From an uncultured Candidatus Saccharibacteria bacterium (GTDB taxonomy: Bacteria > Patescibacteriota > Minisyncoccia > Phycocordibacterales > PALSA-1337), in assembly GCA_964532285.1 (NCBI GenBank), contig CAZHHB010000001.1:77916-141915 (forward strand): a stretch of DNA of 64,000 nucleotides, given 5' to 3'. Under the pieces are notes generated by a model. It saw nothing but the letters and a program-made list of their open reading frames with translations, was not told where the DNA came from and did not search any database. Shown here piece after piece: positions 1 to 64,000 of this stretch. The translations under genes were made by a program, and so were the position numbers. The number at the start of each line of letters is the position of its first letter. Positions within the stretch are counted from its first letter, which is position 1.

Positions 1-25
1 GACCTCGAGGTCGAACCTCGAGCAC

Positions 26-430
26 TCACAAGATGATGTCCTCAATCCATTTTACTCGCGCCGTCCTCGTTCCCATATCCATATAAACACAAAGAACATG
101 AAAATGGAACTCCCTATCAAAACCATATTTACTTTCTTCAAAATAAGTTTCAATCATTCTACGAATATGTCGTGTTTTGAGTCCGTGAACATTGTCCTCT
201 GGTCTATGTGAATTTGTATCACCCGAAGATCTACCAGTAACACTTTTGACCTCAAAGAAATGAATTACTTTGTCCTTTTCGGCAATAATGTCTATTTCGC
301 CCCAAGCTTTTTGATAATTACGACAAATCACCCTGAATCCATTTTTGATCAGGAATTTACAGGCAATATCCTCACCCTTATTGCCTTTGGCGCGTTTATG
401 CATAACATTTTGAGTAATCTGATTGGACAT
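26..430 (-). CDS. YraN/UPF0102 family putative endonuclease
   Basis: The 134-aa ORF carries the motif GEDIA..FL...GF.I..RNYQ...GEIDIIA typical of UPF0102. An alternative start lies at Met10 (position 403). Confidence 0.6.
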   Translation of the reverse strand: MSNQITQNVMHKRAKGNKGEDIACKFLIKNGFRVICRNYQKAWGEIDIIAEKDKVIHFFEVKSVTGRSSGDTNSHRPEDNVHGLKTRHIRRMIETYFEESKYGFDREFHFHVLCVYMDMGTRTARVKWIEDIIL

Positions 431-621
431 AATTTATACACATTAAGGTCTGAAATCTACGCATTTAAGCCATTTTTCTTGTCTTTTATACCCCTAATCC
501 ACAGACTTATCCCCAGTTGTCCCTTACTTTTACGATTTCAAGCCGTTTCCTGGGGACATAATATCCACACCAAGAGACATTATTCATCTTTTTTGAAAAG
601 ATTGGCTTTTAAGATTAACGA

Positions 622-1251
622 CTATCCTAAATGAGCATGATCATTCCATGTACGCACCGACCATTTATTGGTTTCTTCTTCATACTCAAATGAAGTAATG
701 CCCGTATTGTTGGTCTTAATAGATCGTAACAGATCCAAACACACACTGGCAGAAAAATTATCTCCAGATACCACCCTACCGAATAAAACCCTCAAAAATA
801 GCCCATGCATAACGACCAAAATGTTATCTTCTTTCCTATTAACCAAGAAACTCAAGGCGGCTTCTGCTCTTTTGTTTAAATCATTGAAATTTTCTTCATC
901 AGAATGATGTACATTGTCCTTAGAGAAATTATCTATCACAATTCTATAAATTTCCTGCGATTCTTTACTGTCCTTTATTAATCCGATCTGTGCAGTTGGC
1001 CTACGGTTTTCAATAAACAGATCCGAATATTCAACCTTTATAGATATCTTCTCCGAAATTATCTCAGCAGTCTGCTTTGCACGATTGAGAGTGCTGGAAA
1101 TCAAACAGTTAATTGGTAAATTTGCACAACGCTCCGCGATAATCACAGCCTGTTCTATACCTTTTTCTGTGAGAGGCGAATCGGGCCCTTGAAATGACGG
1201 ACCAGCATTACCTTCGCTTTCCCCGTGGCGAACAAAAAATATATTCTTCAT
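622..1251 (-). CDS. histidine phosphatase family protein (phosphoglycerate mutase-like)
   Basis: The ORF is trimmed to the internal ATG at 1249-1251, giving MKNIFFVRHGESEGN, which matches the RHG phosphatase motif. The longer ORF would read through tRNA-Gly. The start codon lies 2 nt from the tRNA. Confidence 0.65.
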   Translation of the reverse strand: MKNIFFVRHGESEGNAGPSFQGPDSPLTEKGIEQAVIIAERCANLPINCLISSTLNRAKQTAEIISEKISIKVEYSDLFIENRRPTAQIGLIKDSKESQEIYRIVIDNFSKDNVHHSDEENFNDLNKRAEAALSFLVNRKEDNILVVMHGLFLRVLFGRVVSGDNFSASVCLDLLRSIKTNNTGITSFEYEEETNKWSVRTWNDHAHLG

Positions 1252-1253
1252 TG

Positions 1254-1324
1254 TGCGGGTAGGGAGAATCGAACTCCCACCTCGTCCTTGGCAAGGACGC
1301 GTCCTACCACTAAACGATACCCGC
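1254..1324 (-). tRNA. tRNA-Gly (anticodon GCC)
   Basis: The reverse complement folds as a cloverleaf: acceptor GCGGGTA/TACCCGC, anticodon loop TTGCCAA, T-arm GGGAG-TTCGATT-CTCCC. Confidence 0.8.
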
Positions 1325-1451
1325 ATATTCATCTAAAAACCAACTTTCGCTAGTATAGCTTATAGTTTTTTATTTTCCAAATTTTGTACACAAATAGTTT
1401 GCTAGTAGTATACGAGATTTGTGCCTGCACTTCGAAGCTTTGGTGTAGAAG

Positions 1452-1523
1452 TGCGCCCGGTAGGACTCGAACCTACAAAAATAGTTCCGAAGACTATTGT
1501 GATATCCATTTCACCACGGGCGC
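1452..1523 (-). tRNA. tRNA-Arg (anticodon TCG)
   Basis: The reverse complement gives acceptor GCGCCCG/CGGGCGC, D-stem GTGA/TCAC, anticodon stem ATAGT/ACTAT with loop CTTCGGA, T-arm GTAGG-TTCGAGT-CCTAC and a 4-nt variable loop. Confidence 0.7.
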
Positions 1524-1596
1524 GATTTGATCTTGATGGGCGTAACCCATCTTAACGCAAATTGGAAGAAACCCCAAACTGTTATAGAATGACTTG

Positions 1597-3084
1597 ATGA
1601 AGAAAACCGCCAACAATACTATTCCACAGGAAATAGTCACCGTTGTAGAAACTCTCGAAAAGGGCGGATTTCAGGCATATCTCGTAGGAGGATGTGTCCG
1701 AGACATATTCCTAGGCCGAACGCCCAAGGATTGGGACGCTACAACCAACGCAACGCCAGATCAGATACAGAAATTATTCCCCAAGACCGTGTACGAGAAT
1801 ACATTTGGCACAGTAATAGTCATAAATGAACAAACCGAAGACGAAACATTGAGAAATGTAGAGATAACTCCCTACCGAATGGAGTCTAGCTATTCAGATC
1901 GCCGTCATCCCGATCAAGTCAAATTTAGCGATAAGATTGAGGATGATCTAAAGAGACGAGATTTTACAATCAACGCCATCGCAATCAACCTCTCAAATGG
2001 CGCTATAAAGGACACAATTGACTTATACGGCGGTTTTACTGACATAAAGGACAAAACCATCAGAACTGTTGGTGACTCTGTTGAACGCTTCTCTGAGGAC
2101 GCCCTACGCATGATCCGCGCCATCAGATTGGCTGTGGAATTAGGTTTCACGTGCAACAAAGAGACCTTCGCAGCCATAAAAAACCACAATTCAATGATAA
2201 AGGATGTTTCTATGGAGAGAATTCGTGACGAATTTGTGAAAATACTCATGTCCCCTGCCCCAAAACAAGGGATTGAACTGCTCCAAGAATCAGGAATACT
2301 CAAGTTTATAGCCCCAGAATTGGAAAAAGGTATGGGTGTGAAACAGCCACAAGCTCACGCTTATGATGTCTGGGAACACCTATTGAGGAGTTTACAGCAT
2401 GCCGCAGACAAGGAATGGCCCCTAGAAATAAGGCTTTCTGCCCTATTTCATGATATCGCCAAGCCACAGACTAGGGGGTTTTCTATTGAAACAAAACAAC
2501 CTACCTTCTATGGGCACGAAGTCGTTGGTTCACGTGAAACACGCAAGATACTAGAAAGAATGAAGTTTTCACGTGCAACCATTGAAAAGGTGGTTAAAAT
2601 GGTCCGTTGGCACATGTTCTTCTCTGATACTGGCATTGTCACGCTGTCAGCGGTCAGACGCATGATTGTTAACGTTGGCAGGGAAAACATCTGGGATCTC
2701 ATGAACCTCAGGATATGTGACCGTATCGGTACAGGCAGACCCAAAGAGAATCCTTATCGCCTAAGGAAATACAAATCGATGGTAGAGGAAGCTCTTCGAG
2801 ATCCGATCTCGGTATTAATGTTAAAGATTGATGGAAAGAAGATTATGGAAATAGGGAATATCCCCGCTGGCCCTAAAATTGGAATGGTCTTAAATGCTCT
2901 AATGGAAGAAGTTCTGGATGACACAAAACTAAATACTGAAGAATACCTATCCAGGAGAACCTTGGAGTTGCTAGCTCTGCCTGAGATGGAATTGGCTACA
3001 TTAGCAAGAAAAGGTAAGGAGAAAAAGGATCTTGAAGAGGAGAAGGGTATTGAAGAAATCAGAAACAAACACCATGTTTCATAA
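1597..3084 (+). CDS. cca: CCA-adding enzyme / tRNA nucleotidyltransferase with HD domain and C-terminal extension
   Basis: Contains the motifs GGCVRD..LG, DWD and RRDFTINA of the polymerase-beta nucleotidyltransferase head, followed by the HD motif LFHDIAKP. The ATG at 1597 follows an in-frame TTG at 1594. Confidence 0.8.
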   Translation: MKKTANNTIPQEIVTVVETLEKGGFQAYLVGGCVRDIFLGRTPKDWDATTNATPDQIQKLFPKTVYENTFGTVIVINEQTEDETLRNVEITPYRMESSYSDRRHPDQVKFSDKIEDDLKRRDFTINAIAINLSNGAIKDTIDLYGGFTDIKDKTIRTVGDSVERFSEDALRMIRAIRLAVELGFTCNKETFAAIKNHNSMIKDVSMERIRDEFVKILMSPAPKQGIELLQESGILKFIAPELEKGMGVKQPQAHAYDVWEHLLRSLQHAADKEWPLEIRLSALFHDIAKPQTRGFSIETKQPTFYGHEVVGSRETRKILERMKFSRATIEKVVKMVRWHMFFSDTGIVTLSAVRRMIVNVGRENIWDLMNLRICDRIGTGRPKENPYRLRKYKSMVEEALRDPISVLMLKIDGKKIMEIGNIPAGPKIGMVLNALMEEVLDDTKLNTEEYLSRRTLELLALPEMELATLARKGKEKKDLEEEKGIEEIRNKHHVS

Positions 3085-3092
3085 GATCTTAT

Positions 3093-3122
3093 GCCGAAGG
3101 TACCGAGCGTAGCGAAATGTCC
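3093..3122 (+). repeat. degenerate third copy of the 29-nt upstream motif found at xerC and pcrA
   Basis: gccgaaggtaccgagcgtagcgaaatgtcc matches gtcgaagacactgagcgtagcgaagtgtta at about 24 of 30 positions. The GTGTC/GACAC palindrome is lost and no gene follows. Confidence 0.4.
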
Positions 3123-3229
3123 TATATAAACTAAAAGACATTACTATTAGAAAGTTATCCACAGTATGTCCTTTACATCATGTCCTATAAGACATAGAAT
3201 AGTTGCAGACCAGTTTGTCATCCGAGGTG

Positions 3230-3297
3230 ATTGCAGAATAATGTTCCTGAAAATATTTTCATAAAAATTATTTTATTCGGAAATATTATTCTGCAAT
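3230..3297. repeat. long imperfect hairpin in a convergent intergenic region
   Basis: The arms attgcagaataatgttcc and ggaaatattattctgcaat flank an AT-rich palindromic loop. Confidence 0.45.
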
Positions 3298-3643
3298 CGC
3301 GACAGACACAGTTCTTTCCACAACAGGGTAGGCTCAATGCTCCTCTAGTTCGTTGTTGAAGTAAGCGGAAATATTTTTTCCAATCCTTCCATTGCTTGGG
3401 AATAATGACGGTGCAACTTGTCTCAATCACATATCAGTTCTCCTCCGGAGAACAAATTAATTTTAGACAACAGTGCCCATCGTCACCCACCAAAGAAATA
3501 GGAATGGTCTGGATTGATCAGATTCGATCTTTGGATCTGACGGTTCGTTTGTTCTTTCATTTTCGCTCGACTTCGAAGGCCGCGGTATGTACTTCTTTCT
3601 GAATTACCTCTACGCGGTTTTTCTTTTACTTGAAATAAAGTAT

Positions 3644-3803
3644 CGTAAAGTGGAACATTCCATGACGACACCCCTTTCGGAGCGCTGCTGAAGACCAACT
3701 CCGCATATTAATGACACCAGCGCGAGAAGAGACGGCCATGCGAGGTGTTCCGTTGTACGAGCAGGGCCGATCGTGGGTTCGGAATGGAATGTTCCACTTT
3801 ACG
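3644..3803. repeat. MITE-like element with a perfect 20-bp terminal inverted repeat and a ~120-bp GC-rich core
   Basis: cgtaaagtggaacattccat at 3644-3663 is the exact reverse complement of atggaatgttccactttacg at 3784-3803. The right arm abuts the xthA stop codon. Confidence 0.6.
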
Positions 3804-3815
3804 GCACTATTTAAT

Positions 3816-4586
3816 CTAATCGGTAATCACCAGTTCAATCGGACAGTGATCCGACCCCATTACATTATCCAAAATCCTTGTCTTCTCAATCTTTTTCATA
3901 ATTCCAGGAGACACAAAGAAATAATCTATCCTCCAGCCGACATTGCGTTCGCGAGCGTATGTTTTCATATCCCAATATGTGTATTTGTCTTTCAAGTTTG
4001 GGTAGAAATACCTGAAAACATCTATATAGCCAGCATTCACCACTTCATCTAACCAAGCCCGCTCAATAGGGAGGAATCCCGTATTATCTTCATTTTCTTT
4101 CGGTCTAGCTAGATCAATCTCTGTGTGCGCGGTATTTACATCTCCACAAAAGATGACTTCACGCCCTTCTTTTCTTAATTTATTAATATATTTCAAAAAC
4201 TCATCATAGTATCTAAGTTTGAAAGCCAAACGATCCGGACCGCCGCCACCATTGGGGAAATAGACTGTAATCAAGACAAATTCTTTGAAAAAGAGGGCTA
4301 GGAAACGACCCTCTTGATCAAATTCTTCAATACCCATGCCATATTCAACTTTCTCTGGCTTGACCTTGGAATACACAGCCACTCCACTGTATCCTTTGCG
4401 ACCTTTTGAGTGGTCGAAATAAGAAAAATATCCTGGGGGATTACGCACACCTTCCTCCAACTGTTCTGCTTCAGCTTTTACCTCCTGAATGCAATAAATG
4501 TCAGGGGATTCATTTAAGAACCAATCAAAACAACCCTTTTTCACATTGGCGCGGAGACCGTTTACATTCCAAGAGATGATGCGCAT
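3816..4586 (-). CDS. xthA: exodeoxyribonuclease III
   Basis: Starts MRIISWNVNGLRA and contains DIYCIQEVK and a C-terminal ..SDHCP, the EEP-nuclease signature. Confidence 0.85.
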   Translation of the reverse strand: MRIISWNVNGLRANVKKGCFDWFLNESPDIYCIQEVKAEAEQLEEGVRNPPGYFSYFDHSKGRKGYSGVAVYSKVKPEKVEYGMGIEEFDQEGRFLALFFKEFVLITVYFPNGGGGPDRLAFKLRYYDEFLKYINKLRKEGREVIFCGDVNTAHTEIDLARPKENEDNTGFLPIERAWLDEVVNAGYIDVFRYFYPNLKDKYTYWDMKTYARERNVGWRIDYFFVSPGIMKKIEKTRILDNVMGSDHCPIELVITD

Positions 4587-4603
4587 GGGGACATTATAAC
4601 TCT

Positions 4604-5536
4604 TTATCTCTTTTTGTCATGAAACTGTTTATGGACTCTTTTTAGCTCGCTATCTGTAATGTGAGTATATATTTGAGTTGTACCAATATTTGCATGACCC
4701 AGAAGCATCTGAACAGAGCGAAGATCGGCACCATTACCGAGTAGGTCTGTCGCAAAACAATGGCGAATTATATGCGGAGTAACCTTCTTGGAAATACCGG
4801 CCTTGATAGCATAGTACTTTATGATTCTCTCAATTGAGCGGGAGGTTAGTCCCGGATCGTCATTCATTTTCCTATCATCTCCGGCAATCTTTGCGAAGAG
4901 GGAATCTCCCATATCAACACGCTTATCAAGATATCTTCTCAAGGAAGACTTGGCGGTGTCGGAAATGAAAACTACGCGAACCTTGTCACCTTTTCCGCGG
5001 ACAGAGAGTTCATCGCCATGCAAATCTATATCACGAGGCAGGGAACAGAGCTCGGAGACGCGCAGACCAGTAGAAAAGAGTAATTCCAGAATAGCTTTGT
5101 CTCGAAGAGCCTTCAATTCACTACCTTTCGGAGCTTCTAGCAATCTTTTCAATTCATCCGAGCTGATGAGGTCTATGTGCCGTTCGCCAACCTTGGCAAG
5201 CTCTATATGTTCTGGCGAGAGGGTGCTGACATTCCTTCTGGCTAGATACTTCAGGAATGCTCGAAGAGAAATGAGATAATAATTCTGTGTTTTCTTCTTT
5301 AATGTAGTACCTACATCATTGCCACCGCGATTCCTGCCTGAAGATTGACGATTGAGCCAAAGACGAAACTCGCGAACAGTGTCTGGGGTTATAGCAGAAG
5401 GACTATCGCTCTTCAAAAAACCCAAAAAGCGAGTCAGATAATGGTCATAATTCTCAACAGTTTTGAGAGATCGTCCTTTTTCTATTTCAATATACTCTAA
5501 AAATTGCTGTTTTAGGGTTTTGAGATTGTGCGACAT
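4604..5536 (-). CDS. tyrosine site-specific recombinase XerC/XerD-like
   Basis: The C-terminus HIIRHCFATDLL..GADLRSVQMLLGHANIGTTQIYTHI carries the R..H-R-Y catalytic residues. The start is trimmed to the ATG at 5536 because the upstream 14 codons are the conserved 29-nt motif read from a GTG. Confidence 0.8.
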   Translation of the reverse strand: MSHNLKTLKQQFLEYIEIEKGRSLKTVENYDHYLTRFLGFLKSDSPSAITPDTVREFRLWLNRQSSGRNRGGNDVGTTLKKKTQNYYLISLRAFLKYLARRNVSTLSPEHIELAKVGERHIDLISSDELKRLLEAPKGSELKALRDKAILELLFSTGLRVSELCSLPRDIDLHGDELSVRGKGDKVRVVFISDTAKSSLRRYLDKRVDMGDSLFAKIAGDDRKMNDDPGLTSRSIERIIKYYAIKAGISKKVTPHIIRHCFATDLLGNGADLRSVQMLLGHANIGTTQIYTHITDSELKRVHKQFHDKKR

Positions 5537-5549
5537 GGCTTTATTGTAA

Positions 5550-5578
5550 CACTTCGCTACGCTCAGTGTCTTCGACAC
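5550..5578 (-). promoter_or_regulatory. conserved 29-nt motif 13 nt upstream of the xerC start codon
   Basis: In gene orientation it reads GTGTCGAAGACACTGAGCGTAGCGAAGTG. It contains the palindrome GTGTC-N3-GACAC. A copy with one mismatch lies 14 nt upstream of pcrA. Confidence 0.5.
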
Positions 5579-5659
5579 CCAGTGACAAGGTCCCTCCTTC
5601 GCTCACTGCTACGCATGAGCTACGGCGGGCAATGCCGACCTTGCTACCCTCGAAAATAC

Positions 5660-5688
5660 TTGACAATTCCTGCAGGTATGCTAGGATA
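5660..5688 (+). promoter_or_regulatory. sigma70-like promoter, copy 1 of a duplicated promoter
   Basis: TTGACA, a 17-nt spacer ending aggtatgc, then TAGGAT. The other copy at 42219-42246 is almost identical (cttgacaa-N8-aggtatgcta). Confidence 0.5.
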
Positions 5689-5800
5689 CATGCAGAGTGA
5701 CCTATGAACAGTCTAGATTCGCCCGAAACCCCTGTGGGGATTAGGGGGATTAAGCGATAGGTCACATGGCAAAACAATGCAAAAACAAAGAAAGGCACAA

Positions 5801-5914
5801 ATGAAAGATCCTTCGAAAAAGAAACACATTTCCAAGAAAGTCGCGGAATTGAGCTGCAATCATTCGGCCTGCCACGCCGGCGCCGGCACCTTCAACGTTA
5901 TTCTTAACGTTTGA
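5801..5914 (+). CDS. possible 37-aa small protein MKDPSKKKHISKKVAELSCNHSACHAGAGTFNVILNV
   Basis: Lies downstream of the duplicated promoter, with an AAAGAAAGG Shine-Dalgarno-like sequence 7 nt before the ATG. It sits in an orphan GC-rich segment and is followed by a hairpin. It was not in the ORF track because it is shorter than 60 aa. Confidence 0.25.
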   Translation: MKDPSKKKHISKKVAELSCNHSACHAGAGTFNVILNV

Positions 5915-6041
5915 CCCCGGCTTCTCCTGGCCCAGCCCATCACCCTAAGCAAACGAAAGCGTTTGCGGGGTGGTGGGCTTTAATCTATATTCAATGGCGA
6001 ATACTTGCGTCTGCGTATCATTCATGCTAATATACTAAATC

Positions 6042-6308
6042 ATGTTAACAGCCAGACAAAAGACCAAGATTATCAAGGAAACGGGTATTCACGACAAGGA
6101 TAGCGGCTCTCCGGAAGTCCAGGTCGCCCTTTTGACCAAGAAAATTGAGGAATTGACTGGTCATCTACGCAAACATCGCAAAGACAACCACTCTCGCCGT
6201 GGTTTACTCGGTATGGTTGCAGACAGACAGACTCATTTGAATTATCTCAAGAAAAACTATCCTAGACGCTATTCTGCTATAATAAAGAAGTTGGAACTCA
6301 AGAAGTAA
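6042..6308 (+). CDS. rpsO: 30S ribosomal protein S15
   Basis: 88 aa carrying the S15 signature ...[22 protein letters not shown]...L.YL. Confidence 0.9.
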
Positions 6309-6370
6309 TCTCGCACATTACAATTCAATCATTTTTAATAAATTAATCGGTACTTAACGTACTTATTTTC

Positions 6371-6892
6371 ATGTCAGTAATCAAACATCAAGAACAGCGT
6401 GTCGGTGTTTTCATAGACGCGCAAAACTTATATCATAGTGGGAAAAACCTATATCATTCCAAAGTAAATTTCGGTCAAATAGTAAAAGATGCCGTAGATG
6501 GACGCAAACTCGTCCGTGCTATCGCTTATGTTATATCTACAGAATCAGGTGAGGAAAGCGCCTTTTTCGACGCACTCACCAAGATGGGTATAGAAACCAA
6601 GGTCAAAGATCTGCAAATATTCAGTTCCGGCGCCAAAAAAGCGGATTGGGATGTTGGTATGGCTATAGATGCTGTACGCTTGGCTCCGAAATTGGATGCC
6701 ATCATTCTCCTCACTGGCGATGGTGACTTCGTACCACTGGTGGAATATCTACAGATGAATCTCGGGTGCCAGGTTGAAGTCGTATCATTCGGCAAGTCCA
6801 CTTCAGCGAAACTCATAGAAGCTACTGACCATTTCATGGACCTGGATGAGACACCTAATAAATATTTACTTAGATCGGGAGGGAAGAAGTAG
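6371..6892 (+). CDS. NYN/LabA-like (PIN-like) domain protein
   Basis: Contains VGVFIDAQNLYHS...AIAYV....LTGDGDF.PLVEYLQ, the NYN-domain acidic motifs. It is inserted between rpsO and pnp. Confidence 0.7.
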   Translation: MSVIKHQEQRVGVFIDAQNLYHSGKNLYHSKVNFGQIVKDAVDGRKLVRAIAYVISTESGEESAFFDALTKMGIETKVKDLQIFSSGAKKADWDVGMAIDAVRLAPKLDAIILLTGDGDFVPLVEYLQMNLGCQVEVVSFGKSTSAKLIEATDHFMDLDETPNKYLLRSGGKK

Positions 6893-7099
6893 GATAGTGA
6901 ATAGATCTGATCTTGGTATAAAATTTAAGTCTATGTTACTCTGACGGTATACCAAGATCGGATCTTGATATATTACAAACTAATTTCGCCTCCAGATAGG
7001 CAGGTTTGTCCGTCTACATCATTCAATGACGGATCAAGTCTGAAATCTGAGGGCGAAAACGGTTGACCAAGATCGGATCTTGGTCAAACCGAAAATATT
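6893..7099 (+). promoter_or_regulatory. pnp leader carrying three related palindromes (ccaagatcNgatcttgg)
   Basis: The perfect 25-nt palindrome ttgaccaagatcggatcttggtcaa lies at 7065-7089. Partial copies lie at about 6902-6918 and 6948-6968. Confidence 0.45.
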
Positions 7100-9241
7100 A
7101 TGAATAAAAAAGAATACTCTATTGAGGTCGGTGGCAAGACTTTGTCTGCTGAATTCAATGATCTCGCAGATCAAACCAATGGTTCTGTGATGGTTCGTTA
7201 TGGCAACACCATAGTCATGGCCACAGCCGTCATGAGTAAGGAATTAAAAGAAGGTGATTTTTTTCCATTAACAGTTGATTACGAGGAGCGTTTTTATGCT
7301 ACTGGGAAAATATTGGGCTCAAGATTTATGCGCAGGGAAGGACGACCGTCCACTGACGCCATCCTTTCTGGACGTATTGTGGATCGCACCATTCGCCCTT
7401 TATTCAATCAGAAAATGCGCAATGAAGTCCAAATAATATTGACCACTATCTCTGTGGATCAAGATGATCCTGATGTAGTCTCTGTCATTGCTGCGTCACT
7501 CGCTTTGGGAACTTCCGATATTCCATGGAATGGTCCTGTTTCTGCTGTACGCATGGCAAAAGATGGCCAATGGATCATCAATCCCAACTTCAAAGCTAGG
7601 GAAGAAGCGGGTATAAGCATGGAAATGGTCGCTTGCGGTAAAGATGGCATGATAAATATGATAGAGGTTGGTAGCAAAGAAATCAGCGAAGACACTATGA
7701 ACGAAGCTTTGTCTGAGGCTTCAAAAGAGATAGAGAAAATCCAGAAATGGCAATCAAAAATAATCGCGGAAATAGGTAAGAAAAAAGTAAAAGTGGAAAT
7801 AGCAGAACCTACTCCTGGGACACAAGAACTTTTCGATAAAGAAATAAAGCCGAAACTTGCAAAATATATCATGAGCAACACTCCTGGTCACAAGAGTATC
7901 AATGAAATATCAAAAATGTGGACGGATTTATTCGTAGAGAAATTCCCAGAAGGTAATGTCTTGCTTGCTATGGAAATCTTTGAAGACGCAGTGAATGAGC
8001 TCTTACATAGTGAAGCTATAGACAACGATAAGCGTGCCGATGGCCGAACAATGGATGAGATCCGCCCCCTATTCGCCAAAGCTGGTGGAATATCACCGAT
8101 ATTGCACGGCTCAGGAACTTTCTACAGAGGAGGAACTCATATTCTATCCGTCTTAACTCTTGGAAGTCCCGGTGATGCTCAGGTTATAGATGCTTTGATC
8201 GTCCAAGAAGACAAGAGATTCATGCATCATTACAATTTTCCACCATTCTCTACCGGCGAGACCGGTCGTGTAGGCAATACAAACAGGAGGATGATAGGTC
8301 ATGGAGCTTTGGCGGAAAAAGCCCTGCTTCCAGTCATTCCGGAAAAAGCAAAATTCCCATACACTATCCGCCTAGTATCTGAAGCGATGGCCTCCAACGG
8401 TTCAACTTCTATGGGTTCCGTCTGTGGTTCAACCATAGCTCTAATGGACGGAGGTGTCCCCATCAAAGCCCCTGTCGCAGGTATTGCTTCTGGTCTCATG
8501 ATGCGTAGTCCAAAAGAATACAAAGTCCTCACCGACATCCAAGGTCCAGAAGATCATCATGGCGATATGGATTTCAAAGTGGCCGGTACCCGCGAAGGCA
8601 TAACAGCTGTTCAAATGGATGTGAAAGTTGGCGGAATACCACTCAAAATATTGGCCGAGGCTTTCGAAAAAGCCAAGTCAGCCCGTTTCCGCATCTTGGA
8701 TGTTATAGAGAAAGAGATACCGAAGCCACGAGCAAATATTTCTCCTAGTGCTCCCGAGATAATAATGATGAGTATCAAGCCTGATCAGATAGGTCTCGTC
8801 ATCGGTAGTGGAGGAAAGACGATAAATGAAATCCGCGATGTCACAGGAGTGGATGATATCACAATAGAAGATGATGGATCCATCTTCATCACAGGCAAAG
8901 AGGGTAGTGCAGCCAAAGCCAAGGAAATTATCTTCAATATGACACGAGAATATCTGCCGGGAGAGAAATTTGAAGGTGAAGTAGTTCGCCTCATGGACTT
9001 TGGAGCCTTCGTGAAGATTGGTCCGAACGCTGAAGGACTTGTTCATGTCTCCGAGATAGCACCATTCCGTGTAGAAAGAGTTGAGACTTATCTGAAAGAA
9101 GGGGACAAAGTTCCTGTGGCGGTAAAAGAAATAGATGATAAGGGCAGGATCAATCTTTCTATTAAGAATGCCAAACCTGACTTTTTCACAAAGAAGGAAG
9201 AAACTCCAAAACCTAGGACGGAATTCAAGAAGAGGTTTTAG
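7100..9241 (+). CDS. pnp: polynucleotide phosphorylase
   Basis: 713 aa with two RNase PH domains and KH and S1 tails. Typical motifs are GRxxDE.R.L and FGAFV.I. Confidence 0.9.
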   Translation: MNKKEYSIEVGGKTLSAEFNDLADQTNGSVMVRYGNTIVMATAVMSKELKEGDFFPLTVDYEERFYATGKILGSRFMRREGRPSTDAILSGRIVDRTIRPLFNQKMRNEVQIILTTISVDQDDPDVVSVIAASLALGTSDIPWNGPVSAVRMAKDGQWIINPNFKAREEAGISMEMVACGKDGMINMIEVGSKEISEDTMNEALSEASKEIEKIQKWQSKIIAEIGKKKVKVEIAEPTPGTQELFDKEIKPKLAKYIMSNTPGHKSINEISKMWTDLFVEKFPEGNVLLAMEIFEDAVNELLHSEAIDNDKRADGRTMDEIRPLFAKAGGISPILHGSGTFYRGGTHILSVLTLGSPGDAQVIDALIVQEDKRFMHHYNFPPFSTGETGRVGNTNRRMIGHGALAEKALLPVIPEKAKFPYTIRLVSEAMASNGSTSMGSVCGSTIALMDGGVPIKAPVAGIASGLMMRSPKEYKVLTDIQGPEDHHGDMDFKVAGTREGITAVQMDVKVGGIPLKILAEAFEKAKSARFRILDVIEKEIPKPRANISPSAPEIIMMSIKPDQIGLVIGSGGKTINEIRDVTGVDDITIEDDGSIFITGKEGSAAKAKEIIFNMTREYLPGEKFEGEVVRLMDFGAFVKIGPNAEGLVHVSEIAPFRVERVETYLKEGDKVPVAVKEIDDKGRINLSIKNAKPDFFTKKEETPKPRTEFKKRF

Positions 9242-9248
9242 AGGGGTG

Positions 9249-9327
9249 TTATATTCGCTTCGCTCATATATCGTCGGCGCTCGGATTCTGTGAAAGCGAG
9301 CTTTCACGAATCCTCGCTTGACGCTAT
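9249..9327 (+). promoter_or_regulatory. conserved ~80-nt leader element, copy A, upstream of the membrane-protein gene
   Basis: ttatattcgcttcgctcatatatcg, then gcgctcgg, a hairpin at 9283-9313, then cctcgcttgacgctata, ending 11 nt before the ATG at 9338. It is homologous to 36984-37061 upstream of PBP1A, and the hairpin stems show compensatory changes between the two copies. Confidence 0.5.
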
Positions 9328-9337
9328 AATAATCGTA

Positions 9338-10867
9338 ATGGATGAAGACTCAACAATAATTGAACCTCAGCAAAAACAGGAAGTTCCTCAAACTGACCAA
9401 CCGGGGCAAGTCTCTTCTAGACCTGGTAGTGGAAATGTGTTTGAAATAACACCCAACCTAGATATTTCCCCGGTCAAGGAAACAATCGAGCCACCGAAAA
9501 CAAACTCAGGAACCATCACGGAAAACGAAGTTCCTCGAGACCAACTATACAATCAACTGCTCCAAGAATTGGGAAATGGATCTGAGGGGCCGAGTGAGAC
9601 ACCGGCAAATCCTTTTGTGGCCGCTATTACAGAGAATGTATCTGGCGAAAAGATTGTCCACAACGAACAAAAAAGACCTCTGGAAACAACTGCCGGGCCA
9701 AATTCTAGCTCCTTGGTAAGATCAATGCGGACCTATGAAAGCGATATCGCCGAAGTAATGTCGCGTGGACACACATCGACCGCTTCAATGATAATCGCCA
9801 AAAATCAAAAGGAGGATATGCTGAAGAGGGCTTCCTTCAGTAGATTCGCCGACAACAAACCAGCGACAATAGAGATCCCGTCAGCAAGAGGGGTGGGGAA
9901 AAACGCAATGGAAGGCGCACCAACGGAGAAGAAGATCGAGATGGCACCAGCGATGCAAGTGCCGCCAGTAACGGATGATTCTGTCCGACAATCACTTCAT
10001 ATATTTAGGAAATCATTTATCGTCATAATAAGTCTAATCTTGATAGGGGGAGGTGTCGCGGCGGCATATTATCTGTACAAAGTGAGTCCGCTTAGTACAT
10101 CGAAAAACCCAGCAACAAAAACAAATACCCCACAAACAACAACTTCGTCTACAAAATCACCGACAGGAGTGATACAGGTAGACATGCAGACTATTTTTCC
10201 GGTCGACGGTAAAAACGCAAGTGCTATATTGTCAGGATTGAGAACAGAGATAGACAAAAATCAACCCATGAATAGCATTCGAGAAATTATCCCGACCGAA
10301 ACCACCAACGGAACTGTGGTCCGTCTATCAGCGACAACCATGCTATCACGCATGGACATCACTCCACCTGATATTTTGACAAGGTCACTCTTACCATCAT
10401 GGATGTTGGGTGTGTATGCAGACAACAACGAGGAAAAGAATACTTTTGTCATCGTCACGAACAATTTCTTCCAAAACACTTTCGCCGGCATATTACAATG
10501 GGAGAGTGTGATGCCTGATGAATTAAAACAATTCCTATATGATCCGAGACAGCTGGAGGATATCATAACGGATACACAAACTGACCAGGGACAAGCCACT
10601 GTGTCTTCATCGACAACATCCACAGTGAGTTCAACGACAACATCGACGACTACGGAACCGATCTCTGTCCGCTCTTACTTCACGATACGAGGTCAATTCA
10701 AAGACAGAATAGTCAAAAATAGAGATGTGCGGGAATTCATAACCGATGATGGACAAATCCTGTTCTTATATTCATTCATCGACAACAAAAAACTCATAAT
10801 AGCCACGAGTGAATCCGTGATAAGCGAAATATTGTCACGACTTGAAAAGCAGACTTTTGTAAGATAG
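9338..10867 (+). CDS. hypothetical membrane-anchored protein with a Thr/Ser-rich linker
   Basis: One TM helix (IVIISLILIGGGVAAAYYLY) and a low-complexity T/S-rich stretch. No family was recognised. The start is trimmed to the Met after the leader element. Confidence 0.35.
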   Translation: MDEDSTIIEPQQKQEVPQTDQPGQVSSRPGSGNVFEITPNLDISPVKETIEPPKTNSGTITENEVPRDQLYNQLLQELGNGSEGPSETPANPFVAAITENVSGEKIVHNEQKRPLETTAGPNSSSLVRSMRTYESDIAEVMSRGHTSTASMIIAKNQKEDMLKRASFSRFADNKPATIEIPSARGVGKNAMEGAPTEKKIEMAPAMQVPPVTDDSVRQSLHIFRKSFIVIISLILIGGGVAAAYYLYKVSPLSTSKNPATKTNTPQTTTSSTKSPTGVIQVDMQTIFPVDGKNASAILSGLRTEIDKNQPMNSIREIIPTETTNGTVVRLSATTMLSRMDITPPDILTRSLLPSWMLGVYADNNEEKNTFVIVTNNFFQNTFAGILQWESVMPDELKQFLYDPRQLEDIITDTQTDQGQATVSSSTTSTVSSTTTSTTTEPISVRSYFTIRGQFKDRIVKNRDVREFITDDGQILFLYSFIDNKKLIIATSESVISEILSRLEKQTFVR

Positions 10868-10876
10868 AATTGTGAT

Positions 10877-11239
10877 ATGAACAAAAAAGACACCGAACCC
10901 TTCAAGAAGAAACTAGAAGCAGAAAAAGCTGAGCTAGAAAAGGAGCTCTCTTTGGTCGGACACAAAAACTCTAGCAACCCAAACGGCTGGGAAGCCACAA
11001 CCAGCGACTTAGAAGTTGATTCTGCCGACGAAAATGAAGTCGCAGACAAATTCGAAGAGATGGAAGGGAATACCGGCATTATAGACAAGCTAGAGAAAGA
11101 ACTCAAAGAGATCGACTCAGCCTTAGATCGTATCGCGGAAGGCAAGTACGGCTTGTGCGAATTTTGCGGTAAACCCATAGAGCCAGAACGCCTAGAGGCA
11201 AACCCTTCTGCTCGTATTTCTATAAAACACAAACACTAG
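10877..11239 (+). CDS. DksA/TraR-family protein (C4-type zinc-finger region, degenerate)
   Basis: Coiled-coil N-terminus followed by ..GKYGLCEFCGKPIEPERLEANPSAR, resembling the DksA/TraR C-terminus. The second CxxC is missing. Confidence 0.55.
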   Translation: MNKKDTEPFKKKLEAEKAELEKELSLVGHKNSSNPNGWEATTSDLEVDSADENEVADKFEEMEGNTGIIDKLEKELKEIDSALDRIAEGKYGLCEFCGKPIEPERLEANPSARISIKHKH

Positions 11240-12759
11240 ATAAGTTTCCTCCTGTATTGTAGGGCTTCCAAAATGTGTTCTTTTTTTATGTGAGATATCC
11301 CCGCAAGATCAGCAATAGTTCTTCCAACCTTGATCACTCTATGGAAGGCTCTACCTGATAATTCAAACTTCTTGGCTGAAGTTGCGAGTAGATCACGGGC
11401 ATCATCATCAATAATAATATATTTTTCTATATCGTCAGCACTCATTTCTCCATTGAAACATTTTTTAATTCCATTCATTTTGAATCTTTGCAGTTGAATA
11501 TCTCTGGCTTTTATCACTCTATTTCTAATCACGCTAGAATTTTCCTCTAAGGAATTCTTGTTGGCCAATTTATCATAATCTACTTTATTTACATTCAACC
11601 ACAGATCGAAACGGTCAGTAATGGGTCCGGAAATCTTTCTGCGATATGACTCCATTGTCTGATTCGTACAAGTGCACCCATTACCCTTACCCTTACCACA
11701 AGGACAAGGATTGGTAGATGCCATCAATATACATTGTGCTGGAAATGTAATGACTCCACGAACTCGTGAGATGGTGACTATTCTATCCTCGAGAGGTTGA
11801 CGCAAGGCTTCTATGACACTCCTATCAAATTCCGAAAATTCATCCATAAATAAAACTCCACGATGGGCCAGCGTTATCTCGCCTGGTTTCGGAACACTGC
11901 CACCACCGACTATAGAAGGGTATGAGGCCGTATGGTGAGGCGAACGAAATGGTGGTTTGGATATCAGGGAATTACCCAGAGTCCGAGCGGCAGAATGTAT
12001 ACCGGTCACCTCAACTGATTGTTCATATGAGAGGGCTGGGAGTATAGAAGCAAAAGCCTGAGCTAACATAGTTTTACCAGTACCTGGTGGACCACACATG
12101 ATGAGATTATGGGCTCCAGCAGCAGCTATCTCCAATCCACGCTTGGCAGTTTCATTGCCACGCACAGAACGCATATCTATACCTGAATTTTCATTCTCAA
12201 TATCAATAAATTCTCTAAATGAAACCGGGGTCAAAATATTTGTCCCAGACAGATGCTCAATGATCTGGCGCAGGGAGGACACTGCAAACACCTTTATACC
12301 ACGGGCAAGCGAGGCTTCGTGAATATTATCTTCTGGTACGAAAACTTCTGTAAATCCCATGCTCGATGCTTGGCATAATATGGGCAATAGTCCCGGAACT
12401 TTACGGACCTTGCCTTCAAGAGATAGTTCGCCGAGGAATAACTTGCCATCTTGATCGAAAACGATTTCATCTGCCGCAGATAGATATGTGAGGGCCATGG
12501 CGAGTTCAAAAGATGGACCTTCTTTGCGTATATCAGCAGGTGCGAGCGATACGACAACTTTTTGATTCTTTTGCTTTGGTGAAGTGTAACCGGTATTTTT
12601 AATGGCTGCCGAAATACGATCCTTTGATTCTTCCACGGCTCTATCTCCGAGACCGACAATAGAAAAAGCATGTAGACCGTTGGAGATGTCTACCTCTATA
12701 GTAATAATCAAAGACTGTAACCCTATCAACTGTGCGCTGTATGATTTTGCAATACTCAT
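11236..12759 (-). CDS. comM: YifB/ComM family Mg-chelatase-like AAA+ ATPase
   Basis: Lon-like N-domain, Walker A LIMCGPPGTGKTMLA, a sensor region and a C-terminal region. The start is trimmed to MSIAKSYS (ATG at 12757-12759). Confidence 0.8.
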   Translation of the reverse strand: MSIAKSYSAQLIGLQSLIITIEVDISNGLHAFSIVGLGDRAVEESKDRISAAIKNTGYTSPKQKNQKVVVSLAPADIRKEGPSFELAMALTYLSAADEIVFDQDGKLFLGELSLEGKVRKVPGLLPILCQASSMGFTEVFVPEDNIHEASLARGIKVFAVSSLRQIIEHLSGTNILTPVSFREFIDIENENSGIDMRSVRGNETAKRGLEIAAAGAHNLIMCGPPGTGKTMLAQAFASILPALSYEQSVEVTGIHSAARTLGNSLISKPPFRSPHHTASYPSIVGGGSVPKPGEITLAHRGVLFMDEFSEFDRSVIEALRQPLEDRIVTISRVRGVITFPAQCILMASTNPCPCGKGKGNGCTCTNQTMESYRRKISGPITDRFDLWLNVNKVDYDKLANKNSLEENSSVIRNRVIKARDIQLQRFKMNGIKKCFNGEMSADDIEKYIIIDDDARDLLATSAKKFELSGRAFHRVIKVGRTIADLAGISHIKKEHILEALQYRRKLI

Positions 12760-12823
12760 ACACCCATCATACTCACGAAAGATAAATTCCTGATAAAAAA
12801 GAGATAAATTCCTGATAAAATTC

Positions 12824-13906
12824 CTAAAAAGTATTCTTTGCCCCACGAATCTCAAAGTGTACATGCGGTCCAGTGGTTAAACCTGTCATGCCTATATAAC
12901 CAATAGTTTGTCCCTGACCAACACTCTGACCAACAGTTACAATCCCCTTGGACAGGTGAGAATACAGAGTCTGCGTACCATTTGGATGTGAAATAACTAT
13001 ATAATTGCCATATCCGCCATTCCAGCCACCATTCATCTTTGCAATAATGACTATACCGGAAGCCGAAGCACGCAAAGGTGTGCCGACAGGTGCGGCTATA
13101 TCAATACCGTTGTGTCCATGTAATCCCTGGGATTTTACACCACCCAAAACAGGACGAATGAAATATCCTGGCAAAGAAGACCAATTTGAACCCTCAATCA
13201 AAGTGCTACTTGGTAACTTTGTATTGTTTTGCGGTTGAGGTGTTGATACTTCGGCATTTGGAATGAGTATGGTCTGACCGATAATAAGTTTTGATGATGA
13301 CGTTAGATCATTATAATTCAAAATATCATCAACATCAGCATTGTATTTCAAAGCTATTCCTTTGATAGTGTCGCCACTCTTGATGACATGCTTGATGCCT
13401 GAGATTGGCAGAATAATAAGTACTTGTCCTGCTTTTAGGGTAGATTTGCCAGTCAGATCATTGGCCCACAATACTGTATTGACCGACACACCAAACATTT
13501 TTGCAACACCAGAGAGCGTGTCTCCTTGACGAACGGTATATGTACTGATAGTAGCATTGCCAGTATCAGTACTAGTAGCATTGGAAATGGCGATATCAGC
13601 AATCAAAGTCTCTCCTCCATCAACTGGTATGGTATCAAAGGATTTGTCAGGATTCGGATCAATATTGGCTGCTGCAGCCAAAAGACTTATGTTTTGGGAA
13701 TTTGGATACCGACCGGTGGATTTGGAGCTTGCTGAGGCTTGTTCGGCTCCCAAAATAAGAGAAGACATAAAAGAAACGAGACCTGCATGGGCGGTCTCAG
13801 AGAAATTAAATATGGTAATAAAAGAGAACACACAGACGATTGTCCATGTGATTAGACGCTTAAATAGCTTGCTATTTTGGTTTTCTTTTGAGTTGTATAA
13901 TTGCAT
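12824..13906 (-). CDS. LysM-domain M23 family metallopeptidase
   Basis: Two LysM repeats (YTVRQGDTLSGVA.., HVIKSGDTIKGIA..) and an M23 core (HNGIDIAAPVGTP...HVHFE). There is an N-terminal TM helix. The ATG at 13906 is preferred over the TTG at 13933. Confidence 0.8.
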   Translation of the reverse strand: MQLYNSKENQNSKLFKRLITWTIVCVFSFITIFNFSETAHAGLVSFMSSLILGAEQASASSKSTGRYPNSQNISLLAAAANIDPNPDKSFDTIPVDGGETLIADIAISNATSTDTGNATISTYTVRQGDTLSGVAKMFGVSVNTVLWANDLTGKSTLKAGQVLIILPISGIKHVIKSGDTIKGIALKYNADVDDILNYNDLTSSSKLIIGQTILIPNAEVSTPQPQNNTKLPSSTLIEGSNWSSLPGYFIRPVLGGVKSQGLHGHNGIDIAAPVGTPLRASASGIVIIAKMNGGWNGGYGNYIVISHPNGTQTLYSHLSKGIVTVGQSVGQGQTIGYIGMTGLTTGPHVHFEIRGAKNTF

Positions 13907-14117
13907 AACAGATATAGTCTCACCGCAAGTCAATCGTGTTGGTCATCCAGGTGTTTTTTGTAGTTCACCTTGTAATTATATGGCTCTATATAGCCCTAAA
14001 ATATAAATAGCCTACAAGGCTATGCTCTTAGAGTAGCAGGTGACATTTTATTGTCAATGAAAGCTATACACAGCTTATTAACTTGCTATTAAGTCAACAA
14101 ATGTGGCGCAATTGCAT

Positions 14118-14146
14118 GTGTCGAAGACACTGAGCGGAGCGAAGTG
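14118..14146 (+). promoter_or_regulatory. conserved 29-nt motif 14 nt upstream of the pcrA start codon
   Basis: GTGTCGAAGACACTGAGCGGAGCGAAGTG differs at one position from the copy in front of xerC. The orientation and spacing to the ATG are the same. Confidence 0.5.
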
Positions 14147-14159
14147 CTAAACTACCGTG

Positions 14160-16094
14160 ATGACCACCTTAAATGAAGCGCAGGAAAGGGCAGTAACGAC
14201 CACCGATGGACCGGTTTTGATTGTAGCTGGGGCGGGAGCAGGTAAAACGAGAGTTATCACGCACAGAATATTGAATTTAATCAAAAAGGGTGCTGAACCG
14301 CGTTCCATATTGGCGATAACATTCACCAACAAATCCGCCAAGGAAATGCGGGATAGGGTTTCAGCCTTGCTGACTGATGATAAAGGCCTCAATCTGCCTA
14401 TTTCCATGACAAGCAGACCGTTCGTAAGCACATTCCATGCTTTGGGTGTCCACATTATACGAGAAAATGCTGGACTCTTGGGACTGACACGACATTTCAC
14501 AATATACGATCGTTCAGATTCGAAAAAAGTCATCAAAGAGTCAATGATCCAGTCGTCAGTTGATCCGAAGAAGTTTGAACCTGGAACTGTGTTGAACATG
14601 ATCTCAAGAGCCAAGGGTGAGGGATTTGGCAGGCTAGAATACGCAGATCATGCCAAAGACTTTACCGAGGAGATGGTGGCTGGTATTTGGGAGAAGTATG
14701 AGGCGATATTGGCAAAAGAAAAAGCTCTTGATTTCGATGATTTGCTCTTGAAAACTGCTCAACTCCTGGGAAGGAATGAGGCTGTGCGAAAACATTATAG
14801 TTCCACATGGAAATACATCCATGTCGATGAATACCAAGATACAAATCGTGTTCAATATCAGATAGTAAAATACTTGGCAGAGGAACATCGGAATATCTGC
14901 GTCGTGGGAGATGCTGATCAAAACATATACAGCTGGAGAGGAGCTACTATAGAAAACATATTGAATTTTGAGAAGGATTATCCAGAAGCTACTGTTATCA
15001 CACTAGAAAAAAACTACAGATCAACAAAAACCATACTTGCGGCGGCGAATAATGTCATAGAAAAGAATCGTATGCGCAAAAAGAAAACTTTGTATACAGA
15101 CAATGATCATGGAGATAAAATTTCACTCTTGGTTTCGTATACCGATGCAGATGAAGCGCGTATGATAGCAGACACGGCTCGCGAAATAATCGAAAAGGGG
15201 ACTTCTCCCAGAGAAATTGCCATCTTGTATAGAACAAATTTCCAATCTCGTATCTTGGAAGAGGCATTTATCAAGAAAAATATCCCTTACCAGATGCTCG
15301 GTACGCGTTTCTTTGAAAGAAAAGAAGTGAAGGATGTTTTGTCGTACATTCGAGCGGCTTTGAACAGAGATTCCATGGCAGATATAGGCAGAATCATCAA
15401 TGTGCCGACGCGTGGCATAGGCAAAGCGACGATTGCGAAGGTTATGTCTGGGGCAGAGGCGTCATTGCCGCCAGCAATGAAATTAAAAATCTCTAATTTC
15501 TGGAAACTGCTTGATGATATAAGTAAAGAAATCTTGGAAAAGAAACCTTCAGAGTCAGTAAGATTCGTCATCCGAGAAACGGGTATTGAGAAACAATTAC
15601 TAGAAGGGGACAGTGAGGATGAAGAGAGGCTGTTAAATATTCGTGAACTAGTTTCTGTGGCAACACAATACGATCACCTGAAGCCAGAAGAAGGCATTGA
15701 ATCCCTACTAGCGAATGCAGCTCTGGCGACAGATCAGGATGATTTACAGAAAAATGAAGACGCTGTGAAACTGATGACGGTTCACGCATCGAAAGGACTT
15801 GAGTTTGAATATGTTTTTATCGCTGGATTGGAACAGGAACTATTTCCATTCAAACATCTGGATGAAGAAAATATAAACGAAGGCGAAGAGGAGGAGGAAC
15901 GCCGTTTGTTCTATGTGGCTTTGACTAGAGCGAAAAAGAAAGTATATTTAAGTTACGCTATCATTCGTACGATATATGGGGCTCAAAAAGTCAGTGCTCC
16001 GTCGGAATTCATTGAGGACATAGAAAAGAGGTTGATAGAGGATCATGTTCCAGAGAAGCCAAGTGGTGCAAAAGCGTTATTTATTGATTTTTAA
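14160..16094 (+). CDS. pcrA: UvrD/PcrA/Rep-family ATP-dependent DNA helicase
   Basis: Walker A GAGAGKT, the DEYQDTN motif and helicase motifs III-VI. Confidence 0.85.
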   Translation: MTTLNEAQERAVTTTDGPVLIVAGAGAGKTRVITHRILNLIKKGAEPRSILAITFTNKSAKEMRDRVSALLTDDKGLNLPISMTSRPFVSTFHALGVHIIRENAGLLGLTRHFTIYDRSDSKKVIKESMIQSSVDPKKFEPGTVLNMISRAKGEGFGRLEYADHAKDFTEEMVAGIWEKYEAILAKEKALDFDDLLLKTAQLLGRNEAVRKHYSSTWKYIHVDEYQDTNRVQYQIVKYLAEEHRNICVVGDADQNIYSWRGATIENILNFEKDYPEATVITLEKNYRSTKTILAAANNVIEKNRMRKKKTLYTDNDHGDKISLLVSYTDADEARMIADTAREIIEKGTSPREIAILYRTNFQSRILEEAFIKKNIPYQMLGTRFFERKEVKDVLSYIRAALNRDSMADIGRIINVPTRGIGKATIAKVMSGAEASLPPAMKLKISNFWKLLDDISKEILEKKPSESVRFVIRETGIEKQLLEGDSEDEERLLNIRELVSVATQYDHLKPEEGIESLLANAALATDQDDLQKNEDAVKLMTVHASKGLEFEYVFIAGLEQELFPFKHLDEENINEGEEEEERRLFYVALTRAKKKVYLSYAIIRTIYGAQKVSAPSEFIEDIEKRLIEDHVPEKPSGAKALFIDF

Positions 16095-16158
16095 CCCTAC
16101 TGCGCTCAGACAGTCCTCGGCTTTCAAAAATAAATACTCAACCGAACAAAATAACATA

Positions 16159-16935
16159 ATGAAACTGCAACCGAAAAAATCGTTAGGACAACACTTCTTA
16201 AATTCCAAACATGTACTTGATCAGATTATTTCGGCTGGAGAGATCAAGAGTGGTGAAAGTGTGTTGGAAATAGGCCCTGGTACGGGTATTTTGACAACTG
16301 CATTATTGGAAGCGGGCGCAAAAGTCATTGCTGTAGAAAAAGATAGACTGGCATGTGAATTACTAAAGAGTAAGTTTTCAAGACAAATTGCCGACAAACA
16401 ACTTGAACTGATTGAGGGAGATATTCTAGATGAAAAAACTTTCAACTCTTACGCACTAATCGCCAATATCCCTTATTACATCACCGGCGCTATCTTAGAA
16501 AAATTCCTAGAGTATGAACCTCGACCCAACCGTATGGTTTTATTGGTACAAAAAGAGGTTGCGGACCGCATCGTGGCTTTGAATGGGAAGGAAAGTGTTC
16601 TGTCCATATCTGTAAAAGCTTTTGGTACGCCGAAAATAATCGCCAAAGTACCACCAGGAGCATTTACACCACCACCAACAGTTGATTCAGCGATACTTTC
16701 AATCAAAAACATCAACGACAATCATTTTGTAAATAAATTAACCGGCAAAAAGGCTGATGTATCTGAGTTTTTCAAAATAGTCAAAGCGGGATTCGCCCAT
16801 AAGCGTAAATACCTGATCCGTAATCTTGAGTCTGTAATCGCGCCAGAGAAACTCTCACAAATCTGGCAAGAAAATAAGTTTGATCCGAAGATTAGGGCTG
16901 AAGATCTCAAGTTAGAACAATGGTTTTGTTTTTGA
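16159..16935 (+). CDS. rsmA: 16S rRNA (adenine1518/1519-N6)-dimethyltransferase
   Basis: Contains KSLGQHFL, the GPG.G.LT SAM motif and NIPY. The start is trimmed to the ATG at 16159. Ends with a TGA stop. Confidence 0.85.
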   Translation: MKLQPKKSLGQHFLNSKHVLDQIISAGEIKSGESVLEIGPGTGILTTALLEAGAKVIAVEKDRLACELLKSKFSRQIADKQLELIEGDILDEKTFNSYALIANIPYYITGAILEKFLEYEPRPNRMVLLVQKEVADRIVALNGKESVLSISVKAFGTPKIIAKVPPGAFTPPPTVDSAILSIKNINDNHFVNKLTGKKADVSEFFKIVKAGFAHKRKYLIRNLESVIAPEKLSQIWQENKFDPKIRAEDLKLEQWFCF

Positions 16936-16940
16936 GCCCA

Positions 16941-17096
16941 GCAAATATGTTTTTGTGACAGTCTGCGGTACTCGCTCCGTGAAATTGCTAGGTAAAAGGC
17001 TCAGGAATTGTAAACAATTCCAACGACATTCGCCTTTTACCAAGCAATTTCCACTGCGCTCAGACATGTCCTCGACTGTCACAAAAACATATTTGC
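16941..17096. repeat. structured repeat element, copy 1: 23-bp perfect outer inverted repeat around a 111-bp conserved core
   Basis: The outer arms gcaaatatgtttttgtgacagtc and gactgtcacaaaaacatatttgc are exact reverse complements. The core at 16964-17074 matches 37530-37640 at 110 of 111 positions. The core folds as a long stem (gaaattgctaggtaaaaggc / gccttttaccaagcaatttc) around the hairpin ggaattgtaaacaattcc. Confidence 0.7.
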
Positions 17097-17106
17097 CGAG
17101 CTATAA

Positions 17107-17451
17107 CTAAATACTAGAACCGTGATATAGGATAGGGAATCCTTCGCCCATGAAAACATAGGCAAGCATGCAGGGTGTCGGCACATAAGAAGCCATGCCA
17201 ATAAGCCACTGCTGTGGATGTGGAACTATATGCATGAGGTAAGGAAGATTGCCCCAATTCCACATAAGAGTAATTGGTCCCCTCATTGGTTGATATACAT
17301 AGAGTAAAAGGCCATTATTGCACGGTTGTATAGACATTACTCGTCCTCCGAAGGGCATACCTATGCCTTGGGCATTCAATAGTAATGGCATGGAGATAAT
17401 GAGCAGAAAAACAATACAAAATAAATAGAGTCCGTGATGATTTTGATTCAT
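17107..17451 (-). CDS. small secreted hypothetical protein
   Basis: N-terminal signal peptide. No recognisable family. Confidence 0.3.
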   Translation of the reverse strand: MNQNHHGLYLFCIVFLLIISMPLLLNAQGIGMPFGGRVMSIQPCNNGLLLYVYQPMRGPITLMWNWGNLPYLMHIVPHPQQWLIGMASYVPTPCMLAYVFMGEGFPILYHGSSI

Positions 17452-17522
17452 GCGTTAATTGTAGCACATACTATCCCCATTTCTAAGCCATAAAATAACC
17501 CTTCTCTGATATAATTACTAGC

Positions 17523-18389
17523 ATGGCGTTCTTCTACCAACGCATAGGAACTGTGGCTATTTTCATAGTATGTTTAATTGCCATTGGAGCCACTGCTTAT
17601 TACAGGCATGGCAATATTACCGTGTCACATGTGTCATTTGAGAATGTTTCAGCAGTCAGTGTAGCAACAACAGATTCAACTGTTTCATCCAGCGACAATG
17701 AAAACTGGAAAAACCAATTTATAGATAGTTCTACTGATTCAACTTTCGTAAAACCCAAGACATCCGCAACTGTAGCAACAAAAGAAGAACCTCTCACAGC
17801 AACCGACATGCTTGGCAGGGAATTCATGACGAAGTATATGCTTATGCAACAGGCGGGTATTGCCAATGACCAAAAATCCATAAATGATGCGGCTAACACC
17901 CTCATCCAGGAAAGCGTATCAAATATCCAACCGCCGAAAACTTTCATTTTGGAAAATATAAATGTTGTAACAAGCAACGATCTCCGAAGCCTGCGAGTTT
18001 ACGCCGAATCACTGACTGGAGTAATAAAAACTTATATTCCCAATACAGACAACAACGAAGTCGTTATTGCGGTGAATGCTCTCGATAAGAACGATATGAG
18101 CATGCTCGCACGCATAGACCCTGTCATTGCAAATTACAGAACCGCTCTAAAAGTTCTCGTATCCATGCCCGTGCCGAGTCCCTTATCGCAACACCATTTG
18201 AATCTACTGAATGGTGTGAATATTGCTCTATTCAACGCTATTTCCTTTAGGGAACTGGACAAAGACCCATTCAAGGGGATGGCGGCGGTAAGTATGGAAG
18301 TCTCAGCACTGACACTTATGGACAACGCTATGAGGTCTATCGAAAATTATCTGAACTTGTCCGGAGTACCTTTCCAATATTCATCATAA
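17523..18389 (+). CDS. membrane-anchored hypothetical protein (first gene of the T4SS-like operon)
   Basis: N-terminal TM helix. Its stop codon overlaps the next start (ATAATG). Confidence 0.4.
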   Translation: MAFFYQRIGTVAIFIVCLIAIGATAYYRHGNITVSHVSFENVSAVSVATTDSTVSSSDNENWKNQFIDSSTDSTFVKPKTSATVATKEEPLTATDMLGREFMTKYMLMQQAGIANDQKSINDAANTLIQESVSNIQPPKTFILENINVVTSNDLRSLRVYAESLTGVIKTYIPNTDNNEVVIAVNALDKNDMSMLARIDPVIANYRTALKVLVSMPVPSPLSQHHLNLLNGVNIALFNAISFRELDKDPFKGMAAVSMEVSALTLMDNAMRSIENYLNLSGVPFQYSS

Positions 18390-20011
18390 TGTTAAATATA
18401 AGCAATAAAAAAATAAGGGTTGTCTGTATGTCCTTGATATTTGCGGTTGTATTTTCCGCCACTGGATTGACATCACTCATTCTCACGCCGAAAACAGCCA
18501 ATGCAGTGGTGGAAAACGCAACATCTGTACCGGTGGGAGGTTTTAGTCTAACGATGGATTATCTGAAAAATTTCAAATTGGATCGCCTGGCAACTATGAT
18601 TGCAAAACAACTCCTACATCAGATGACTATAAGTGTTGTTACATGGATAAACAGCGGCTTCAATGGCAGTCCGGCATTCCTCACCAATCCTCAAGCCTTT
18701 TTCCTAGATTCTGCAGATCAAGTCACCGGTGAATTCTTGGCATCAGGAGGATTGAGTAGTCTATGTTCTCCATTTAGTTTGAATGTCCGTCTCTCTCTGG
18801 CTCTAAGTCAGACATCACTCATGAGTCAGAGGTATCGATGTACTCTGGGTGGTATCGTGGCAAATGCCAATGGGACGATCAATGGTTTCGTATCGGGAGA
18901 TTTCTCTCAAGGAGGATGGCCGGCATTCATCTCTATGACCACCGAACCACAAAACAATCCGTACGGAGCTTTCTTGTATGCACAGTCTGATCTAAATGCC
19001 AGGATATCTGCTAGACACAATGCCATCACTGCTGATTTGCAACTCGGCAAAGGTTTCATGTCGTGGCAGAGTTGTAAAGATGTGACCTCTATCATGGAGG
19101 GTGGGGGGCAAGACATGGGAGATGTTAGTGACACGGCTGGTGGTTCTACCGTAAAGAAAGTCATCGATCCAAAAACCAAAGCGGTGACTTATCAATCATG
19201 TGAAGTATCTACTCCTGGATCTGTGATCGCTGGAACATTGCAGAAAAATCTGGATGTACCGGTGGTGGAGTTGGAATTGGCAAATAGTATAAATGCTGTG
19301 GTAGATGCTTTGATCTCACAGATGCTAAGTCAAATGTTATCCGGAGGTTTAGGTGGTCTAAGTAGTGCTACGGGCGGTCGTGCTTCGTTCACGAACAATC
19401 TACAGCTCGAGCAGACGAAAATATACCAAGAAGAAATAGACAATGCCCAACTACAGACATCAGCCTCGCTTGGACAGATTCTTGGTTCAGTAGATGAATA
19501 CAGAAATACTTACAAACAAGCCGCCTCAGCGGTAAATGCAAGCAAGACCAGACTCCAAACGGCTAGGGCATGTTTCTCAAACAAACTGGCTGCGTCCGAT
19601 GCTTCTAGTAATCCAATAGAGAAACTTAATCCAATCCAGATCGCCAATGGTAGAAATGCGATGTCATCCATAGAAAGCTATATATCTATGAATATAGATC
19701 CTCTATTAGCTAGTTTATCGTCAAAACAAGCGGGGGCAGAGCGTGATATCAGCAGGATCAATGGTCTTCAGGATTTAAACTCCACTCACCTGTATTCATC
19801 AAATGACATTCAAGCCCAATCTATCGCCTATCAAAATGCCATCCAGTCTGCGGCGGAAATCGACCTACAAGTTCAAGAAAAGATTCAAATCGCAAAACAA
19901 GATGTAGCGAATACGACAAACAAGGTCGCAGAATTCAATACCGCAGCAGACCAGTATCAGAGAGACTGCGAAATGTTCACCTATACATCTGGATCGTGGC
20001 AGGGTATTTAA
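18389..20011 (+). CDS. secreted hypothetical protein with a C-terminal coiled coil (T4SS-like operon)
   Basis: Signal peptide, 540 aa, translationally coupled to the flanking genes. Confidence 0.4.
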   Translation: MLNISNKKIRVVCMSLIFAVVFSATGLTSLILTPKTANAVVENATSVPVGGFSLTMDYLKNFKLDRLATMIAKQLLHQMTISVVTWINSGFNGSPAFLTNPQAFFLDSADQVTGEFLASGGLSSLCSPFSLNVRLSLALSQTSLMSQRYRCTLGGIVANANGTINGFVSGDFSQGGWPAFISMTTEPQNNPYGAFLYAQSDLNARISARHNAITADLQLGKGFMSWQSCKDVTSIMEGGGQDMGDVSDTAGGSTVKKVIDPKTKAVTYQSCEVSTPGSVIAGTLQKNLDVPVVELELANSINAVVDALISQMLSQMLSGGLGGLSSATGGRASFTNNLQLEQTKIYQEEIDNAQLQTSASLGQILGSVDEYRNTYKQAASAVNASKTRLQTARACFSNKLAASDASSNPIEKLNPIQIANGRNAMSSIESYISMNIDPLLASLSSKQAGAERDISRINGLQDLNSTHLYSSNDIQAQSIAYQNAIQSAAEIDLQVQEKIQIAKQDVANTTNKVAEFNTAADQYQRDCEMFTYTSGSWQGI

Positions 20012-20017
20012 AACATA

Positions 20018-21895
20018 ATGAGACGATATATCAAACACATTCCAATGATATCACTGCTAATCCTCATCGGATTGGTATTATTCGCACATCCGGCGTTGGC
20101 ACAGAAAGTTCCAGGTGCGGGGAATGATACTGGGTGGGTTGGAGCTCTCTTCGGATTCGATACGGCGTGGGATTTCCTGTCTTACGGGGTGGCATGGATA
20201 GTCAATCTGTGGCTGACGGTAGCCTCATGGTTTGTGGCTCTGACTGGTATTTTACTGAATGTCTCTATCAACATAACTCTGCATATCAAAGATTTCGTAG
20301 ACAGTACACCGGCAATATATGATGTCTGGAGAGCATTACGTGATATCTCCGGTATATTCATAATATTTGCCTTACTCTGGGCGGCCATCCAACTCATCCT
20401 TGGGATAACCAAGCCGAACTTTGGAGGCCTGATAAAAAATATCGTCATCGCTGGAGTACTGATAAATTTCAGTTTCTTCGTAACGGGGATTCTAATAGAT
20501 GCCTCAAATGTTGTATCGCTCACTATCTACAATGCCATATTGCCAAATGCCGCCGCACAATATAACGGCAATACCACAAAGCTTGTTGAGGAATCTTCAA
20601 CTAGTAACAGGGCAAATATTTCCGATATATTCATGGGTTCACTGAAACTTCAGAAGAGCTTTGATACGAAGAACTTAAATATGGGGCAAGCGGCAGGTGG
20701 CGTAAGTGCTCCATTCAAAATAATCCTTTCAGGTTTAACGGGCGTCATCATTATGATTACTGCCGGCTTGAGTTTCTTATTTGCTTCACTGGCTTTCATT
20801 GTGCGACTTGTGCTTCTGCTGGGAATCTTGGCTTTTTCACCTCTATGGTGCGTGGCGTATGTAGTTCCTCAGCTGAGCAAATATAGCACCAAGCTCGCAG
20901 ACACTTTCAAAGGTCAGCTTATGTTCATGCCAGCATATCTGCTCCTCATGTATATTGCCTTGAAGATACTTGATGGTACAAAAGTCTTCAGTAGTCCTGC
21001 TACGGGCAATCTGTGGCAAGGCGCACAAACTACTGGTGTACCAACGGAGTTTATAACTTTCGCCATCAACGCTGCTTTCGTAATCATTATGCTGAATATT
21101 CCATTACTCGCGGCATTAGAGTTGATGGGGAATACTGCATTATGGAAGGGTGTCGGGGCTGGGGCGATATGGAAGGGTGTTGGAAATTGGACAAAGGACC
21201 GCGCATGGAGAGAAACTGGTGGCAGAGCGGCTAGTAAGGTTGCTACGAGCGAGAAATTCAAGGATCTCGCGAGCCGTTATAAGGTCGCAGAATTTGCATT
21301 GAAAGAGACTAGGGGTGTAGCGAAGGGTTATGATGAGAAGTTAGATAAACAGGTTAAATCAAAGACGGAATTCTCTGAATCTCTTGGTCATGATCAGAGA
21401 GCGATGAATGCGGCACAAGCTAGACTAAGGACAGCACAAAGTAACCTAGCTTCCGCAAAAGCTGCTGGTGCTGCGCCAGGTGTCATAACTAATCTCGAAA
21501 ATCAAGTTGGTGCAGCGAAGGGGGGTATAACTACTGTTGAGAATGCACGGAAGCAGTCTTATGCGACAAGAATTGGTACGCGTGGGATTACTGATGTTGA
21601 TACATTGTGGCTGAAGGTAGCTCGTAAGAACAAAGTAGCAGCAGCCAAAGTTCAGATACCTATTCTAGAAAAGCAAATTACTCAAAGAAAGGAAAGTCTA
21701 AAGGAAACAAGAGACGATATTAAACAGCTTACGAATGCTATCAGAAATAATCCTGCTGGAGCTGGGGTGGCTGCCGGAGCACCAACAGCTGCTCAAGCTA
21801 CGCAATTAGCTCAACTCCAAAGAGATGAGGTTAATAAACTTAATACCATTAATGGTCTTGAAGCAAGCATTGACACTCTTAAACTCATAAAATAA
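20018..21895 (+). CDS. TrbL/VirB6-like polytopic membrane protein with a C-terminal coiled-coil tail
   Basis: N-terminal signal/TM segment, at least six hydrophobic helices with the spacing seen in TrbL/VirB6, and an Ala/Gln-rich coiled-coil C-terminus. Confidence 0.5.
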   Translation: MRRYIKHIPMISLLILIGLVLFAHPALAQKVPGAGNDTGWVGALFGFDTAWDFLSYGVAWIVNLWLTVASWFVALTGILLNVSINITLHIKDFVDSTPAIYDVWRALRDISGIFIIFALLWAAIQLILGITKPNFGGLIKNIVIAGVLINFSFFVTGILIDASNVVSLTIYNAILPNAAAQYNGNTTKLVEESSTSNRANISDIFMGSLKLQKSFDTKNLNMGQAAGGVSAPFKIILSGLTGVIIMITAGLSFLFASLAFIVRLVLLLGILAFSPLWCVAYVVPQLSKYSTKLADTFKGQLMFMPAYLLLMYIALKILDGTKVFSSPATGNLWQGAQTTGVPTEFITFAINAAFVIIMLNIPLLAALELMGNTALWKGVGAGAIWKGVGNWTKDRAWRETGGRAASKVATSEKFKDLASRYKVAEFALKETRGVAKGYDEKLDKQVKSKTEFSESLGHDQRAMNAAQARLRTAQSNLASAKAAGAAPGVITNLENQVGAAKGGITTVENARKQSYATRIGTRGITDVDTLWLKVARKNKVAAAKVQIPILEKQITQRKESLKETRDDIKQLTNAIRNNPAGAGVAAGAPTAAQATQLAQLQRDEVNKLNTINGLEASIDTLKLIK

Positions 21896-22830
21896 TGAAC
21901 CACGACTACAACATACTTGAAGAAAAATTTAAACAACTACCTGAAGATATTCAGATAGCTTTAACTTCCACGGAGATATCTAAAGAGATAAAAAACATCG
22001 CCGACAAGAATAACCTTCTCCTAGACCAAGCCGCCATATTATTTGATCTTACAAGTTATGTAATGTTGGGGCTTGTACCTTCAAAAGAATTCGCGAGCAC
22101 TCTCTCCAAAGAAGCAAACATTGATATGGGAAAAGCTATCGCTGTCACCCAAGAAATCAACACTCAAGTTTTCGCCAAGATCCGATCTTCAATGCAAAAC
22201 CTTCAAAGTACTCGTGAAAATGTAGAAACTGAAACGGCGATACCAAATTCATCACCTATCCCAGAAAAGATGCGACCTTCTTCTGGAATAACCCAACAAC
22301 CAACACCACGACCAGTATCTACACCCTGGACACAGAAGCCGACACAGGGACCAGTGCAACCAGATCATTCAGACCTAGAGAAAGCGGGAGATTTCACGAT
22401 TGTATCGAGTGGAGATAATTTCTCTGTACCTCCACCCACACAACAAAGACAAACATTTACACCTGCACCGAAGCCATACATCCCAACGAATCCTTCTATT
22501 ACACCGAAGCCCGCTTACACACCAATACAAACACCGATTGTTCCGAAACCAATAATTCAGACGCCAAAGATGCAACCAACACCTCAAAGTGTACCGCAAC
22601 CATTCGTTCCAAAAACACCAGACGCAACAACCACAACACCAATTAAACCAGAAACAAAGACGGAACCGTTGGCAGATCATTTACTCAACAGTTTCAAGCC
22701 AGTCATACCGAATATTCCACAAAACAAACCCACACAGAACGTTCCGCCGCAAAATATTCCAACCGGTACACCAACACCGAATGTGCCTCCGAAACCACGA
22801 GGACCTGATATGTATAGAGAAATGGTATAA
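21895..22830 (+). CDS. Pro/Thr-rich hypothetical protein
   Basis: Low-complexity PT/PK-rich C-terminal half. The start overlaps the upstream stop. Confidence 0.35.
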   Translation: MNHDYNILEEKFKQLPEDIQIALTSTEISKEIKNIADKNNLLLDQAAILFDLTSYVMLGLVPSKEFASTLSKEANIDMGKAIAVTQEINTQVFAKIRSSMQNLQSTRENVETETAIPNSSPIPEKMRPSSGITQQPTPRPVSTPWTQKPTQGPVQPDHSDLEKAGDFTIVSSGDNFSVPPPTQQRQTFTPAPKPYIPTNPSITPKPAYTPIQTPIVPKPIIQTPKMQPTPQSVPQPFVPKTPDATTTTPIKPETKTEPLADHLLNSFKPVIPNIPQNKPTQNVPPQNIPTGTPTPNVPPKPRGPDMYREMV

Positions 22831-22839
22831 TAACAACAA

Positions 22840-23274
22840 ATGCGATTCCAAGTTCCCCAATTTATAGAGGTAGAGGATAAGATTTTCGGACCAATCTCCT
22901 TGAAGCAATTCATCTATCTCGCTGGCGGGGGAGGACTGTCATTCTTGGTATATCTTTTCCTAGGCAACTTATTCTTCGCAGCCATACCGATCGCTATCAT
23001 CATGGCCATATCTCTAGCTCTGGCTTTCTACAAACTCAACGGCAAACCATTCATCAGTGTTATGGAGTCGGCCTTCAAATATTACCTCGGCAACAAACTC
23101 TATATTTGGAAGAAGCAGGAGAAAACTCCGCCGAAAGATGTTCAAACAGCCGTCAAAGATGTCAAAAATTACGCCTCCATCATGGTTCCGAAAATATCTG
23201 ATAGCAAACTGAAAGATCTGACATGGAGTTTGGATATAAAGGAGAGTGTTTATTCCAACAAGAATCAAAGGTAG
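22840..23274 (+). CDS. PrgI-family (VirB3-like) small membrane protein
   Basis: The N-terminus MRFQVPQFIEVEDKIFGPISLKQFIYLAGGG with two TM helices matches the PrgI family. It lies directly upstream of the VirB4 homologue. Confidence 0.55.
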   Translation: MRFQVPQFIEVEDKIFGPISLKQFIYLAGGGGLSFLVYLFLGNLFFAAIPIAIIMAISLALAFYKLNGKPFISVMESAFKYYLGNKLYIWKKQEKTPPKDVQTAVKDVKNYASIMVPKISDSKLKDLTWSLDIKESVYSNKNQR

Positions 23275-23282
23275 AAAATAAT

Positions 23283-23930
23283 ATGGCCACAACAGCACCA
23301 CAAAAAACAACTCAGGATTTCGTTCCCATCCAAGAAATACGCGATGGGGTAATAATCCTGAAAAATGGAGGAATGCGAGGTATTTTGTTGGCCTCATCAT
23401 TGAATTTTGCCTTGAAATCAGAAAATGAACAGGGTTCTATCCTGATGCAATTCCAAAATTTCTTGAATTCACTAGACTTCTCCATTCAGATCTTCATCCA
23501 ATCAAAAAAGCTAGATATTAGACCGTATACTGCACTTTTGGAAGACCGCTACAGAGAACAACAGAGTGAACTTATGAAGATACAAGTTCGCGAATACATA
23601 GAATTCATAAAGACTTTCGTAGAAAGCACGAACATAATGTCAAAAAGTTTCTTCGTGGTCATACCTTATGATCCCGCTATTCTGAGTGCCGGCAAAAATC
23701 CATTAAACAAGATGTTCCCTGGAAAAAATAAAGGAAAGACCGATACTGAAACCAACGAAAACCAATTCCAAGAATACCGAAGTCAGTTGGAACAACGTAT
23801 GGCGGTAGTAGAACAAGGCCTCGTCCGCTGTGGTATACGCGCCGCTGAGTTGGGAACTGAGGAGGTGGTAGAATTGTATTACAAACTGTTTAATCCTGGG
23901 GAGACGGAGAAGCCGATACAGATAACATAA
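23283..23930 (+). CDS. VirB4/TraC N-terminal-domain-like protein (possible split VirB4)
   Basis: 216 aa immediately upstream of the VirB4 ATPase gene, separated by 1 nt and in a different frame. The two proteins together total about 820 aa, the size of an intact VirB4. Confidence 0.35.
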   Translation: MATTAPQKTTQDFVPIQEIRDGVIILKNGGMRGILLASSLNFALKSENEQGSILMQFQNFLNSLDFSIQIFIQSKKLDIRPYTALLEDRYREQQSELMKIQVREYIEFIKTFVESTNIMSKSFFVVIPYDPAILSAGKNPLNKMFPGKNKGKTDTETNENQFQEYRSQLEQRMAVVEQGLVRCGIRAAELGTEEVVELYYKLFNPGETEKPIQIT

Positions 23931-23931
23931 T

Positions 23932-25746
23932 ATGTCATTCATTTCAAAAATATTCGGTAAAAAAGAACCAGACCAAATAGTTTCCATCCTGCCCGAGGAA
24001 ATCTATCAGGCTGGTGTTTTGGAATTGAAAGATATCATTGCGCCATCGGCTCTCAAGATAAGCCCAAAGGAATTAAATCTGGGAGAAAAAGTTGGTCGTA
24101 CATTCTTCGTAATATCGTATCCGCGCTTCCTAGATGAAAGCTGGTTCGCACCTATCATCAATCTAGACAAAGTATTCAATGTTTCCATATTCATCCATCC
24201 TGTTGATACAGCCAAGATCTTGAAACATTTCCAAAAGAAAGTCGCTGAAGTCCAAAGCCAGATCTCCAGGAGGGAAGAGAAAGGATTGGTGCGCGAACCC
24301 TCACTAGATACGGCCTACCAAGACCTAGAACAGCTTCGCGATCAGCTCATGCAAGCCCAGGAACATCTATTTGATGTTGGTGTATACATCACACTGTTCG
24401 CTGATTCTGATGGCGAACTAGACAAACTGGAGTCAGAGATCAAATCCATCCTTGAGTCAAAACTTGTCTATGTCAAACCAGCTTTATTCCAACAAGAACA
24501 AGGCTTCAAGAGTGTTATCCCGATAGGTGACGACCAGCTCGCCGTCCATTCCAAACTCAATTCTTCACCGCTTTCTTCATTATTCCCATTTGTATCTTTT
24601 GATCTGACATCAGACAAAGGTATTTTGTATGGGATCAACAGACACAACTCTTCTCTAGTTCTGTTTGACCGTTTCTTGTTGGAAAATTACAATTCCGTGA
24701 CATTTGCTGTAGCTGGAGCTGGTAAATCATACTGCACCAAGCTGGAAATATTGCGTACATTGATGTTTGATACTGATGTTATCGTCATTGATCCAGAGAA
24801 AGAATACGAGTACATGGCAGAAGCCACGGGCGGCAAATACTTCAATATATCCCTGAACTCTGAACATCATATCAACCCATTTGATCTACCTATACCACGC
24901 GAAGATGAGTCTGCCAGTGACGTTTTGCGCTCCAATATCATCAATCTTGTTGGATTATTCCGCATCATGTTGGGTGGCTTGAGTCAGGAGGAAGATGCCA
25001 TCATAGATCGCGCCATCACCGAAACTTACGCCTTGAAAGATATCACTCCGGAATCTGATTTTCGTAATGTTGAACCACCACTATTGTCAGACTTTGAATT
25101 GGTCTTGGCTGGCATGGAAGGAGCAGACTCTCTGGTTCAGAGACTTTCCAAATATACCAAGGGCACCTGGGCTGGTTTCATCAACCGTCCATCAAATGTA
25201 GATATAAATAAAAAGTTCGTAGTCTTCTCTCTGCGCGATATGGAAGATGAATTGAAGCCGGTAGCTATGTATATCGTCACTCACTATATATGGAATGCTA
25301 TCCGCAAAAATCTCAAGAAGCGTTTGTTGGTCATTGATGAGGCTTGGTGGATGATGAAATCAGAAGATACGGCTTCATTCTTGTTCAGCCTGGCAAAACG
25401 CGGCCGCAAATACTTCCTTGGACTGGCGACGATCACTCAAGATGTGGATGACTTCTTGAAATCACCTTATGGTCTGCCAATACTTACGAACTCCTCTATT
25501 CAGATTCTGTTGAAACAATCGCCGACAATCATAGACCATATCCAGCAAACATTTAATCTAACAGATGAAGAAAAGTATTTGCTTCTAGAGTCAGATGTAG
25601 GAGAGGGTATGTTCTTCGTAGGACTCAAACATGTGGCCATAAAGATAGTGGCTTCATATACCGAAGACCAAATTATCACCACCAATCCTGCCCAGGTTAT
25701 GCAGATCGCTCAAGCAAAGAAGGATTTGGAAGCAGCGGGCGGGTAA
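23932..25746 (+). CDS. VirB4/TrbE/CagE-family conjugal-transfer-type ATPase
   Basis: Walker A AVAGAGKSY, Walker B LLVIDEAW and the C-terminal RKY..G....TQ motif. Confidence 0.75.
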   Translation: MSFISKIFGKKEPDQIVSILPEEIYQAGVLELKDIIAPSALKISPKELNLGEKVGRTFFVISYPRFLDESWFAPIINLDKVFNVSIFIHPVDTAKILKHFQKKVAEVQSQISRREEKGLVREPSLDTAYQDLEQLRDQLMQAQEHLFDVGVYITLFADSDGELDKLESEIKSILESKLVYVKPALFQQEQGFKSVIPIGDDQLAVHSKLNSSPLSSLFPFVSFDLTSDKGILYGINRHNSSLVLFDRFLLENYNSVTFAVAGAGKSYCTKLEILRTLMFDTDVIVIDPEKEYEYMAEATGGKYFNISLNSEHHINPFDLPIPREDESASDVLRSNIINLVGLFRIMLGGLSQEEDAIIDRAITETYALKDITPESDFRNVEPPLLSDFELVLAGMEGADSLVQRLSKYTKGTWAGFINRPSNVDINKKFVVFSLRDMEDELKPVAMYIVTHYIWNAIRKNLKKRLLVIDEAWWMMKSEDTASFLFSLAKRGRKYFLGLATITQDVDDFLKSPYGLPILTNSSIQILLKQSPTIIDHIQQTFNLTDEEKYLLLESDVGEGMFFVGLKHVAIKIVASYTEDQIITTNPAQVMQIAQAKKDLEAAGG

Positions 25747-25765
25747 AAAGTGCTACAATTTACTC

Positions 25766-26266
25766 ATGGCATCAAAAGGGAATAAAGGAAAAGGAATCAA
25801 ATGGAAATTACTATATGCAATTACCGGCATAATTGACGCTATTCAGTTAATCATTGATTTTACTGGTGTAGGTATACTAATAAGCGAGATTCTAGAAATT
25901 ATCATGCCTTTTGTGCTTATTGGATATCTAAAAATAATCTGCAGGGTTTCTATGATCACCAAACCCATAAGACTTCTGTCTATAGTGGGAGCCACGGGAC
26001 TGGATGCTGTGACCGGTGGAGCCGCTCCTTTTTGGGTATTGGACGTCTGGTATATACATAATGATGTAAAGAAAGAAGACGCCGAATATAATGCCGCCAT
26101 ACAACAAGAAATGATGGTGAAAGAAGTATCCGACAGTATGAATCAAGATGGTGTCAGAACCCCATCTCAAACAGCAAAACCTTTGAATAGTGGGGGAGTT
26201 CGAGCGCCAACTTTCAATTCCAAACCACCTAGGACTAACCCCAGGATTACATCCGTGTTAAAATAA
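25766..26266 (+). CDS. small membrane protein, hypothetical
   Basis: Two or three TM helices. No family recognised. Confidence 0.3.
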   Translation: MASKGNKGKGIKWKLLYAITGIIDAIQLIIDFTGVGILISEILEIIMPFVLIGYLKIICRVSMITKPIRLLSIVGATGLDAVTGGAAPFWVLDVWYIHNDVKKEDAEYNAAIQQEMMVKEVSDSMNQDGVRTPSQTAKPLNSGGVRAPTFNSKPPRTNPRITSVLK

Positions 26267-26270
26267 ACCC

Positions 26271-27386
26271 ATGTCTCGCTCTCACAAACTATTAAATACT
26301 AGCTGTAAATCATTGTGGGGCATAGGCATCTTCGTCTTGGCCCTTACTTTCAACTTTCAATCCTTCGAGTCTAAAGGACTCTCAGGACCTGAACGGCTTT
26401 TAACTTTTAACTCTGTTCGCGCCCAAGGCATCCCCGTTTCGATAGGCGGTTTGGAGCTTTCTGCCTCAACTGACAACCCCGTACCAGGACAAAAAGTTAC
26501 GATTACGGCAAAAAGTTATAGTACAAACATCAACTCTGCCAAGATCTCCTGGACTGTTGCTGGCAAAAGCGTACTTTCGGGAACAGGAGCGACAAAATTG
26601 GAAGTAACAGCTCCTGCTCTTGGCAAGAGATTGACCGTGAATGCTTCCGCAATAACAGCAGAGGGTAGAACCTTAAATAGCTCTATTGCTATAAATTCTG
26701 GTTCTGTAGATATGATAATAGAATCTGATGGTTATGTCCCGACATCTTTCAGGGGTAAACTGAGTCCTGTCTACCAAAATCTCGTAACCATAACAGCGAT
26801 ACCGCATTTGGCGAATTCTTCGGGTGTGGAATATGATCCGAAGACCCTCGTGTATAACTGGAAGAAAAATAGCCAAGTCATCCAGGATCAAAGCGGATAT
26901 GGTAAGCAATCTATCACTTTGGCAGGGGATATTGTTCCGAGAGCATACACGCTGACTGTTACAGTAGGAACTCGCGATGGCAGTGCACAAGCGGTAGGTA
27001 TGGCTTCGGTTTCATTTAATGAACCTTCAATATCTTTCTATGTAGATGATCCACTGTATGGTCCGCTTTTCAATAGAACTATACTGGATTCTCTCCGCAT
27101 TGGTTCCAAAAACGAGACGAGTGTTCTCATGGTTCCGTTTGGCTACAACAAACCGTTTGATAGTATCGGCAGTTTGTCATTGTTATGGAAGATAAACGGT
27201 GTGGAACATGCAGAATTAGCAGAAAATGAATCAATTGTTCTCCGTGCACCAGAAGGATCTGCTGGGGCTTCGGCTATAGAGTTGGAGATTAGAAATTTGA
27301 GAGACATATTGCAAGGGGGTAGCAATGGGTTCAACGCCATATTCAGTGCCAACAGTTCATCCTCAACAGATTCAGTAACCTTTTAA
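26271..27386 (+). CDS. secreted hypothetical protein
   Basis: Signal peptide and a repetitive beta-rich composition. Confidence 0.35.
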   Translation: MSRSHKLLNTSCKSLWGIGIFVLALTFNFQSFESKGLSGPERLLTFNSVRAQGIPVSIGGLELSASTDNPVPGQKVTITAKSYSTNINSAKISWTVAGKSVLSGTGATKLEVTAPALGKRLTVNASAITAEGRTLNSSIAINSGSVDMIIESDGYVPTSFRGKLSPVYQNLVTITAIPHLANSSGVEYDPKTLVYNWKKNSQVIQDQSGYGKQSITLAGDIVPRAYTLTVTVGTRDGSAQAVGMASVSFNEPSISFYVDDPLYGPLFNRTILDSLRIGSKNETSVLMVPFGYNKPFDSIGSLSLLWKINGVEHAELAENESIVLRAPEGSAGASAIELEIRNLRDILQGGSNGFNAIFSANSSSSTDSVTF

Positions 27387-27391
27387 ATCAT

Positions 27392-28678
27392 ATGAAAAAT
27401 ATATTTTCAAAATCAGTTAGTAAATACGGCCTTTTATTTGTCTTCACGTTCGCAACCGTTACTGGTTCCGTCGCTGTGCCGACTATTACAAAGGCTGATT
27501 GGACAGATGTAACCGTTAAGACCAACTACACACTACTAGAGCCACTGCCTTGTATTCAGGGTAAAGAGGGGGCTTCTAGCACTATCCCTTGTACACCAGG
27601 ACAACAAGTAAAGCAGGTTAATTTCAAGGATTATGTTCAGTATGTATTCAATCTAATTATAGCCTTGGCGGCAGTCGCAGCGGTCTTTGTTATGGTGTAC
27701 GGCGGTTTTGAGTATATGACATCTCTATCTGCTTCAGGCAAAAGTGAGGGTCTCACCAGAGCCAAAAATGCCATCATGGGGCTTGTATTAGTCTTGGCAT
27801 CATTCCTCATCTTGCGAACAATAGATCCTAGGTTGGTTGAGATACCGAGTACTTTCCTGCCGCAGTTGCAATTGAAATGTCCGGATAATAAGGATTGGAA
27901 ATTATCCGACCCGAGATGCAAGTCGAATACACTATCATTGTTTGATAAATTAAGCAGAGATGCGGATGCCTATAATATTGAAATCAGGGATGTTAGGAGC
28001 AAGGTAGATCAAATAAATGCAGAGGTCAAAACACTAGAACAACAAAGAAAGACGGTGCAAGATAGAATTACTTCTTACGCTGGAGGTAACAGAACAGCCG
28101 ACGAACTCTGTCAGTATACATCTGGGGGACAATCTACCGGTGATTCTGAAATTGACGCTATGTGTCTGCAATTATTGAGCCTAGATGATCGTATAGCTAC
28201 TGGTCAAAACGAAAGCAACACCACAGCAGCCATTGGTCTGATAGAAAAAATCCTAGCAAGAAATATTTACGACTTACGTATTATAGATGGAACAATACCG
28301 TCTAGTTCTCTCGGAAATGTTCAACTTTCTTATAAGACTGGCTTTGAAACAGAAATTGCACAAGATTTATTGAATATAGATTCTCGTAGGAATGATTATA
28401 AAACACTTGTCGCAAATGATAGTGTAGCAAGCCAAAAGATCGATAACGAGGCCGACTATGCCAAGGCTTATCTGGAAATACAAAGGGAGTTATATCGTCT
28501 ATATTCTGGTAAATGGCAACAAACTATTGAATATGCATCGACAGCCAAGACAAGGGCTCAAGACAAAATCCAAGAGATAGCAAACAGATATGCACCACTT
28601 ATCAAAGATGCGGACTTACAGAAAAAATTGACTGAAAGACGTGATACAGCAAAAGAGGCGGTAAGGATCTACAAATAA
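27392..28678 (+). CDS. VirB2/TrbC-like pilin module fused to a ~280-aa coiled-coil domain
   Basis: Signal peptide, then the pilin-like block YVFNLIIALAAVAAVFVMVYGGFEYM-(polar loop)-KNAIMGLVLVLASFLIL, which is helix-GG-loop-helix. Confidence 0.35.
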   Translation: MKNIFSKSVSKYGLLFVFTFATVTGSVAVPTITKADWTDVTVKTNYTLLEPLPCIQGKEGASSTIPCTPGQQVKQVNFKDYVQYVFNLIIALAAVAAVFVMVYGGFEYMTSLSASGKSEGLTRAKNAIMGLVLVLASFLILRTIDPRLVEIPSTFLPQLQLKCPDNKDWKLSDPRCKSNTLSLFDKLSRDADAYNIEIRDVRSKVDQINAEVKTLEQQRKTVQDRITSYAGGNRTADELCQYTSGGQSTGDSEIDAMCLQLLSLDDRIATGQNESNTTAAIGLIEKILARNIYDLRIIDGTIPSSSLGNVQLSYKTGFETEIAQDLLNIDSRRNDYKTLVANDSVASQKIDNEADYAKAYLEIQRELYRLYSGKWQQTIEYASTAKTRAQDKIQEIANRYAPLIKDADLQKKLTERRDTAKEAVRIYK

Positions 28679-28679
28679 A

Positions 28680-29957
28680 ATGAAAAAAGTCTTCATCACA
28701 TTATCAATAATCTTCATCGTCGCTCTGGCTGTATTCGCTTACTGGTATTTCTCCATGAGCGGAAATTCTGGTCAGAGGACAACTTATGGTACCCCTACCC
28801 AAAATAACACCTTCGTACCACTGAACAGGCCGGGTACGACGAATACCGGCAGTACAGGAGGAGGAAACGCCACCACGAACACACCTTCAAACAATAATAC
28901 TGCCACACTGACACCAAATCAGAAAGCCAAAATACCTACATTGAGGCTTATCAGCAATTCTCCCGTCGGAGGCTACGGTGCCAGTACTACGGCCAGTACT
29001 ACCATCGTGCGTTGGGTTGATAGGGGGAGGGGCAATGTATTTCAAACTAGCGGAATTACTGAGGAAATAGACACCCTCTCAAACACCATCCTGCCTCGAG
29101 TATATGAAAGTTCCTGGAACAAAAACCTGACTGCTTTTATTGGGTCCGTATTTCAAGAGAATGGTCTGCCGAGTACGCTGTATGCGGAGATGAAAGCCCA
29201 GGCTTCTACCACATCAGCAACACCATTCATACTCAAAGGTAAAAACTTGCCAGAAAATATCATTGGCTATGCCACTTCACCCAAAAAAGACAAGCTATTC
29301 TATATGATAAGGGATAATGGAAGCGGGGTAGGCTATATCTCTACTTTTGAAGGCAAGTCTGTCAAAGAAATATTCAATACACCCCTCACACAAGTAAATG
29401 TTGACTGGCCGGAAGAAAACACTATCGCCATCACAACGAAGGGGACAGCCAGCCAAGGGGGCTATCTTTACTTCGTCAAACCAAACACAGGGGTTTGGAG
29501 CAAGATTGCTGGTCCTATCCAAGGGATAAGTGCTCGTGTCAGTCACGATGCCAAATACGCCATCATTTCCTCAACAAACAACGATACCAGGGAAATTTCT
29601 ACAAACATATACAATGTTAATAAATTAAACATGGGAGATGCTATGGTTCGTACCATTGCCGATAAGTGTACATGGGGTAATTTCTACAAAGAGATGGTCT
29701 ACTGCGGAGTACCCACCAAGAATATTTCCGGCACATATCCGGATGATTGGTACAAAGGGAATGTCTCATTCATAGACAAGGTGTGGCAGATCAATGCGGC
29801 CACCAGTGAAGTCCATCTGATATCCTCCATTCTAGACCAGTCTGACCGTGTTATAGACGCTTTCAACCTAGGTCTAGATCCCAGAGATACATATCTATTC
29901 TTCATGAACAAAAACGACCTATCGCTATGGTCGCTAGATCTAGTTTCTACACAGTAA
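28680..29957 (+). CDS. secreted or membrane-anchored hypothetical protein (last gene of the operon)
   Basis: N-terminal TM segment, an N/T/G-rich linker and a beta-rich C-terminal domain. Confidence 0.35.
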   Translation: MKKVFITLSIIFIVALAVFAYWYFSMSGNSGQRTTYGTPTQNNTFVPLNRPGTTNTGSTGGGNATTNTPSNNNTATLTPNQKAKIPTLRLISNSPVGGYGASTTASTTIVRWVDRGRGNVFQTSGITEEIDTLSNTILPRVYESSWNKNLTAFIGSVFQENGLPSTLYAEMKAQASTTSATPFILKGKNLPENIIGYATSPKKDKLFYMIRDNGSGVGYISTFEGKSVKEIFNTPLTQVNVDWPEENTIAITTKGTASQGGYLYFVKPNTGVWSKIAGPIQGISARVSHDAKYAIISSTNNDTREISTNIYNVNKLNMGDAMVRTIADKCTWGNFYKEMVYCGVPTKNISGTYPDDWYKGNVSFIDKVWQINAATSEVHLISSILDQSDRVIDAFNLGLDPRDTYLFFMNKNDLSLWSLDLVSTQ

Positions 29958-29985
29958 CTATTAATGTGACGGATTGCGCAGGCAG

Positions 29986-30125
29986 CGCCCAGCAAATTAT
30001 TTTGGGCGCAGCTGCGTGTTAGTCTTCCGAGTTATTGGTTGGCGAGCCATAGTCTGCCTCAGAGAAGCATAGACTGACGCACCCATCGCATACTCGCCGT
30101 CGCCCAAAATAATTTGCTGGGTGCC
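29986..30125. terminator. long inverted repeat (~25-bp arms, ~90-nt spacer) between convergent genes
   Basis: gcgcccagcaaattattttgggcgc pairs with cgcccaaaataatttgctgggtgc. It lies between the end of the T4SS-like operon and yidC. Confidence 0.45.
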
Positions 30126-30135
30126 GCCTGCATCA

Positions 30136-30894
30136 CTACACCTTACCTTTCAGATACTTTTCTCCAACATACAACTCCTGTCCTAGAGTAAACAGGGAAC
30201 TAACTGACCAATAAATGGCGATGATGGCTGCCGCTTGAGGGAAGCTTGCTGGAATAATCCAATAGACAGAGACGAAGGCAATAATAGGCAAGAAATACTT
30301 CATCTGTGTATTCATTGAATTTGATAGCTGTGATGCCATATCCAGTCTCCCATCAGCCCCGATCACATTTGCAGGTGCCTTCTTGTGCTGTCTCGCCGCT
30401 ACAGAATACTTCATCTGGAAAAACTGTATAGCCGCAGTGATAAGTGCCAAAATCAAGCTTTTACTAGTCAAATCCAGACCCAATAGTGTAGGTGCTGTTA
30501 TAGGAACATGGATAAAACTGTAAAGTAATTCTGGTTGTACAGTTGGAATGATCTTGTAAAACACAGAGATAAGGGCGAAGAGGATAGGTAATTGTATGAT
30601 AAGAAGCAGGATGCCAGAAAATGGCTTGATGTTGCGAGTCTTGTAAAGTTCCATGATCTTCGCTGCCTGCACCTGCTTGTCACTAGAGTATTGAGCTTTT
30701 ACTTTTGCCACTTCTGGCTCTATTTCTTTCATCTTTACCTGAGTCAATAGAGCTTTCTTTGATAGTGGAAACAAAATTAGACGAATGATAATTGTGAAGA
30801 TAATCACAGCAATACCGACATCTATACCTGGAATAAGATCCATTATACCTACAAGACCGTTGTATAGTGGGAGAAATATGAATTTGTTGTACAT
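30136..30894 (-). CDS. yidC: membrane protein insertase YidC (short form)
   Basis: 252 aa with five TM helices. Motifs include LSKKA..TQ..M..I.PE and a ...Y conserved region. Confidence 0.8.
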   Translation of the reverse strand: MYNKFIFLPLYNGLVGIMDLIPGIDVGIAVIIFTIIIRLILFPLSKKALLTQVKMKEIEPEVAKVKAQYSSDKQVQAAKIMELYKTRNIKPFSGILLLIIQLPILFALISVFYKIIPTVQPELLYSFIHVPITAPTLLGLDLTSKSLILALITAAIQFFQMKYSVAARQHKKAPANVIGADGRLDMASQLSNSMNTQMKYFLPIIAFVSVYWIIPASFPQAAAIIAIYWSVSSLFTLGQELYVGEKYLKGKV

Positions 30895-30904
30895 GCGAGT
30901 TATT

Positions 30905-31261
30905 CTACTTTAAAATGCCAGCTTTTACAAAGACATCCTTCAATTCTTTTGAGAGAACACTTGAATCTGAATCAATCGCAGTGTTTTTTGCAAAGACAAT
31001 CACATGATAGCCCCCCGAAATAACAGGGTAGAGATGTCTAACGGCTCCGTACATCCTCCTACGCAACCTGTTGCGTCCTACCGCGGTCTTTGAGACCTTC
31101 TTGGGAACAGCTGTGGCAATTTTGGTTATTCCTTCAACTCGCAAGCTTCTCAAGAGAAAAAAGGAAGAGCTTGTTATTCTTCCTTTTTCCACAACGGAAT
31201 TGAATTCGTTAACGGAGAGTCTCCGTGATTTCGAAAGCATATTATACGGCAACACGGGCAC
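30905..31261 (-). CDS. rnpA: ribonuclease P protein component
   Basis: Basic protein carrying the RNR motif (VGRNRLRRR). It sits in the conserved rpmH-rnpA-yidC arrangement. Confidence 0.75.
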
Positions 31262-31376
31262 GGCCCTTGGATCTACGGCGGTTCAAAACCTTGCGTCCAG
31301 CAGTAGTTTTCATACGAACACGGAATCCATGGCTCTTTGCACGCTTCCTCTTCTTTGGCTTATATGTGAATGACAT
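31242..31376 (-). CDS. rpmH: 50S ribosomal protein L34
   Basis: [44 protein letters not shown]. The ORF is trimmed to this 44-aa form. Confidence 0.85.
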
Positions 31377-31510
31377 GGGAGTACTATTACATAAAAAAGG
31401 TTCGGAGACAAGTTGTCCACAACTTATCAACATATTTTACAGTCGTCCACAAGTAGGCATAATTATAAACAGGTATATACTTACCTCATAAAAATTTCAC
31501 AAAAAATATT
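31377..31510. promoter_or_regulatory. dnaA upstream region with DnaA-box-like 9-mers
   Basis: TTGTCCACA and TCGTCCACA each differ from TTATCCACA at one or two positions. Confidence 0.4.
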
Positions 31511-32857
31511 ATGAATGACTACTCAAAAATGTGGCAAACCGCTCTGGTAGAGATAGAAACCGCTGTTTCTCAGGCAAACTTTTCTACATGGTTCAAAGAA
31601 ACCAGCATTCTAAAAGAAGAGGAGGGTGTCATATACCTCGGTGTCCCGAATTCTTTTACCCAAGAATGGCTTTTCAAGAAGTTCCACAACTCTATTCTGC
31701 GCATTTTACGCCAGATGAATGAGCGTGTACGAGCCTTGGAGTATGTAGTCACCAAGGAAGAAGAGTCCAGAGGTTCATCCAGCAGTCGCAAACCCATGCT
31801 GGCACCGACAATGTCGATGCCTCTGCAAGATTTCTACATAAACAAGGAAGACAATCTAAACCCACGTTATACATTCGAAAACTTCATCATAGGACCATTC
31901 AATGAGATTGCTCACGCAGCCTCCCAAACAGTCATAAAGAATCCTGGACAGATTTACAATCCACTATTCGTCTATGGATCCACAGGCAGAGGCAAAACCC
32001 ATCTTATTCAGGCTGTGGGTAACCAAATAAAGAAGCAGTACCCAAACAAAAAGGTCTTCTACATGACCTCCGAGAGATTTGGTTCGGAGTTCTTCACGGC
32101 GATCCAAGAAGGGATGGTCCAATCGTTTAAAGAAAAGTATCGCAAATATGATGTAGTCATCATGGATGATGTCCAATTCTTCTCAAACAAAGACAAGTTC
32201 CAGGAGGAACTCTTCCATTTCTTCAATACATTCCATGATACTAGCCGTCAGCTTATATTTTCGTCCGACAGACATCCAAATGTCATACCTGGACTGGAGG
32301 ACCGTCTACGTGGCAGGTTCAGCGTGGGGATGATTGTAGACATACCAGAGCCAGATCAGGAATCACGCATCGCCATCATCAGAACCAAGGGAAATGTACA
32401 CAACATAACCCTGTCAGACGATGTGGCAAATTATATCGCCTCAACAATAGAGGATAACATCCGTGAGATAGAGGGTATCGTAAATGTCATCGCTTGTCAG
32501 ACCCAGCTCCGCAATCGTGAATTGACCATAAATGAGATAAAGAATATCCTCAAAAACAGTGTTAAGGCTAAGAAAACCGTATCCATCAAAGACATTGTGA
32601 AGATAATATCCGAATTCTACAACATAGATGAGGATAGTATATATAATAAAACTCGCCGAAAAGAGGTTGTTAGACCAAGGCAAGTGGCAATGTATGTCCT
32701 TCGTGAAGATTTCGGCATTTCATTCCCATCTATTGGGGAGAAAATGGGCGGAAGAGATCACACTACAGTCATTCACTCTTATGAAAAAATCCGAGAGGAC
32801 ATCAAGAGTGATCAATTATTACTACAAGAGATAAATCAGGTAAGGTCGATGTTATAA
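31511..32857 (+). CDS. dnaA: chromosomal replication initiator protein DnaA
   Basis: Walker A GSTGRGKTHL, a sensor region and the domain IV motif VAMYVLRE..G.S...IG..GGRDHTTV. Confidence 0.9.
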   Translation: MNDYSKMWQTALVEIETAVSQANFSTWFKETSILKEEEGVIYLGVPNSFTQEWLFKKFHNSILRILRQMNERVRALEYVVTKEEESRGSSSSRKPMLAPTMSMPLQDFYINKEDNLNPRYTFENFIIGPFNEIAHAASQTVIKNPGQIYNPLFVYGSTGRGKTHLIQAVGNQIKKQYPNKKVFYMTSERFGSEFFTAIQEGMVQSFKEKYRKYDVVIMDDVQFFSNKDKFQEELFHFFNTFHDTSRQLIFSSDRHPNVIPGLEDRLRGRFSVGMIVDIPEPDQESRIAIIRTKGNVHNITLSDDVANYIASTIEDNIREIEGIVNVIACQTQLRNRELTINEIKNILKNSVKAKKTVSIKDIVKIISEFYNIDEDSIYNKTRRKEVVRPRQVAMYVLREDFGISFPSIGEKMGGRDHTTVIHSYEKIREDIKSDQLLLQEINQVRSML

Positions 32858-33061
32858 GGCTGTGGAAAACTAGCTAACAAAAAGTAGATTACTTTGGGAT
32901 AAGAGCGGACACAAAAAAGCAGAATGGGTTACCAACACAGGAACAAGTATTACATACGGAAAAAAGTTACAAAATATTATTAAATAGAGCCAAAAGAAAA
33001 AACTATCAACATATCCACAGACCTAATAGTAATTGTTTGATTAAAAATTTAAAAAAACAAC
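32858..33061. promoter_or_regulatory. candidate oriC (dnaA-dnaN intergenic region, AT-rich with DnaA boxes)
   Basis: TGTGGAAAA (reverse complement TTTTCCACA) and ATATCCACA sit in a very AT-rich spacer. Confidence 0.45.
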
Positions 33062-34168
33062 ATGAAGATTGAAATTAATTGCCAAAAACTAAAAGAAGCG
33101 GTCTCTTTGGTTGAGAGGGTGGCAGGGAAACACCTAACTCTCCCAATTCTATCTTGTGTTTTGCTTGAATCCAAAAAAAACACCGCCACTCTCAAATCAA
33201 CAAATCTAGATGTTGGGGTAGAGGTTTCTGTTCCGGTCAAGTCCGGTGATGATGAAACGGTGGCTGTTCCTGGGAACATCATCTCATCTTTCGTTTCTCA
33301 GATTTTTGATCCAAATCAGGTTGTGAGAATGGAAACTTCCTCTGGTAATTTGAATATTTTAGCTTCTAAGTCAAAAGGGAACATAAAAACCTTTCCTCCT
33401 GAAGATTTTCCGACGATACCAAGGGTTACGGATGGCAAAATATCAGTTTTGCCGGCAGAATTGTTGATAAAAGGCCTGAAATCTGTCTGGTATAGCTCAT
33501 CAGTATCAAGTGTTAAGCCGGAACTAGCCAGCGTTTATGTATACAAAGATGGTGAATCGCTGGTTTTTGCCGCCACAGACTCATTCCGTTTGGCAGAAAA
33601 GAGAATAAAATTGCCCAAGACAACCAACATGAACGATATTCTTATACCATTCAAGAATATTGCTGACATTGTTCGTGTTTTGGAACATATCAACGGTGAA
33701 GTCGAGGTTTGTATGAACAAAAACCTTGTCTCATTCAGTTCCAACGGAGTATATCTAGTCTCCCGCATTATTGACGGAGTTTTCCCAGATTACAAGCAGA
33801 TAATTCCAAAAGGGTATATTACCGAGGCGGTTGTCTTGAAGCAGGATTTGATAAATGCGCTTAAAATATCAAATATATTCTCAGATAAATTTAATCAAGT
33901 GCACTTTACTGTTGATCCAAAGGCCAAGATATTTGAAATACAGACGAAAAATAGTGATATCGGAGAGAATAAGGCTGCCGTTGACGCCGCCCTAACAGGG
34001 GATCGTTTGGAGATCAATTTCAATTACAAGTATATCGTCGACTGCTTCCAGTCAATAGATGCAGACAGTGTCTCTCTACAGTTTAGTGGCCTGAATAAAC
34101 CTATGGTTATTCGTCCGGTCTCTGGAGATCAGTCCTTCATGTATCTGGTAATGCCAATGAATCGCTAA
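33062..34168 (+). CDS. dnaN: DNA polymerase III beta sliding clamp
   Basis: 368 aa with three-domain clamp architecture, in the conserved position after dnaA. Confidence 0.85.
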   Translation: MKIEINCQKLKEAVSLVERVAGKHLTLPILSCVLLESKKNTATLKSTNLDVGVEVSVPVKSGDDETVAVPGNIISSFVSQIFDPNQVVRMETSSGNLNILASKSKGNIKTFPPEDFPTIPRVTDGKISVLPAELLIKGLKSVWYSSSVSSVKPELASVYVYKDGESLVFAATDSFRLAEKRIKLPKTTNMNDILIPFKNIADIVRVLEHINGEVEVCMNKNLVSFSSNGVYLVSRIIDGVFPDYKQIIPKGYITEAVVLKQDLINALKISNIFSDKFNQVHFTVDPKAKIFEIQTKNSDIGENKAAVDAALTGDRLEINFNYKYIVDCFQSIDADSVSLQFSGLNKPMVIRPVSGDQSFMYLVMPMNR

Positions 34169-34173
34169 GGCTT

Positions 34174-34434
34174 ATGTTCGGAATAGGTCAATTTTTAAAG
34201 AGAATACAAAACTCAAGAACAAAAGATGTTCTGATTGTTTTGTCTGTCAAAGAGGCTGTAAAGAAGTGTGTTGGTATAGAGATTCCAGAGAAGGATATCG
34301 TTATTAAGTCTAATAAAGCCTCATTAAATAATATAAGCCAATCTCTACGGTCAGCAATCTACATTAAAAAACAAGCGATTTTGAAAGAGATCAACGAAAG
34401 GCAAGGGTTTCGAGTAATTGATGATGTCAGGTAA
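34174..34434 (+). CDS. DUF721/DciA-like small protein (putative helicase-loader-associated)
   Basis: The C-terminus ILKEINERQGFRVIDDVRF resembles the DUF721 terminus LLERLN..LG...V.D.RF. Confidence 0.35.
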   Translation: MFGIGQFLKRIQNSRTKDVLIVLSVKEAVKKCVGIEIPEKDIVIKSNKASLNNISQSLRSAIYIKKQAILKEINERQGFRVIDDVR

Positions 34435-34437
34435 CTA

Positions 34438-36972
34438 TTACTGCGTCGTGAAGTTTATTGAAGTCTGAACTTTGTTATATGCCGTATCGTAAACCGTTAC
34501 CGACAGGGTATTGTTCGATGTTAGACCACTGACACTCACATCGGCAGGGACAAAAGATATATTTAATGGATCGTTTTCTTTCGTCAGGACATATTTATTG
34601 TTCAGGTACACTTCACTTTTCTTGGCTGGATAAGGACCTGTTATTTGCAGCTTAATTGATAGTAACTGCTGAGGATCAATACTCGTATTGTTTGCAGGTG
34701 AGACGATCGTTAGCTGCGGCATCTTTTCCGAAGTGTGGACATCATCGGTGGCAGATATTGGAACAGTGGAGGAACCAACCTCTTTGAACTCTGGATGACT
34801 CTGTTTCCATGTATCAAACCATTTCCTGACACCAAATTCCCAATAAGCATATTGTGAATCATTTGTTGGGGTGGTTGGGGCTGGTCCTTGGGGATCATCT
34901 TTGTTTACCCAATGTAAAATCGTGTGTACATTATCGAAGACAATCTCCTTAGTCGTTTCTGGTGGGGTATATTGAGTCGCTAGTTTTCCAGATACAGTGT
35001 CTATTTTATAAGAATACCCACCTTGCCAGATACCACGAAGCACTGGTTTGCCCTCGGTTATCGGTGGTAATGGCTCTTCAAAATTGCTTGGAGGATAATT
35101 CTTCGCTACTTGTGACATGAAAGCACCCCAAAGAGGAGAGATTATAAGCCCAGCCACATTATGTTGCATCGGTATGTTGTCGTTATTACCGGCCCAAGCG
35201 CCCACAACAAGGTCGGAGGTGTATCCAACCGTCCAGACATCTCTATAGTCGTTTGTGGTACCAGTTTTGATAGCTACAGGCCTGCCAACACTTTCTCCTA
35301 TTGGTTTCAGACTATTCATACGGACATCGGTATCTGAGAGAATGCTGGAGATCTTACGAGCAATCTCAGGATCAAGCACTTGTGCCGGATTGGTTGTTGA
35401 TTTTTCCAAGACTATATCCTTCCTATCACGAACTTCTAATATAGAGCGGTATGGGTTTCTGATTCCATCGTTGGCAAACACACCATAGGCACTTGTAAGG
35501 TCTAGAAGTTTGACTTCGCCACCTCCTAGGACCAATGTTAATCCATAACGGTTTGGATCATTGAGGCTTGTGATGCCCATATCTTTGGCGGTTTGGATTG
35601 ATTCTGGTATGCCTGCCAGATACAAAGCTTTTACCGCTGGAATGTTGCGAGATTGCGCTAGGGCTGTGCGAATCTGCAAAGGTCCCTCAAAAATATCATC
35701 ATATTCTCCCGGCATATAACAAACTTTTACTGGGTCATCTGTTGGGTTTATAGGTTTTCCCTCGGGGGTGCAGTGTGTTGAGAATTCTGTTTCGGCATCA
35801 AAGAGGACTGTTTCTGGTGTGTAGCCTTTTTTGAATAGAGTGGCGTACACGAACGGTTTGAATGTAGAGCCTGGCTGGCGTTCTGCTAATGTTACATTGA
35901 AATTGCCGTCTATCTTTGGATCAAAATAGTTTCGTGAACCAACCATAGTCAAAATATCTCCGGTTTTTGGATCAATGGCGATCATGGCAGTATTGCTGGC
36001 ATTGAAGTTTGTAGCTAGGGAAGATCCAAATTTCGTTATCACATCCTCAGCTTTTTGTTGCATGCTGTAATCCAGTGTGGTTATAACTTTGAGCCCACCA
36101 TTACTAACAGCGTCCTCGCCATATTTTTGTATCAGATAATCCCTGACAAACATTACAAAATGTGGAGCCCTGATACCGCTGGCATCTTTTGAAAGGAATA
36201 AAACATTTTCCTTTTTGGCATTGTTGTATTCTTCGGTACTGATCATTCCCAATGCCTTCATGCGATCAAGGACGATCTTCTGTCTCTGTGTGAGAGCGTC
36301 TTTGTGTAAACCATAAGGCGAAAAATAGGTTGGCGCCTGAGGTATGGCTGCCATATATGCAGATTCTGCCAACGATAGTTCCTTGGCTGGTTTGCCGAAG
36401 AAGGCTTGACTGGCTTCTTCTACTCCATACATTGTTCCGCCATAAGGGCTTTCGTTGAGATAAGCTTCAAGTATCTGATCTTTGCTTATAGCTCTGGTTA
36501 ATTTTATTGCCAGGACAAACTCTTTGATTTTGCGTGTAATAGTCTTGTCTTGTGTTAAAAGAGAGTTTTTGACTACCTGCTGAGTGATTGTGGATGCCCC
36601 CTGACTGTATTCGCCAGACAGGAAATCGGCGAGGAGAGCCCGAATGATAGATGTCGGTTCTACACCGATATTGTTGTAGAAGTTTGAGTCTTCTATGGCA
36701 ATGGCGGCCTTGCCGAGATAAGGAGACATTTCAGAGAGGGGAATGATGGTCAGTTTTACATTCATCCCGGTGTCATATAATAGAATTGTTCCAGTGCGGT
36801 CGTATATCTTTGTAGACTCAATAACCTTTCTTGTCTGGAAAGAATTCAGGTCAGGCATACGCAGAGTTGCTACCCAGAGTGCTATAAGACCGATTAGCAC
36901 AAAAATAGCCGATATTCCTAACAGGATCACGGTTTTCAAGAAGCGGAGCCTCTTTTTTCTGTGATGAGACAT
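34438..36972 (-). CDS. bifunctional class A penicillin-binding protein (PBP1A-like), with a ~200-aa C-terminal extension
   Basis: GT51 motifs EDSNFY and GASTITQQ. Transpeptidase motifs STFKP, S.N and KTGTT. N-terminal TM anchor. Confidence 0.85.
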   Translation of the reverse strand: MSHHRKKRLRFLKTVILLGISAIFVLIGLIALWVATLRMPDLNSFQTRKVIESTKIYDRTGTILLYDTGMNVKLTIIPLSEMSPYLGKAAIAIEDSNFYNNIGVEPTSIIRALLADFLSGEYSQGASTITQQVVKNSLLTQDKTITRKIKEFVLAIKLTRAISKDQILEAYLNESPYGGTMYGVEEASQAFFGKPAKELSLAESAYMAAIPQAPTYFSPYGLHKDALTQRQKIVLDRMKALGMISTEEYNNAKKENVLFLSKDASGIRAPHFVMFVRDYLIQKYGEDAVSNGGLKVITTLDYSMQQKAEDVITKFGSSLATNFNASNTAMIAIDPKTGDILTMVGSRNYFDPKIDGNFNVTLAERQPGSTFKPFVYATLFKKGYTPETVLFDAETEFSTHCTPEGKPINPTDDPVKVCYMPGEYDDIFEGPLQIRTALAQSRNIPAVKALYLAGIPESIQTAKDMGITSLNDPNRYGLTLVLGGGEVKLLDLTSAYGVFANDGIRNPYRSILEVRDRKDIVLEKSTTNPAQVLDPEIARKISSILSDTDVRMNSLKPIGESVGRPVAIKTGTTNDYRDVWTVGYTSDLVVGAWAGNNDNIPMQHNVAGLIISPLWGAFMSQVAKNYPPSNFEEPLPPITEGKPVLRGIWQGGYSYKIDTVSGKLATQYTPPETTKEIVFDNVHTILHWVNKDDPQGPAPTTPTNDSQYAYWEFGVRKWFDTWKQSHPEFKEVGSSTVPISATDDVHTSEKMPQLTIVSPANNTSIDPQQLLSIKLQITGPYPAKKSEVYLNNKYVLTKENDPLNISFVPADVSVSGLTSNNTLSVTVYDTAYNKVQTSINFTTQ

Positions 36973-36983
36973 TAGAAACTAGT

Positions 36984-37061
36984 ATAGCGCCAAGCGAGGA
37001 TTTATGAAAGTTTATTTTCATAAAATCCGAGCGCAGGCGATATATGAGCGAAGCGAATATG
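36984..37061 (-). promoter_or_regulatory. conserved ~80-nt leader element, copy B, upstream of PBP1A
   Basis: The reverse complement matches copy A block by block: ttatattcgcttcgctcatatatcg .. gcgctcggatt-hairpin-aatcctcgcttgGcgctata. The hairpin stems differ by paired compensatory substitutions. It ends about 12 nt before the PBP1A ATG. Confidence 0.5.
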
Positions 37062-37064
37062 ACA

Positions 37065-37403
37065 CTACTGCTCCCATTTGTCACCAAAAGGGTTGAGTTC
37101 GTCGTCATCCAAACTAACTTCTTCCGATGTGGTTTCGTCAGTTTCTTCTTCTGGGATGAGGGGGTCAACTTCGGGTTTTTCGTCAGTACCAATGACTGGC
37201 TCTGGGAGATCGAGCTCCAAAGGTTTCTTGGATTTGGTTGGTGGAATATCCATGACTTCTTCCGTCTCGGTATGAGATTCCTCCACACGTGTCTCACTTT
37301 TTGTTTTTTTGTTTTGAGCGTGTTTTGTTGGCATACACTTAGTTTTTACATTGCTAAATTTAGTGCGTGCATATGTTGTAACAAAGACGCAATCCTTTTG
37401 CAA
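37065..37403 (-). CDS. acidic hypothetical protein
   Basis: K-rich N-terminus and a D/E-rich C-terminal half. No family recognised. Confidence 0.3.
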   Translation of the reverse strand: MQKDCVFVTTYARTKFSNVKTKCMPTKHAQNKKTKSETRVEESHTETEEVMDIPPTKSKKPLELDLPEPVIGTDEKPEVDPLIPEEETDETTSEEVSLDDDELNPFGDKWEQ

Positions 37404-37500
37404 GAAAGGGGAGTTGGGGATAATGATGAAGTTTCGAAGCGGGAAACGATATTACATTCCGAACCCACGATCGGCCTTGCTCGCGCCACAGAGTAGCTCA

Positions 37501-37670
37501 CAAGGCGAATAATAGTTCCTCTCGCCAGCCTGCGGTACTCGCTCCGTGAAATTGCTAGGTAAAAGGCTCAGGAATTGTAAACAATTCCAACGACATTCGC
37601 CTTTTACCAAGCAATTTCTACTGCGCTCAGACATGTCCTCGGCTGTTTCGAGGAACTATTATTCGCCTTG
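37501..37670. repeat. structured repeat element, copy 2: 21-bp perfect outer inverted repeat around the same 111-bp core
   Basis: The outer arms caaggcgaataatagttcctc and gaggaactattattcgccttg are exact reverse complements. The core at 37530-37640 matches copy 1 with one mismatch. It lies just downstream of ruvC. Confidence 0.7.
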
Positions 37671-38192
37671 CCGTCTTAACCCACCTCTCGCTGCGTGTGT
37701 GAGTGCTACAGCAATAGCATCGTATTCATCGTCAACCCTTTTCTTTTTTGTCATTGCGACCAGCAAATCCACCATTTTTATGATACGCGACTTGTCACTG
37801 GAGCCATCGCCTGTTACCGCAACTTTTATCTCCATTGGAGTATATTCAAATATAGGAATATCTCGTTTGATAGCCTCATGCATGATGATGCCGCGGATCT
37901 CCGAGACACGCATAGCAGTCTTTTGATTTTTCGTTATGAATAAATTTTCAATTGCTAAAACATCCGGTTTATATTCATTGAAGACGCGGTCAACTTCCAT
38001 ACCGACTTTTTTAAATCTAGAGTAGATATCTTCTTTTGAAGAAGTTTGTAGACACGATGAATACAATACAGTTTCTTTGCCCTTCGTGGGTTTTTCAATC
38101 ACGGCAATACCGAGGCGATCATAGCCGGGATCTATTCCCAGGATTCGAAGTCTTGCGCCAGATTGAACTTTATTCGGCATTGGTGAAGACAT
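37659..38192 (-). CDS. ruvC: crossover junction endodeoxyribonuclease RuvC
   Basis: ILGIDPG motif followed by acidic catalytic residues. Confidence 0.8.
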   Translation of the reverse strand: MSSPMPNKVQSGARLRILGIDPGYDRLGIAVIEKPTKGKETVLYSSCLQTSSKEDIYSRFKKVGMEVDRVFNEYKPDVLAIENLFITKNQKTAMRVSEIRGIIMHEAIKRDIPIFEYTPMEIKVAVTGDGSSDKSRIIKMVDLLVAMTKKKRVDDEYDAIAVALTHAARGGLRRQGE

Positions 38193-38700
38193 CCTGAACT
38201 TCTTCGTTATTTTCCAATTCTTCTACAAGCTTGGTCAATGTTTCTATGTCGGCATCTTCTAGCGGCATAGTTGTGGTCGGTGTCCATCCGTCATTGGTCT
38301 TCTGGAAAGCCCATGAAGCACTGCCTGGGGAAGCGAGCTCGAAACCATTGAGTGACAAGATGTGTTTTATCTCCTGCGCGGCCTTGTTGCGGTTGTCTGT
38401 CAGGGCTGAGATAAGTATAGCGACGCCTCCTGGCCCGTATGATTCATAGATGATGGATTCCATAGCGGCGCTATTATCAGTCATGGCCTTTTTCACAGCA
38501 CGATCTATAGTGTCATTGGGCATATTCTCTTTGCGAGCTTTTTCTATTGCTGATGCCAAACCAGGTGAAGTCAGATTGCCGTGAGCTTTCTTGGCCTCAA
38601 CGGTTATCAACCTTACGAATTTACCGAAATGCTTGCTCTTTTGGGCATCATTCTTGGCCTTGAGGTGTTTTATCTTTGAGAATTTATTGTGTCCTGACAT
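38170..38700 (-). CDS. YebC/PmpR-family protein, shortened (176 aa versus about 245 aa)
   Basis: The N-terminus MSGHNKFSKIKHLKA..DA.K.K.F.K is the YebC signature. The middle domain appears to be missing. The gene overlaps the ruvC start by 23 nt. Confidence 0.65.
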   Translation of the reverse strand: MSGHNKFSKIKHLKAKNDAQKSKHFGKFVRLITVEAKKAHGNLTSPGLASAIEKARKENMPNDTIDRAVKKAMTDNSAAMESIIYESYGPGGVAILISALTDNRNKAAQEIKHILSLNGFELASPGSASWAFQKTNDGWTPTTTMPLEDADIETLTKLVEELENNEEVQDVFTNAE

Positions 38701-38742
38701 GGTAGTTAGTTATAAAGTTATAAGGTTATAAAGTTTGTAAAG

Positions 38743-39753
38743 TTATAATAGCTTCGCCGTGCCTTTGACTCCGATATGTGCATACGCTTTGTCTGTAGCT
38801 GTTCTGCCTCGCGGTGTGCGTTCCAACAAACCTAATTGTATCAAATAAGGTTCATAGACTTCTTCTATAGTCGCTTGTTCCTCAGATAGGGCCGCCGCTA
38901 ATGTATTCAACCCCACAGGTCCGCCGCCGAATTTATTAATAAGAACTTTCAAAATATCGCGGTCGGCCTGAGTGAGACCTATTATATCTACACCAAGCAT
39001 GGCAAGGGCTTTCTCTACAGCATCTTTCGTAAGCGAGGTCTTCTTGATCTGGGCATAGTCACGGCAACGCTTGAGGTGATAATTGGCGGTGCGTGGGGTA
39101 AATCTGGATCGTACGGCGATCTCTTTCACAGCATCGGGATGGATTTCTATGTCCAAGATCTTTGCCGAACGCTTGACGATGTCAGAGATCTCATCATCTG
39201 AGTAAAATTCAAGCTTGAATACACCTCCGGAGAAACGAGAGCGCAGTGGCGCAGAGATCATCGCTATCCTAGTCGTTGCCGCAATGAGGGTGAATTGAGG
39301 AAGATCTAATTGAATAGTTCGAGCCGATGGACCCTTGCCGATGATGATGTCCAAAGTGCCGGTTTCCATAGCAGGGTAGAGGACTTCCTCGATGGCTTTG
39401 TTCAGACGATGAATCTCATCTATGAATAGAATGTCTCCAGTAGAAAGATTTGTGAGAACAGAAGCGAGATCTCCGACTTTCAAAATAGCTGGACCGGAAG
39501 TAACTTTCATCTGCGCGCCGGTCTCTTTTGCGATCAGGTGTGCCAGTGTAGTCTTGCCGAGTCCCGGTGGACCGTAGAAAAGTATATGTTCCGGCGGATG
39601 TTTGCGCTCTTTTGCAGCAGTAAGCAGTATATGCAAGTTGTCTTTTATCCCTTTTTGGCCAATGTATTCGTCCCAACGCGAAGGACGGAGGGTTTGATCC
39701 AGGAACCCCACTTCTTTTTCATTTAATGGTGTATCTTTGATACTTCTTGACAT
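38743..39753 (-). CDS. ruvB: Holliday junction branch-migration helicase RuvB
   Basis: Walker A GPPGLGKTTLA, Walker B DEIHRL and a sensor 2 region. Confidence 0.9.
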   Translation of the reverse strand: MSRSIKDTPLNEKEVGFLDQTLRPSRWDEYIGQKGIKDNLHILLTAAKERKHPPEHILFYGPPGLGKTTLAHLIAKETGAQMKVTSGPAILKVGDLASVLTNLSTGDILFIDEIHRLNKAIEEVLYPAMETGTLDIIIGKGPSARTIQLDLPQFTLIAATTRIAMISAPLRSRFSGGVFKLEFYSDDEISDIVKRSAKILDIEIHPDAVKEIAVRSRFTPRTANYHLKRCRDYAQIKKTSLTKDAVEKALAMLGVDIIGLTQADRDILKVLINKFGGGPVGLNTLAAALSEEQATIEEVYEPYLIQLGLLERTPRGRTATDKAYAHIGVKGTAKLL

Positions 39754-39839
39754 TTAGATATGAGTATGCTAGTATTCTACACGAGTAAGATATTTAAACG
39801 CTAAGTGCTTGGTTGTCTAATATTAAGCATACAGCGCAA

Positions 39840-40127
39840 GAAGCAAAAAACAAAGCGTAGATTAGGGGGTATTTTCGAGCTCACGAACCTCTAAGCAATG
39901 GCCTTCCCAGGTTTGGGCATAGTTCTAAGGACATTCTGGTTGCAATGCTTCGGTATTGCGTACTGGAATTCTCCTCGGGACTGTGCCTCGCGCGACGCAT
40001 CACGCGTTGCGATATTGCTTAGAGATTCTCGCGCTTGAATCTCTCCGAGAACGCTTCTGTTGGCATCCTAGCGCTGTCCACAGGAAAAAGGCAAGTGACA
40101 AGTGACGCCGAACATGGTGAATAGTTT
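39840..40127. other. GC-rich non-coding segment with long-range complementarity (candidate structured RNA)
   Basis: No ORF of at least 60 aa. ctctaagcaat at 39888 pairs with attgcttagag at 40016. A hairpin gagattc..gaatctc is present. It shares gattaggggg(t)at with 5745. It occupies the position upstream of ruvB where ruvA is usually found. Confidence 0.25.
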
Positions 40128-40451
40128 TTACCTTACCTTCATCCCAGACTTTTGGAGCGCCTCAGTATATTCTCTTTGAATTCTTTCCAATTCAGAATGT
40201 CTCTTTTGATGTTCAAGTTTGAGTGTCCTGATATCGGACATCAGTTTTGGCTTCTTCCTTTCAAATTCTCTTAATTGAGCTTTCTTTTCTTCCAGAGTTC
40301 TTTCTAAGGTAATTATTTCTTGTTTTACTTTCGGCATACCAGTTTCCATCGCCTGTAACTCTTCTTCCTTGGCTTTCAATTCATGAGTCTCTTTTTCGGT
40401 CTCTCTTTGTAAAGCCTGGATCGCTTGGTTCAAATCATTTGGGTTTTGCAT
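40128..40451 (-). CDS. coiled-coil hypothetical protein
   Basis: Predicted to be all-helical and K/E-rich. It overlaps the end of pilB. Confidence 0.3.
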   Translation of the reverse strand: MQNPNDLNQAIQALQRETEKETHELKAKEEELQAMETGMPKVKQEIITLERTLEEKKAQLREFERKKPKLMSDIRTLKLEHQKRHSELERIQREYTEALQKSGMKVR

Positions 40452-40494
40452 ATTATTTTTTCGCCCTTCGAATCTTGCGAGGAGCGAAGTAGGA

Positions 40495-42168
40495 TTAATC
40501 TTGTAATGATATAACTCTCTCCAATTCTTCAAGGGATGTCATTCCTCGAAGTATTTTCAATACGCCGTCCTGTCTCATGGTGAGAATACCCTGACCTTTT
40601 GCAGCGGCCCATATCTCGCGTTCGCTCGGATTCATCTCTACAGCGCTCTCTATCTTCGCATCTGTGAGAACTGCCTCGTACACACCGATACGACCTTTGT
40701 ATCCAGTCATATTACATTTATCACAACCGACAGACACCCACATCTTTGAACGATTGTCTGGGATGAGTTTCTTGTCCTCAATTTCATTGATAACATTCTC
40801 AATCTCTTTTTGGGATTCACCTTCAATAACAACTTCTTTCTTGCAGGATTCACAAAGTTTCCTAGCCAATCTCTGCGCCATGGCGATACGGACAGCTGAA
40901 GTTATAACTTTTGAATTGACTCCGAGATCTATGAGGCGTGGGAATGTGCCGGCGGCATCATTGGTGTGCAGGGTAGAGAAGACGAGGTGTCCGGTCAAAG
41001 CAGAATTGACTGCGATATCGGCGGTCTCATGATCGCGGATTTCACCGACCATGATGATGTCAGGGTCCTGGCGAACGGCGGCACGCAGACCTTCCAGGAA
41101 ATTGTAGCCCTTATCATTGACCTGAGTTTGTACGATGCCGGGCAGATGATATTCAATAGGGTCTTCAATGGTAATTATCTTTACCTGTGGTGTGTGGATC
41201 CTTTTCAAAAATGCGTACAGAGTGGTTGTTTTGCCGGAACCAGTTGGACCAGTGGTGAGTATCATACCGTCGGGTCTTTCCATTTCCTTCAATAGAATAG
41301 AGAGAAGTTTCTCGTTGATGCCAAGGTCTTCAAGGGAAATATCTATAGACTTGGGGTTTAGTAAGCGCATCACGATGGATTCGTCATAAGCGCCAGGGAG
41401 TATGGACACGCGAACTTCTATCTCACCAATATTCAAATGGATACTGAAACGGCCGTCTTGAGAAGCCTTCTTCACATTTAACTTCATGCCCGATATGAGT
41501 TTGATGCGGGAAAGTAGAAGTTTGTATGTCTCCAGATCAAACCTGATAACATCTTGCAGTACGCCATCTAGTCTGTAACGCAGACGAACATAACCTTCTT
41601 CTGGTTCAAAATGTATATCGGAGGCCTCTACAGCCAAAGCTCCGGCTACGGCGGTCTCTAGTATGTGGGATACACGGTAACTCTTTTTCTCAGAGATGGC
41701 GGTTTCTAGGATGGAAATAATAGCAGGGAGATTCTTGGCCTGATTTATAATATTAGTTATTTCTTCGCTAGAGATCTCTAGTGCTCCAGCCTTGCTCTCG
41801 TAGGCGAAAGACAGGTCGCCGTAAGTTTTCCATGCCTTCTCTAAGCCCTGAGTTGAGGTGATAGTGAGCTCCGGTGTATATCCTTTCTTTTTCAAATCTT
41901 CCAATACAGCCAAGACCTTGGCGTCTTGGGGATTCCTAGCGGCAACCTTGATCTTCTTGTCCAGTAGGGCATAGGCGACGACCTGTGACTCACGAGAAAT
42001 ATTCTCCGGTATCAGACGCAGGGCATCTGTGTTTACGGATTGCGCCATGAGGTTTACATACTCCAGTCCATATTTGCCGGAGAGGATGCGTACGAGCTCC
42101 TCCTCTTCCTTATGTAATAGGTCGGACAGTTTTCGCTTTTGTTTATCCTCGTCAAAGATGATGGTCAT
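40495..42168 (-). CDS. pilB: type II secretion / type IV pilus assembly ATPase (GspE/PilB family)
   Basis: Walker A GPTGSGKTTT, Asp/His boxes and a tetracysteine motif (CESC...C..C). The start is trimmed to MTIIFDEDK (ATG at 42166-42168) because the upstream 119 codons have junk-like composition. Confidence 0.8.
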   Translation of the reverse strand: MTIIFDEDKQKRKLSDLLHKEEEELVRILSGKYGLEYVNLMAQSVNTDALRLIPENISRESQVVAYALLDKKIKVAARNPQDAKVLAVLEDLKKKGYTPELTITSTQGLEKAWKTYGDLSFAYESKAGALEISSEEITNIINQAKNLPAIISILETAISEKKSYRVSHILETAVAGALAVEASDIHFEPEEGYVRLRYRLDGVLQDVIRFDLETYKLLLSRIKLISGMKLNVKKASQDGRFSIHLNIGEIEVRVSILPGAYDESIVMRLLNPKSIDISLEDLGINEKLLSILLKEMERPDGMILTTGPTGSGKTTTLYAFLKRIHTPQVKIITIEDPIEYHLPGIVQTQVNDKGYNFLEGLRAAVRQDPDIIMVGEIRDHETADIAVNSALTGHLVFSTLHTNDAAGTFPRLIDLGVNSKVITSAVRIAMAQRLARKLCESCKKEVVIEGESQKEIENVINEIEDKKLIPDNRSKMWVSVGCDKCNMTGYKGRIGVYEAVLTDAKIESAVEMNPSEREIWAAAKGQGILTMRQDGVLKILRGMTSLEELERVISLQD

Positions 42169-42218
42169 TTGGGATAATTGTAATACGAATCGGCGAATTA
42201 TACGACTTTTTATATAGC

Positions 42219-42246
42219 TTGACAACCACAATAGGTATGCTATAAT
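42219..42246 (+). promoter_or_regulatory. near-consensus sigma70 promoter, copy 2 of the duplicated promoter
   Basis: TTGACA, a 16-nt spacer, then TATAAT. Flanking bases match the copy at 5660-5688. Confidence 0.55.
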
Positions 42247-42298
42247 GGTGGGGTAACAGAGAGATAACAATAAACCAATAGAAGAAAGAGAGTACATT

Positions 42299-42649
42299 GT
42301 GAAAACCAACAAAATCGTTAAGCTGCTCAGTCTGATCATCCTGACCATCATCACCCTCAACTTCACTGGCTGCGTCACGTCCGTGACGAATACGGATTCC
42401 AGCGGCAATAAACATCGCCGCCTCAGCATCATGGACCCGCTGGCCAATTGCGCCAGCGATAATGGTGGAAATGTGCGGATCCAGCAGGGTGTGTCCATCG
42501 GCGGTGTGGGGCAGATCCAGACCACGGGTCGAATGATCTTCGTCCCAGAAGGGCAGAGCCCGCCACCGGGATTTGTTCCGGTCGGGTCTCAGACTCAGAC
42601 CAAGACTTGGAGTCCGACGGAAATGTCGGACACAACTATCAGACGGTGA
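42299..42649 (+). CDS. GC-rich small lipoprotein gene (GTG start)
   Basis: An AAGAAAGAGAG Shine-Dalgarno-like sequence lies 8 nt before the GTG. The signal peptide ends in a lipobox-like LNFTGC. GC content is about 55% against a ~40% background. It is bracketed by a consensus promoter and an intrinsic terminator. Confidence 0.45.
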   Translation: MKTNKIVKLLSLIILTIITLNFTGCVTSVTNTDSSGNKHRRLSIMDPLANCASDNGGNVRIQQGVSIGGVGQIQTTGRMIFVPEGQSPPPGFVPVGSQTQTKTWSPTEMSDTTIRR

Positions 42650-42670
42650 AAATCACTCGCATTTCGCAAC

Positions 42671-42710
42671 CAGCCGCTATTCCTTCAAGGACTAGCGGCT
42701 GATTTTTTTA
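42671..42710 (+). terminator. rho-independent terminator
   Basis: Stem cagccgcta / tagcggctg followed by TTTTTTTATT. Confidence 0.7.
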
Positions 42711-42747
42711 TTCAGAAATATGCGCTATATTTAGATAGTTAGATATT

Positions 42748-43236
42748 ATGAAAATTCACACATCACATTCACTGGAAGAAACACAAAAGATCGCCGCCGA
42801 ATGGCTGGTGAGTATTATCCAAGATCCGATCTTGGACAAGAAAGAAGCAACCGTCGTTGGCCTGTCTGGTCACCTCGGAGCTGGGAAGACGGCTTTTGTA
42901 AAAGCGGTGGCGAAGGAACTCGGAATTACAGGGGAGGTTACGAGTCCGACTTTTGTGCTGATGAAGATATATAGTATCGAGGTGAGGCCTAGTAGGCCTA
43001 ACCTACAAGGCCCAACCTACAAGGTCTCGCCTTGGACAAGACTGATTCACATCGACGCATACCGCCTAGAAAAAAGGGAAGAGTTACAAGCTTTGGACTT
43101 TGAGAATATTGTTTCGGATCCTGGTAATCTGGTGATGATAGAATGGCCGGAAAATGTGGATTTGAATGAGTTTGAGAAAAATTGTCACCTGAAGTTTGAG
43201 ATAAGGGATGGGGTTTATGAGATCAAGATTGATTAG
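42748..43236 (+). CDS. tsaE: tRNA threonylcarbamoyladenosine biosynthesis protein TsaE, carrying a ~17-aa in-frame insertion
   Basis: GLSGHLGAGKT P-loop, SPTFVL, and HIDAYRL. The insertion VRPSRPNLQGPTYKVSP is encoded by a GC-rich palindromic and repeated stretch. Confidence 0.75.
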   Translation: MKIHTSHSLEETQKIAAEWLVSIIQDPILDKKEATVVGLSGHLGAGKTAFVKAVAKELGITGEVTSPTFVLMKIYSIEVRPSRPNLQGPTYKVSPWTRLIHIDAYRLEKREELQALDFENIVSDPGNLVMIEWPENVDLNEFEKNCHLKFEIRDGVYEIKID

Positions 43237-43337
43237 GGTGGTGGTTGATGGCGTAGGGAAATAATCTCACACTTTATTTTTGTAGTTTCAAAAAACACCG
43301 CAGAGCGCGGTGTTTTTCTCTTCGCTTAAAGGTTTAG

Positions 43338-44246
43338 TTAGATGCAGATTGCTGTTGCTGTGAGTGGTCCGGTTCCACTGTTGAAATAGGCACTACAGTT
43401 CCAGCCGGCATTATCACTAGTTGGAGCTGTTTTCATGATGGTGCTACCTGAGTTATATGAGGAGGAACATCCCCCGCCGATAATCTTTTTGGGAGAAGTA
43501 CACAAAACACTGGAATCTACATACACCCCTCCGCCAAGAGGAGTAGGAGCCGAGTTCGAGTTTGTCACATATTCAACTGCCGCTCGCACGTCTGAAATTG
43601 AAATTCCAGGAGTTCCTCCACTCACCGTACTCAAACATTTCGTACCGTCACTGTTCAAACAGAAGTCATCAGCCTTGGTAACACCAGCAACCTGCAATTT
43701 TACAGCTGGAGCTTCCGTGCCGACACCGACATTGCCAGTCGCTCCCTTGATGGTCATCCAGGTAGGACTGCCGTACATGGCAGTGATCTTCAGATCAGCG
43801 GCACTAGAGGTGAAAGCCGTACCACTCTGAATATAGTTGACTCCCGCTGACGTGATAAATCTCATGGCACTAGAAGCGTCGTAAACACCCAAACCATAGC
43901 CGCCGAATACATCCAGCCTGCGAGGGAATGTTGCTGCGGGCGCTGCTCCCAAACCGACATTACTGGTGGTTTGGATTGTGCCAGTTATGATGTCGTCCAT
44001 GACTCCTGTGCCAAATACACGGAAGTTTACCCCAGGAAGAATACCTGAACTGGCACCTATTCCCAATGGGCCACTCTTGTACTGTGTTGTTGCTCCGGTA
44101 TTGATAGGTGCGTCCACATTGCCGTTTGGTGGAGCACTAGCAGGTGCTGTCCATGTTCCAGTAGCGAGTACGGATAAGGCAAACGCTCCAAATCCGAGTC
44201 CTGTTAGGATACTCACACGCTTCATTGTTGGGAATAGGTTTTTCAT
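43338..44246 (-). CDS. secreted Gly/Ala/Thr-rich hypothetical protein
   Basis: Signal peptide and a low-complexity G/A/T/S-rich mature region. Confidence 0.35.
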   Translation of the reverse strand: MKNLFPTMKRVSILTGLGFGAFALSVLATGTWTAPASAPPNGNVDAPINTGATTQYKSGPLGIGASSGILPGVNFRVFGTGVMDDIITGTIQTTSNVGLGAAPAATFPRRLDVFGGYGLGVYDASSAMRFITSAGVNYIQSGTAFTSSAADLKITAMYGSPTWMTIKGATGNVGVGTEAPAVKLQVAGVTKADDFCLNSDGTKCLSTVSGGTPGISISDVRAAVEYVTNSNSAPTPLGGGVYVDSSVLCTSPKKIIGGGCSSSYNSGSTIMKTAPTSDNAGWNCSAYFNSGTGPLTATAICI

Positions 44247-44273
44247 AATGGTTTTGCTTTTAATGAAATAATA

Positions 44274-44624
44274 TTAAATTTCTGATAATTGTTTTACTAT
44301 TGCAGCTCTCTGGGTGTCGGTTAATTTGGTTCTAGTTTTCTTTAATTGTATAGAAGTGTTAGTAATCGTTTGTGTGTCTGGGCTTGAGTTTGAACTTTCT
44401 AACTGGTTGACTATTTGTTGACGCATCTGTGCCTCCGTGAGTTCGGTTGAACTTAATTGATAAGGTGTATAATCCTGAATTGCTGGTTTGGTAGACCAGA
44501 AGATCAAACCAATAACAATAGCCACGATAATAACGACCACAAGTAACATCAACAAACGACGATGTTCGTGGTGTGGGATGGGTGTCCCCGGTAGGACGTG
44601 TGATCTGAGAAAATTACTAGGCAT
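44274..44624 (-). CDS. membrane hypothetical protein
   Basis: One TM helix (LLMLLVVVIIVAIVIGLIFW). The start is trimmed so that it does not overlap the divergent polA. Confidence 0.3.
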   Translation of the reverse strand: MPSNFLRSHVLPGTPIPHHEHRRLLMLLVVVIIVAIVIGLIFWSTKPAIQDYTPYQLSSTELTEAQMRQQIVNQLESSNSSPDTQTITNTSIQLKKTRTKLTDTQRAAIVKQLSEI

Positions 44625-44705
44625 TTCACTCACCATTGTAACATTCTGTGAACACGACCGAATAGGGGAAAATATGTGTATAACCATACATGATACAATA
44701 CCGTT

Positions 44706-47210
44706 ATGACCGCAAAAGTTATCCATGATAAAAAAAGATTGGTTTTGCTTGATGCTCACGCCATATTACATCGCGCATATCACGCTCTACCGGATTTCTC
44801 TACAGCCAAGGGTGAACCGACCGGTGCACTGTATGGTCTGTCGGCGATGCTTCTTAAAATTATTGAAGATTTGAAGCCGGATTACATAGTGGCTTGTTAT
44901 GATGTGAAGGGTCCGACCTATCGGCATGAAGCTTACAAAAAATACAAGGCTGGGAGGAAAGCGGCCGAAGATGACCTCGTCGCTCAGATGATAAGTTCAC
45001 GCAGAGTGTTTGAAGCATTCAATATCCCTATATATGACAAACAAGGTTTCGAGGCGGATGATATTTTGGGGACGATAGTAGAACAAATCACCCCCACACC
45101 CTCTCGGCCCGACGCGGTCTCCCTTCGTTTCGCTTCGCGAAAGTCGGGAGACGCGTCGCTGCCTGCGGGTGTGGGAGCGGTCGAGATAATCATAGCATCT
45201 GGCGATATGGATACTTTGCAATTGGTCAGTGGCAAAGATGTGAAGGTCTATACTTTGAAGAAGGGTTTGAATGACACGATTATGTATGACGAGGACGCTG
45301 TTAACAAGCGTTTTGGTTTTGGTCCGGAACTCATACCTGATTACAAGGGACTTCGTGGAGATCCATCGGATAACATCATTGGCGTGAAGGGTATAGGCGA
45401 GAAAACTGCCACGATATTGATCACGACATTTGGGACTATTGAAAATATGTATAAGGAGTTGGAGGCTGGTAATGACAATAAATTCAAAAAGGCTGGCATT
45501 ACTCCGCGCATCATTCAATTACTCAGAGACAATAAAGAAGAGGCAGAATTCAGTAAAATGCTGGCTACAATCCGTCGTGATGCACCGATAACATTTGAAT
45601 TGCCTAAGAAGACTTTCAGAGATGATTTGGATTTGAGGAAAGTGAAAAATCTATGGAATGAATTGGAGTTCAGGACATTGGGGCAGAGGCTAGATAAAGT
45701 TATGCATCCTGTAGTTGGGAACAAGATTGATGTGGGTGTTGTTGATGGGGAAGAGAGTTATAAAGTTAAAAGTGCAGAAAACACAAACCAACAGTCACTT
45801 TATGAGGCTGTTTCCAGTGATGAATTAGAGAAAACAGGTATAGCCCTGTGGCTTATTAATTCCAATATCGTAAACCCGAAACTTGAAGATGTTTTGAATT
45901 TTGTGAATACAGAAGACTTTGAGATTGCCAAGAAAAAGATATTTGAAGAATTGGATCACCTAGATCTGCGCAAGGTTTATGAAAACATTGAATTACCCCT
46001 GATCCCAATCACTCACAAGATGGAAGAATGTGGGGTAAAAATAGATCGTGTTGTATTACAAAACTTGGCGAAAACATATCACGCCGAAGTAGATAGGTTG
46101 AATAAAGAGATAACGAAATTGGCCGGCATGGAATTCAATATAAACTCCCCAAAACAACTAGGCGAAGTTTTGTTTGATAAATTGGGTCTAGTCGGGAAAA
46201 ATATGAAGAAAACTTCTGGCGGGGCGCGTTCTACTAGAGAATCAGAATTGGAGAAACTCCGCGGTTCGCACCCGATCATCCCTTTGATATTTGAACATCG
46301 CGAACTGCAAAAACTCCTATCTACTTACATAGATGCCATACCGCCGCTTCTGGATGACAAAGACAGATTGCATACCGATTTCATACAATCAGGCACTACT
46401 ACTGGTCGCATGGCTTCGCAGACACCAAATCTACAGAATATCCCGATCAAAACAGAACTCGGCAAAGCTATACGCAATGCTTTTATTGCGGAGAAAGGAT
46501 TCAAACTCTGTAGTTTTGATTATTCACAGGTGGAGCTTCGCATCGCTGCCTTTTTGTCCGGTGATGAGAAATTGTTGGAAATATTCCGAAAAGGGGAAGA
46601 CGTACATACTTCGGTAGCATCTTTCGTATTCAAGGTTCCGCGAGACGAAGTCACTCCAGCTATGCGTCGTCAGGCAAAGGTTATTAATTTCGGAATAATA
46701 TATGGCATGGGAGTGATGGCATTGAAACAAAATCTTGATACGACCAGAGATGAGGCGCAGAAGTTTTTGAATAGTTATTTTGAAACATTCAAAACCCTCG
46801 CTGATTATCTAGATAATGTGAAGAAGGAAACGGGGGAGCGCGGATACACGACTACTTTCTTCGGTCGCAGACGATCTTTCGAAGGCATAAATTCCAAGAT
46901 TCCATATATAAAGGCGGCGGCAGAACGCATGGCGATAAATGCTCCGATCCAGGGGACTGGAGCTGATATTGTGAAGTTGGCGATGATAAAGATAGATGGA
47001 TATATTAGGAAAAATAATTTGGAGAAAGATGTTTTTCCATTACTCCAGGTGCACGATGAATTGGTCTGTGAAATCCGTAATGAAAAAGCAAAGGATATTT
47101 CGTCTGAAATCCAGAAGATAATGGAGTCGGTGGTTGATCCGAAAGACATCAAGGGTATTGTATTGAAGTCATCGGCTTCTGTTGGTGATAATTGGGGAGA
47201 GCTCAAGTAG
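44706..47210 (+). CDS. polA: DNA polymerase I
   Basis: 5'-nuclease domain (LLDAHA.LHRAY..) plus the family A polymerase motifs A, B and C (DYSQVELR, RRQAKVINFGIIYG, VHDE). Confidence 0.9.
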   Translation: MTAKVIHDKKRLVLLDAHAILHRAYHALPDFSTAKGEPTGALYGLSAMLLKIIEDLKPDYIVACYDVKGPTYRHEAYKKYKAGRKAAEDDLVAQMISSRRVFEAFNIPIYDKQGFEADDILGTIVEQITPTPSRPDAVSLRFASRKSGDASLPAGVGAVEIIIASGDMDTLQLVSGKDVKVYTLKKGLNDTIMYDEDAVNKRFGFGPELIPDYKGLRGDPSDNIIGVKGIGEKTATILITTFGTIENMYKELEAGNDNKFKKAGITPRIIQLLRDNKEEAEFSKMLATIRRDAPITFELPKKTFRDDLDLRKVKNLWNELEFRTLGQRLDKVMHPVVGNKIDVGVVDGEESYKVKSAENTNQQSLYEAVSSDELEKTGIALWLINSNIVNPKLEDVLNFVNTEDFEIAKKKIFEELDHLDLRKVYENIELPLIPITHKMEECGVKIDRVVLQNLAKTYHAEVDRLNKEITKLAGMEFNINSPKQLGEVLFDKLGLVGKNMKKTSGGARSTRESELEKLRGSHPIIPLIFEHRELQKLLSTYIDAIPPLLDDKDRLHTDFIQSGTTTGRMASQTPNLQNIPIKTELGKAIRNAFIAEKGFKLCSFDYSQVELRIAAFLSGDEKLLEIFRKGEDVHTSVASFVFKVPRDEVTPAMRRQAKVINFGIIYGMGVMALKQNLDTTRDEAQKFLNSYFETFKTLADYLDNVKKETGERGYTTTFFGRRRSFEGINSKIPYIKAAAERMAINAPIQGTGADIVKLAMIKIDGYIRKNNLEKDVFPLLQVHDELVCEIRNEKAKDISSEIQKIMESVVDPKDIKGIVLKSSASVGDNWGELK
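45090..45180 (+). repeat. in-frame GC-rich palindromic insertion inside polA
   Basis: cccacacc ... ggtgtggg and cgacgcggtctccc ... gggagacgcgtcg. It encodes about 27 extra residues (TPTPSRPDAVSLRFASRKSGDASLPAGVGA) at a position where E. coli PolI has about 10. Confidence 0.45.
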
Positions 47211-47335
47211 GAAAGAGCGGTGGCATTTTATTTCCAAGGACGCGGATATTTTCCTGCTGGAAAATTCCTAGTGCTCGCGCCAGTCGCGCTCGCAGTGTCC
47301 TTGGAAATAAAATGTCACCGCTCTTTCCTTACTCG
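47211..47335. repeat. 32-bp near-perfect inverted repeat around a ~55-bp GC-rich core (polA-holA spacer)
   Basis: ggaaagagcggtggcattttatttccaaggac pairs with gtccttggaaataaaatgtcaccgctctttcc, with one mismatch. Confidence 0.55.
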
Positions 47336-47358
47336 CCATCAAACACTATACTTACAGT

Positions 47359-48105
47359 ATGCTTTACATATTCCACGGCTCCGATATTGCGAAATCAGGT
47401 GACAAAGCAAGGTCGCTTGTCAGTTCGTTGCGCGCAAAGAAAAATGATGCGACTTTTATCTCTGTGGGTGCGAATGATTGGAGTGAATCGGTGATTGAGG
47501 AGAATATCGGCGGGCAAGGATTGTTCTCCAGCAAATATATTATTTTTCTTGATCGGGTAACTGAAAACTCAGAGGCGAAAGAAAAGATCGTTGACTTTAT
47601 ACCCACGATGCACGAGTCCGCGAATATCTTTATTGTTTTGGAAGGCAAGTTAAATGCGGAATTAAAAAAGGCTTTTGATAAATATGCGGAGAAGGTTGTG
47701 ATGTCGGACGAAATCGCCGCCGCATCTTCTTTTGGCCGAGCTACGGAGGGCAAGAGGGAGTTCAATATTTTTGCTCTGGCAGATGCGGTAAGTTCTCGTG
47801 ACAGGATGAAATCTTGGATGATATATCGCCAGGCTGTTGATCGCGGTCTGGAATCAGAGAGTATTGTTGGTACATTGTTCTGGCAAGTGAAGTCCATGAT
47901 CCTTGCAAGTGAAGCTAAAACTGCTGGTGAGTGTGGTTTGAATCCATTTGTTTTCAGTAAAGCTAAGAGGGGTGCGGGCAATTATTCCAAAGAAGAATTA
48001 CGAAACTTATCAGAAAAACTCATCACTATATATCACAACGGGCATAGGGGAATGGGGGATATTGAATTGGGGGTGGAAAGAGTGTTGTTGGGATTGGGGA
48101 GATAA
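47359..48105 (+). CDS. holA: DNA polymerase III delta subunit-like (HolA-like)
   Basis: MLYIFHG.D clamp-loader delta N-terminus. Small size. Adjacent to polA. Confidence 0.5.
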   Translation: MLYIFHGSDIAKSGDKARSLVSSLRAKKNDATFISVGANDWSESVIEENIGGQGLFSSKYIIFLDRVTENSEAKEKIVDFIPTMHESANIFIVLEGKLNAELKKAFDKYAEKVVMSDEIAAASSFGRATEGKREFNIFALADAVSSRDRMKSWMIYRQAVDRGLESESIVGTLFWQVKSMILASEAKTAGECGLNPFVFSKAKRGAGNYSKEELRNLSEKLITIYHNGHRGMGDIELGVERVLLGLGR

Positions 48106-48153
48106 AAATAAATAAAAAGCCGACGAGTGTCGGCTGTGCTGAATGCTCCATCC

Positions 48154-48705
48154 TCAATTGAAAGAGCTGATCGGACGGATATATACGGATGTCTCCTTGT
48201 CCGTATTGTCTTTGTAACGGATTCTGATTGACAGCTTCTCGCCCGTGAGAAGTCTGTACATCCAGTACTTATCACTCGACAACATTTGGTCGTGTGGGAG
48301 ACTGTGTGCGAAAAACCAGCACATCTTTTCGTATTCTTCGTTCGGGGCAAAGATTTTATCTATCCTCCCGATGTTTGCGAGATAGATGTGGACCAACCAA
48401 AGCGGGGTGGGGTTGTCGTTTATGTACCCGCGGAGAATACCGACCTTACGGAAACATCTCAGAGGGATAAATATTCCAGTTTCCTGTAGGACTTCTCTTT
48501 GGGCGCTGTGTTTCTGGCTTTTGTCAGTCGGTTCGGTAGCTCCGCCTGGCGGCACAAATTTGCCGCTTCCGACCACCTTCCGCGTTCTCTTTTCGTCACC
48601 CTTTCTTTTTTTCCTCTTCAAGCCGAGAAGAACTCTCGTCGTCCTTTGCCATATAGGCCTGTCGAGAATGAGGGTAACATTCCCCACATGTGTTTTAGTT
48701 TTCAT
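48154..48705 (-). CDS. NUDIX hydrolase
   Basis: The Nudix-box-like PGGATEPTDKSQKHSAQREVLQETGI carries REVxQETG. A K/R-rich stretch is inserted before the box. Confidence 0.55.
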   Translation of the reverse strand: MKTKTHVGNVTLILDRPIWQRTTRVLLGLKRKKRKGDEKRTRKVVGSGKFVPPGGATEPTDKSQKHSAQREVLQETGIFIPLRCFRKVGILRGYINDNPTPLWLVHIYLANIGRIDKIFAPNEEYEKMCWFFAHSLPHDQMLSSDKYWMYRLLTGEKLSIRIRYKDNTDKETSVYIRPISSFN

Positions 48706-48900
48706 ACGTTTTCAATTCTAAAGAAAGATTACTCCATGCCAGATTATTGTCAATTTATGCATCAACTTACAAAAAGGTGATTGCACAAAGCGTATTTTGT
48801 GATAATCTGTCAATTATCCTCTAGATTTGTTTATTGCGCCCATAGAAGGTTGGCGAAAGGTTAGTCGTTCCTTAAATTTAAAAACATTCTTTAAATATAT

Positions 48901-48973
48901 GCGCCCATAGCTCAGGTGGTAGAGCAACTCCCTTTTAAGGAGTGGGTCGTTGGTTCGAATCCAACTGGGCGCA
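48901..48973 (+). tRNA. tRNA-Lys (anticodon TTT)
   Basis: Acceptor GCGCCCA/TGGGCGC, D-arm TAGCTCAGGTGGTAGAGCA, anticodon stem ACTCC/GGAGT with loop CTTTTAA, T-arm GTTGG-TTCGAAT-CCAAC. Confidence 0.85.
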
Positions 48974-50551
48974 CCCTTCGCTAGATTTTATAAACATGTT
49001 GGAACATATAGGTTTCTTCGTATTTTGGCTTTTTTGTGATACGTGTTCGAGCTTCAAAAGTTGGTCAAAAAGTAGGGAGGGATTTGATTTTATTATAAGT
49101 CCGTCGGAAACTTGGAAATTATCCCAAAAGAATGCCAGGTATTGTCGTTTGAGGTCTGGCGAAGCTTTTATGTAGGCATCGTAAATATTTCTAGTGAGAT
49201 TTAGAATCTCCTGAGCGATATCCATATTCACATTCTTTTGTTTCTCAAGTTCAAACAGCCTGTCATCTATCCTTTGGATTTCTTGGTCTATCTCGGTCTT
49301 CACTCTAGTGAAATCATCATCGGAGATTATATTGGCAAATAGTTTTTCTTCAGCCACCTTTCTCTTTATTTCGTATGCAGTTCGTTGATTGACGCATTCT
49401 TTCCTCTTGATTTCATATGTTTTGCGTCGTTCATAAAATATAGCTTTTGCTTTGCCGATTACCTTATCAATAAACACCTGACTGAATTCTATCGTCTTGA
49501 ATTTCTCTGCGACCATATCTTCAAGCCTCCAAGTCTCAATGTACTTGCCACAACCAGATGGGCGAGAGCAGTGATAGTACGCCTTACTTTTGTTCAAGTG
49601 CCATTCGGCGGAGTAACGACATTCGTGGGTATAACAACGGACGAATCCGCTTAAGAGCCAAGAATATCGTCTCCTACGACAAGCATGCTTATTTTTTGCC
49701 ATCATCACTTTCTGCACTTGATCGAAAAGTTCCTTACTGATAAGAGGTTCATGTTTTCCATCTTTGTTGTGTACATCACTCCAGTGTACTTCACCAATGA
49801 AGAACCTATTTTTTAAGGTGTTATAGAGCTGGGCATCAGACCGTTTACCACCATGCTTTGTTTGTAGTCCTTTCTCAAACATAATGTCGTTTAGTTCGTA
49901 GACATTATAATTACCTGTCGCGTACAGTTTGAACGCTTCCTTAACAAGCGGTCCGTCATGTGGGTCAATGATTATGCTTTTCTGACCAAAGCGCCCAATG
50001 GATAAATTGGGAGTACTAACGTTTTTGTAACCGACTGGAGCCATGCAAGGGTAGTAGCCCGCTTTAGCTTTTTCTTTCATTGTCATGATGACTTTTTCGG
50101 ATGTTATATCCCTGTGGAATTGGTTCATTGATGCCATGACAGTACTGACCATTTTGGAAGTAGCCGAATCATCCATGTCTGGTTGTTGAATACACTTAAC
50201 TAATACTCCATTTTTACGAAACAAATCCATAAGATTTAGGTGGTCTAGGGTATTGCGAGCCAGTCGGTCGCTGTGAACGACATAGATAGCATTGATGGAC
50301 TTTGCCAAGACGAGTTTTATTACCTGCTGAATCCCAGGTCTTTTCAAGGTACCAGCGCTTTTGCCTTCGTCCTTGATAACTTCTAGGATTGAATACCCGT
50401 CTTTTGTGGCGTCTTCGATGCAGATATTCTCCTGTGATTCAATAGAGAGTCCTGTACTTGCTTGGTCATCAGTACTCACACGGCAATAAATGACGGCAAC
50501 CTTTTTGCCCAATTCGGGCATCGTATAATTTTGTGATTGTGAGTTTGTCAT
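48935..50551 (-). CDS. large serine recombinase (integrase type)
   Basis: Resolvase domain (VAVIYCRVSTDDQ with a catalytic Ser), a recombinase domain, and a Cys-rich zinc-ribbon with a coiled-coil C-terminus. The 3' end of the ORF runs about 39 nt into the tRNA-Lys 3' half. Confidence 0.8.
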   Translation of the reverse strand: MTNSQSQNYTMPELGKKVAVIYCRVSTDDQASTGLSIESQENICIEDATKDGYSILEVIKDEGKSAGTLKRPGIQQVIKLVLAKSINAIYVVHSDRLARNTLDHLNLMDLFRKNGVLVKCIQQPDMDDSATSKMVSTVMASMNQFHRDITSEKVIMTMKEKAKAGYYPCMAPVGYKNVSTPNLSIGRFGQKSIIIDPHDGPLVKEAFKLYATGNYNVYELNDIMFEKGLQTKHGGKRSDAQLYNTLKNRFFIGEVHWSDVHNKDGKHEPLISKELFDQVQKVMMAKNKHACRRRRYSWLLSGFVRCYTHECRYSAEWHLNKSKAYYHCSRPSGCGKYIETWRLEDMVAEKFKTIEFSQVFIDKVIGKAKAIFYERRKTYEIKRKECVNQRTAYEIKRKVAEEKLFANIISDDDFTRVKTEIDQEIQRIDDRLFELEKQKNVNMDIAQEILNLTRNIYDAYIKASPDLKRQYLAFFWDNFQVSDGLIIKSNPSLLFDQLLKLEHVSQKSQNTKKPICSNMFIKSSEGCAQLDSNQRPTP

Positions 50552-50749
50552 AGTAGTAGTTTGATTATTTTTTTATTTTATAAACTTGCGCAGAATAAAC
50601 AACCGGAGTTATACACACTAATTACAACTATTAAGAGCTTGCGATTAATGAGTGATTTGGGATTTTAGATAACAATTATTTATTTAATTTCTTATAGGTT
50701 AGTTATTGTACTAAGATGCTTTATAGCTCACTCTAAAGATTCTTTATGG

Positions 50750-51151
50750 TCACCATAAATTAGGTGGCATACTCCTCGGTTTCTTCTTTTCATTCTTGGC
50801 TGTATTTATAATCTTATCCACATACTTCCATCGATCTATTGCTTCTGGTCCCAAATTCAAGCACACTCTTCCGTTGCGGTAACTTTGCACAATAAGTTCA
50901 TCGCGTTTCAATCGTTTCAGAGCCTTGAAGACGGTTACTGATGATGTCCGCGCAATCTTTGCCATTAACTCCTTACTGGCGTAGCAGTACAGTCCTTTTC
51001 GATGGAATGAGCAAACAAGAGAAAGAACAACAACTTCAATCGGGTTCAGATTAAAATATGACGATACACCGCAGTAGACGAGGTAGTACATTTCTTCAAT
51101 GTTCGCCTGATAACCTGTTGTTGGAGTTTGGTTTTCCATTTTTTTGCTCAT
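50750..51151 (-). CDS. winged-helix protein resembling the RepA N-terminal domain
   Basis: ..YASKELMAKIARTSSVTVFKALKRLKRDELI, a helix-turn-helix/winged-helix pattern. Confidence 0.3.
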   Translation of the reverse strand: MSKKMENQTPTTGYQANIEEMYYLVYCGVSSYFNLNPIEVVVLSLVCSFHRKGLYCYASKELMAKIARTSSVTVFKALKRLKRDELIVQSYRNGRVCLNLGPEAIDRWKYVDKIINTAKNEKKKPRSMPPNLW

Positions 51152-51384
51152 TTTGATTTGTAATCTTTTGATCGACCTGTTCAATGAAAATAGACGCCAA
51201 CATTTCTGTTGCTTCATCAATTATTTTTTGATTAATATCTGCGTCTTTCATTGTAAAGACAATCAAACCACGAAGAAAATGAATTTGCCCTTATGAAATA
51301 TTTTTTTGTTTGCATGACAAAAATATCCTTATTTTATAAGGATTAAATTACGATATCTGAAAAATTATCCCAGATATATCCCAC

Positions 51385-52215
51385 TCAGACCTGTATGTAA
51401 TATAAAAATAATTTAAAACCAGACCCCATTTTTTTGATTTCAATAGGCATTCTCTTTTTTGCTATTGATTTTCGCATATCTCTTATAATCTGAAATACTT
51501 CTCTTCGCCAAAAATCGATCACCGCGCCGCTGTAATCTTTACCAATAGAGTTTGCTAAAAAGCTGACACTTACAATGCCACCATTTTTATAAATTCGACC
51601 ACTTGCTTTATCTTTGACCTCTCGTTCCCTCCATAATTTTTGAAAAAATTCTTTACGTCTATTTTCATGAAATGAGATGGCTTTATTCCCAAAACTAAGA
51701 ACACCTCGTTCAAAATTAAATCTTGGTCTCGTTACTCCTTGTTTGTAAGAATGTACAAGTTTTTTTAACTTGCCAAGTCTTTGTAGATTGATTTCAATCT
51801 TGGCACATTGTAATTCAATAGAAATGTGCGGATTGTCGTTATCTATTCGTGTGTAATAATGCAATGATAAAAATACACACTCTTTTAATAAATATCCAAG
51901 AAATTGCTTTATCACTATGTGTTCAAAATATCTTAACTGCGAATCGGTATCACCATCATCAATTATGCGATCAATATCAATATTTATGATTTTTGAACGG
52001 GTCCGTCTTTTTCTGAGCTCTATAGCTTTTTGATAGATTAATTCTGAATAGTAGAGAAAATCCTTTTTTGCCCCAACTCTAACATGTTCAATTTGTTCAA
52101 GAGTAGGTGGTTCTAAACTCGTAATTCCATATTCTTTTTCAGCAAGTTTTAGAGACTCAAGAATAGAGAAGTCTTTAATTTTCGATGGCGATAATTTTTT
52201 AGTTACTTTTTTCAT
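51385..52215 (-). CDS. hypothetical protein (possible replication protein of the element)
   Basis: No motif recognised. It sits next to the iteron-like region. Confidence 0.25.
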   Translation of the reverse strand: MKKVTKKLSPSKIKDFSILESLKLAEKEYGITSLEPPTLEQIEHVRVGAKKDFLYYSELIYQKAIELRKRRTRSKIINIDIDRIIDDGDTDSQLRYFEHIVIKQFLGYLLKECVFLSLHYYTRIDNDNPHISIELQCAKIEINLQRLGKLKKLVHSYKQGVTRPRFNFERGVLSFGNKAISFHENRRKEFFQKLWREREVKDKASGRIYKNGGIVSVSFLANSIGKDYSGAVIDFWRREVFQIIRDMRKSIAKKRMPIEIKKMGSGFKLFLYYIQV

Positions 52216-52682
52216 AGAATACCCCAGTACTTAACAGCTGTTCCTTTGCGTAAAACTAAGTTATAACACATTCAAATCGGCTTTTGTATAGGTAACACCA
52301 AGTTTGTATGTTTTCCATAGAATATCCATAGTTTTCTAATAACTCGTCTTACCCGACATATATCATAGCTCTATCATAGGTCTTTCCAGTAACATTCATG
52401 GTTTTTCTATCTTTAAATCTTAGGTTTTCTAAGGTTCTCTAAGTTATTCACAAATAATCATTTGGTGCTATGATACGGATACAACTGAATATCGTGAAAG
52501 TAGCCTAAACTAGTAAGTAATTATTAGCATGGCAAAAAATCCCATGGAAGATACTGAACCCCACGTTCAGCGCTCTTCCATGGGTTATACCGGGAAACTG
52601 GTATAGAAGCCGTAAGGCTTTGCTGGCGTGGGGCTTAGTGTTTATACACTGACCCCCTACCATAAACTGTGGGTCTTTTTGC
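52216..52682. repeat. iteron-like direct repeats and a nested hairpin (candidate element origin)
   Basis: Repeated ccatagaata / catag units and ttctaaggttctctaag. A hairpin cccatggaaga..(ctgaac cccacg ttcag)..tcttccatggg lies at 52541-52585. Confidence 0.35.
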
Positions 52683-53234
52683 ATGGATAAGAAACAACTA
52701 CAAACAGAAAAGGAAAGTTTTGCTGAAGACGAGGTTTTGTTTTCGGTATTTCAAGGTGCACTTAACCGAGGTTATCCATATCTTGTCTATGAGAAAAACA
52801 CTGATGTAGAGAGAAGGGGAGACTTTAAGATCTACTTGTCAAAATTATTGAGAAAATATCAAGGACTTGTAATACAAAGTCCCGATAAAAATACGGACAT
52901 TATTTCGGATTTTCAAGTAGAGATAAATAGGTCTGAGTTCACTGATATTCTAAAGAAACAGACGATAACATTTGGGCGAGTCCAAAAACTTCTTAATCTG
53001 TATTTGAAGTACCATTGGATTTTTAATTGTGATGAAGACAATTTCGAACCGCCACATTGTCCAATCGATTCTATAATTCTTGGGGAAATAGGATGGGTCG
53101 GTCCTTCATGGGCAAATCCAAGATTCGGTAAAAGCGAATACGATAAAGCTATCGAGAAATGTAAGACGAAAGCCCATGGCGTGAAAATCGCAGAATGGGA
53201 GCTCGTAACATTTAATAATCGAACAAAGGAATAA
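52683..53234 (+). CDS. hypothetical protein
   Basis: 183 aa, no family recognised. Confidence 0.3.
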   Translation: MDKKQLQTEKESFAEDEVLFSVFQGALNRGYPYLVYEKNTDVERRGDFKIYLSKLLRKYQGLVIQSPDKNTDIISDFQVEINRSEFTDILKKQTITFGRVQKLLNLYLKYHWIFNCDEDNFEPPHCPIDSIILGEIGWVGPSWANPRFGKSEYDKAIEKCKTKAHGVKIAEWELVTFNNRTKE

Positions 53235-53350
53235 ATTATGAGTAATTTCTTATCCACACAAAAATCTAGGTTTATTTATTTAACAGCAGTATTTAATATA
53301 AGCAAGTATGTATAACTTCTCTTGAAAATTAATAAATATAAAAAGCTAAC

Positions 53351-54205
53351 ATGAAAATAAGATACACTTTAGTTACATTCGTAATCGCCACACTGATAAT
53401 TCCTAACATAGTTTTTGCTGTGTGGTGGAATCCTCTCTCGTGGTTTAGGAAATCGGTACCAGTATCACAATTATTCTCCTCTACAACTCAACCTACTGTT
53501 GAGGAACTACTGAAAAAGGTCGAGACACTACAGAAACAGATCGATGAGAAAGGTCCTCAACTCAGCCAAACTGTAGAAATTCCCGAAGTGATTAAGAATG
53601 AGCCTAAACAAATAATTAAGACTAGCGTTACATCTAATGATAACAGTCAGTTAAAGAAGGAGTTAGAAGGACTTAGAAATAAAGTAGCCAAAGAAGAGGC
53701 GTGTCGTAGTGCAGATAGTATCTTGAAAGAAGCCCACGATGTTTATGATTCTGGGGTCAGAAGAATAACTAGTGAATATGCTTCGATCAATGAATTGGTT
53801 TCTATAATAGCCAGCACATCACAAGAATATAAAATTATGAGTGAAGATTACAACCTCTTATGTCCAGTACCTACAAGAGAGAACATAATCACCTACTGCA
53901 TGAATTGGAATAGTCATTTGACATATCACAATCATACCCGTGACTATTCTTTGTCAGATGACCCTGAAACTAGAAAAAATCGTATATTTACTTGTGGAAT
54001 AAATGCTAAAGATTTGAACGGTATTATTGTTAGTAGAGCTGATTGGCAGAATAACATTGATAATTTGATAACAACATGGACAAAAGAGTGTGGAAGAATG
54101 AATAAAAACTTTTCAGCTGAATATATTACGCTCCAGAAGAATTACAACCGCTTGTTAGAGCTACAAAAAGAATATGATATTCAAGCTAAATTGTGCAAGC
54201 AGTAA
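53351..54205 (+). CDS. secreted hypothetical protein
   Basis: Signal peptide, several Cys residues and a coiled-coil segment. Confidence 0.35.
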   Translation: MKIRYTLVTFVIATLIIPNIVFAVWWNPLSWFRKSVPVSQLFSSTTQPTVEELLKKVETLQKQIDEKGPQLSQTVEIPEVIKNEPKQIIKTSVTSNDNSQLKKELEGLRNKVAKEEACRSADSILKEAHDVYDSGVRRITSEYASINELVSIIASTSQEYKIMSEDYNLLCPVPTRENIITYCMNWNSHLTYHNHTRDYSLSDDPETRKNRIFTCGINAKDLNGIIVSRADWQNNIDNLITTWTKECGRMNKNFSAEYITLQKNYNRLLELQKEYDIQAKLCKQ

Positions 54206-54223
54206 TATAAGTAACTTATCCAA

Positions 54224-54436
54224 ATGAATACAATACAAAAAATCTTAATACTAGCTAGCATAATACTGACTCTGTCAGCTTCAGTCAGTCTAATTTACTA
54301 TTTTGTCGCAAGACCTATACAACAAGATATACGACTTGATGAATGTCTTGATTCAATGTGGGCTCTTTATGGTAATCAAGACGATTTATATAAGGAGAAA
54401 GTAAATCTTTGCATTAAGGAGATTAAGGGGAATTAA
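54224..54436 (+). CDS. small membrane protein
   Basis: 70 aa with one TM helix. Confidence 0.3.
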   Translation: MNTIQKILILASIILTLSASVSLIYYFVARPIQQDIRLDECLDSMWALYGNQDDLYKEKVNLCIKEIKGN

Positions 54437-54447
54437 ATAATATAAAC

Positions 54448-55152
54448 ATGCGCCTCTGGACTTACATAAAATCCCTGAATAAAAGGCTGATAATTACTGC
54501 AATTGCTTTGTTGGGGTTTATTTCGTTACTTGTCTATTTGGAAAACACACCAAGGATTATGGAATATAAGAACGATGTTGTTCAGGAAAAGAAATCGTAT
54601 ACAGACGAAGATGTAAAACAAATAATGGAGAGAATAGCCAAACTTTCGGCGATCGATTACGACTTCATCTGTCCAGAAAAATATACGGATTCTAAAACTT
54701 ATATTGACGATACAGCGAAGTTTACAAGAAATTATCTTGATATATACCCCGATGCGACAAAAGACGATATATTATATTTTCGTAGTAGTCTCCTGGTAAA
54801 ATATAATTGCTCGGGCTCTTCTTATGGGATAGCGAGGGATAATTCCGCAGAACTTAATCTAAGCGGAAAGGTTGTGTCATTTATGACTTACGGACGAATT
54901 ATAGTAGAGAACCATGTCTCCGATTCGTCGTCATTCGTGTATTTTATTGCAGAACCGACTGATGTAATTACCGATAGTGTCTTCAGATATAGTCCAACGA
55001 CCTTTAGACTAGACGAGGGAGATACTGTTAAGGTCATTGGGAAGGTGATAGACGAATGCTACTGGAATGATGAAGATTATGGTGGTTGCGTGCCTCTGGT
55101 GGAAATAAGAGACTTGCAAAAAGTACAAAGCGACGATATCACCCGTATTTAA
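54448..55152 (+). CDS. membrane-anchored hypothetical protein
   Basis: N-terminal TM helix. No family recognised. Confidence 0.3.
   Translation: MRLWTYIKSLNKRLIITAIALLGFISLLVYLENTPRIMEYKNDVVQEKKSYTDEDVKQIMERIAKLSAIDYDFICPEKYTDSKTYIDDTAKFTRNYLDIYPDATKDDILYFRSSLLVKYNCSGSSYGIARDNSAELNLSGKVVSFMTYGRIIVENHVSDSSSFVYFIAEPTDVITDSVFRYSPTTFRLDEGDTVKVIGKVIDECYWNDEDYGGCVPLVEIRDLQKVQSDDITRI

Positions 55153-64000: not shown

Follow-up and report, generated by a model that had tools for sequence, protein, structure and literature searches.

An 86-nt element that occurs twice in the 64-kb stretch of DNA analysed here (the window) is very probably a promoter cassette for leaderless genes that carries a selected hairpin, and not a leader of the mRNA that follows it. 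The element was found in at least 11 Patescibacteria genomes and on about 60 metagenome contigs, with at least 62 gene families downstream. We tentatively propose, with somewhat less than even confidence, that it represents a vertically conserved and occasionally duplicated promoter cassette of ~83 bp in Patescibacteria (Paceibacteria-type CPR), of which the left half acts as a fold-back switch or insulator. Such a cassette would consist of an extended -10-like box, (T)GnTATAWT, a linker, a left arm, and a right arm that is the promoter. RNA polymerase would use the right arm and start 6-9 nt past the -10 hexamer, at the ATG, which would give a leaderless mRNA. Selection would keep the left arm complementary to the right arm, and the conserved task of the left half may be to allow fold-back of the promoter region, which would then switch or insulate that promoter in cis.

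Two Copies of the Element in the Window

Copy A lies on the forward strand at 9246-9331 and copy B on the reverse strand at 36980-37065. Both are 86 nt long and they are 85% identical to each other, which confirms the two conserved copies that an earlier, sequence-only reading had reported at these places. Their parts and the genes that follow them are:

9247-9255 (+): left end of copy A, extended -10-like box TGT-TATATT, read from the sequence; 5 nt past the PNPase stop codon (9239-9241)
9254-9265 (+): linker 12-mer of copy A, TTCGCTTCGCTC, with a GC-TNC-GC mini-hairpin (bottom strand GA-GC-GNA-GC-GA)
9267-9328 (+): long imperfect hairpin of copy A, MFE -28.5 kcal/mol, z -3.0; covariation in 24 and 56 copies
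9303-9330 (+): predicted sigma-70-type promoter in the 3' arm of copy A (promoter scan, 10/12 matches)
9338-10867 (+): gene downstream of copy A, 509-aa protein with no Pfam family and one hydrophobic segment
37056-37064 (-): left end of copy B, TGT-CATATT box, read from the sequence; abuts the stop codon (37065-37067) of an upstream 112-aa ORF
37046-37057 (-): linker 12-mer of copy B, TTCGCTTCGCTC
36983-37044 (-): long imperfect hairpin of copy B, MFE -25.4 kcal/mol, z -4.5
36981-37008 (-): predicted promoter in the 3' arm of copy B (promoter scan, 9/12 matches)
34438-36972 (-): gene downstream of copy B, class A penicillin-binding protein, PBP1A (transglycosylase and transpeptidase)

Copy A occupies the whole spacer between the PNPase gene and the 509-aa ORF, and copy B that between the 112-aa ORF and the class A PBP gene. 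Exactly two occurrences of the 23-mer ATATTCGCTTCGCTCATATATCG were counted in the 64-kb window, and likewise two of the 20-mer AATCCTCGCTTGRCGCTATA; dinucleotide shuffles give expectations of 0.00 and 0.01, respectively. A covariance-model search of the 64 kb with filters off found no third full copy. The window also contains a LOOT RNA, which is typical of such Patescibacteria lineages.

The hairpin of copy A is laid out as TATA.CGTCG.GCG / GGATTC.GTGAAAG - loop - CTTTCAC GAATCC / CGC.TGACG.TATA. Between copies A and B, two pairs in the apical stem have changed with compensation (C-G/T-A and G-C/A-T), and so has a third pair in the lower stem (CGTC/GACG versus CGCC/GGCG). The earlier statement that every change is compensated therefore holds for three pairs, one more than had been noticed, but not for the loop and one closing pair, which differ without compensation.

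Predicted Promoter Arm and Leaderless Initiation

The promoter predicted in the 3' arm of copy A combines a -35 hexamer TTCACG (9303-9308), a 16-nt spacer and a -10 hexamer TATAAT (9325-9330), and its predicted start is the A of the ATG at 9338. Copy B has TTCATA (37003-37008) as -35, again a 16-nt spacer, and TATACT (36981-36986) as -10, followed by the ATG at 36970-36972. The distance from -10 hexamer to ATG is 7 nt for TATAAT in copy A and 8 nt for TATACT in copy B, exactly as had been read before. The family consensus of the right arm is -35 TYCACA or TTTACA, the 16-nt spacer AATCCTCRCTTGNCGC and -10 TATAAT. An ORF start codon lies 6-9 nt past the -10 hexamer at 20-22 of 28 genome loci. 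Among the 81 metagenome copies this spacing is found in 58, of which 32 belong to the 39 full and 26 to the 42 partial copies.

The window itself carries a signature of leaderless genes. The pattern TANNNT peaks 6 nt before the ATG, with 11 genes at that offset against ~1.5 at each other offset; 8 of the 11 are TGn-extended, and a Shine-Dalgarno-like motif was seen for only 1 of the 56 window genes. It thus appears to be largely the norm in this genome that a -10 box ~7 nt upstream drives leaderless initiation, and we infer strongly that the right arm serves as a near-consensus sigma-70 promoter of a leaderless mRNA. Since the terminal TATAAT would be such a leaderless-gene -10, the hairpin would precede the predicted start and be absent from that mRNA. 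The name "leader" given to the element by the sequence-only reading is therefore not supported for this transcript, as the predicted promoter is inside the 3' arm and hairpin RNA would arise only in transcripts that enter from upstream. Its alternative suggestion, a structure that overlaps the promoter of a leaderless mRNA, has become the best-supported part of that reading through the promoter scans, the 6-9 nt spacing and the signature in the window.

The position of the element could also imply a terminator or insulator of the upstream gene that is fused to the next promoter. The element fills the spacer, with a stop codon 1-10 nt before it, at no fewer than 12 co-directional loci, and the hairpin is stable. 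However, it has no U-tract, as the stem is followed by UAUAAU, and a terminator scan of both copies finds none. The lineage uses canonical terminators (stem plus T-run), and such terminators with runs of T5-7 stand directly upstream of many copies of the element, e.g., at L015. At least 5 copies moreover lie between divergent genes, and we regard a terminator as highly improbable.

Distribution and Conservation

An exact match to the left-block 20-mer, searched in one genome per species, gave 26 loci in ~11 Patescibacteria assemblies, labelled as Paceibacterota, Taylorbacteria, 'Saccharibacteria' TPA bins and Patescibacteria group, with 1-4 such exact-anchor matches per genome. The architecture is identical at all 26 loci and the 3' end reads GCTATAAT or GCTATACT. 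A metagenome scan anchored on the right arm only gave 84 loci with 81 distinct copies. About half of these 81 hold the complete element (39 by a strict pattern, more by eye); by the strict test 42 are without some or all of the left half, and overall this applies to about a quarter to half. In ~15-20 copies, counted by eye, only the promoter arm AGCTTYCAYAAATCCTCRCTTGNCGCTATAAT and the spacing to the ATG are present, with unrelated sequence upstream, and the remaining incomplete copies end at intermediate points within the left arm. Left-block variants among the metagenome copies include TATAAT for TATATT, CGCTCCGCTC, CGCAAAAGCTC and others. The further copies and the element at orthologous loci in relatives, for which the earlier reading had suggested looking, thus exist.

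A comparison with Rfam, also suggested by that reading, gave no relevant match for the window, both copies and five other loci, either at the gathering threshold or at E <= 10. One Rfam match, to mir-3149 in L037, was dropped because it falls on a TG-repeat that is not part of the element. Viral contigs are essentially free of the element, with 1 and 0 matches in two scans, so that cargo of phages or plasmids was rejected as an explanation. None of the papers searched describes the element, and none mentions the 12-mer in such a setting or leaderless promoters from Patescibacteria.

Conservation at orthologous loci is far higher than that of neutral DNA. The PBP1A locus L004 has the same element and the same upstream neighbour as copy B; window and L004 are 68% identical in the protein, 31% at 4-fold degenerate sites and 80% in the element. 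For the orthologous membrane protein, the comparison with L010 gives 42% for the protein, 34% at 4-fold sites and 86% for the element. The 4-fold sites are thus saturated at both locus pairs (31-34% identity), and the stem differences between the orthologous loci are again compensated. This indicates that the element is old, vertically inherited and constrained over ~65-70 of 81 positions.

Still, the family is dynamic and shows duplication, truncation and tip growth. Tandem arrays of the unit occur at L010, L018, L026, L052/L096, L091, L102 and L110, and the number of units varies at one orthologous gene (L006, L026, L110). A perfect palindromic extension of the tip is present in L033/L100 and an arm duplication in L097. 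At SecDF loci (L057 and L087/L105 versus L091 and L101), related genomes keep the promoter arm while the left half is lost; since the promoter arm is kept at the same gene without it, the fold-back is probably dispensable for promoter activity. Some genomes have their own stem variants in common among non-orthologous loci ('ATAT' in CAIRAF, 'GACT' in JBAZRG). Copies are therefore not fully independent, and the independent compensatory events are fewer than the cell counts given below. The concern that stem variation follows repeat subfamilies is thus borne out for these genome-specific variants, but not for the compensated changes that arose independently at orthologous loci.

These dynamics would fit a domesticated or selfish palindromic repeat, i.e., a MITE-like 'mobile promoter' in the style of Correia elements, which would have spread through duplication or by inserting into TATA(-10) sites, and of which the arms would stay complementary via intra-palindrome template switching or gene conversion, with no role for hairpin function. 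Multiple copies of the element stand before unrelated genes, and it forms tandem arrays with variable unit number at one orthologous gene and has truncated copies, the tip extension and arm duplication, and the genome-specific variants just mentioned. GCTATA stands as a direct repeat at both ends, which could represent either a duplication or the two -10 boxes. However, copy number is low (2 per 64 kb), with only 85% identity within the genome, and the element is kept at orthologous loci across saturated synonymous divergence. It has a conserved bulge, a 3:1 internal loop and mismatches, features that template switching would erase. The left block falls outside the internal palindrome, the outer ends do not appear to be inverted repeats, and no transposase gene is nearby. 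Near-absence from viral contigs also speaks against mobility, as does the lack of insertion polymorphism, since only left-side truncations were seen. We therefore consider this explanation quite improbable, and a purely selfish MITE is unlikely.

Genes Downstream of the Element

The sequence-only reading noted that both genes in the window are cell-envelope genes. Across the family, 80 distinct copies precede 62 Pfam families, and an envelope regulon is therefore not supported and was rejected. The families that recur are SecDF (7), pilin-type N-methyl (6), PrgI (5), CorA (3) and AAA/FtsH-like (3), followed by enolase, PBP1A, Ddl, MFS, PIF1 and VirD4/TrwB-like with 2 copies each, and this recurrence reflects orthologous loci. 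SHMT is among the single cases, helicases are also found downstream, and transketolase, RadC, amidase and histidine kinase were read from translations without a Pfam scan. Secretion and envelope functions are therefore prominent among the genes served, but not exclusive.

Selection on the Hairpin

The whole element, and not only the apical stem described in the sequence-only reading, forms one long imperfect hairpin, TATA. CGNCN. GCG / internal loop / GGATTY. bulged T. RTGAAAG - loop. In an alignment of 24 copies, 14 of 25 pairs have changed on both sides, in 52 cells, which none of 500 shuffles reached, and the real structure pairs in 88% of cells against 33-49% in slid controls. With 56 distinct copies the double changes rise to 15 pairs and 114 cells, again with 0/500 shuffles, and pairing in slid controls is limited to 32-50% of cells. 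In the upper helix 12 of 13 pairs covary in the 56 copies. The claim of selection on secondary structure, made earlier from two copies, is thus upheld in both alignments, and there is strong support that the hairpin is evolutionarily maintained and probably selected for pairing.

The helix is not regular and its irregularities are conserved as well. They comprise the bulged T, a 3:1 internal loop (YTC/T) and three mismatches (T-C, T-T, T-C), and the conserved unpaired positions are T32, YTC36-38, T79, T83-84 and C89. Mismatched cells amount to ~12-16% of the palindrome, and loop length ranges from 3 to >30 nt across copies. One subfamily has an additional covarying stem with 7 variants and a conserved G-T wobble on the top strand.

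The Left Half and the Linker

At the left end, the hexamer of the box is TATATT, TATAAT or TATACT across copies, with A2 and T6 kept. G is present at -14 in 67-82% of copies and TG in 36-57%, far above chance even where the T-run of a terminator abuts the box. This is the architecture of the ordinary (extended -10) promoters of this genome, and where units stand in tandem, the -10 of one unit serves as the left box of the next. The left arm mirrors the promoter arm. In the leftward direction its spacer measures 19 nt, i.e., 3 extra nt, and its -10 ends in G, and because of these two differences it would represent a disabled leftward promoter.

Between left box and left arm lies the GC-rich linker of 10-12 nt, with consensus CGCTNCGCTC. 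Together with flanking TATAT/ATATA it forms a 21-nt hairpin, of which the bottom strand reads TATAT-GA-GC-GNA-GC-GA-ATATA. Free variation is limited to the N of the triloop, and in two copies the 2-bp stem contains compensated A-T pairs. Classic motifs of hyper-stable DNA mini-hairpins are the GNA triloop and the tandem sheared G-A pair. A second short stem, P1 (TATAT/ATATA around the linker), was rejected as its covariation does not go beyond shuffles, and the support for it from ACACT/AGTGT variants is largely forced by consensus bases of the -35 and extended -10.

Which Strand Folds

A signature of the RNA type is not supported by the composition of the covariation, which is almost purely Watson-Crick: G-T fills 19 of 1455 cells (1.3%) against 61 cells with A-C, so that A-C mismatches are three times commoner than G-T. 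The template (antisense) strand gives the more stable fold in 48 of 56 copies with RNA parameters and in 56 of 56 with DNA parameters. This strand asymmetry may favour DNA over a sense RNA, but it is suggestive only. Part of it comes from one shared feature, the conserved pyrimidine-pyrimidine mismatches on the top strand, and it is confounded because the right arm is constrained as a promoter, so that mostly the left arm deviates.

We slightly favour pairing at the DNA level over pairing in a sense RNA, although our confidence in this is low. At the DNA level, the region from -90 to -9 would extrude as a hairpin or cruciform under negative supercoiling and hide the -35 and -10. Watson-Crick covariation, the better fold of the template strand and the linker motif on the bottom strand are consistent with this. 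Read-through RNA is not generally available either, since terminators lie directly upstream of many copies and several others are intergenic between divergent genes. An antisense RNA as carrier was rejected, as antisense -10 or extended -10 boxes are not enriched in the first 400 nt downstream, and an antisense RNA from the symmetric -10 would begin within the right arm, so that the covarying lower stem would not be part of it. However, to extrude an imperfect palindrome as a cruciform costs much energy, and few natural examples are known. Equal strands would also be expected from a cruciform, whereas asymmetry is seen. Furthermore, the left box resembles a genuine extended -10 promoter, which would place both arms in a sense RNA, and the extra stem of the subfamily with its conserved top-strand G-T is an RNA-like trait.

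The latter two points lead to an alternative that we consider somewhat unlikely, namely a structured sense RNA. This alternative comes nearest to the sequence-only reading. Here the left box TGnTATAWT would fire, and the transcript would start in the linker and fold into the long hairpin, with the ATG 7 nt further on. Two forms of mRNA would result, one leadered and structured and one leaderless, and the hairpin could be a 5' stabiliser, an attenuator or pause site, an RNase III site or a protein-binding leader. The left box does have the ordinary promoter architecture of this genome and each tandem unit begins with such a box, covarying hairpins are mostly RNA, and the inserted stem covaries in 7 variants with its top-strand G-T conserved. 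Against it, G-U makes up ~1% of cells and A-C, per position, occurs three times as often; in 48-56 of 56 copies the sense strand folds less stably than its complement, and the apical loops and linker give recognised stable motifs only on the other strand. No Rfam family was matched, copies with the promoter arm only exist, and there is no Shine-Dalgarno or other feature for the hairpin to mask.

A more specific version of pairing in DNA is that chromosomal promoters are controlled by, or recognised as, a template-strand fold-back, either as a hairpin promoter like Frpo or that of phage N4, or as a cruciform switch that is read through supercoiling. Nucleation would come from the hyper-stable GNA / tandem-GA DNA mini-hairpin, and the fold-back would be set before conserved secretion, envelope and central-metabolism genes across the CPR lineage. 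We consider this improbable. A role as lagging-strand template or priming signal was rejected: GC skew in the orientation of the element is mildly positive (45 of 64 loci), and the strand that folds is therefore mostly the leading-strand template.

Relation to Known Repeats and Promoters

In Neisseria, Correia elements (NEMIS) are found between genes as short palindromic repeats whose ends contain TATA; they can form long hairpins and supply -10 boxes and functional promoters to many unrelated neighbour genes. They are high-copy and near-identical, vary from strain to strain, and are bounded by true terminal inverted repeats and a duplicated TA. The element described here is likewise palindromic, intergenic, promoter-bearing and located beside many unrelated genes. 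Unlike Correia elements it has a low copy number and has been retained at orthologous loci despite saturated divergence; it is asymmetric, as the palindrome does not include the left block, and it always faces a start codon at a distance of 6-9 nt. Putative mobile promoters, or 'promoter propagation in prokaryotes', describe a homologous promoter before non-homologous genes, within a genome and across relatives. That concept has no structural component, whereas here half of the conserved sequence is the covarying complement of the promoter.

Hairpin promoters in single-stranded DNA (F plasmid Frpo, the M13/fd minus-strand origin, phage N4 early promoters) have -35 and -10 in the stem of a template-strand hairpin with mismatches beside the -10, and belong to replicons that enter or exist as single strands. 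Like these promoters, the element has its -35 and -10 in the stem, mismatches beside the -10, and a template strand that folds better. In contrast to them, it is found on chromosomal core genes (the PNPase-PBP1A neighbourhood, enolase, SecDF) and is nearly absent from viral contigs, and its template strand is mostly not the lagging-strand template.

With ERIC/IRU, BOX and attC the element has in common an imperfect palindrome of 60-130 nt, compensatory change that preserves the fold and not the sequence itself, and conserved bulges. ERIC and BOX, however, are without a fixed geometry from promoter to start codon. Sites of the attC type have RYYYAAC/GTTRRRY core sites, promoterless cassettes and an integron integrase, none of which was seen here. 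An integron attC was rejected, as the two ends of the element read CATATATCG ... CGCTATAAT and its neighbours are core genes. The only tyrosine recombinase in the window is a 310-aa Xer-like protein (4604-5536), 3.7 kb away.

We therefore propose to classify the element as a putative new variant of promoter-bearing palindromic repeats in which the fold-back would be selected and would act in DNA or RNA. To our knowledge there is almost no experimental knowledge of transcription signals in Patescibacteria/CPR, which make up a large share of bacterial diversity. The cassette could provide a concrete strong-promoter consensus for leaderless genes, together with a deeply conserved partner sequence of ~45 nt, of which the only detectable constraint is pairing with the promoter. 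Covariation is usually read as RNA structure and may here report a structure at the DNA level or linked to the promoter. This calls for caution in riboswitch-style screens of leaderless organisms, where an element that ends 7 nt before the ATG can be a promoter.

The 12-mer at Other Sites

The 12-mer of the linker, TTCGCTTCGCTC, is not restricted to the element, with 5 intergenic occurrences in the window where 0.3 would be expected. In related contigs the 11-mer GAGCGNAGCGA caps other hairpins or terminator-like stems (18 outside elements versus ~1.5 expected). The sites in the window other than the two copies are:

5542-5578 (reads on the minus strand): short related motif, not a full copy, GTGTCGAAGACAC-T-GAGCGTAGCGAAG-TGTTACAAT-N6-ATG, within the promoter of an operon for an XerC-like recombinase and exonuclease III
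14118-14154: second copy of the short motif, in the promoter of a UvrD/PcrA helicase gene (14160-16094, +)
3092-3120: third, weaker copy of the 12-mer motif, downstream of a gene of the CCA-adding/poly(A) polymerase family

Such sites could imply a duplex operator, at which a regulator acting as a dimer would recognise the inverted repeat, the 12-mer or both, and control a regulon. The symmetry centre at about -40 relative to the predicted start and the conservation of unpaired positions are compatible with this, as is the recurrence of the 12-mer, in either orientation, in two DNA-repair promoters. However, the stems differ within one genome with compensation, which a protein that reads bases would not need, and a loop of 3 to >30 nt is incompatible with a fixed spacing of half-sites. 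An operator therefore seems very improbable. Known sites, compared by their consensus sequences, were also rejected: for a CRP/FNR site (TGTGA...TCACA) the spacing in the element is at least 10 nt and variable, a DnaA box is matched by L009 only, the half-sites of parS are in the wrong order, and IHF, sigma-54 and CIRCE/LexA boxes gave partial matches only. In the two DNA-repair promoters (5542-5578 and 14118-14154) the 12-mer is located in the spacer and inverted, and at 5542-5578 its orientation is thus opposite to that within the element.

Apparently Leaderless Genes and a Putative DNA-Repair Operator

Throughout the window, TANNNT, frequently TGn-extended, peaks 6 nt upstream of ATGs, and a Shine–Dalgarno-like motif precedes only one of the 56 called genes. 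The genome thus appears to be largely leaderless. Copy A of the cassette serves a 509-aa ORF, and the gene directly 3' of it, at 10877-11239, has a weak DksA/TraR zinc-finger match listed in the entry of a public contig of identical sequence.

Two sites share a promoter motif, and a third has a weaker copy:
5542-5578, upstream of an operon of a XerC-like recombinase and exonuclease III
14118-14154, upstream of a UvrD/PcrA helicase gene
3092-3120, weaker copy

In the first two promoters the order is the same: GTGTCGAAGACAC, a 13-bp palindrome, is followed by T, GAGCGKAGCGAAG and TGYTAMAMT-N6-ATG. The 12-mer of this motif is the reverse complement of the cassette linker. The motif at these two sites is a putative operator for a DNA-repair regulon.

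Variable Units and Inserted Hairpins

The number of cassette units varies at an orthologous locus, as the same VirD4/TrwB-like ATPase gene (MDDNR...) is preceded by a single unit in one genome and by a tandem pair in each of two further genomes; in one of the latter, a truncated third unit is also present. The units lie in three cassette-bearing loci:
L006, 3758-3840
L026, 3802-3985
L110, 633-819

Some cassettes also contain a module of ~28 nt, ACCCAGTRGGCGAWYTKGCTRRWTCGTC, which folds into a covarying 8-bp stem with the loop UGCU and has a conserved G-T. The module is found at two places:
left arm of the cassette in L011, L012, L017, L026, L106, L108 and L110
linker of the cassette in L041

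Since the insertion point is the pentamer CG^CTC at both places, the module is suggested to be a small insertable hairpin with target preference.

The 11-mer GAGCGNAGCGA is not confined to cassettes and also caps unrelated stems. Outside the elements it occurs 18 times in 779 kb, against ~1.5 expected. Capped stems lie at:
L016, ~4823
L027, ~11180, minus strand
L100, ~2400
L020, ~3525
L072, ~1698, minus strand

Some of these are terminator-like hairpins with T-runs after them, and in these GAGCGNAGCGA appears to have been inserted along with a duplicated GGGGG.

A Long Hairpin Repeat

The window also contains an extremely stable hairpin repeat of ~170 nt (MFE -78 kcal/mol, z -11.4 by folding):
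16930-17105, copy
37497-37675, copy
3639-3808, third, diverged palindrome, with 56 nt in common with the flank of the copy at 37497-37675

The first two copies share a 121-nt core with 98% identity, and their basal stems (~29 nt) are unlike in sequence and self-complementary in each. The repeat looks either like a recently mobile insert that lies in a different palindrome at each site, or like one whose outer stem varies. Rfam gave no match for it. Elsewhere in the window, a LOOT RNA (RF03000, 98 bits) was found at 52502-52621, with an ORF downstream at 52683.

Follow-up and report, generated by a model that had tools for sequence, protein, structure and literature searches.

In-frame GC-rich hairpin inserts at loops of polA and tsaE in a Patescibacteria genome and their possible origin as selfish DNA

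Two housekeeping genes in a 64-kb stretch of a Patescibacteria genome (hereafter the window, meaning the whole stretch of DNA that was analysed), polA and tsaE, carry GC-rich, hairpin-forming inserts that are read in frame at loops measuring just ~5-7 residues in solved structures and in most relatives. The best explanation, which we hold with moderate confidence, is that these inserts are selfish, GC-rich and palindromic DNA maintained in frame where a loop permits it. Each would be a non-autonomous repeat element, or a remnant of one, that landed in a housekeeping gene and survived by keeping the frame and meeting a structurally permissive turn. In polA, a 91-nt hairpin would have taken over a turn of ~6 residues and would be translated into a loop of 30; the SPTFVL-HIDAYRL turn of tsaE would have been extended by 14 residues through a quasi-palindrome of 60 nt. 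The polA and tsaE of the window are most likely intact and functional genes with decorated loops.

The two inserts and their host genes

The coordinates of both genes and of the parts of their inserts are collected in Table 1.

Table 1. Host genes, inserts and insert substructures in the window
Feature	Position	Strand	Basis or remark
tsaE, host of the smaller insert (162 aa)	42748..43236	+	Pfam TsaE, E 5.6e-28
tsaE quasi-palindromic insert, residues ~76-98 (SIEVRPSRPNLQGPTYKVSPWTR)	42974..43037	+	core 56% GC
Palindrome AGGCCTAGTAGGCCT in tsaE insert	42985..42999	+	self-match on opposite strand
Tandem duplication AACCTACAAGG in tsaE insert	43000..43024 (43000-43010, 43014-43024)	+	period 14 nt
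polA, host of the larger insert (DNA polymerase I, 834 aa)	44706..47210	+	ORF and translation
polA hairpin insert, GC-rich, 91 nt	45089..45179	+	pair list, fold z-scores, GC 0.68, without counterpart in closest homologues
polA insert, outer left arm CCCACACCC	45093..45101	+	pairs with 45167-45175
polA insert, inner left arm CGACGCGGTCTCCC	45110..45123	+	pairs with 45146-45158
polA insert, apical stem-loop (CGTTTCGC TTC GCGAAAG)	45126..45143	+	contains 10-mer TTCGCTTCGC
polA insert, inner right arm GGGAGACGCGTCG	45146..45158	+	holds perfect 8-nt palindrome GACGCGTC
polA insert, outer right arm GGGTGTGGG	45167..45175	+	pairs with 45093-45101

The polA insert is, as a first-pass annotation had described it, a GC-rich segment with nested inverted repeats, whose arms are all present. 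Its stem of ~36 bp comprises 34 Watson-Crick and two G-U pairs in the pair list, and the local GC content of 0.63-0.68 (68% over the 91 nt) compares with a window mean of 0.42 (sd 0.076). For the + strand the predicted RNA fold has an energy of -57.6 kcal/mol (z -5.5); the antisense hairpin (- strand), at -65.9 kcal/mol (z -7.0), is 8 kcal/mol more stable by way of the two G-U pairs, and the DNA fold reaches -32.6 (z -5.2). None of the three values was matched in 200 shuffles, and the hairpin ranks first in stability among all 100-nt windows of the 64 kb. The reading frame is open through the insert, codons T129-A158 (45090-45179, 30 aa) coinciding with the hairpin, and stops are nearly absent from all six frames of the element. 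Plain translation is simpler than translational bypassing or RNA-level excision, given the 30 open codons in frame that the hairpin occupies, and we set both alternatives aside. The right-hand junction would be covered by a predicted tryptic peptide, SGDASLPAGVGAVEIIIASGDMDTLQLVSGK (D149-K177, cleaved after K146).

At the protein level, the window PolA aligns with the solved Pol I structures 6vde and Taq, and in its homologues Pfam recognises the 5'-3' exonuclease and DNA_pol_A domains. The insert lies in the 5'-nuclease domain, between a helix (117-128) that starts with the EADD metal-binding residues and a strand (159-165) that leads to the GDMD motif. Its 30 residues stand where the closest homologues have ~6, a net gain of ~24-25 aa over Paceibacteria relatives and of ~26 aa over solved Pol I, close to the ~27 residues first proposed; some 18 nt of ancestral loop have been replaced by ~90 nt, which is no clean addition. 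The segment is rich in Pro, Ser, Arg, Ala and Gly, and the AlphaFold2 model renders residues 129-158 as coil, with pLDDT <50 at 135-156 and >90 in the rest of the domain. The 30-residue loop is probably disordered, and it probably sits at the far end of the flanking helix and strand from the active site. Alignments to PDB entries are interrupted precisely at both the polA and the tsaE insert, which, together with the low-pLDDT coil in PolA, places the inserts in loops, as a check on structures proposed earlier was meant to show.

The tsaE gene lies upstream of polA in relatives too, and its insert falls at the turn separating the conserved SPTFVL and HIDAYRL strands, in a frame that stays open without stops. 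The 64-nt hairpin has RNA z-scores of -4.9 (+) and -4.3 (-) and a DNA z-score of -4.2. Both the palindrome and the duplicated segment reported by the annotation are present, accompanied by several overlapping short palindromes, and the 14-nt tandem duplication is a mark of local slippage. The gain, given earlier as ~17 residues, is +14 aa over the Paceibacteria baseline, which is represented by 34 of 70 orthologues, and +18 aa over Thermotoga maritima TsaE (6n9a; 23 aa vs 5 aa).

A third palindromic insert had been suspected in a NUDIX gene, but the K/R-rich stretch concerned (~48571-48624) proved to be purine-rich, low-complexity and non-palindromic, with fold z-scores of -2.1 to +0.9. We also considered a GC-rich block at 42399-42610 as an in-frame insert in a PilB-like ATPase and rejected it, as it is upstream of the likely true start (~42166) and within a separate + strand ORF.

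The same loops in other Paceibacteria

Comparison with ~80 Paceibacteria polA loci (83 read, 973 kb in all) places both inserts in a wider setting. The motifs flanking the polA loop are spaced by a baseline of 15 aa in 46 of the 83 loci and by 40 aa in the window. Most relatives, including the closest at 75-76% identity, have no insert in polA, and alignment of orthologues, which had been recommended for judging lineage specificity, indicates that both inserts are specific to the lineage of the window among the Paceibacteria compared. Both loops are nevertheless insertion hot spots in this set. The same polA loop holds GC-rich hairpins of unrelated sequence in some eight further lineages, at loci L005, L006, L012, L046, L031, L067, L010 and L011 (z -4 to -8.7), and across lineages these inserts have no common sequence, length or peptide motif. 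It also holds hairpin-less tandem-repeat or low-complexity expansions (L003, L012 (AGTCAAA)n; also L001, L004, L018, L022 and L008), and its usual codons in relatives are Lys/Asp/Asn-rich.

Four of the relatives have loop hairpins that clearly belong to families dispersed in multiple copies. A 32-nt stretch of the L005 insert recurs exactly in the polA linker, the L067 insert has a second copy within polA, and L002/L012 carry three copies of GTCATTCCCGC...GCGGGAATGAC within or adjoining polA; in L046, one element of ~40 nt is found at the loop of tsaE and, turned the other way, at that of polA. Hairpin inserts at the two loops moreover co-occur by genome: of four genomes with a hairpin in polA, three have one in tsaE as well, against two of the 61 genomes that lack the polA hairpin (Fisher p=9e-4, genome kinship being ignored). 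This co-occurrence between polA and tsaE argues for genome-wide colonisation rather than for one special gene. Recurrent insertion at both loops would not require site targeting, because selection would purge insertions elsewhere.

Copies of the window inserts and comparison with known elements

A search for further copies of the insert DNA had been recommended, and none came to light within the 64 kb of the source genome. No second copy of the polA insert was found in the window by an exact outer-arm pattern or a direct-repeat search, and neither insert has a second copy in the window or in the 973 kb of relatives' loci, as searched for polA with blastn-short at word size 7; gapped alignment of the inserts against every 100-nt tile of the window gave none either. 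The exact two-arm pattern of the polA insert had no match in the public DNA collections genome_contigs and metagenome_contigs, and a one-arm pattern gave three matches in metagenome_contigs, on contigs of 56-67% GC, which we discounted as they form no hairpin and are about as many as chance would give. Six-frame peptides of the polA insert, searched against 5.8 billion proteins (NCBI and nr among the sources), returned nothing at E<=10.

The two inserts are unrelated in sequence to each other, and they show no likeness to the long intergenic hairpins of the window or to the inserts of relatives. Two apparent resemblances were rejected. A 15/16 match between the polA insert and that of L005, a CGAAG pentamer repeat, lost its significance under a control for composition (z 2.0, equalled in 13 of 300 shuffles). 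The tsaE insert aligns, with gaps, to the hairpin between genes at 58971-59022 (z 4.1 vs shuffles), but it aligns as well to unrelated places in the window. The 10-mer TTCGCTTCGC had been read as an echo of a leader sequence, and it does recur at 9254 and 37048 within a shared motif of ~45 nt, but the polA insert has nothing beyond the 10-mer in common with that motif. Further MITE-like hairpins, unrelated in sequence to the inserts, lie at 16935-17102, 29978-30131 and 47209-47329.

Neither insert is flanked by a direct repeat that could be a target-site duplication, and no Y1/RAYT or other candidate transposase appears among the ~57 ORFs of the window (~64 kb of the genome) scanned against Pfam. 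A search of Rfam 15 at gathering thresholds gave no match at either insert; an origin from a structured RNA gene was rejected, as the matches in E-value mode were miRNA-like, at chance level, and scored 11-17 bits where the cut-offs are 40-114.

The best-known comparison is with Rickettsia palindromic elements (RPEs), palindromic DNA of ~100 nt found in frame in unrelated housekeeping genes and translated, at sites that tolerate it in the fold (PMC10969869). In-frame insertions of REPs and RPEs are documented, and genes for replication and repair, that of DNA polymerase I among them, hold many of these (PMC3733652; PMC10969869). The window inserts are likewise hairpin-forming, in frame and compatible with the fold, their host is likewise a small-genome, host-dependent bacterium, and the 91 nt of the polA insert come near the ~100-150 bp of RPEs, the 64 nt of tsaE being shorter. 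RPE-1 to RPE-10, however, form defined families, each repeated dozens of times and encoding a conserved peptide, whereas for the window inserts no second copy was found in the searched DNA and, in a comparison at the peptide level, no related peptide; these inserts are also markedly GC-rich relative to their own genome, mutually unrelated, and hosted by Patescibacteria. The RPE likeness put forward by the annotation thus stands for the in-frame, hairpin-forming, loop-sited character of the inserts; further copies in the searched DNA and an RPE-like peptide were looked for and not found.

Intragenic REPs, tagged GTAG or CGTC (Di Nocera et al. 2013), are hairpin repeats in genes, often dimers encoding 20-30 aa (PMC3733652). 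Their proposed mobilisation as single-stranded hairpins without target duplication fits the lack of one at the window inserts. REP units differ in being 20-40 bp long and highly repeated, with the tetranucleotide tag at one end, whereas the 91 nt of the polA insert make up a single unbroken hairpin rather than a dimer, with halves that are not self-palindromic except for the octamer GACGCGTC. The tag sequences do occur, CGTC at 45154-45157 in the polA right arm and GTAG at 42992-42995 in the tsaE palindrome, but neither is at an element end, and the window ORFs scanned include no RAYT gene. With MITEs, the window inserts share inverted arms but not a flanking target-site duplication, and no other copy was found in the searched DNA. 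Nearer by lineage is the Paceibacteria repeat GTCATTCCCGC...GCGGGAATGAC (encoding ..PAKAGIQ.. / ..DSRLRGND..), which L006 and L002/L012 carry in frame at exactly this polA loop and also elsewhere in polA; it differs from the window inserts in sequence, in being multi-copy and in being common to several genomes, and it is absent from the window, where 8 matches at <=2 mismatches compare with 12.5 expected by chance. Outside bacteria, the GC clusters and 'byp' elements of yeast mitochondria are GC-rich mobile hairpins that have invaded genes of an AT-richer genome, and sponge mitochondria reportedly harbour repetitive hairpin-forming elements. These differ in being organellar, and byp elements are skipped by the ribosome, whereas the polA insert is an open in-frame block of 30 codons.

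Origin and significance of the inserts

Several origins could account for the inserts, and the evidence bears on them unequally. The palindromes may have been made in place and never been mobile, slippage and intramolecular template switching having extended short quasi-palindromes in loops tolerant of length change and in lineages tolerant of long hairpins (e.g., through reduced hairpin-processing repair). We judge this unlikely, though worth real weight: both window inserts are singletons in the searched DNA and proteins, the tsaE insert combines its tandem duplication with overlapping short palindromes, relatives show hairpin-less expansions at the same polA loop, and hairpin tolerance at the genome level would also explain the co-occurrence in polA and tsaE. 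Yet 36 bp is a long stem to have grown step by step, the loop hairpins of four relatives belong to dispersed families, and the inserts are far GC-richer than the surrounding genes and the usual loop codons; their GC content of 0.56-0.69, set against 0.42 for the genome, suggests a foreign origin.

It is quite improbable that the hairpin or its peptide has a selected function, whether as mRNA or antisense-RNA structure (affecting polA expression or ribosome pausing), as a DNA cruciform, or as a protein-binding loop of Pol I. The great stability of the polA fold, higher still on the antisense strand, and the repeated occupation of the same loop across lineages would fit such a role; the inserts of different lineages, however, share no sequence, length or peptide motif, most relatives do without one, neither window insert matches an Rfam family, and the polA peptide is predicted to be disordered. 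Least probable of all, to the point of being hardly credible, is an artefact of assembly or sequencing, such as a chimeric join or an adaptor-like hairpin. The source genome is absent from the searched collections and so affords no cross-check of the sequence, but the frame is kept without stops in either insert, and analogous in-frame hairpins occur at the same loops in many MAGs that come from separate projects and independent assemblies. The inserts also have no known resemblance to PacBio, Illumina and Nanopore adaptor sequences, which counts against an artefact.

Under insertion of selfish palindromic DNA, the reading that we prefer, we infer that the window inserts stem from a repeat family with other copies outside the 64 kb, whose members transposed or recombined into the two genes, and that they are translated and neutral. 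They act like RPEs and intragenic REPs, a likeness of behaviour rather than a shown membership of either family. Equivalent inserts in related Paceibacteria are multi-copy and lie in the same genes, which makes the RPE comparison apt for behaviour.

It is possible, and we put it forward tentatively, that Paceibacteria, in the Candidate Phyla Radiation (CPR), host many lineage-specific families of GC-rich hairpins that recolonise the same core-gene loops in frame, some genomes being heavily colonised and others clean, with the window inserts as new families. This would be a CPR counterpart of the RPE phenomenon, of which no description was found in the literature searched. The consequence for the window itself is modest. 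If the proposal is true, the presence or absence of inserts would offer practical markers for strain typing, and the hairpins would mark places where assemblies and gene calls are likely to break. In-frame palindromic inserts are selfish DNA that lengthens the surface loops of essential proteins while the host survives, a route to new protein sequence; if this holds in Patescibacteria, a phenomenon best known from Rickettsia would extend to very different reduced-genome bacteria, and part of the odd extra residues in CPR core proteins would be explained.

GC-rich hairpins within polA and tsaE

The polA gene of the window carries a GC-rich segment with nested inverted repeats that leaves the reading frame intact, much as the first-pass annotation had described it. 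The segment folds with about 36 base pairs at -57.6 kcal/mol as + strand RNA (z -5.5), -65.9 kcal/mol as - strand RNA (z -7.0) and -32.6 kcal/mol as DNA (z -5.2), energies reached by none of 200 dinucleotide shuffles. Its tile is the best-folding 100-nt tile across the entire window, and its GC content rises to 0.68 (window mean 0.42; sd 0.076, 60-nt windows). The hairpin extends over codons T129-A158 (45090-45179), which are open throughout, and stops are almost absent from all six frames of the element. Because this hairpin of ~90 nt replaces ~18 nt of an ancestral turn, it is not a simple addition. The tsaE hairpin is smaller (z -4.9 and -4.3 as RNA, -4.2 as DNA) and holds the palindrome and duplicated motif reported for it at first pass. 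The K/R-rich stretch of the NUDIX gene, once proposed as a possible third insert, is encoded by purine-rich DNA that folds no better than its shuffles (z -2.1 to +0.9), and was therefore rejected as a feature of the same type.

Coordinates of the inserts, their genes and repeated elements in related loci (window positions unless a locus is named)
Feature	Position	Strand	Remark
tsaE	42748-43236	+	Pfam TsaE, E 5.6e-28
tsaE hairpin	42974-43037		
Palindrome AGGCCTAGTAGGCCT within tsaE hairpin	42985-42999		
Tandem AACCTACAAGG within tsaE hairpin	43000-43010 and 43014-43024		
polA	44706-47210	+	ORF, 834 aa
Nested hairpin in polA	45089-45179	+	Sequence, base-pair list
Outer arms CCCACACCC/GGGTGTGGG of polA hairpin	45093-45101 / 45167-45175		
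Inner arms CGACGCGGTCTCCC/GGGAGACGCGTCG of polA hairpin	45110-45123 / 45146-45158		
Small apical stem-loop of polA hairpin	45126-45143		
NUDIX gene	48154-48705	-	Pfam NUDIX
GTCATTCCCGC...GCGGGAATGAC copies	L002 (= L012) 10447-10474, 11098-11184, 12712-12799; L006 5177-5204; L047 8624-8650		
L046 element AGGCCGGGCyTTGkGAGTACCCAAGGCCGGG	L046 2035-2075 and 2684-2722		In frame; CAYUVX010000030, Paceibacteria MAG

Homologues of the window PolA all belong to Patescibacteria/Parcubacteria (Paceibacteria: Taylorbacteria, Nomurabacteria, Kaiserbacteria and similar), the closest being just 75-76% identical, with the window PolA itself absent from the records. Across 120 aligned PolA N-termini, the spacing from EADDxLGTIVEQx to xExIIASGDMD is usually ~6 residues (e.g., KKDKNL), a short form present in the three closest homologues (P0001-P0003). 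At the DNA level, 83 polA loci were compared, comprising the window, 78 of 80 loci from species-representative genomes and four contigs of individual homologues; 46 of them share a baseline of 15 aa between the motif ends, versus 40 aa in the window. TsaE has its baseline length in 34 of 70 orthologues, which the window protein exceeds by 14 aa. Judged from these alignments, which the first-pass annotation had suggested as a check, both inserts are specific to the window's lineage.

Against the solved Pol I structure 6vde, the PolA alignment is interrupted at residues 128 and 160, with 31 residues opposite 5. An AlphaFold2 model of PolA residues 1-334 (25-sequence alignment, mean pLDDT 86) agrees with the loop placement proposed earlier, rendering the insert as coil that joins helix 117-128 to strand 159-165, with pLDDT <50 at residues 135-156 and >90 in the adjoining elements. 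Since the EADD acidic residues start this helix and the strand leads into GDMD, the joining turn should lie at the end distant from the metal site. For TsaE, 23 window residues stand opposite 5 of the T. maritima protein (6n9a), an alignment that would place the insert in the turn linking two conserved motifs, SPTFVL and HIDAYRL.

The same loops in other Paceibacteria

The comparison across Paceibacteria is the most informative part of the analysis: in this group both loops are hot spots for insertion and receive two kinds of insert. The first consists of low-complexity or tandem-repeat expansions of low GC and without a hairpin, such as the K-rich expansions of five polA loci (L001, L004, L018, L022, L008) and the (AGTCAAA)n of L003 and L012. 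Heptanucleotide tandem repeats, namely (AGTCAAA)n, (GCAAGTT)n and (GGCAAAA)n, enlarge the polA loop in frame (L003 5347-5475, L012 6349-6561, L032 6368-6399) and form a second, hairpin-free route of loop growth. The second kind consists of GC-rich hairpins, different in sequence in each case, found in the polA loop of L005 (62 aa, -86 kcal/mol, z -7.9), L006, L002/L012, L046, L031, L067, L010 and L011, and in the tsaE loop of L046 (z -7.8/-9.2), L058 (z -10), L006 and L003. None resembles the window inserts after composition control.

Repetition of these hairpins is clear in several relatives. The polA inter-domain linker of L005 holds a second copy (32 nt exact), L067 has another copy of its hairpin inside polA, and three copies of the GTCATTCCCGC...GCGGGAATGAC element, whose translation reads PAKAGIQ / DSRLRGND, lie in or beside polA of L002/L012, with further ones in L006 and L047. 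The polA genes of L002 and L003 are broken into several called ORFs, possibly by long-read frameshift errors. Within the group, L046 offers the clearest example of an in-frame hairpin family that is dispersed: one ~40-nt element sits in both the tsaE and polA loops, in opposite orientation and with 36 of 39 positions identical. Among 65 genomes with both loops readable, a tsaE-loop hairpin accompanies a polA-loop hairpin in three of four cases, versus 2 of the 61 others (Fisher p=9e-4, kinship ignored), so that hairpin carriage is a property of the genome and not of a single gene; the window's genome is among those colonised.

Other palindromic and possible mobile elements of the window

The window includes the replication origin region (rnpA, yidC, dnaA, dnaN at 30-34 kb), a T4SS-like cluster, ruvC, yebC, ruvB and a PilB-like ATPase gene, then tsaE, polA, a holA-like gene, the NUDIX gene, tRNA-Lys and a serine recombinase. 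The T4SS-like cluster (17500-30000; PrgI-like 22840-23271, TraG/VirB4-like ATPase 23932-25743) lies amid large Pfam-less ORFs and adjoins the origin genes. Most of the gap between polA and the holA-like gene is taken up by a 121-nt near-perfect hairpin at 47209-47329 (33-nt arms with 97% complementarity; -83.5 kcal/mol for 47200-47340), which also covers the final two bases of the stop codon of polA. It has no sequence relationship to the polA insert and may be either an unusually large terminator or an element of MITE type. The terminal inverted repeats of two long hairpins in intergenic DNA (16935-17102 and 29978-30131; -78 and -80 kcal/mol) have GCCCAGCAAAT(T)AT..TTTT in common, pointing to a MITE family. 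A second copy of the inner part of the former (121 nt, 16959-17079), 98% identical and without these termini, lies at 37526-37646.

A ~45-nt motif, GTGTyATATTCGCTTCGCTCATATATCGyCkGCGCTCGGATT, precedes a 525-aa ORF and the PBP1 gene (9245-9290, +; 37030-37075, -); it is probably the "leader" of the first-pass annotation, and no Rfam family matches it at the gathering threshold. tRNA-Lys (48900-48976) abuts the large serine recombinase gene (48935-50551, -), followed by a low-GC block (0.355 vs 0.42) of mostly Pfam-less ORFs with a LOOT RNA (52502-52621, 98 bits), and 48900-58000 looks like a mobile element integrated at a tRNA gene. Several strong hairpins at 58700-59100, without an Rfam match at E<=0.1, separate a Pfam-less ORF (58155-58754) from what we take to be, probably, parA (59111-59920), with parB downstream (60094-60990); a 288-aa opposite-strand ORF (58910-59776) is probably spurious.

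Origin of the inserts

The best supported reading, towards which we lean with some reserve, takes the two inserts for selfish palindromic DNA of high GC content. Each would belong to, or be a remnant of, a repeat family with its other copies beyond the window; it would have been retained because the frame was kept and a permissive turn was struck, and would be translated as a disordered surface loop. Such behaviour matches that of Rickettsia palindromic elements (RPEs; PMC10969869) and of intragenic REPs, which encode 20-30 aa and often lie in replication and repair genes, including that of DNA polymerase I (Di Nocera et al., PMC3733652). The RPE resemblance first proposed is one of in-frame palindromic behaviour and does not establish membership of the RPE or REP families. 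Homology to RPE peptides was tested and not found, and the polA insert departs from REP unit size. The tetranucleotides that tag REPs are present inside the hairpins, CGTC at 45154-45157 in polA and GTAG at 42992-42995 in tsaE, and neither stands at an end of its element.

The search for copies advised at first pass returned no copy or relative of either insert in the 64-kb window or in 973 kb of related loci, no exact two-arm match in genome_contigs or metagenome_contigs, neither of which includes the source genome, no relative of the six-frame translation among 5.8 billion proteins and no Rfam match. Relaxing the pattern to a single arm yielded three chance matches; all lie in GC-rich contigs and lack a hairpin. 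The two inserts share no sequence relationship, no target-site duplication is visible at either, and no Y1/RAYT-type transposase occurs among the scanned window ORFs. The main rival is that the inserts arose in place, through slippage and template switching in lineages tolerant of palindromes. It fits their status as singletons, the tandem duplication inside the insert of tsaE and the expansions of simple repeats that relatives show at the same loop; the strong GC excess of the inserts and the multi-copy hairpins of relatives weigh against it, and we regard it as possible but clearly less probable than selfish palindromes. A function under selection, whether of the hairpin or of its peptide, is unlikely, given that no conservation of any sort exists between lineages, and an artefact is more unlikely still, since the frames are open and independent parallels are numerous.

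If the inserts are selfish palindromes, repeated occupation of the same loops would reflect selection acting as a filter. In-frame palindromic inserts in housekeeping genes are a kind of feature already known; our literature search found no description of recurrent same-loop GC-rich hairpins in Patescibacteria. What appears to be new is their occurrence in this phylum and the recurrence of unrelated GC-rich hairpins at the same loops.
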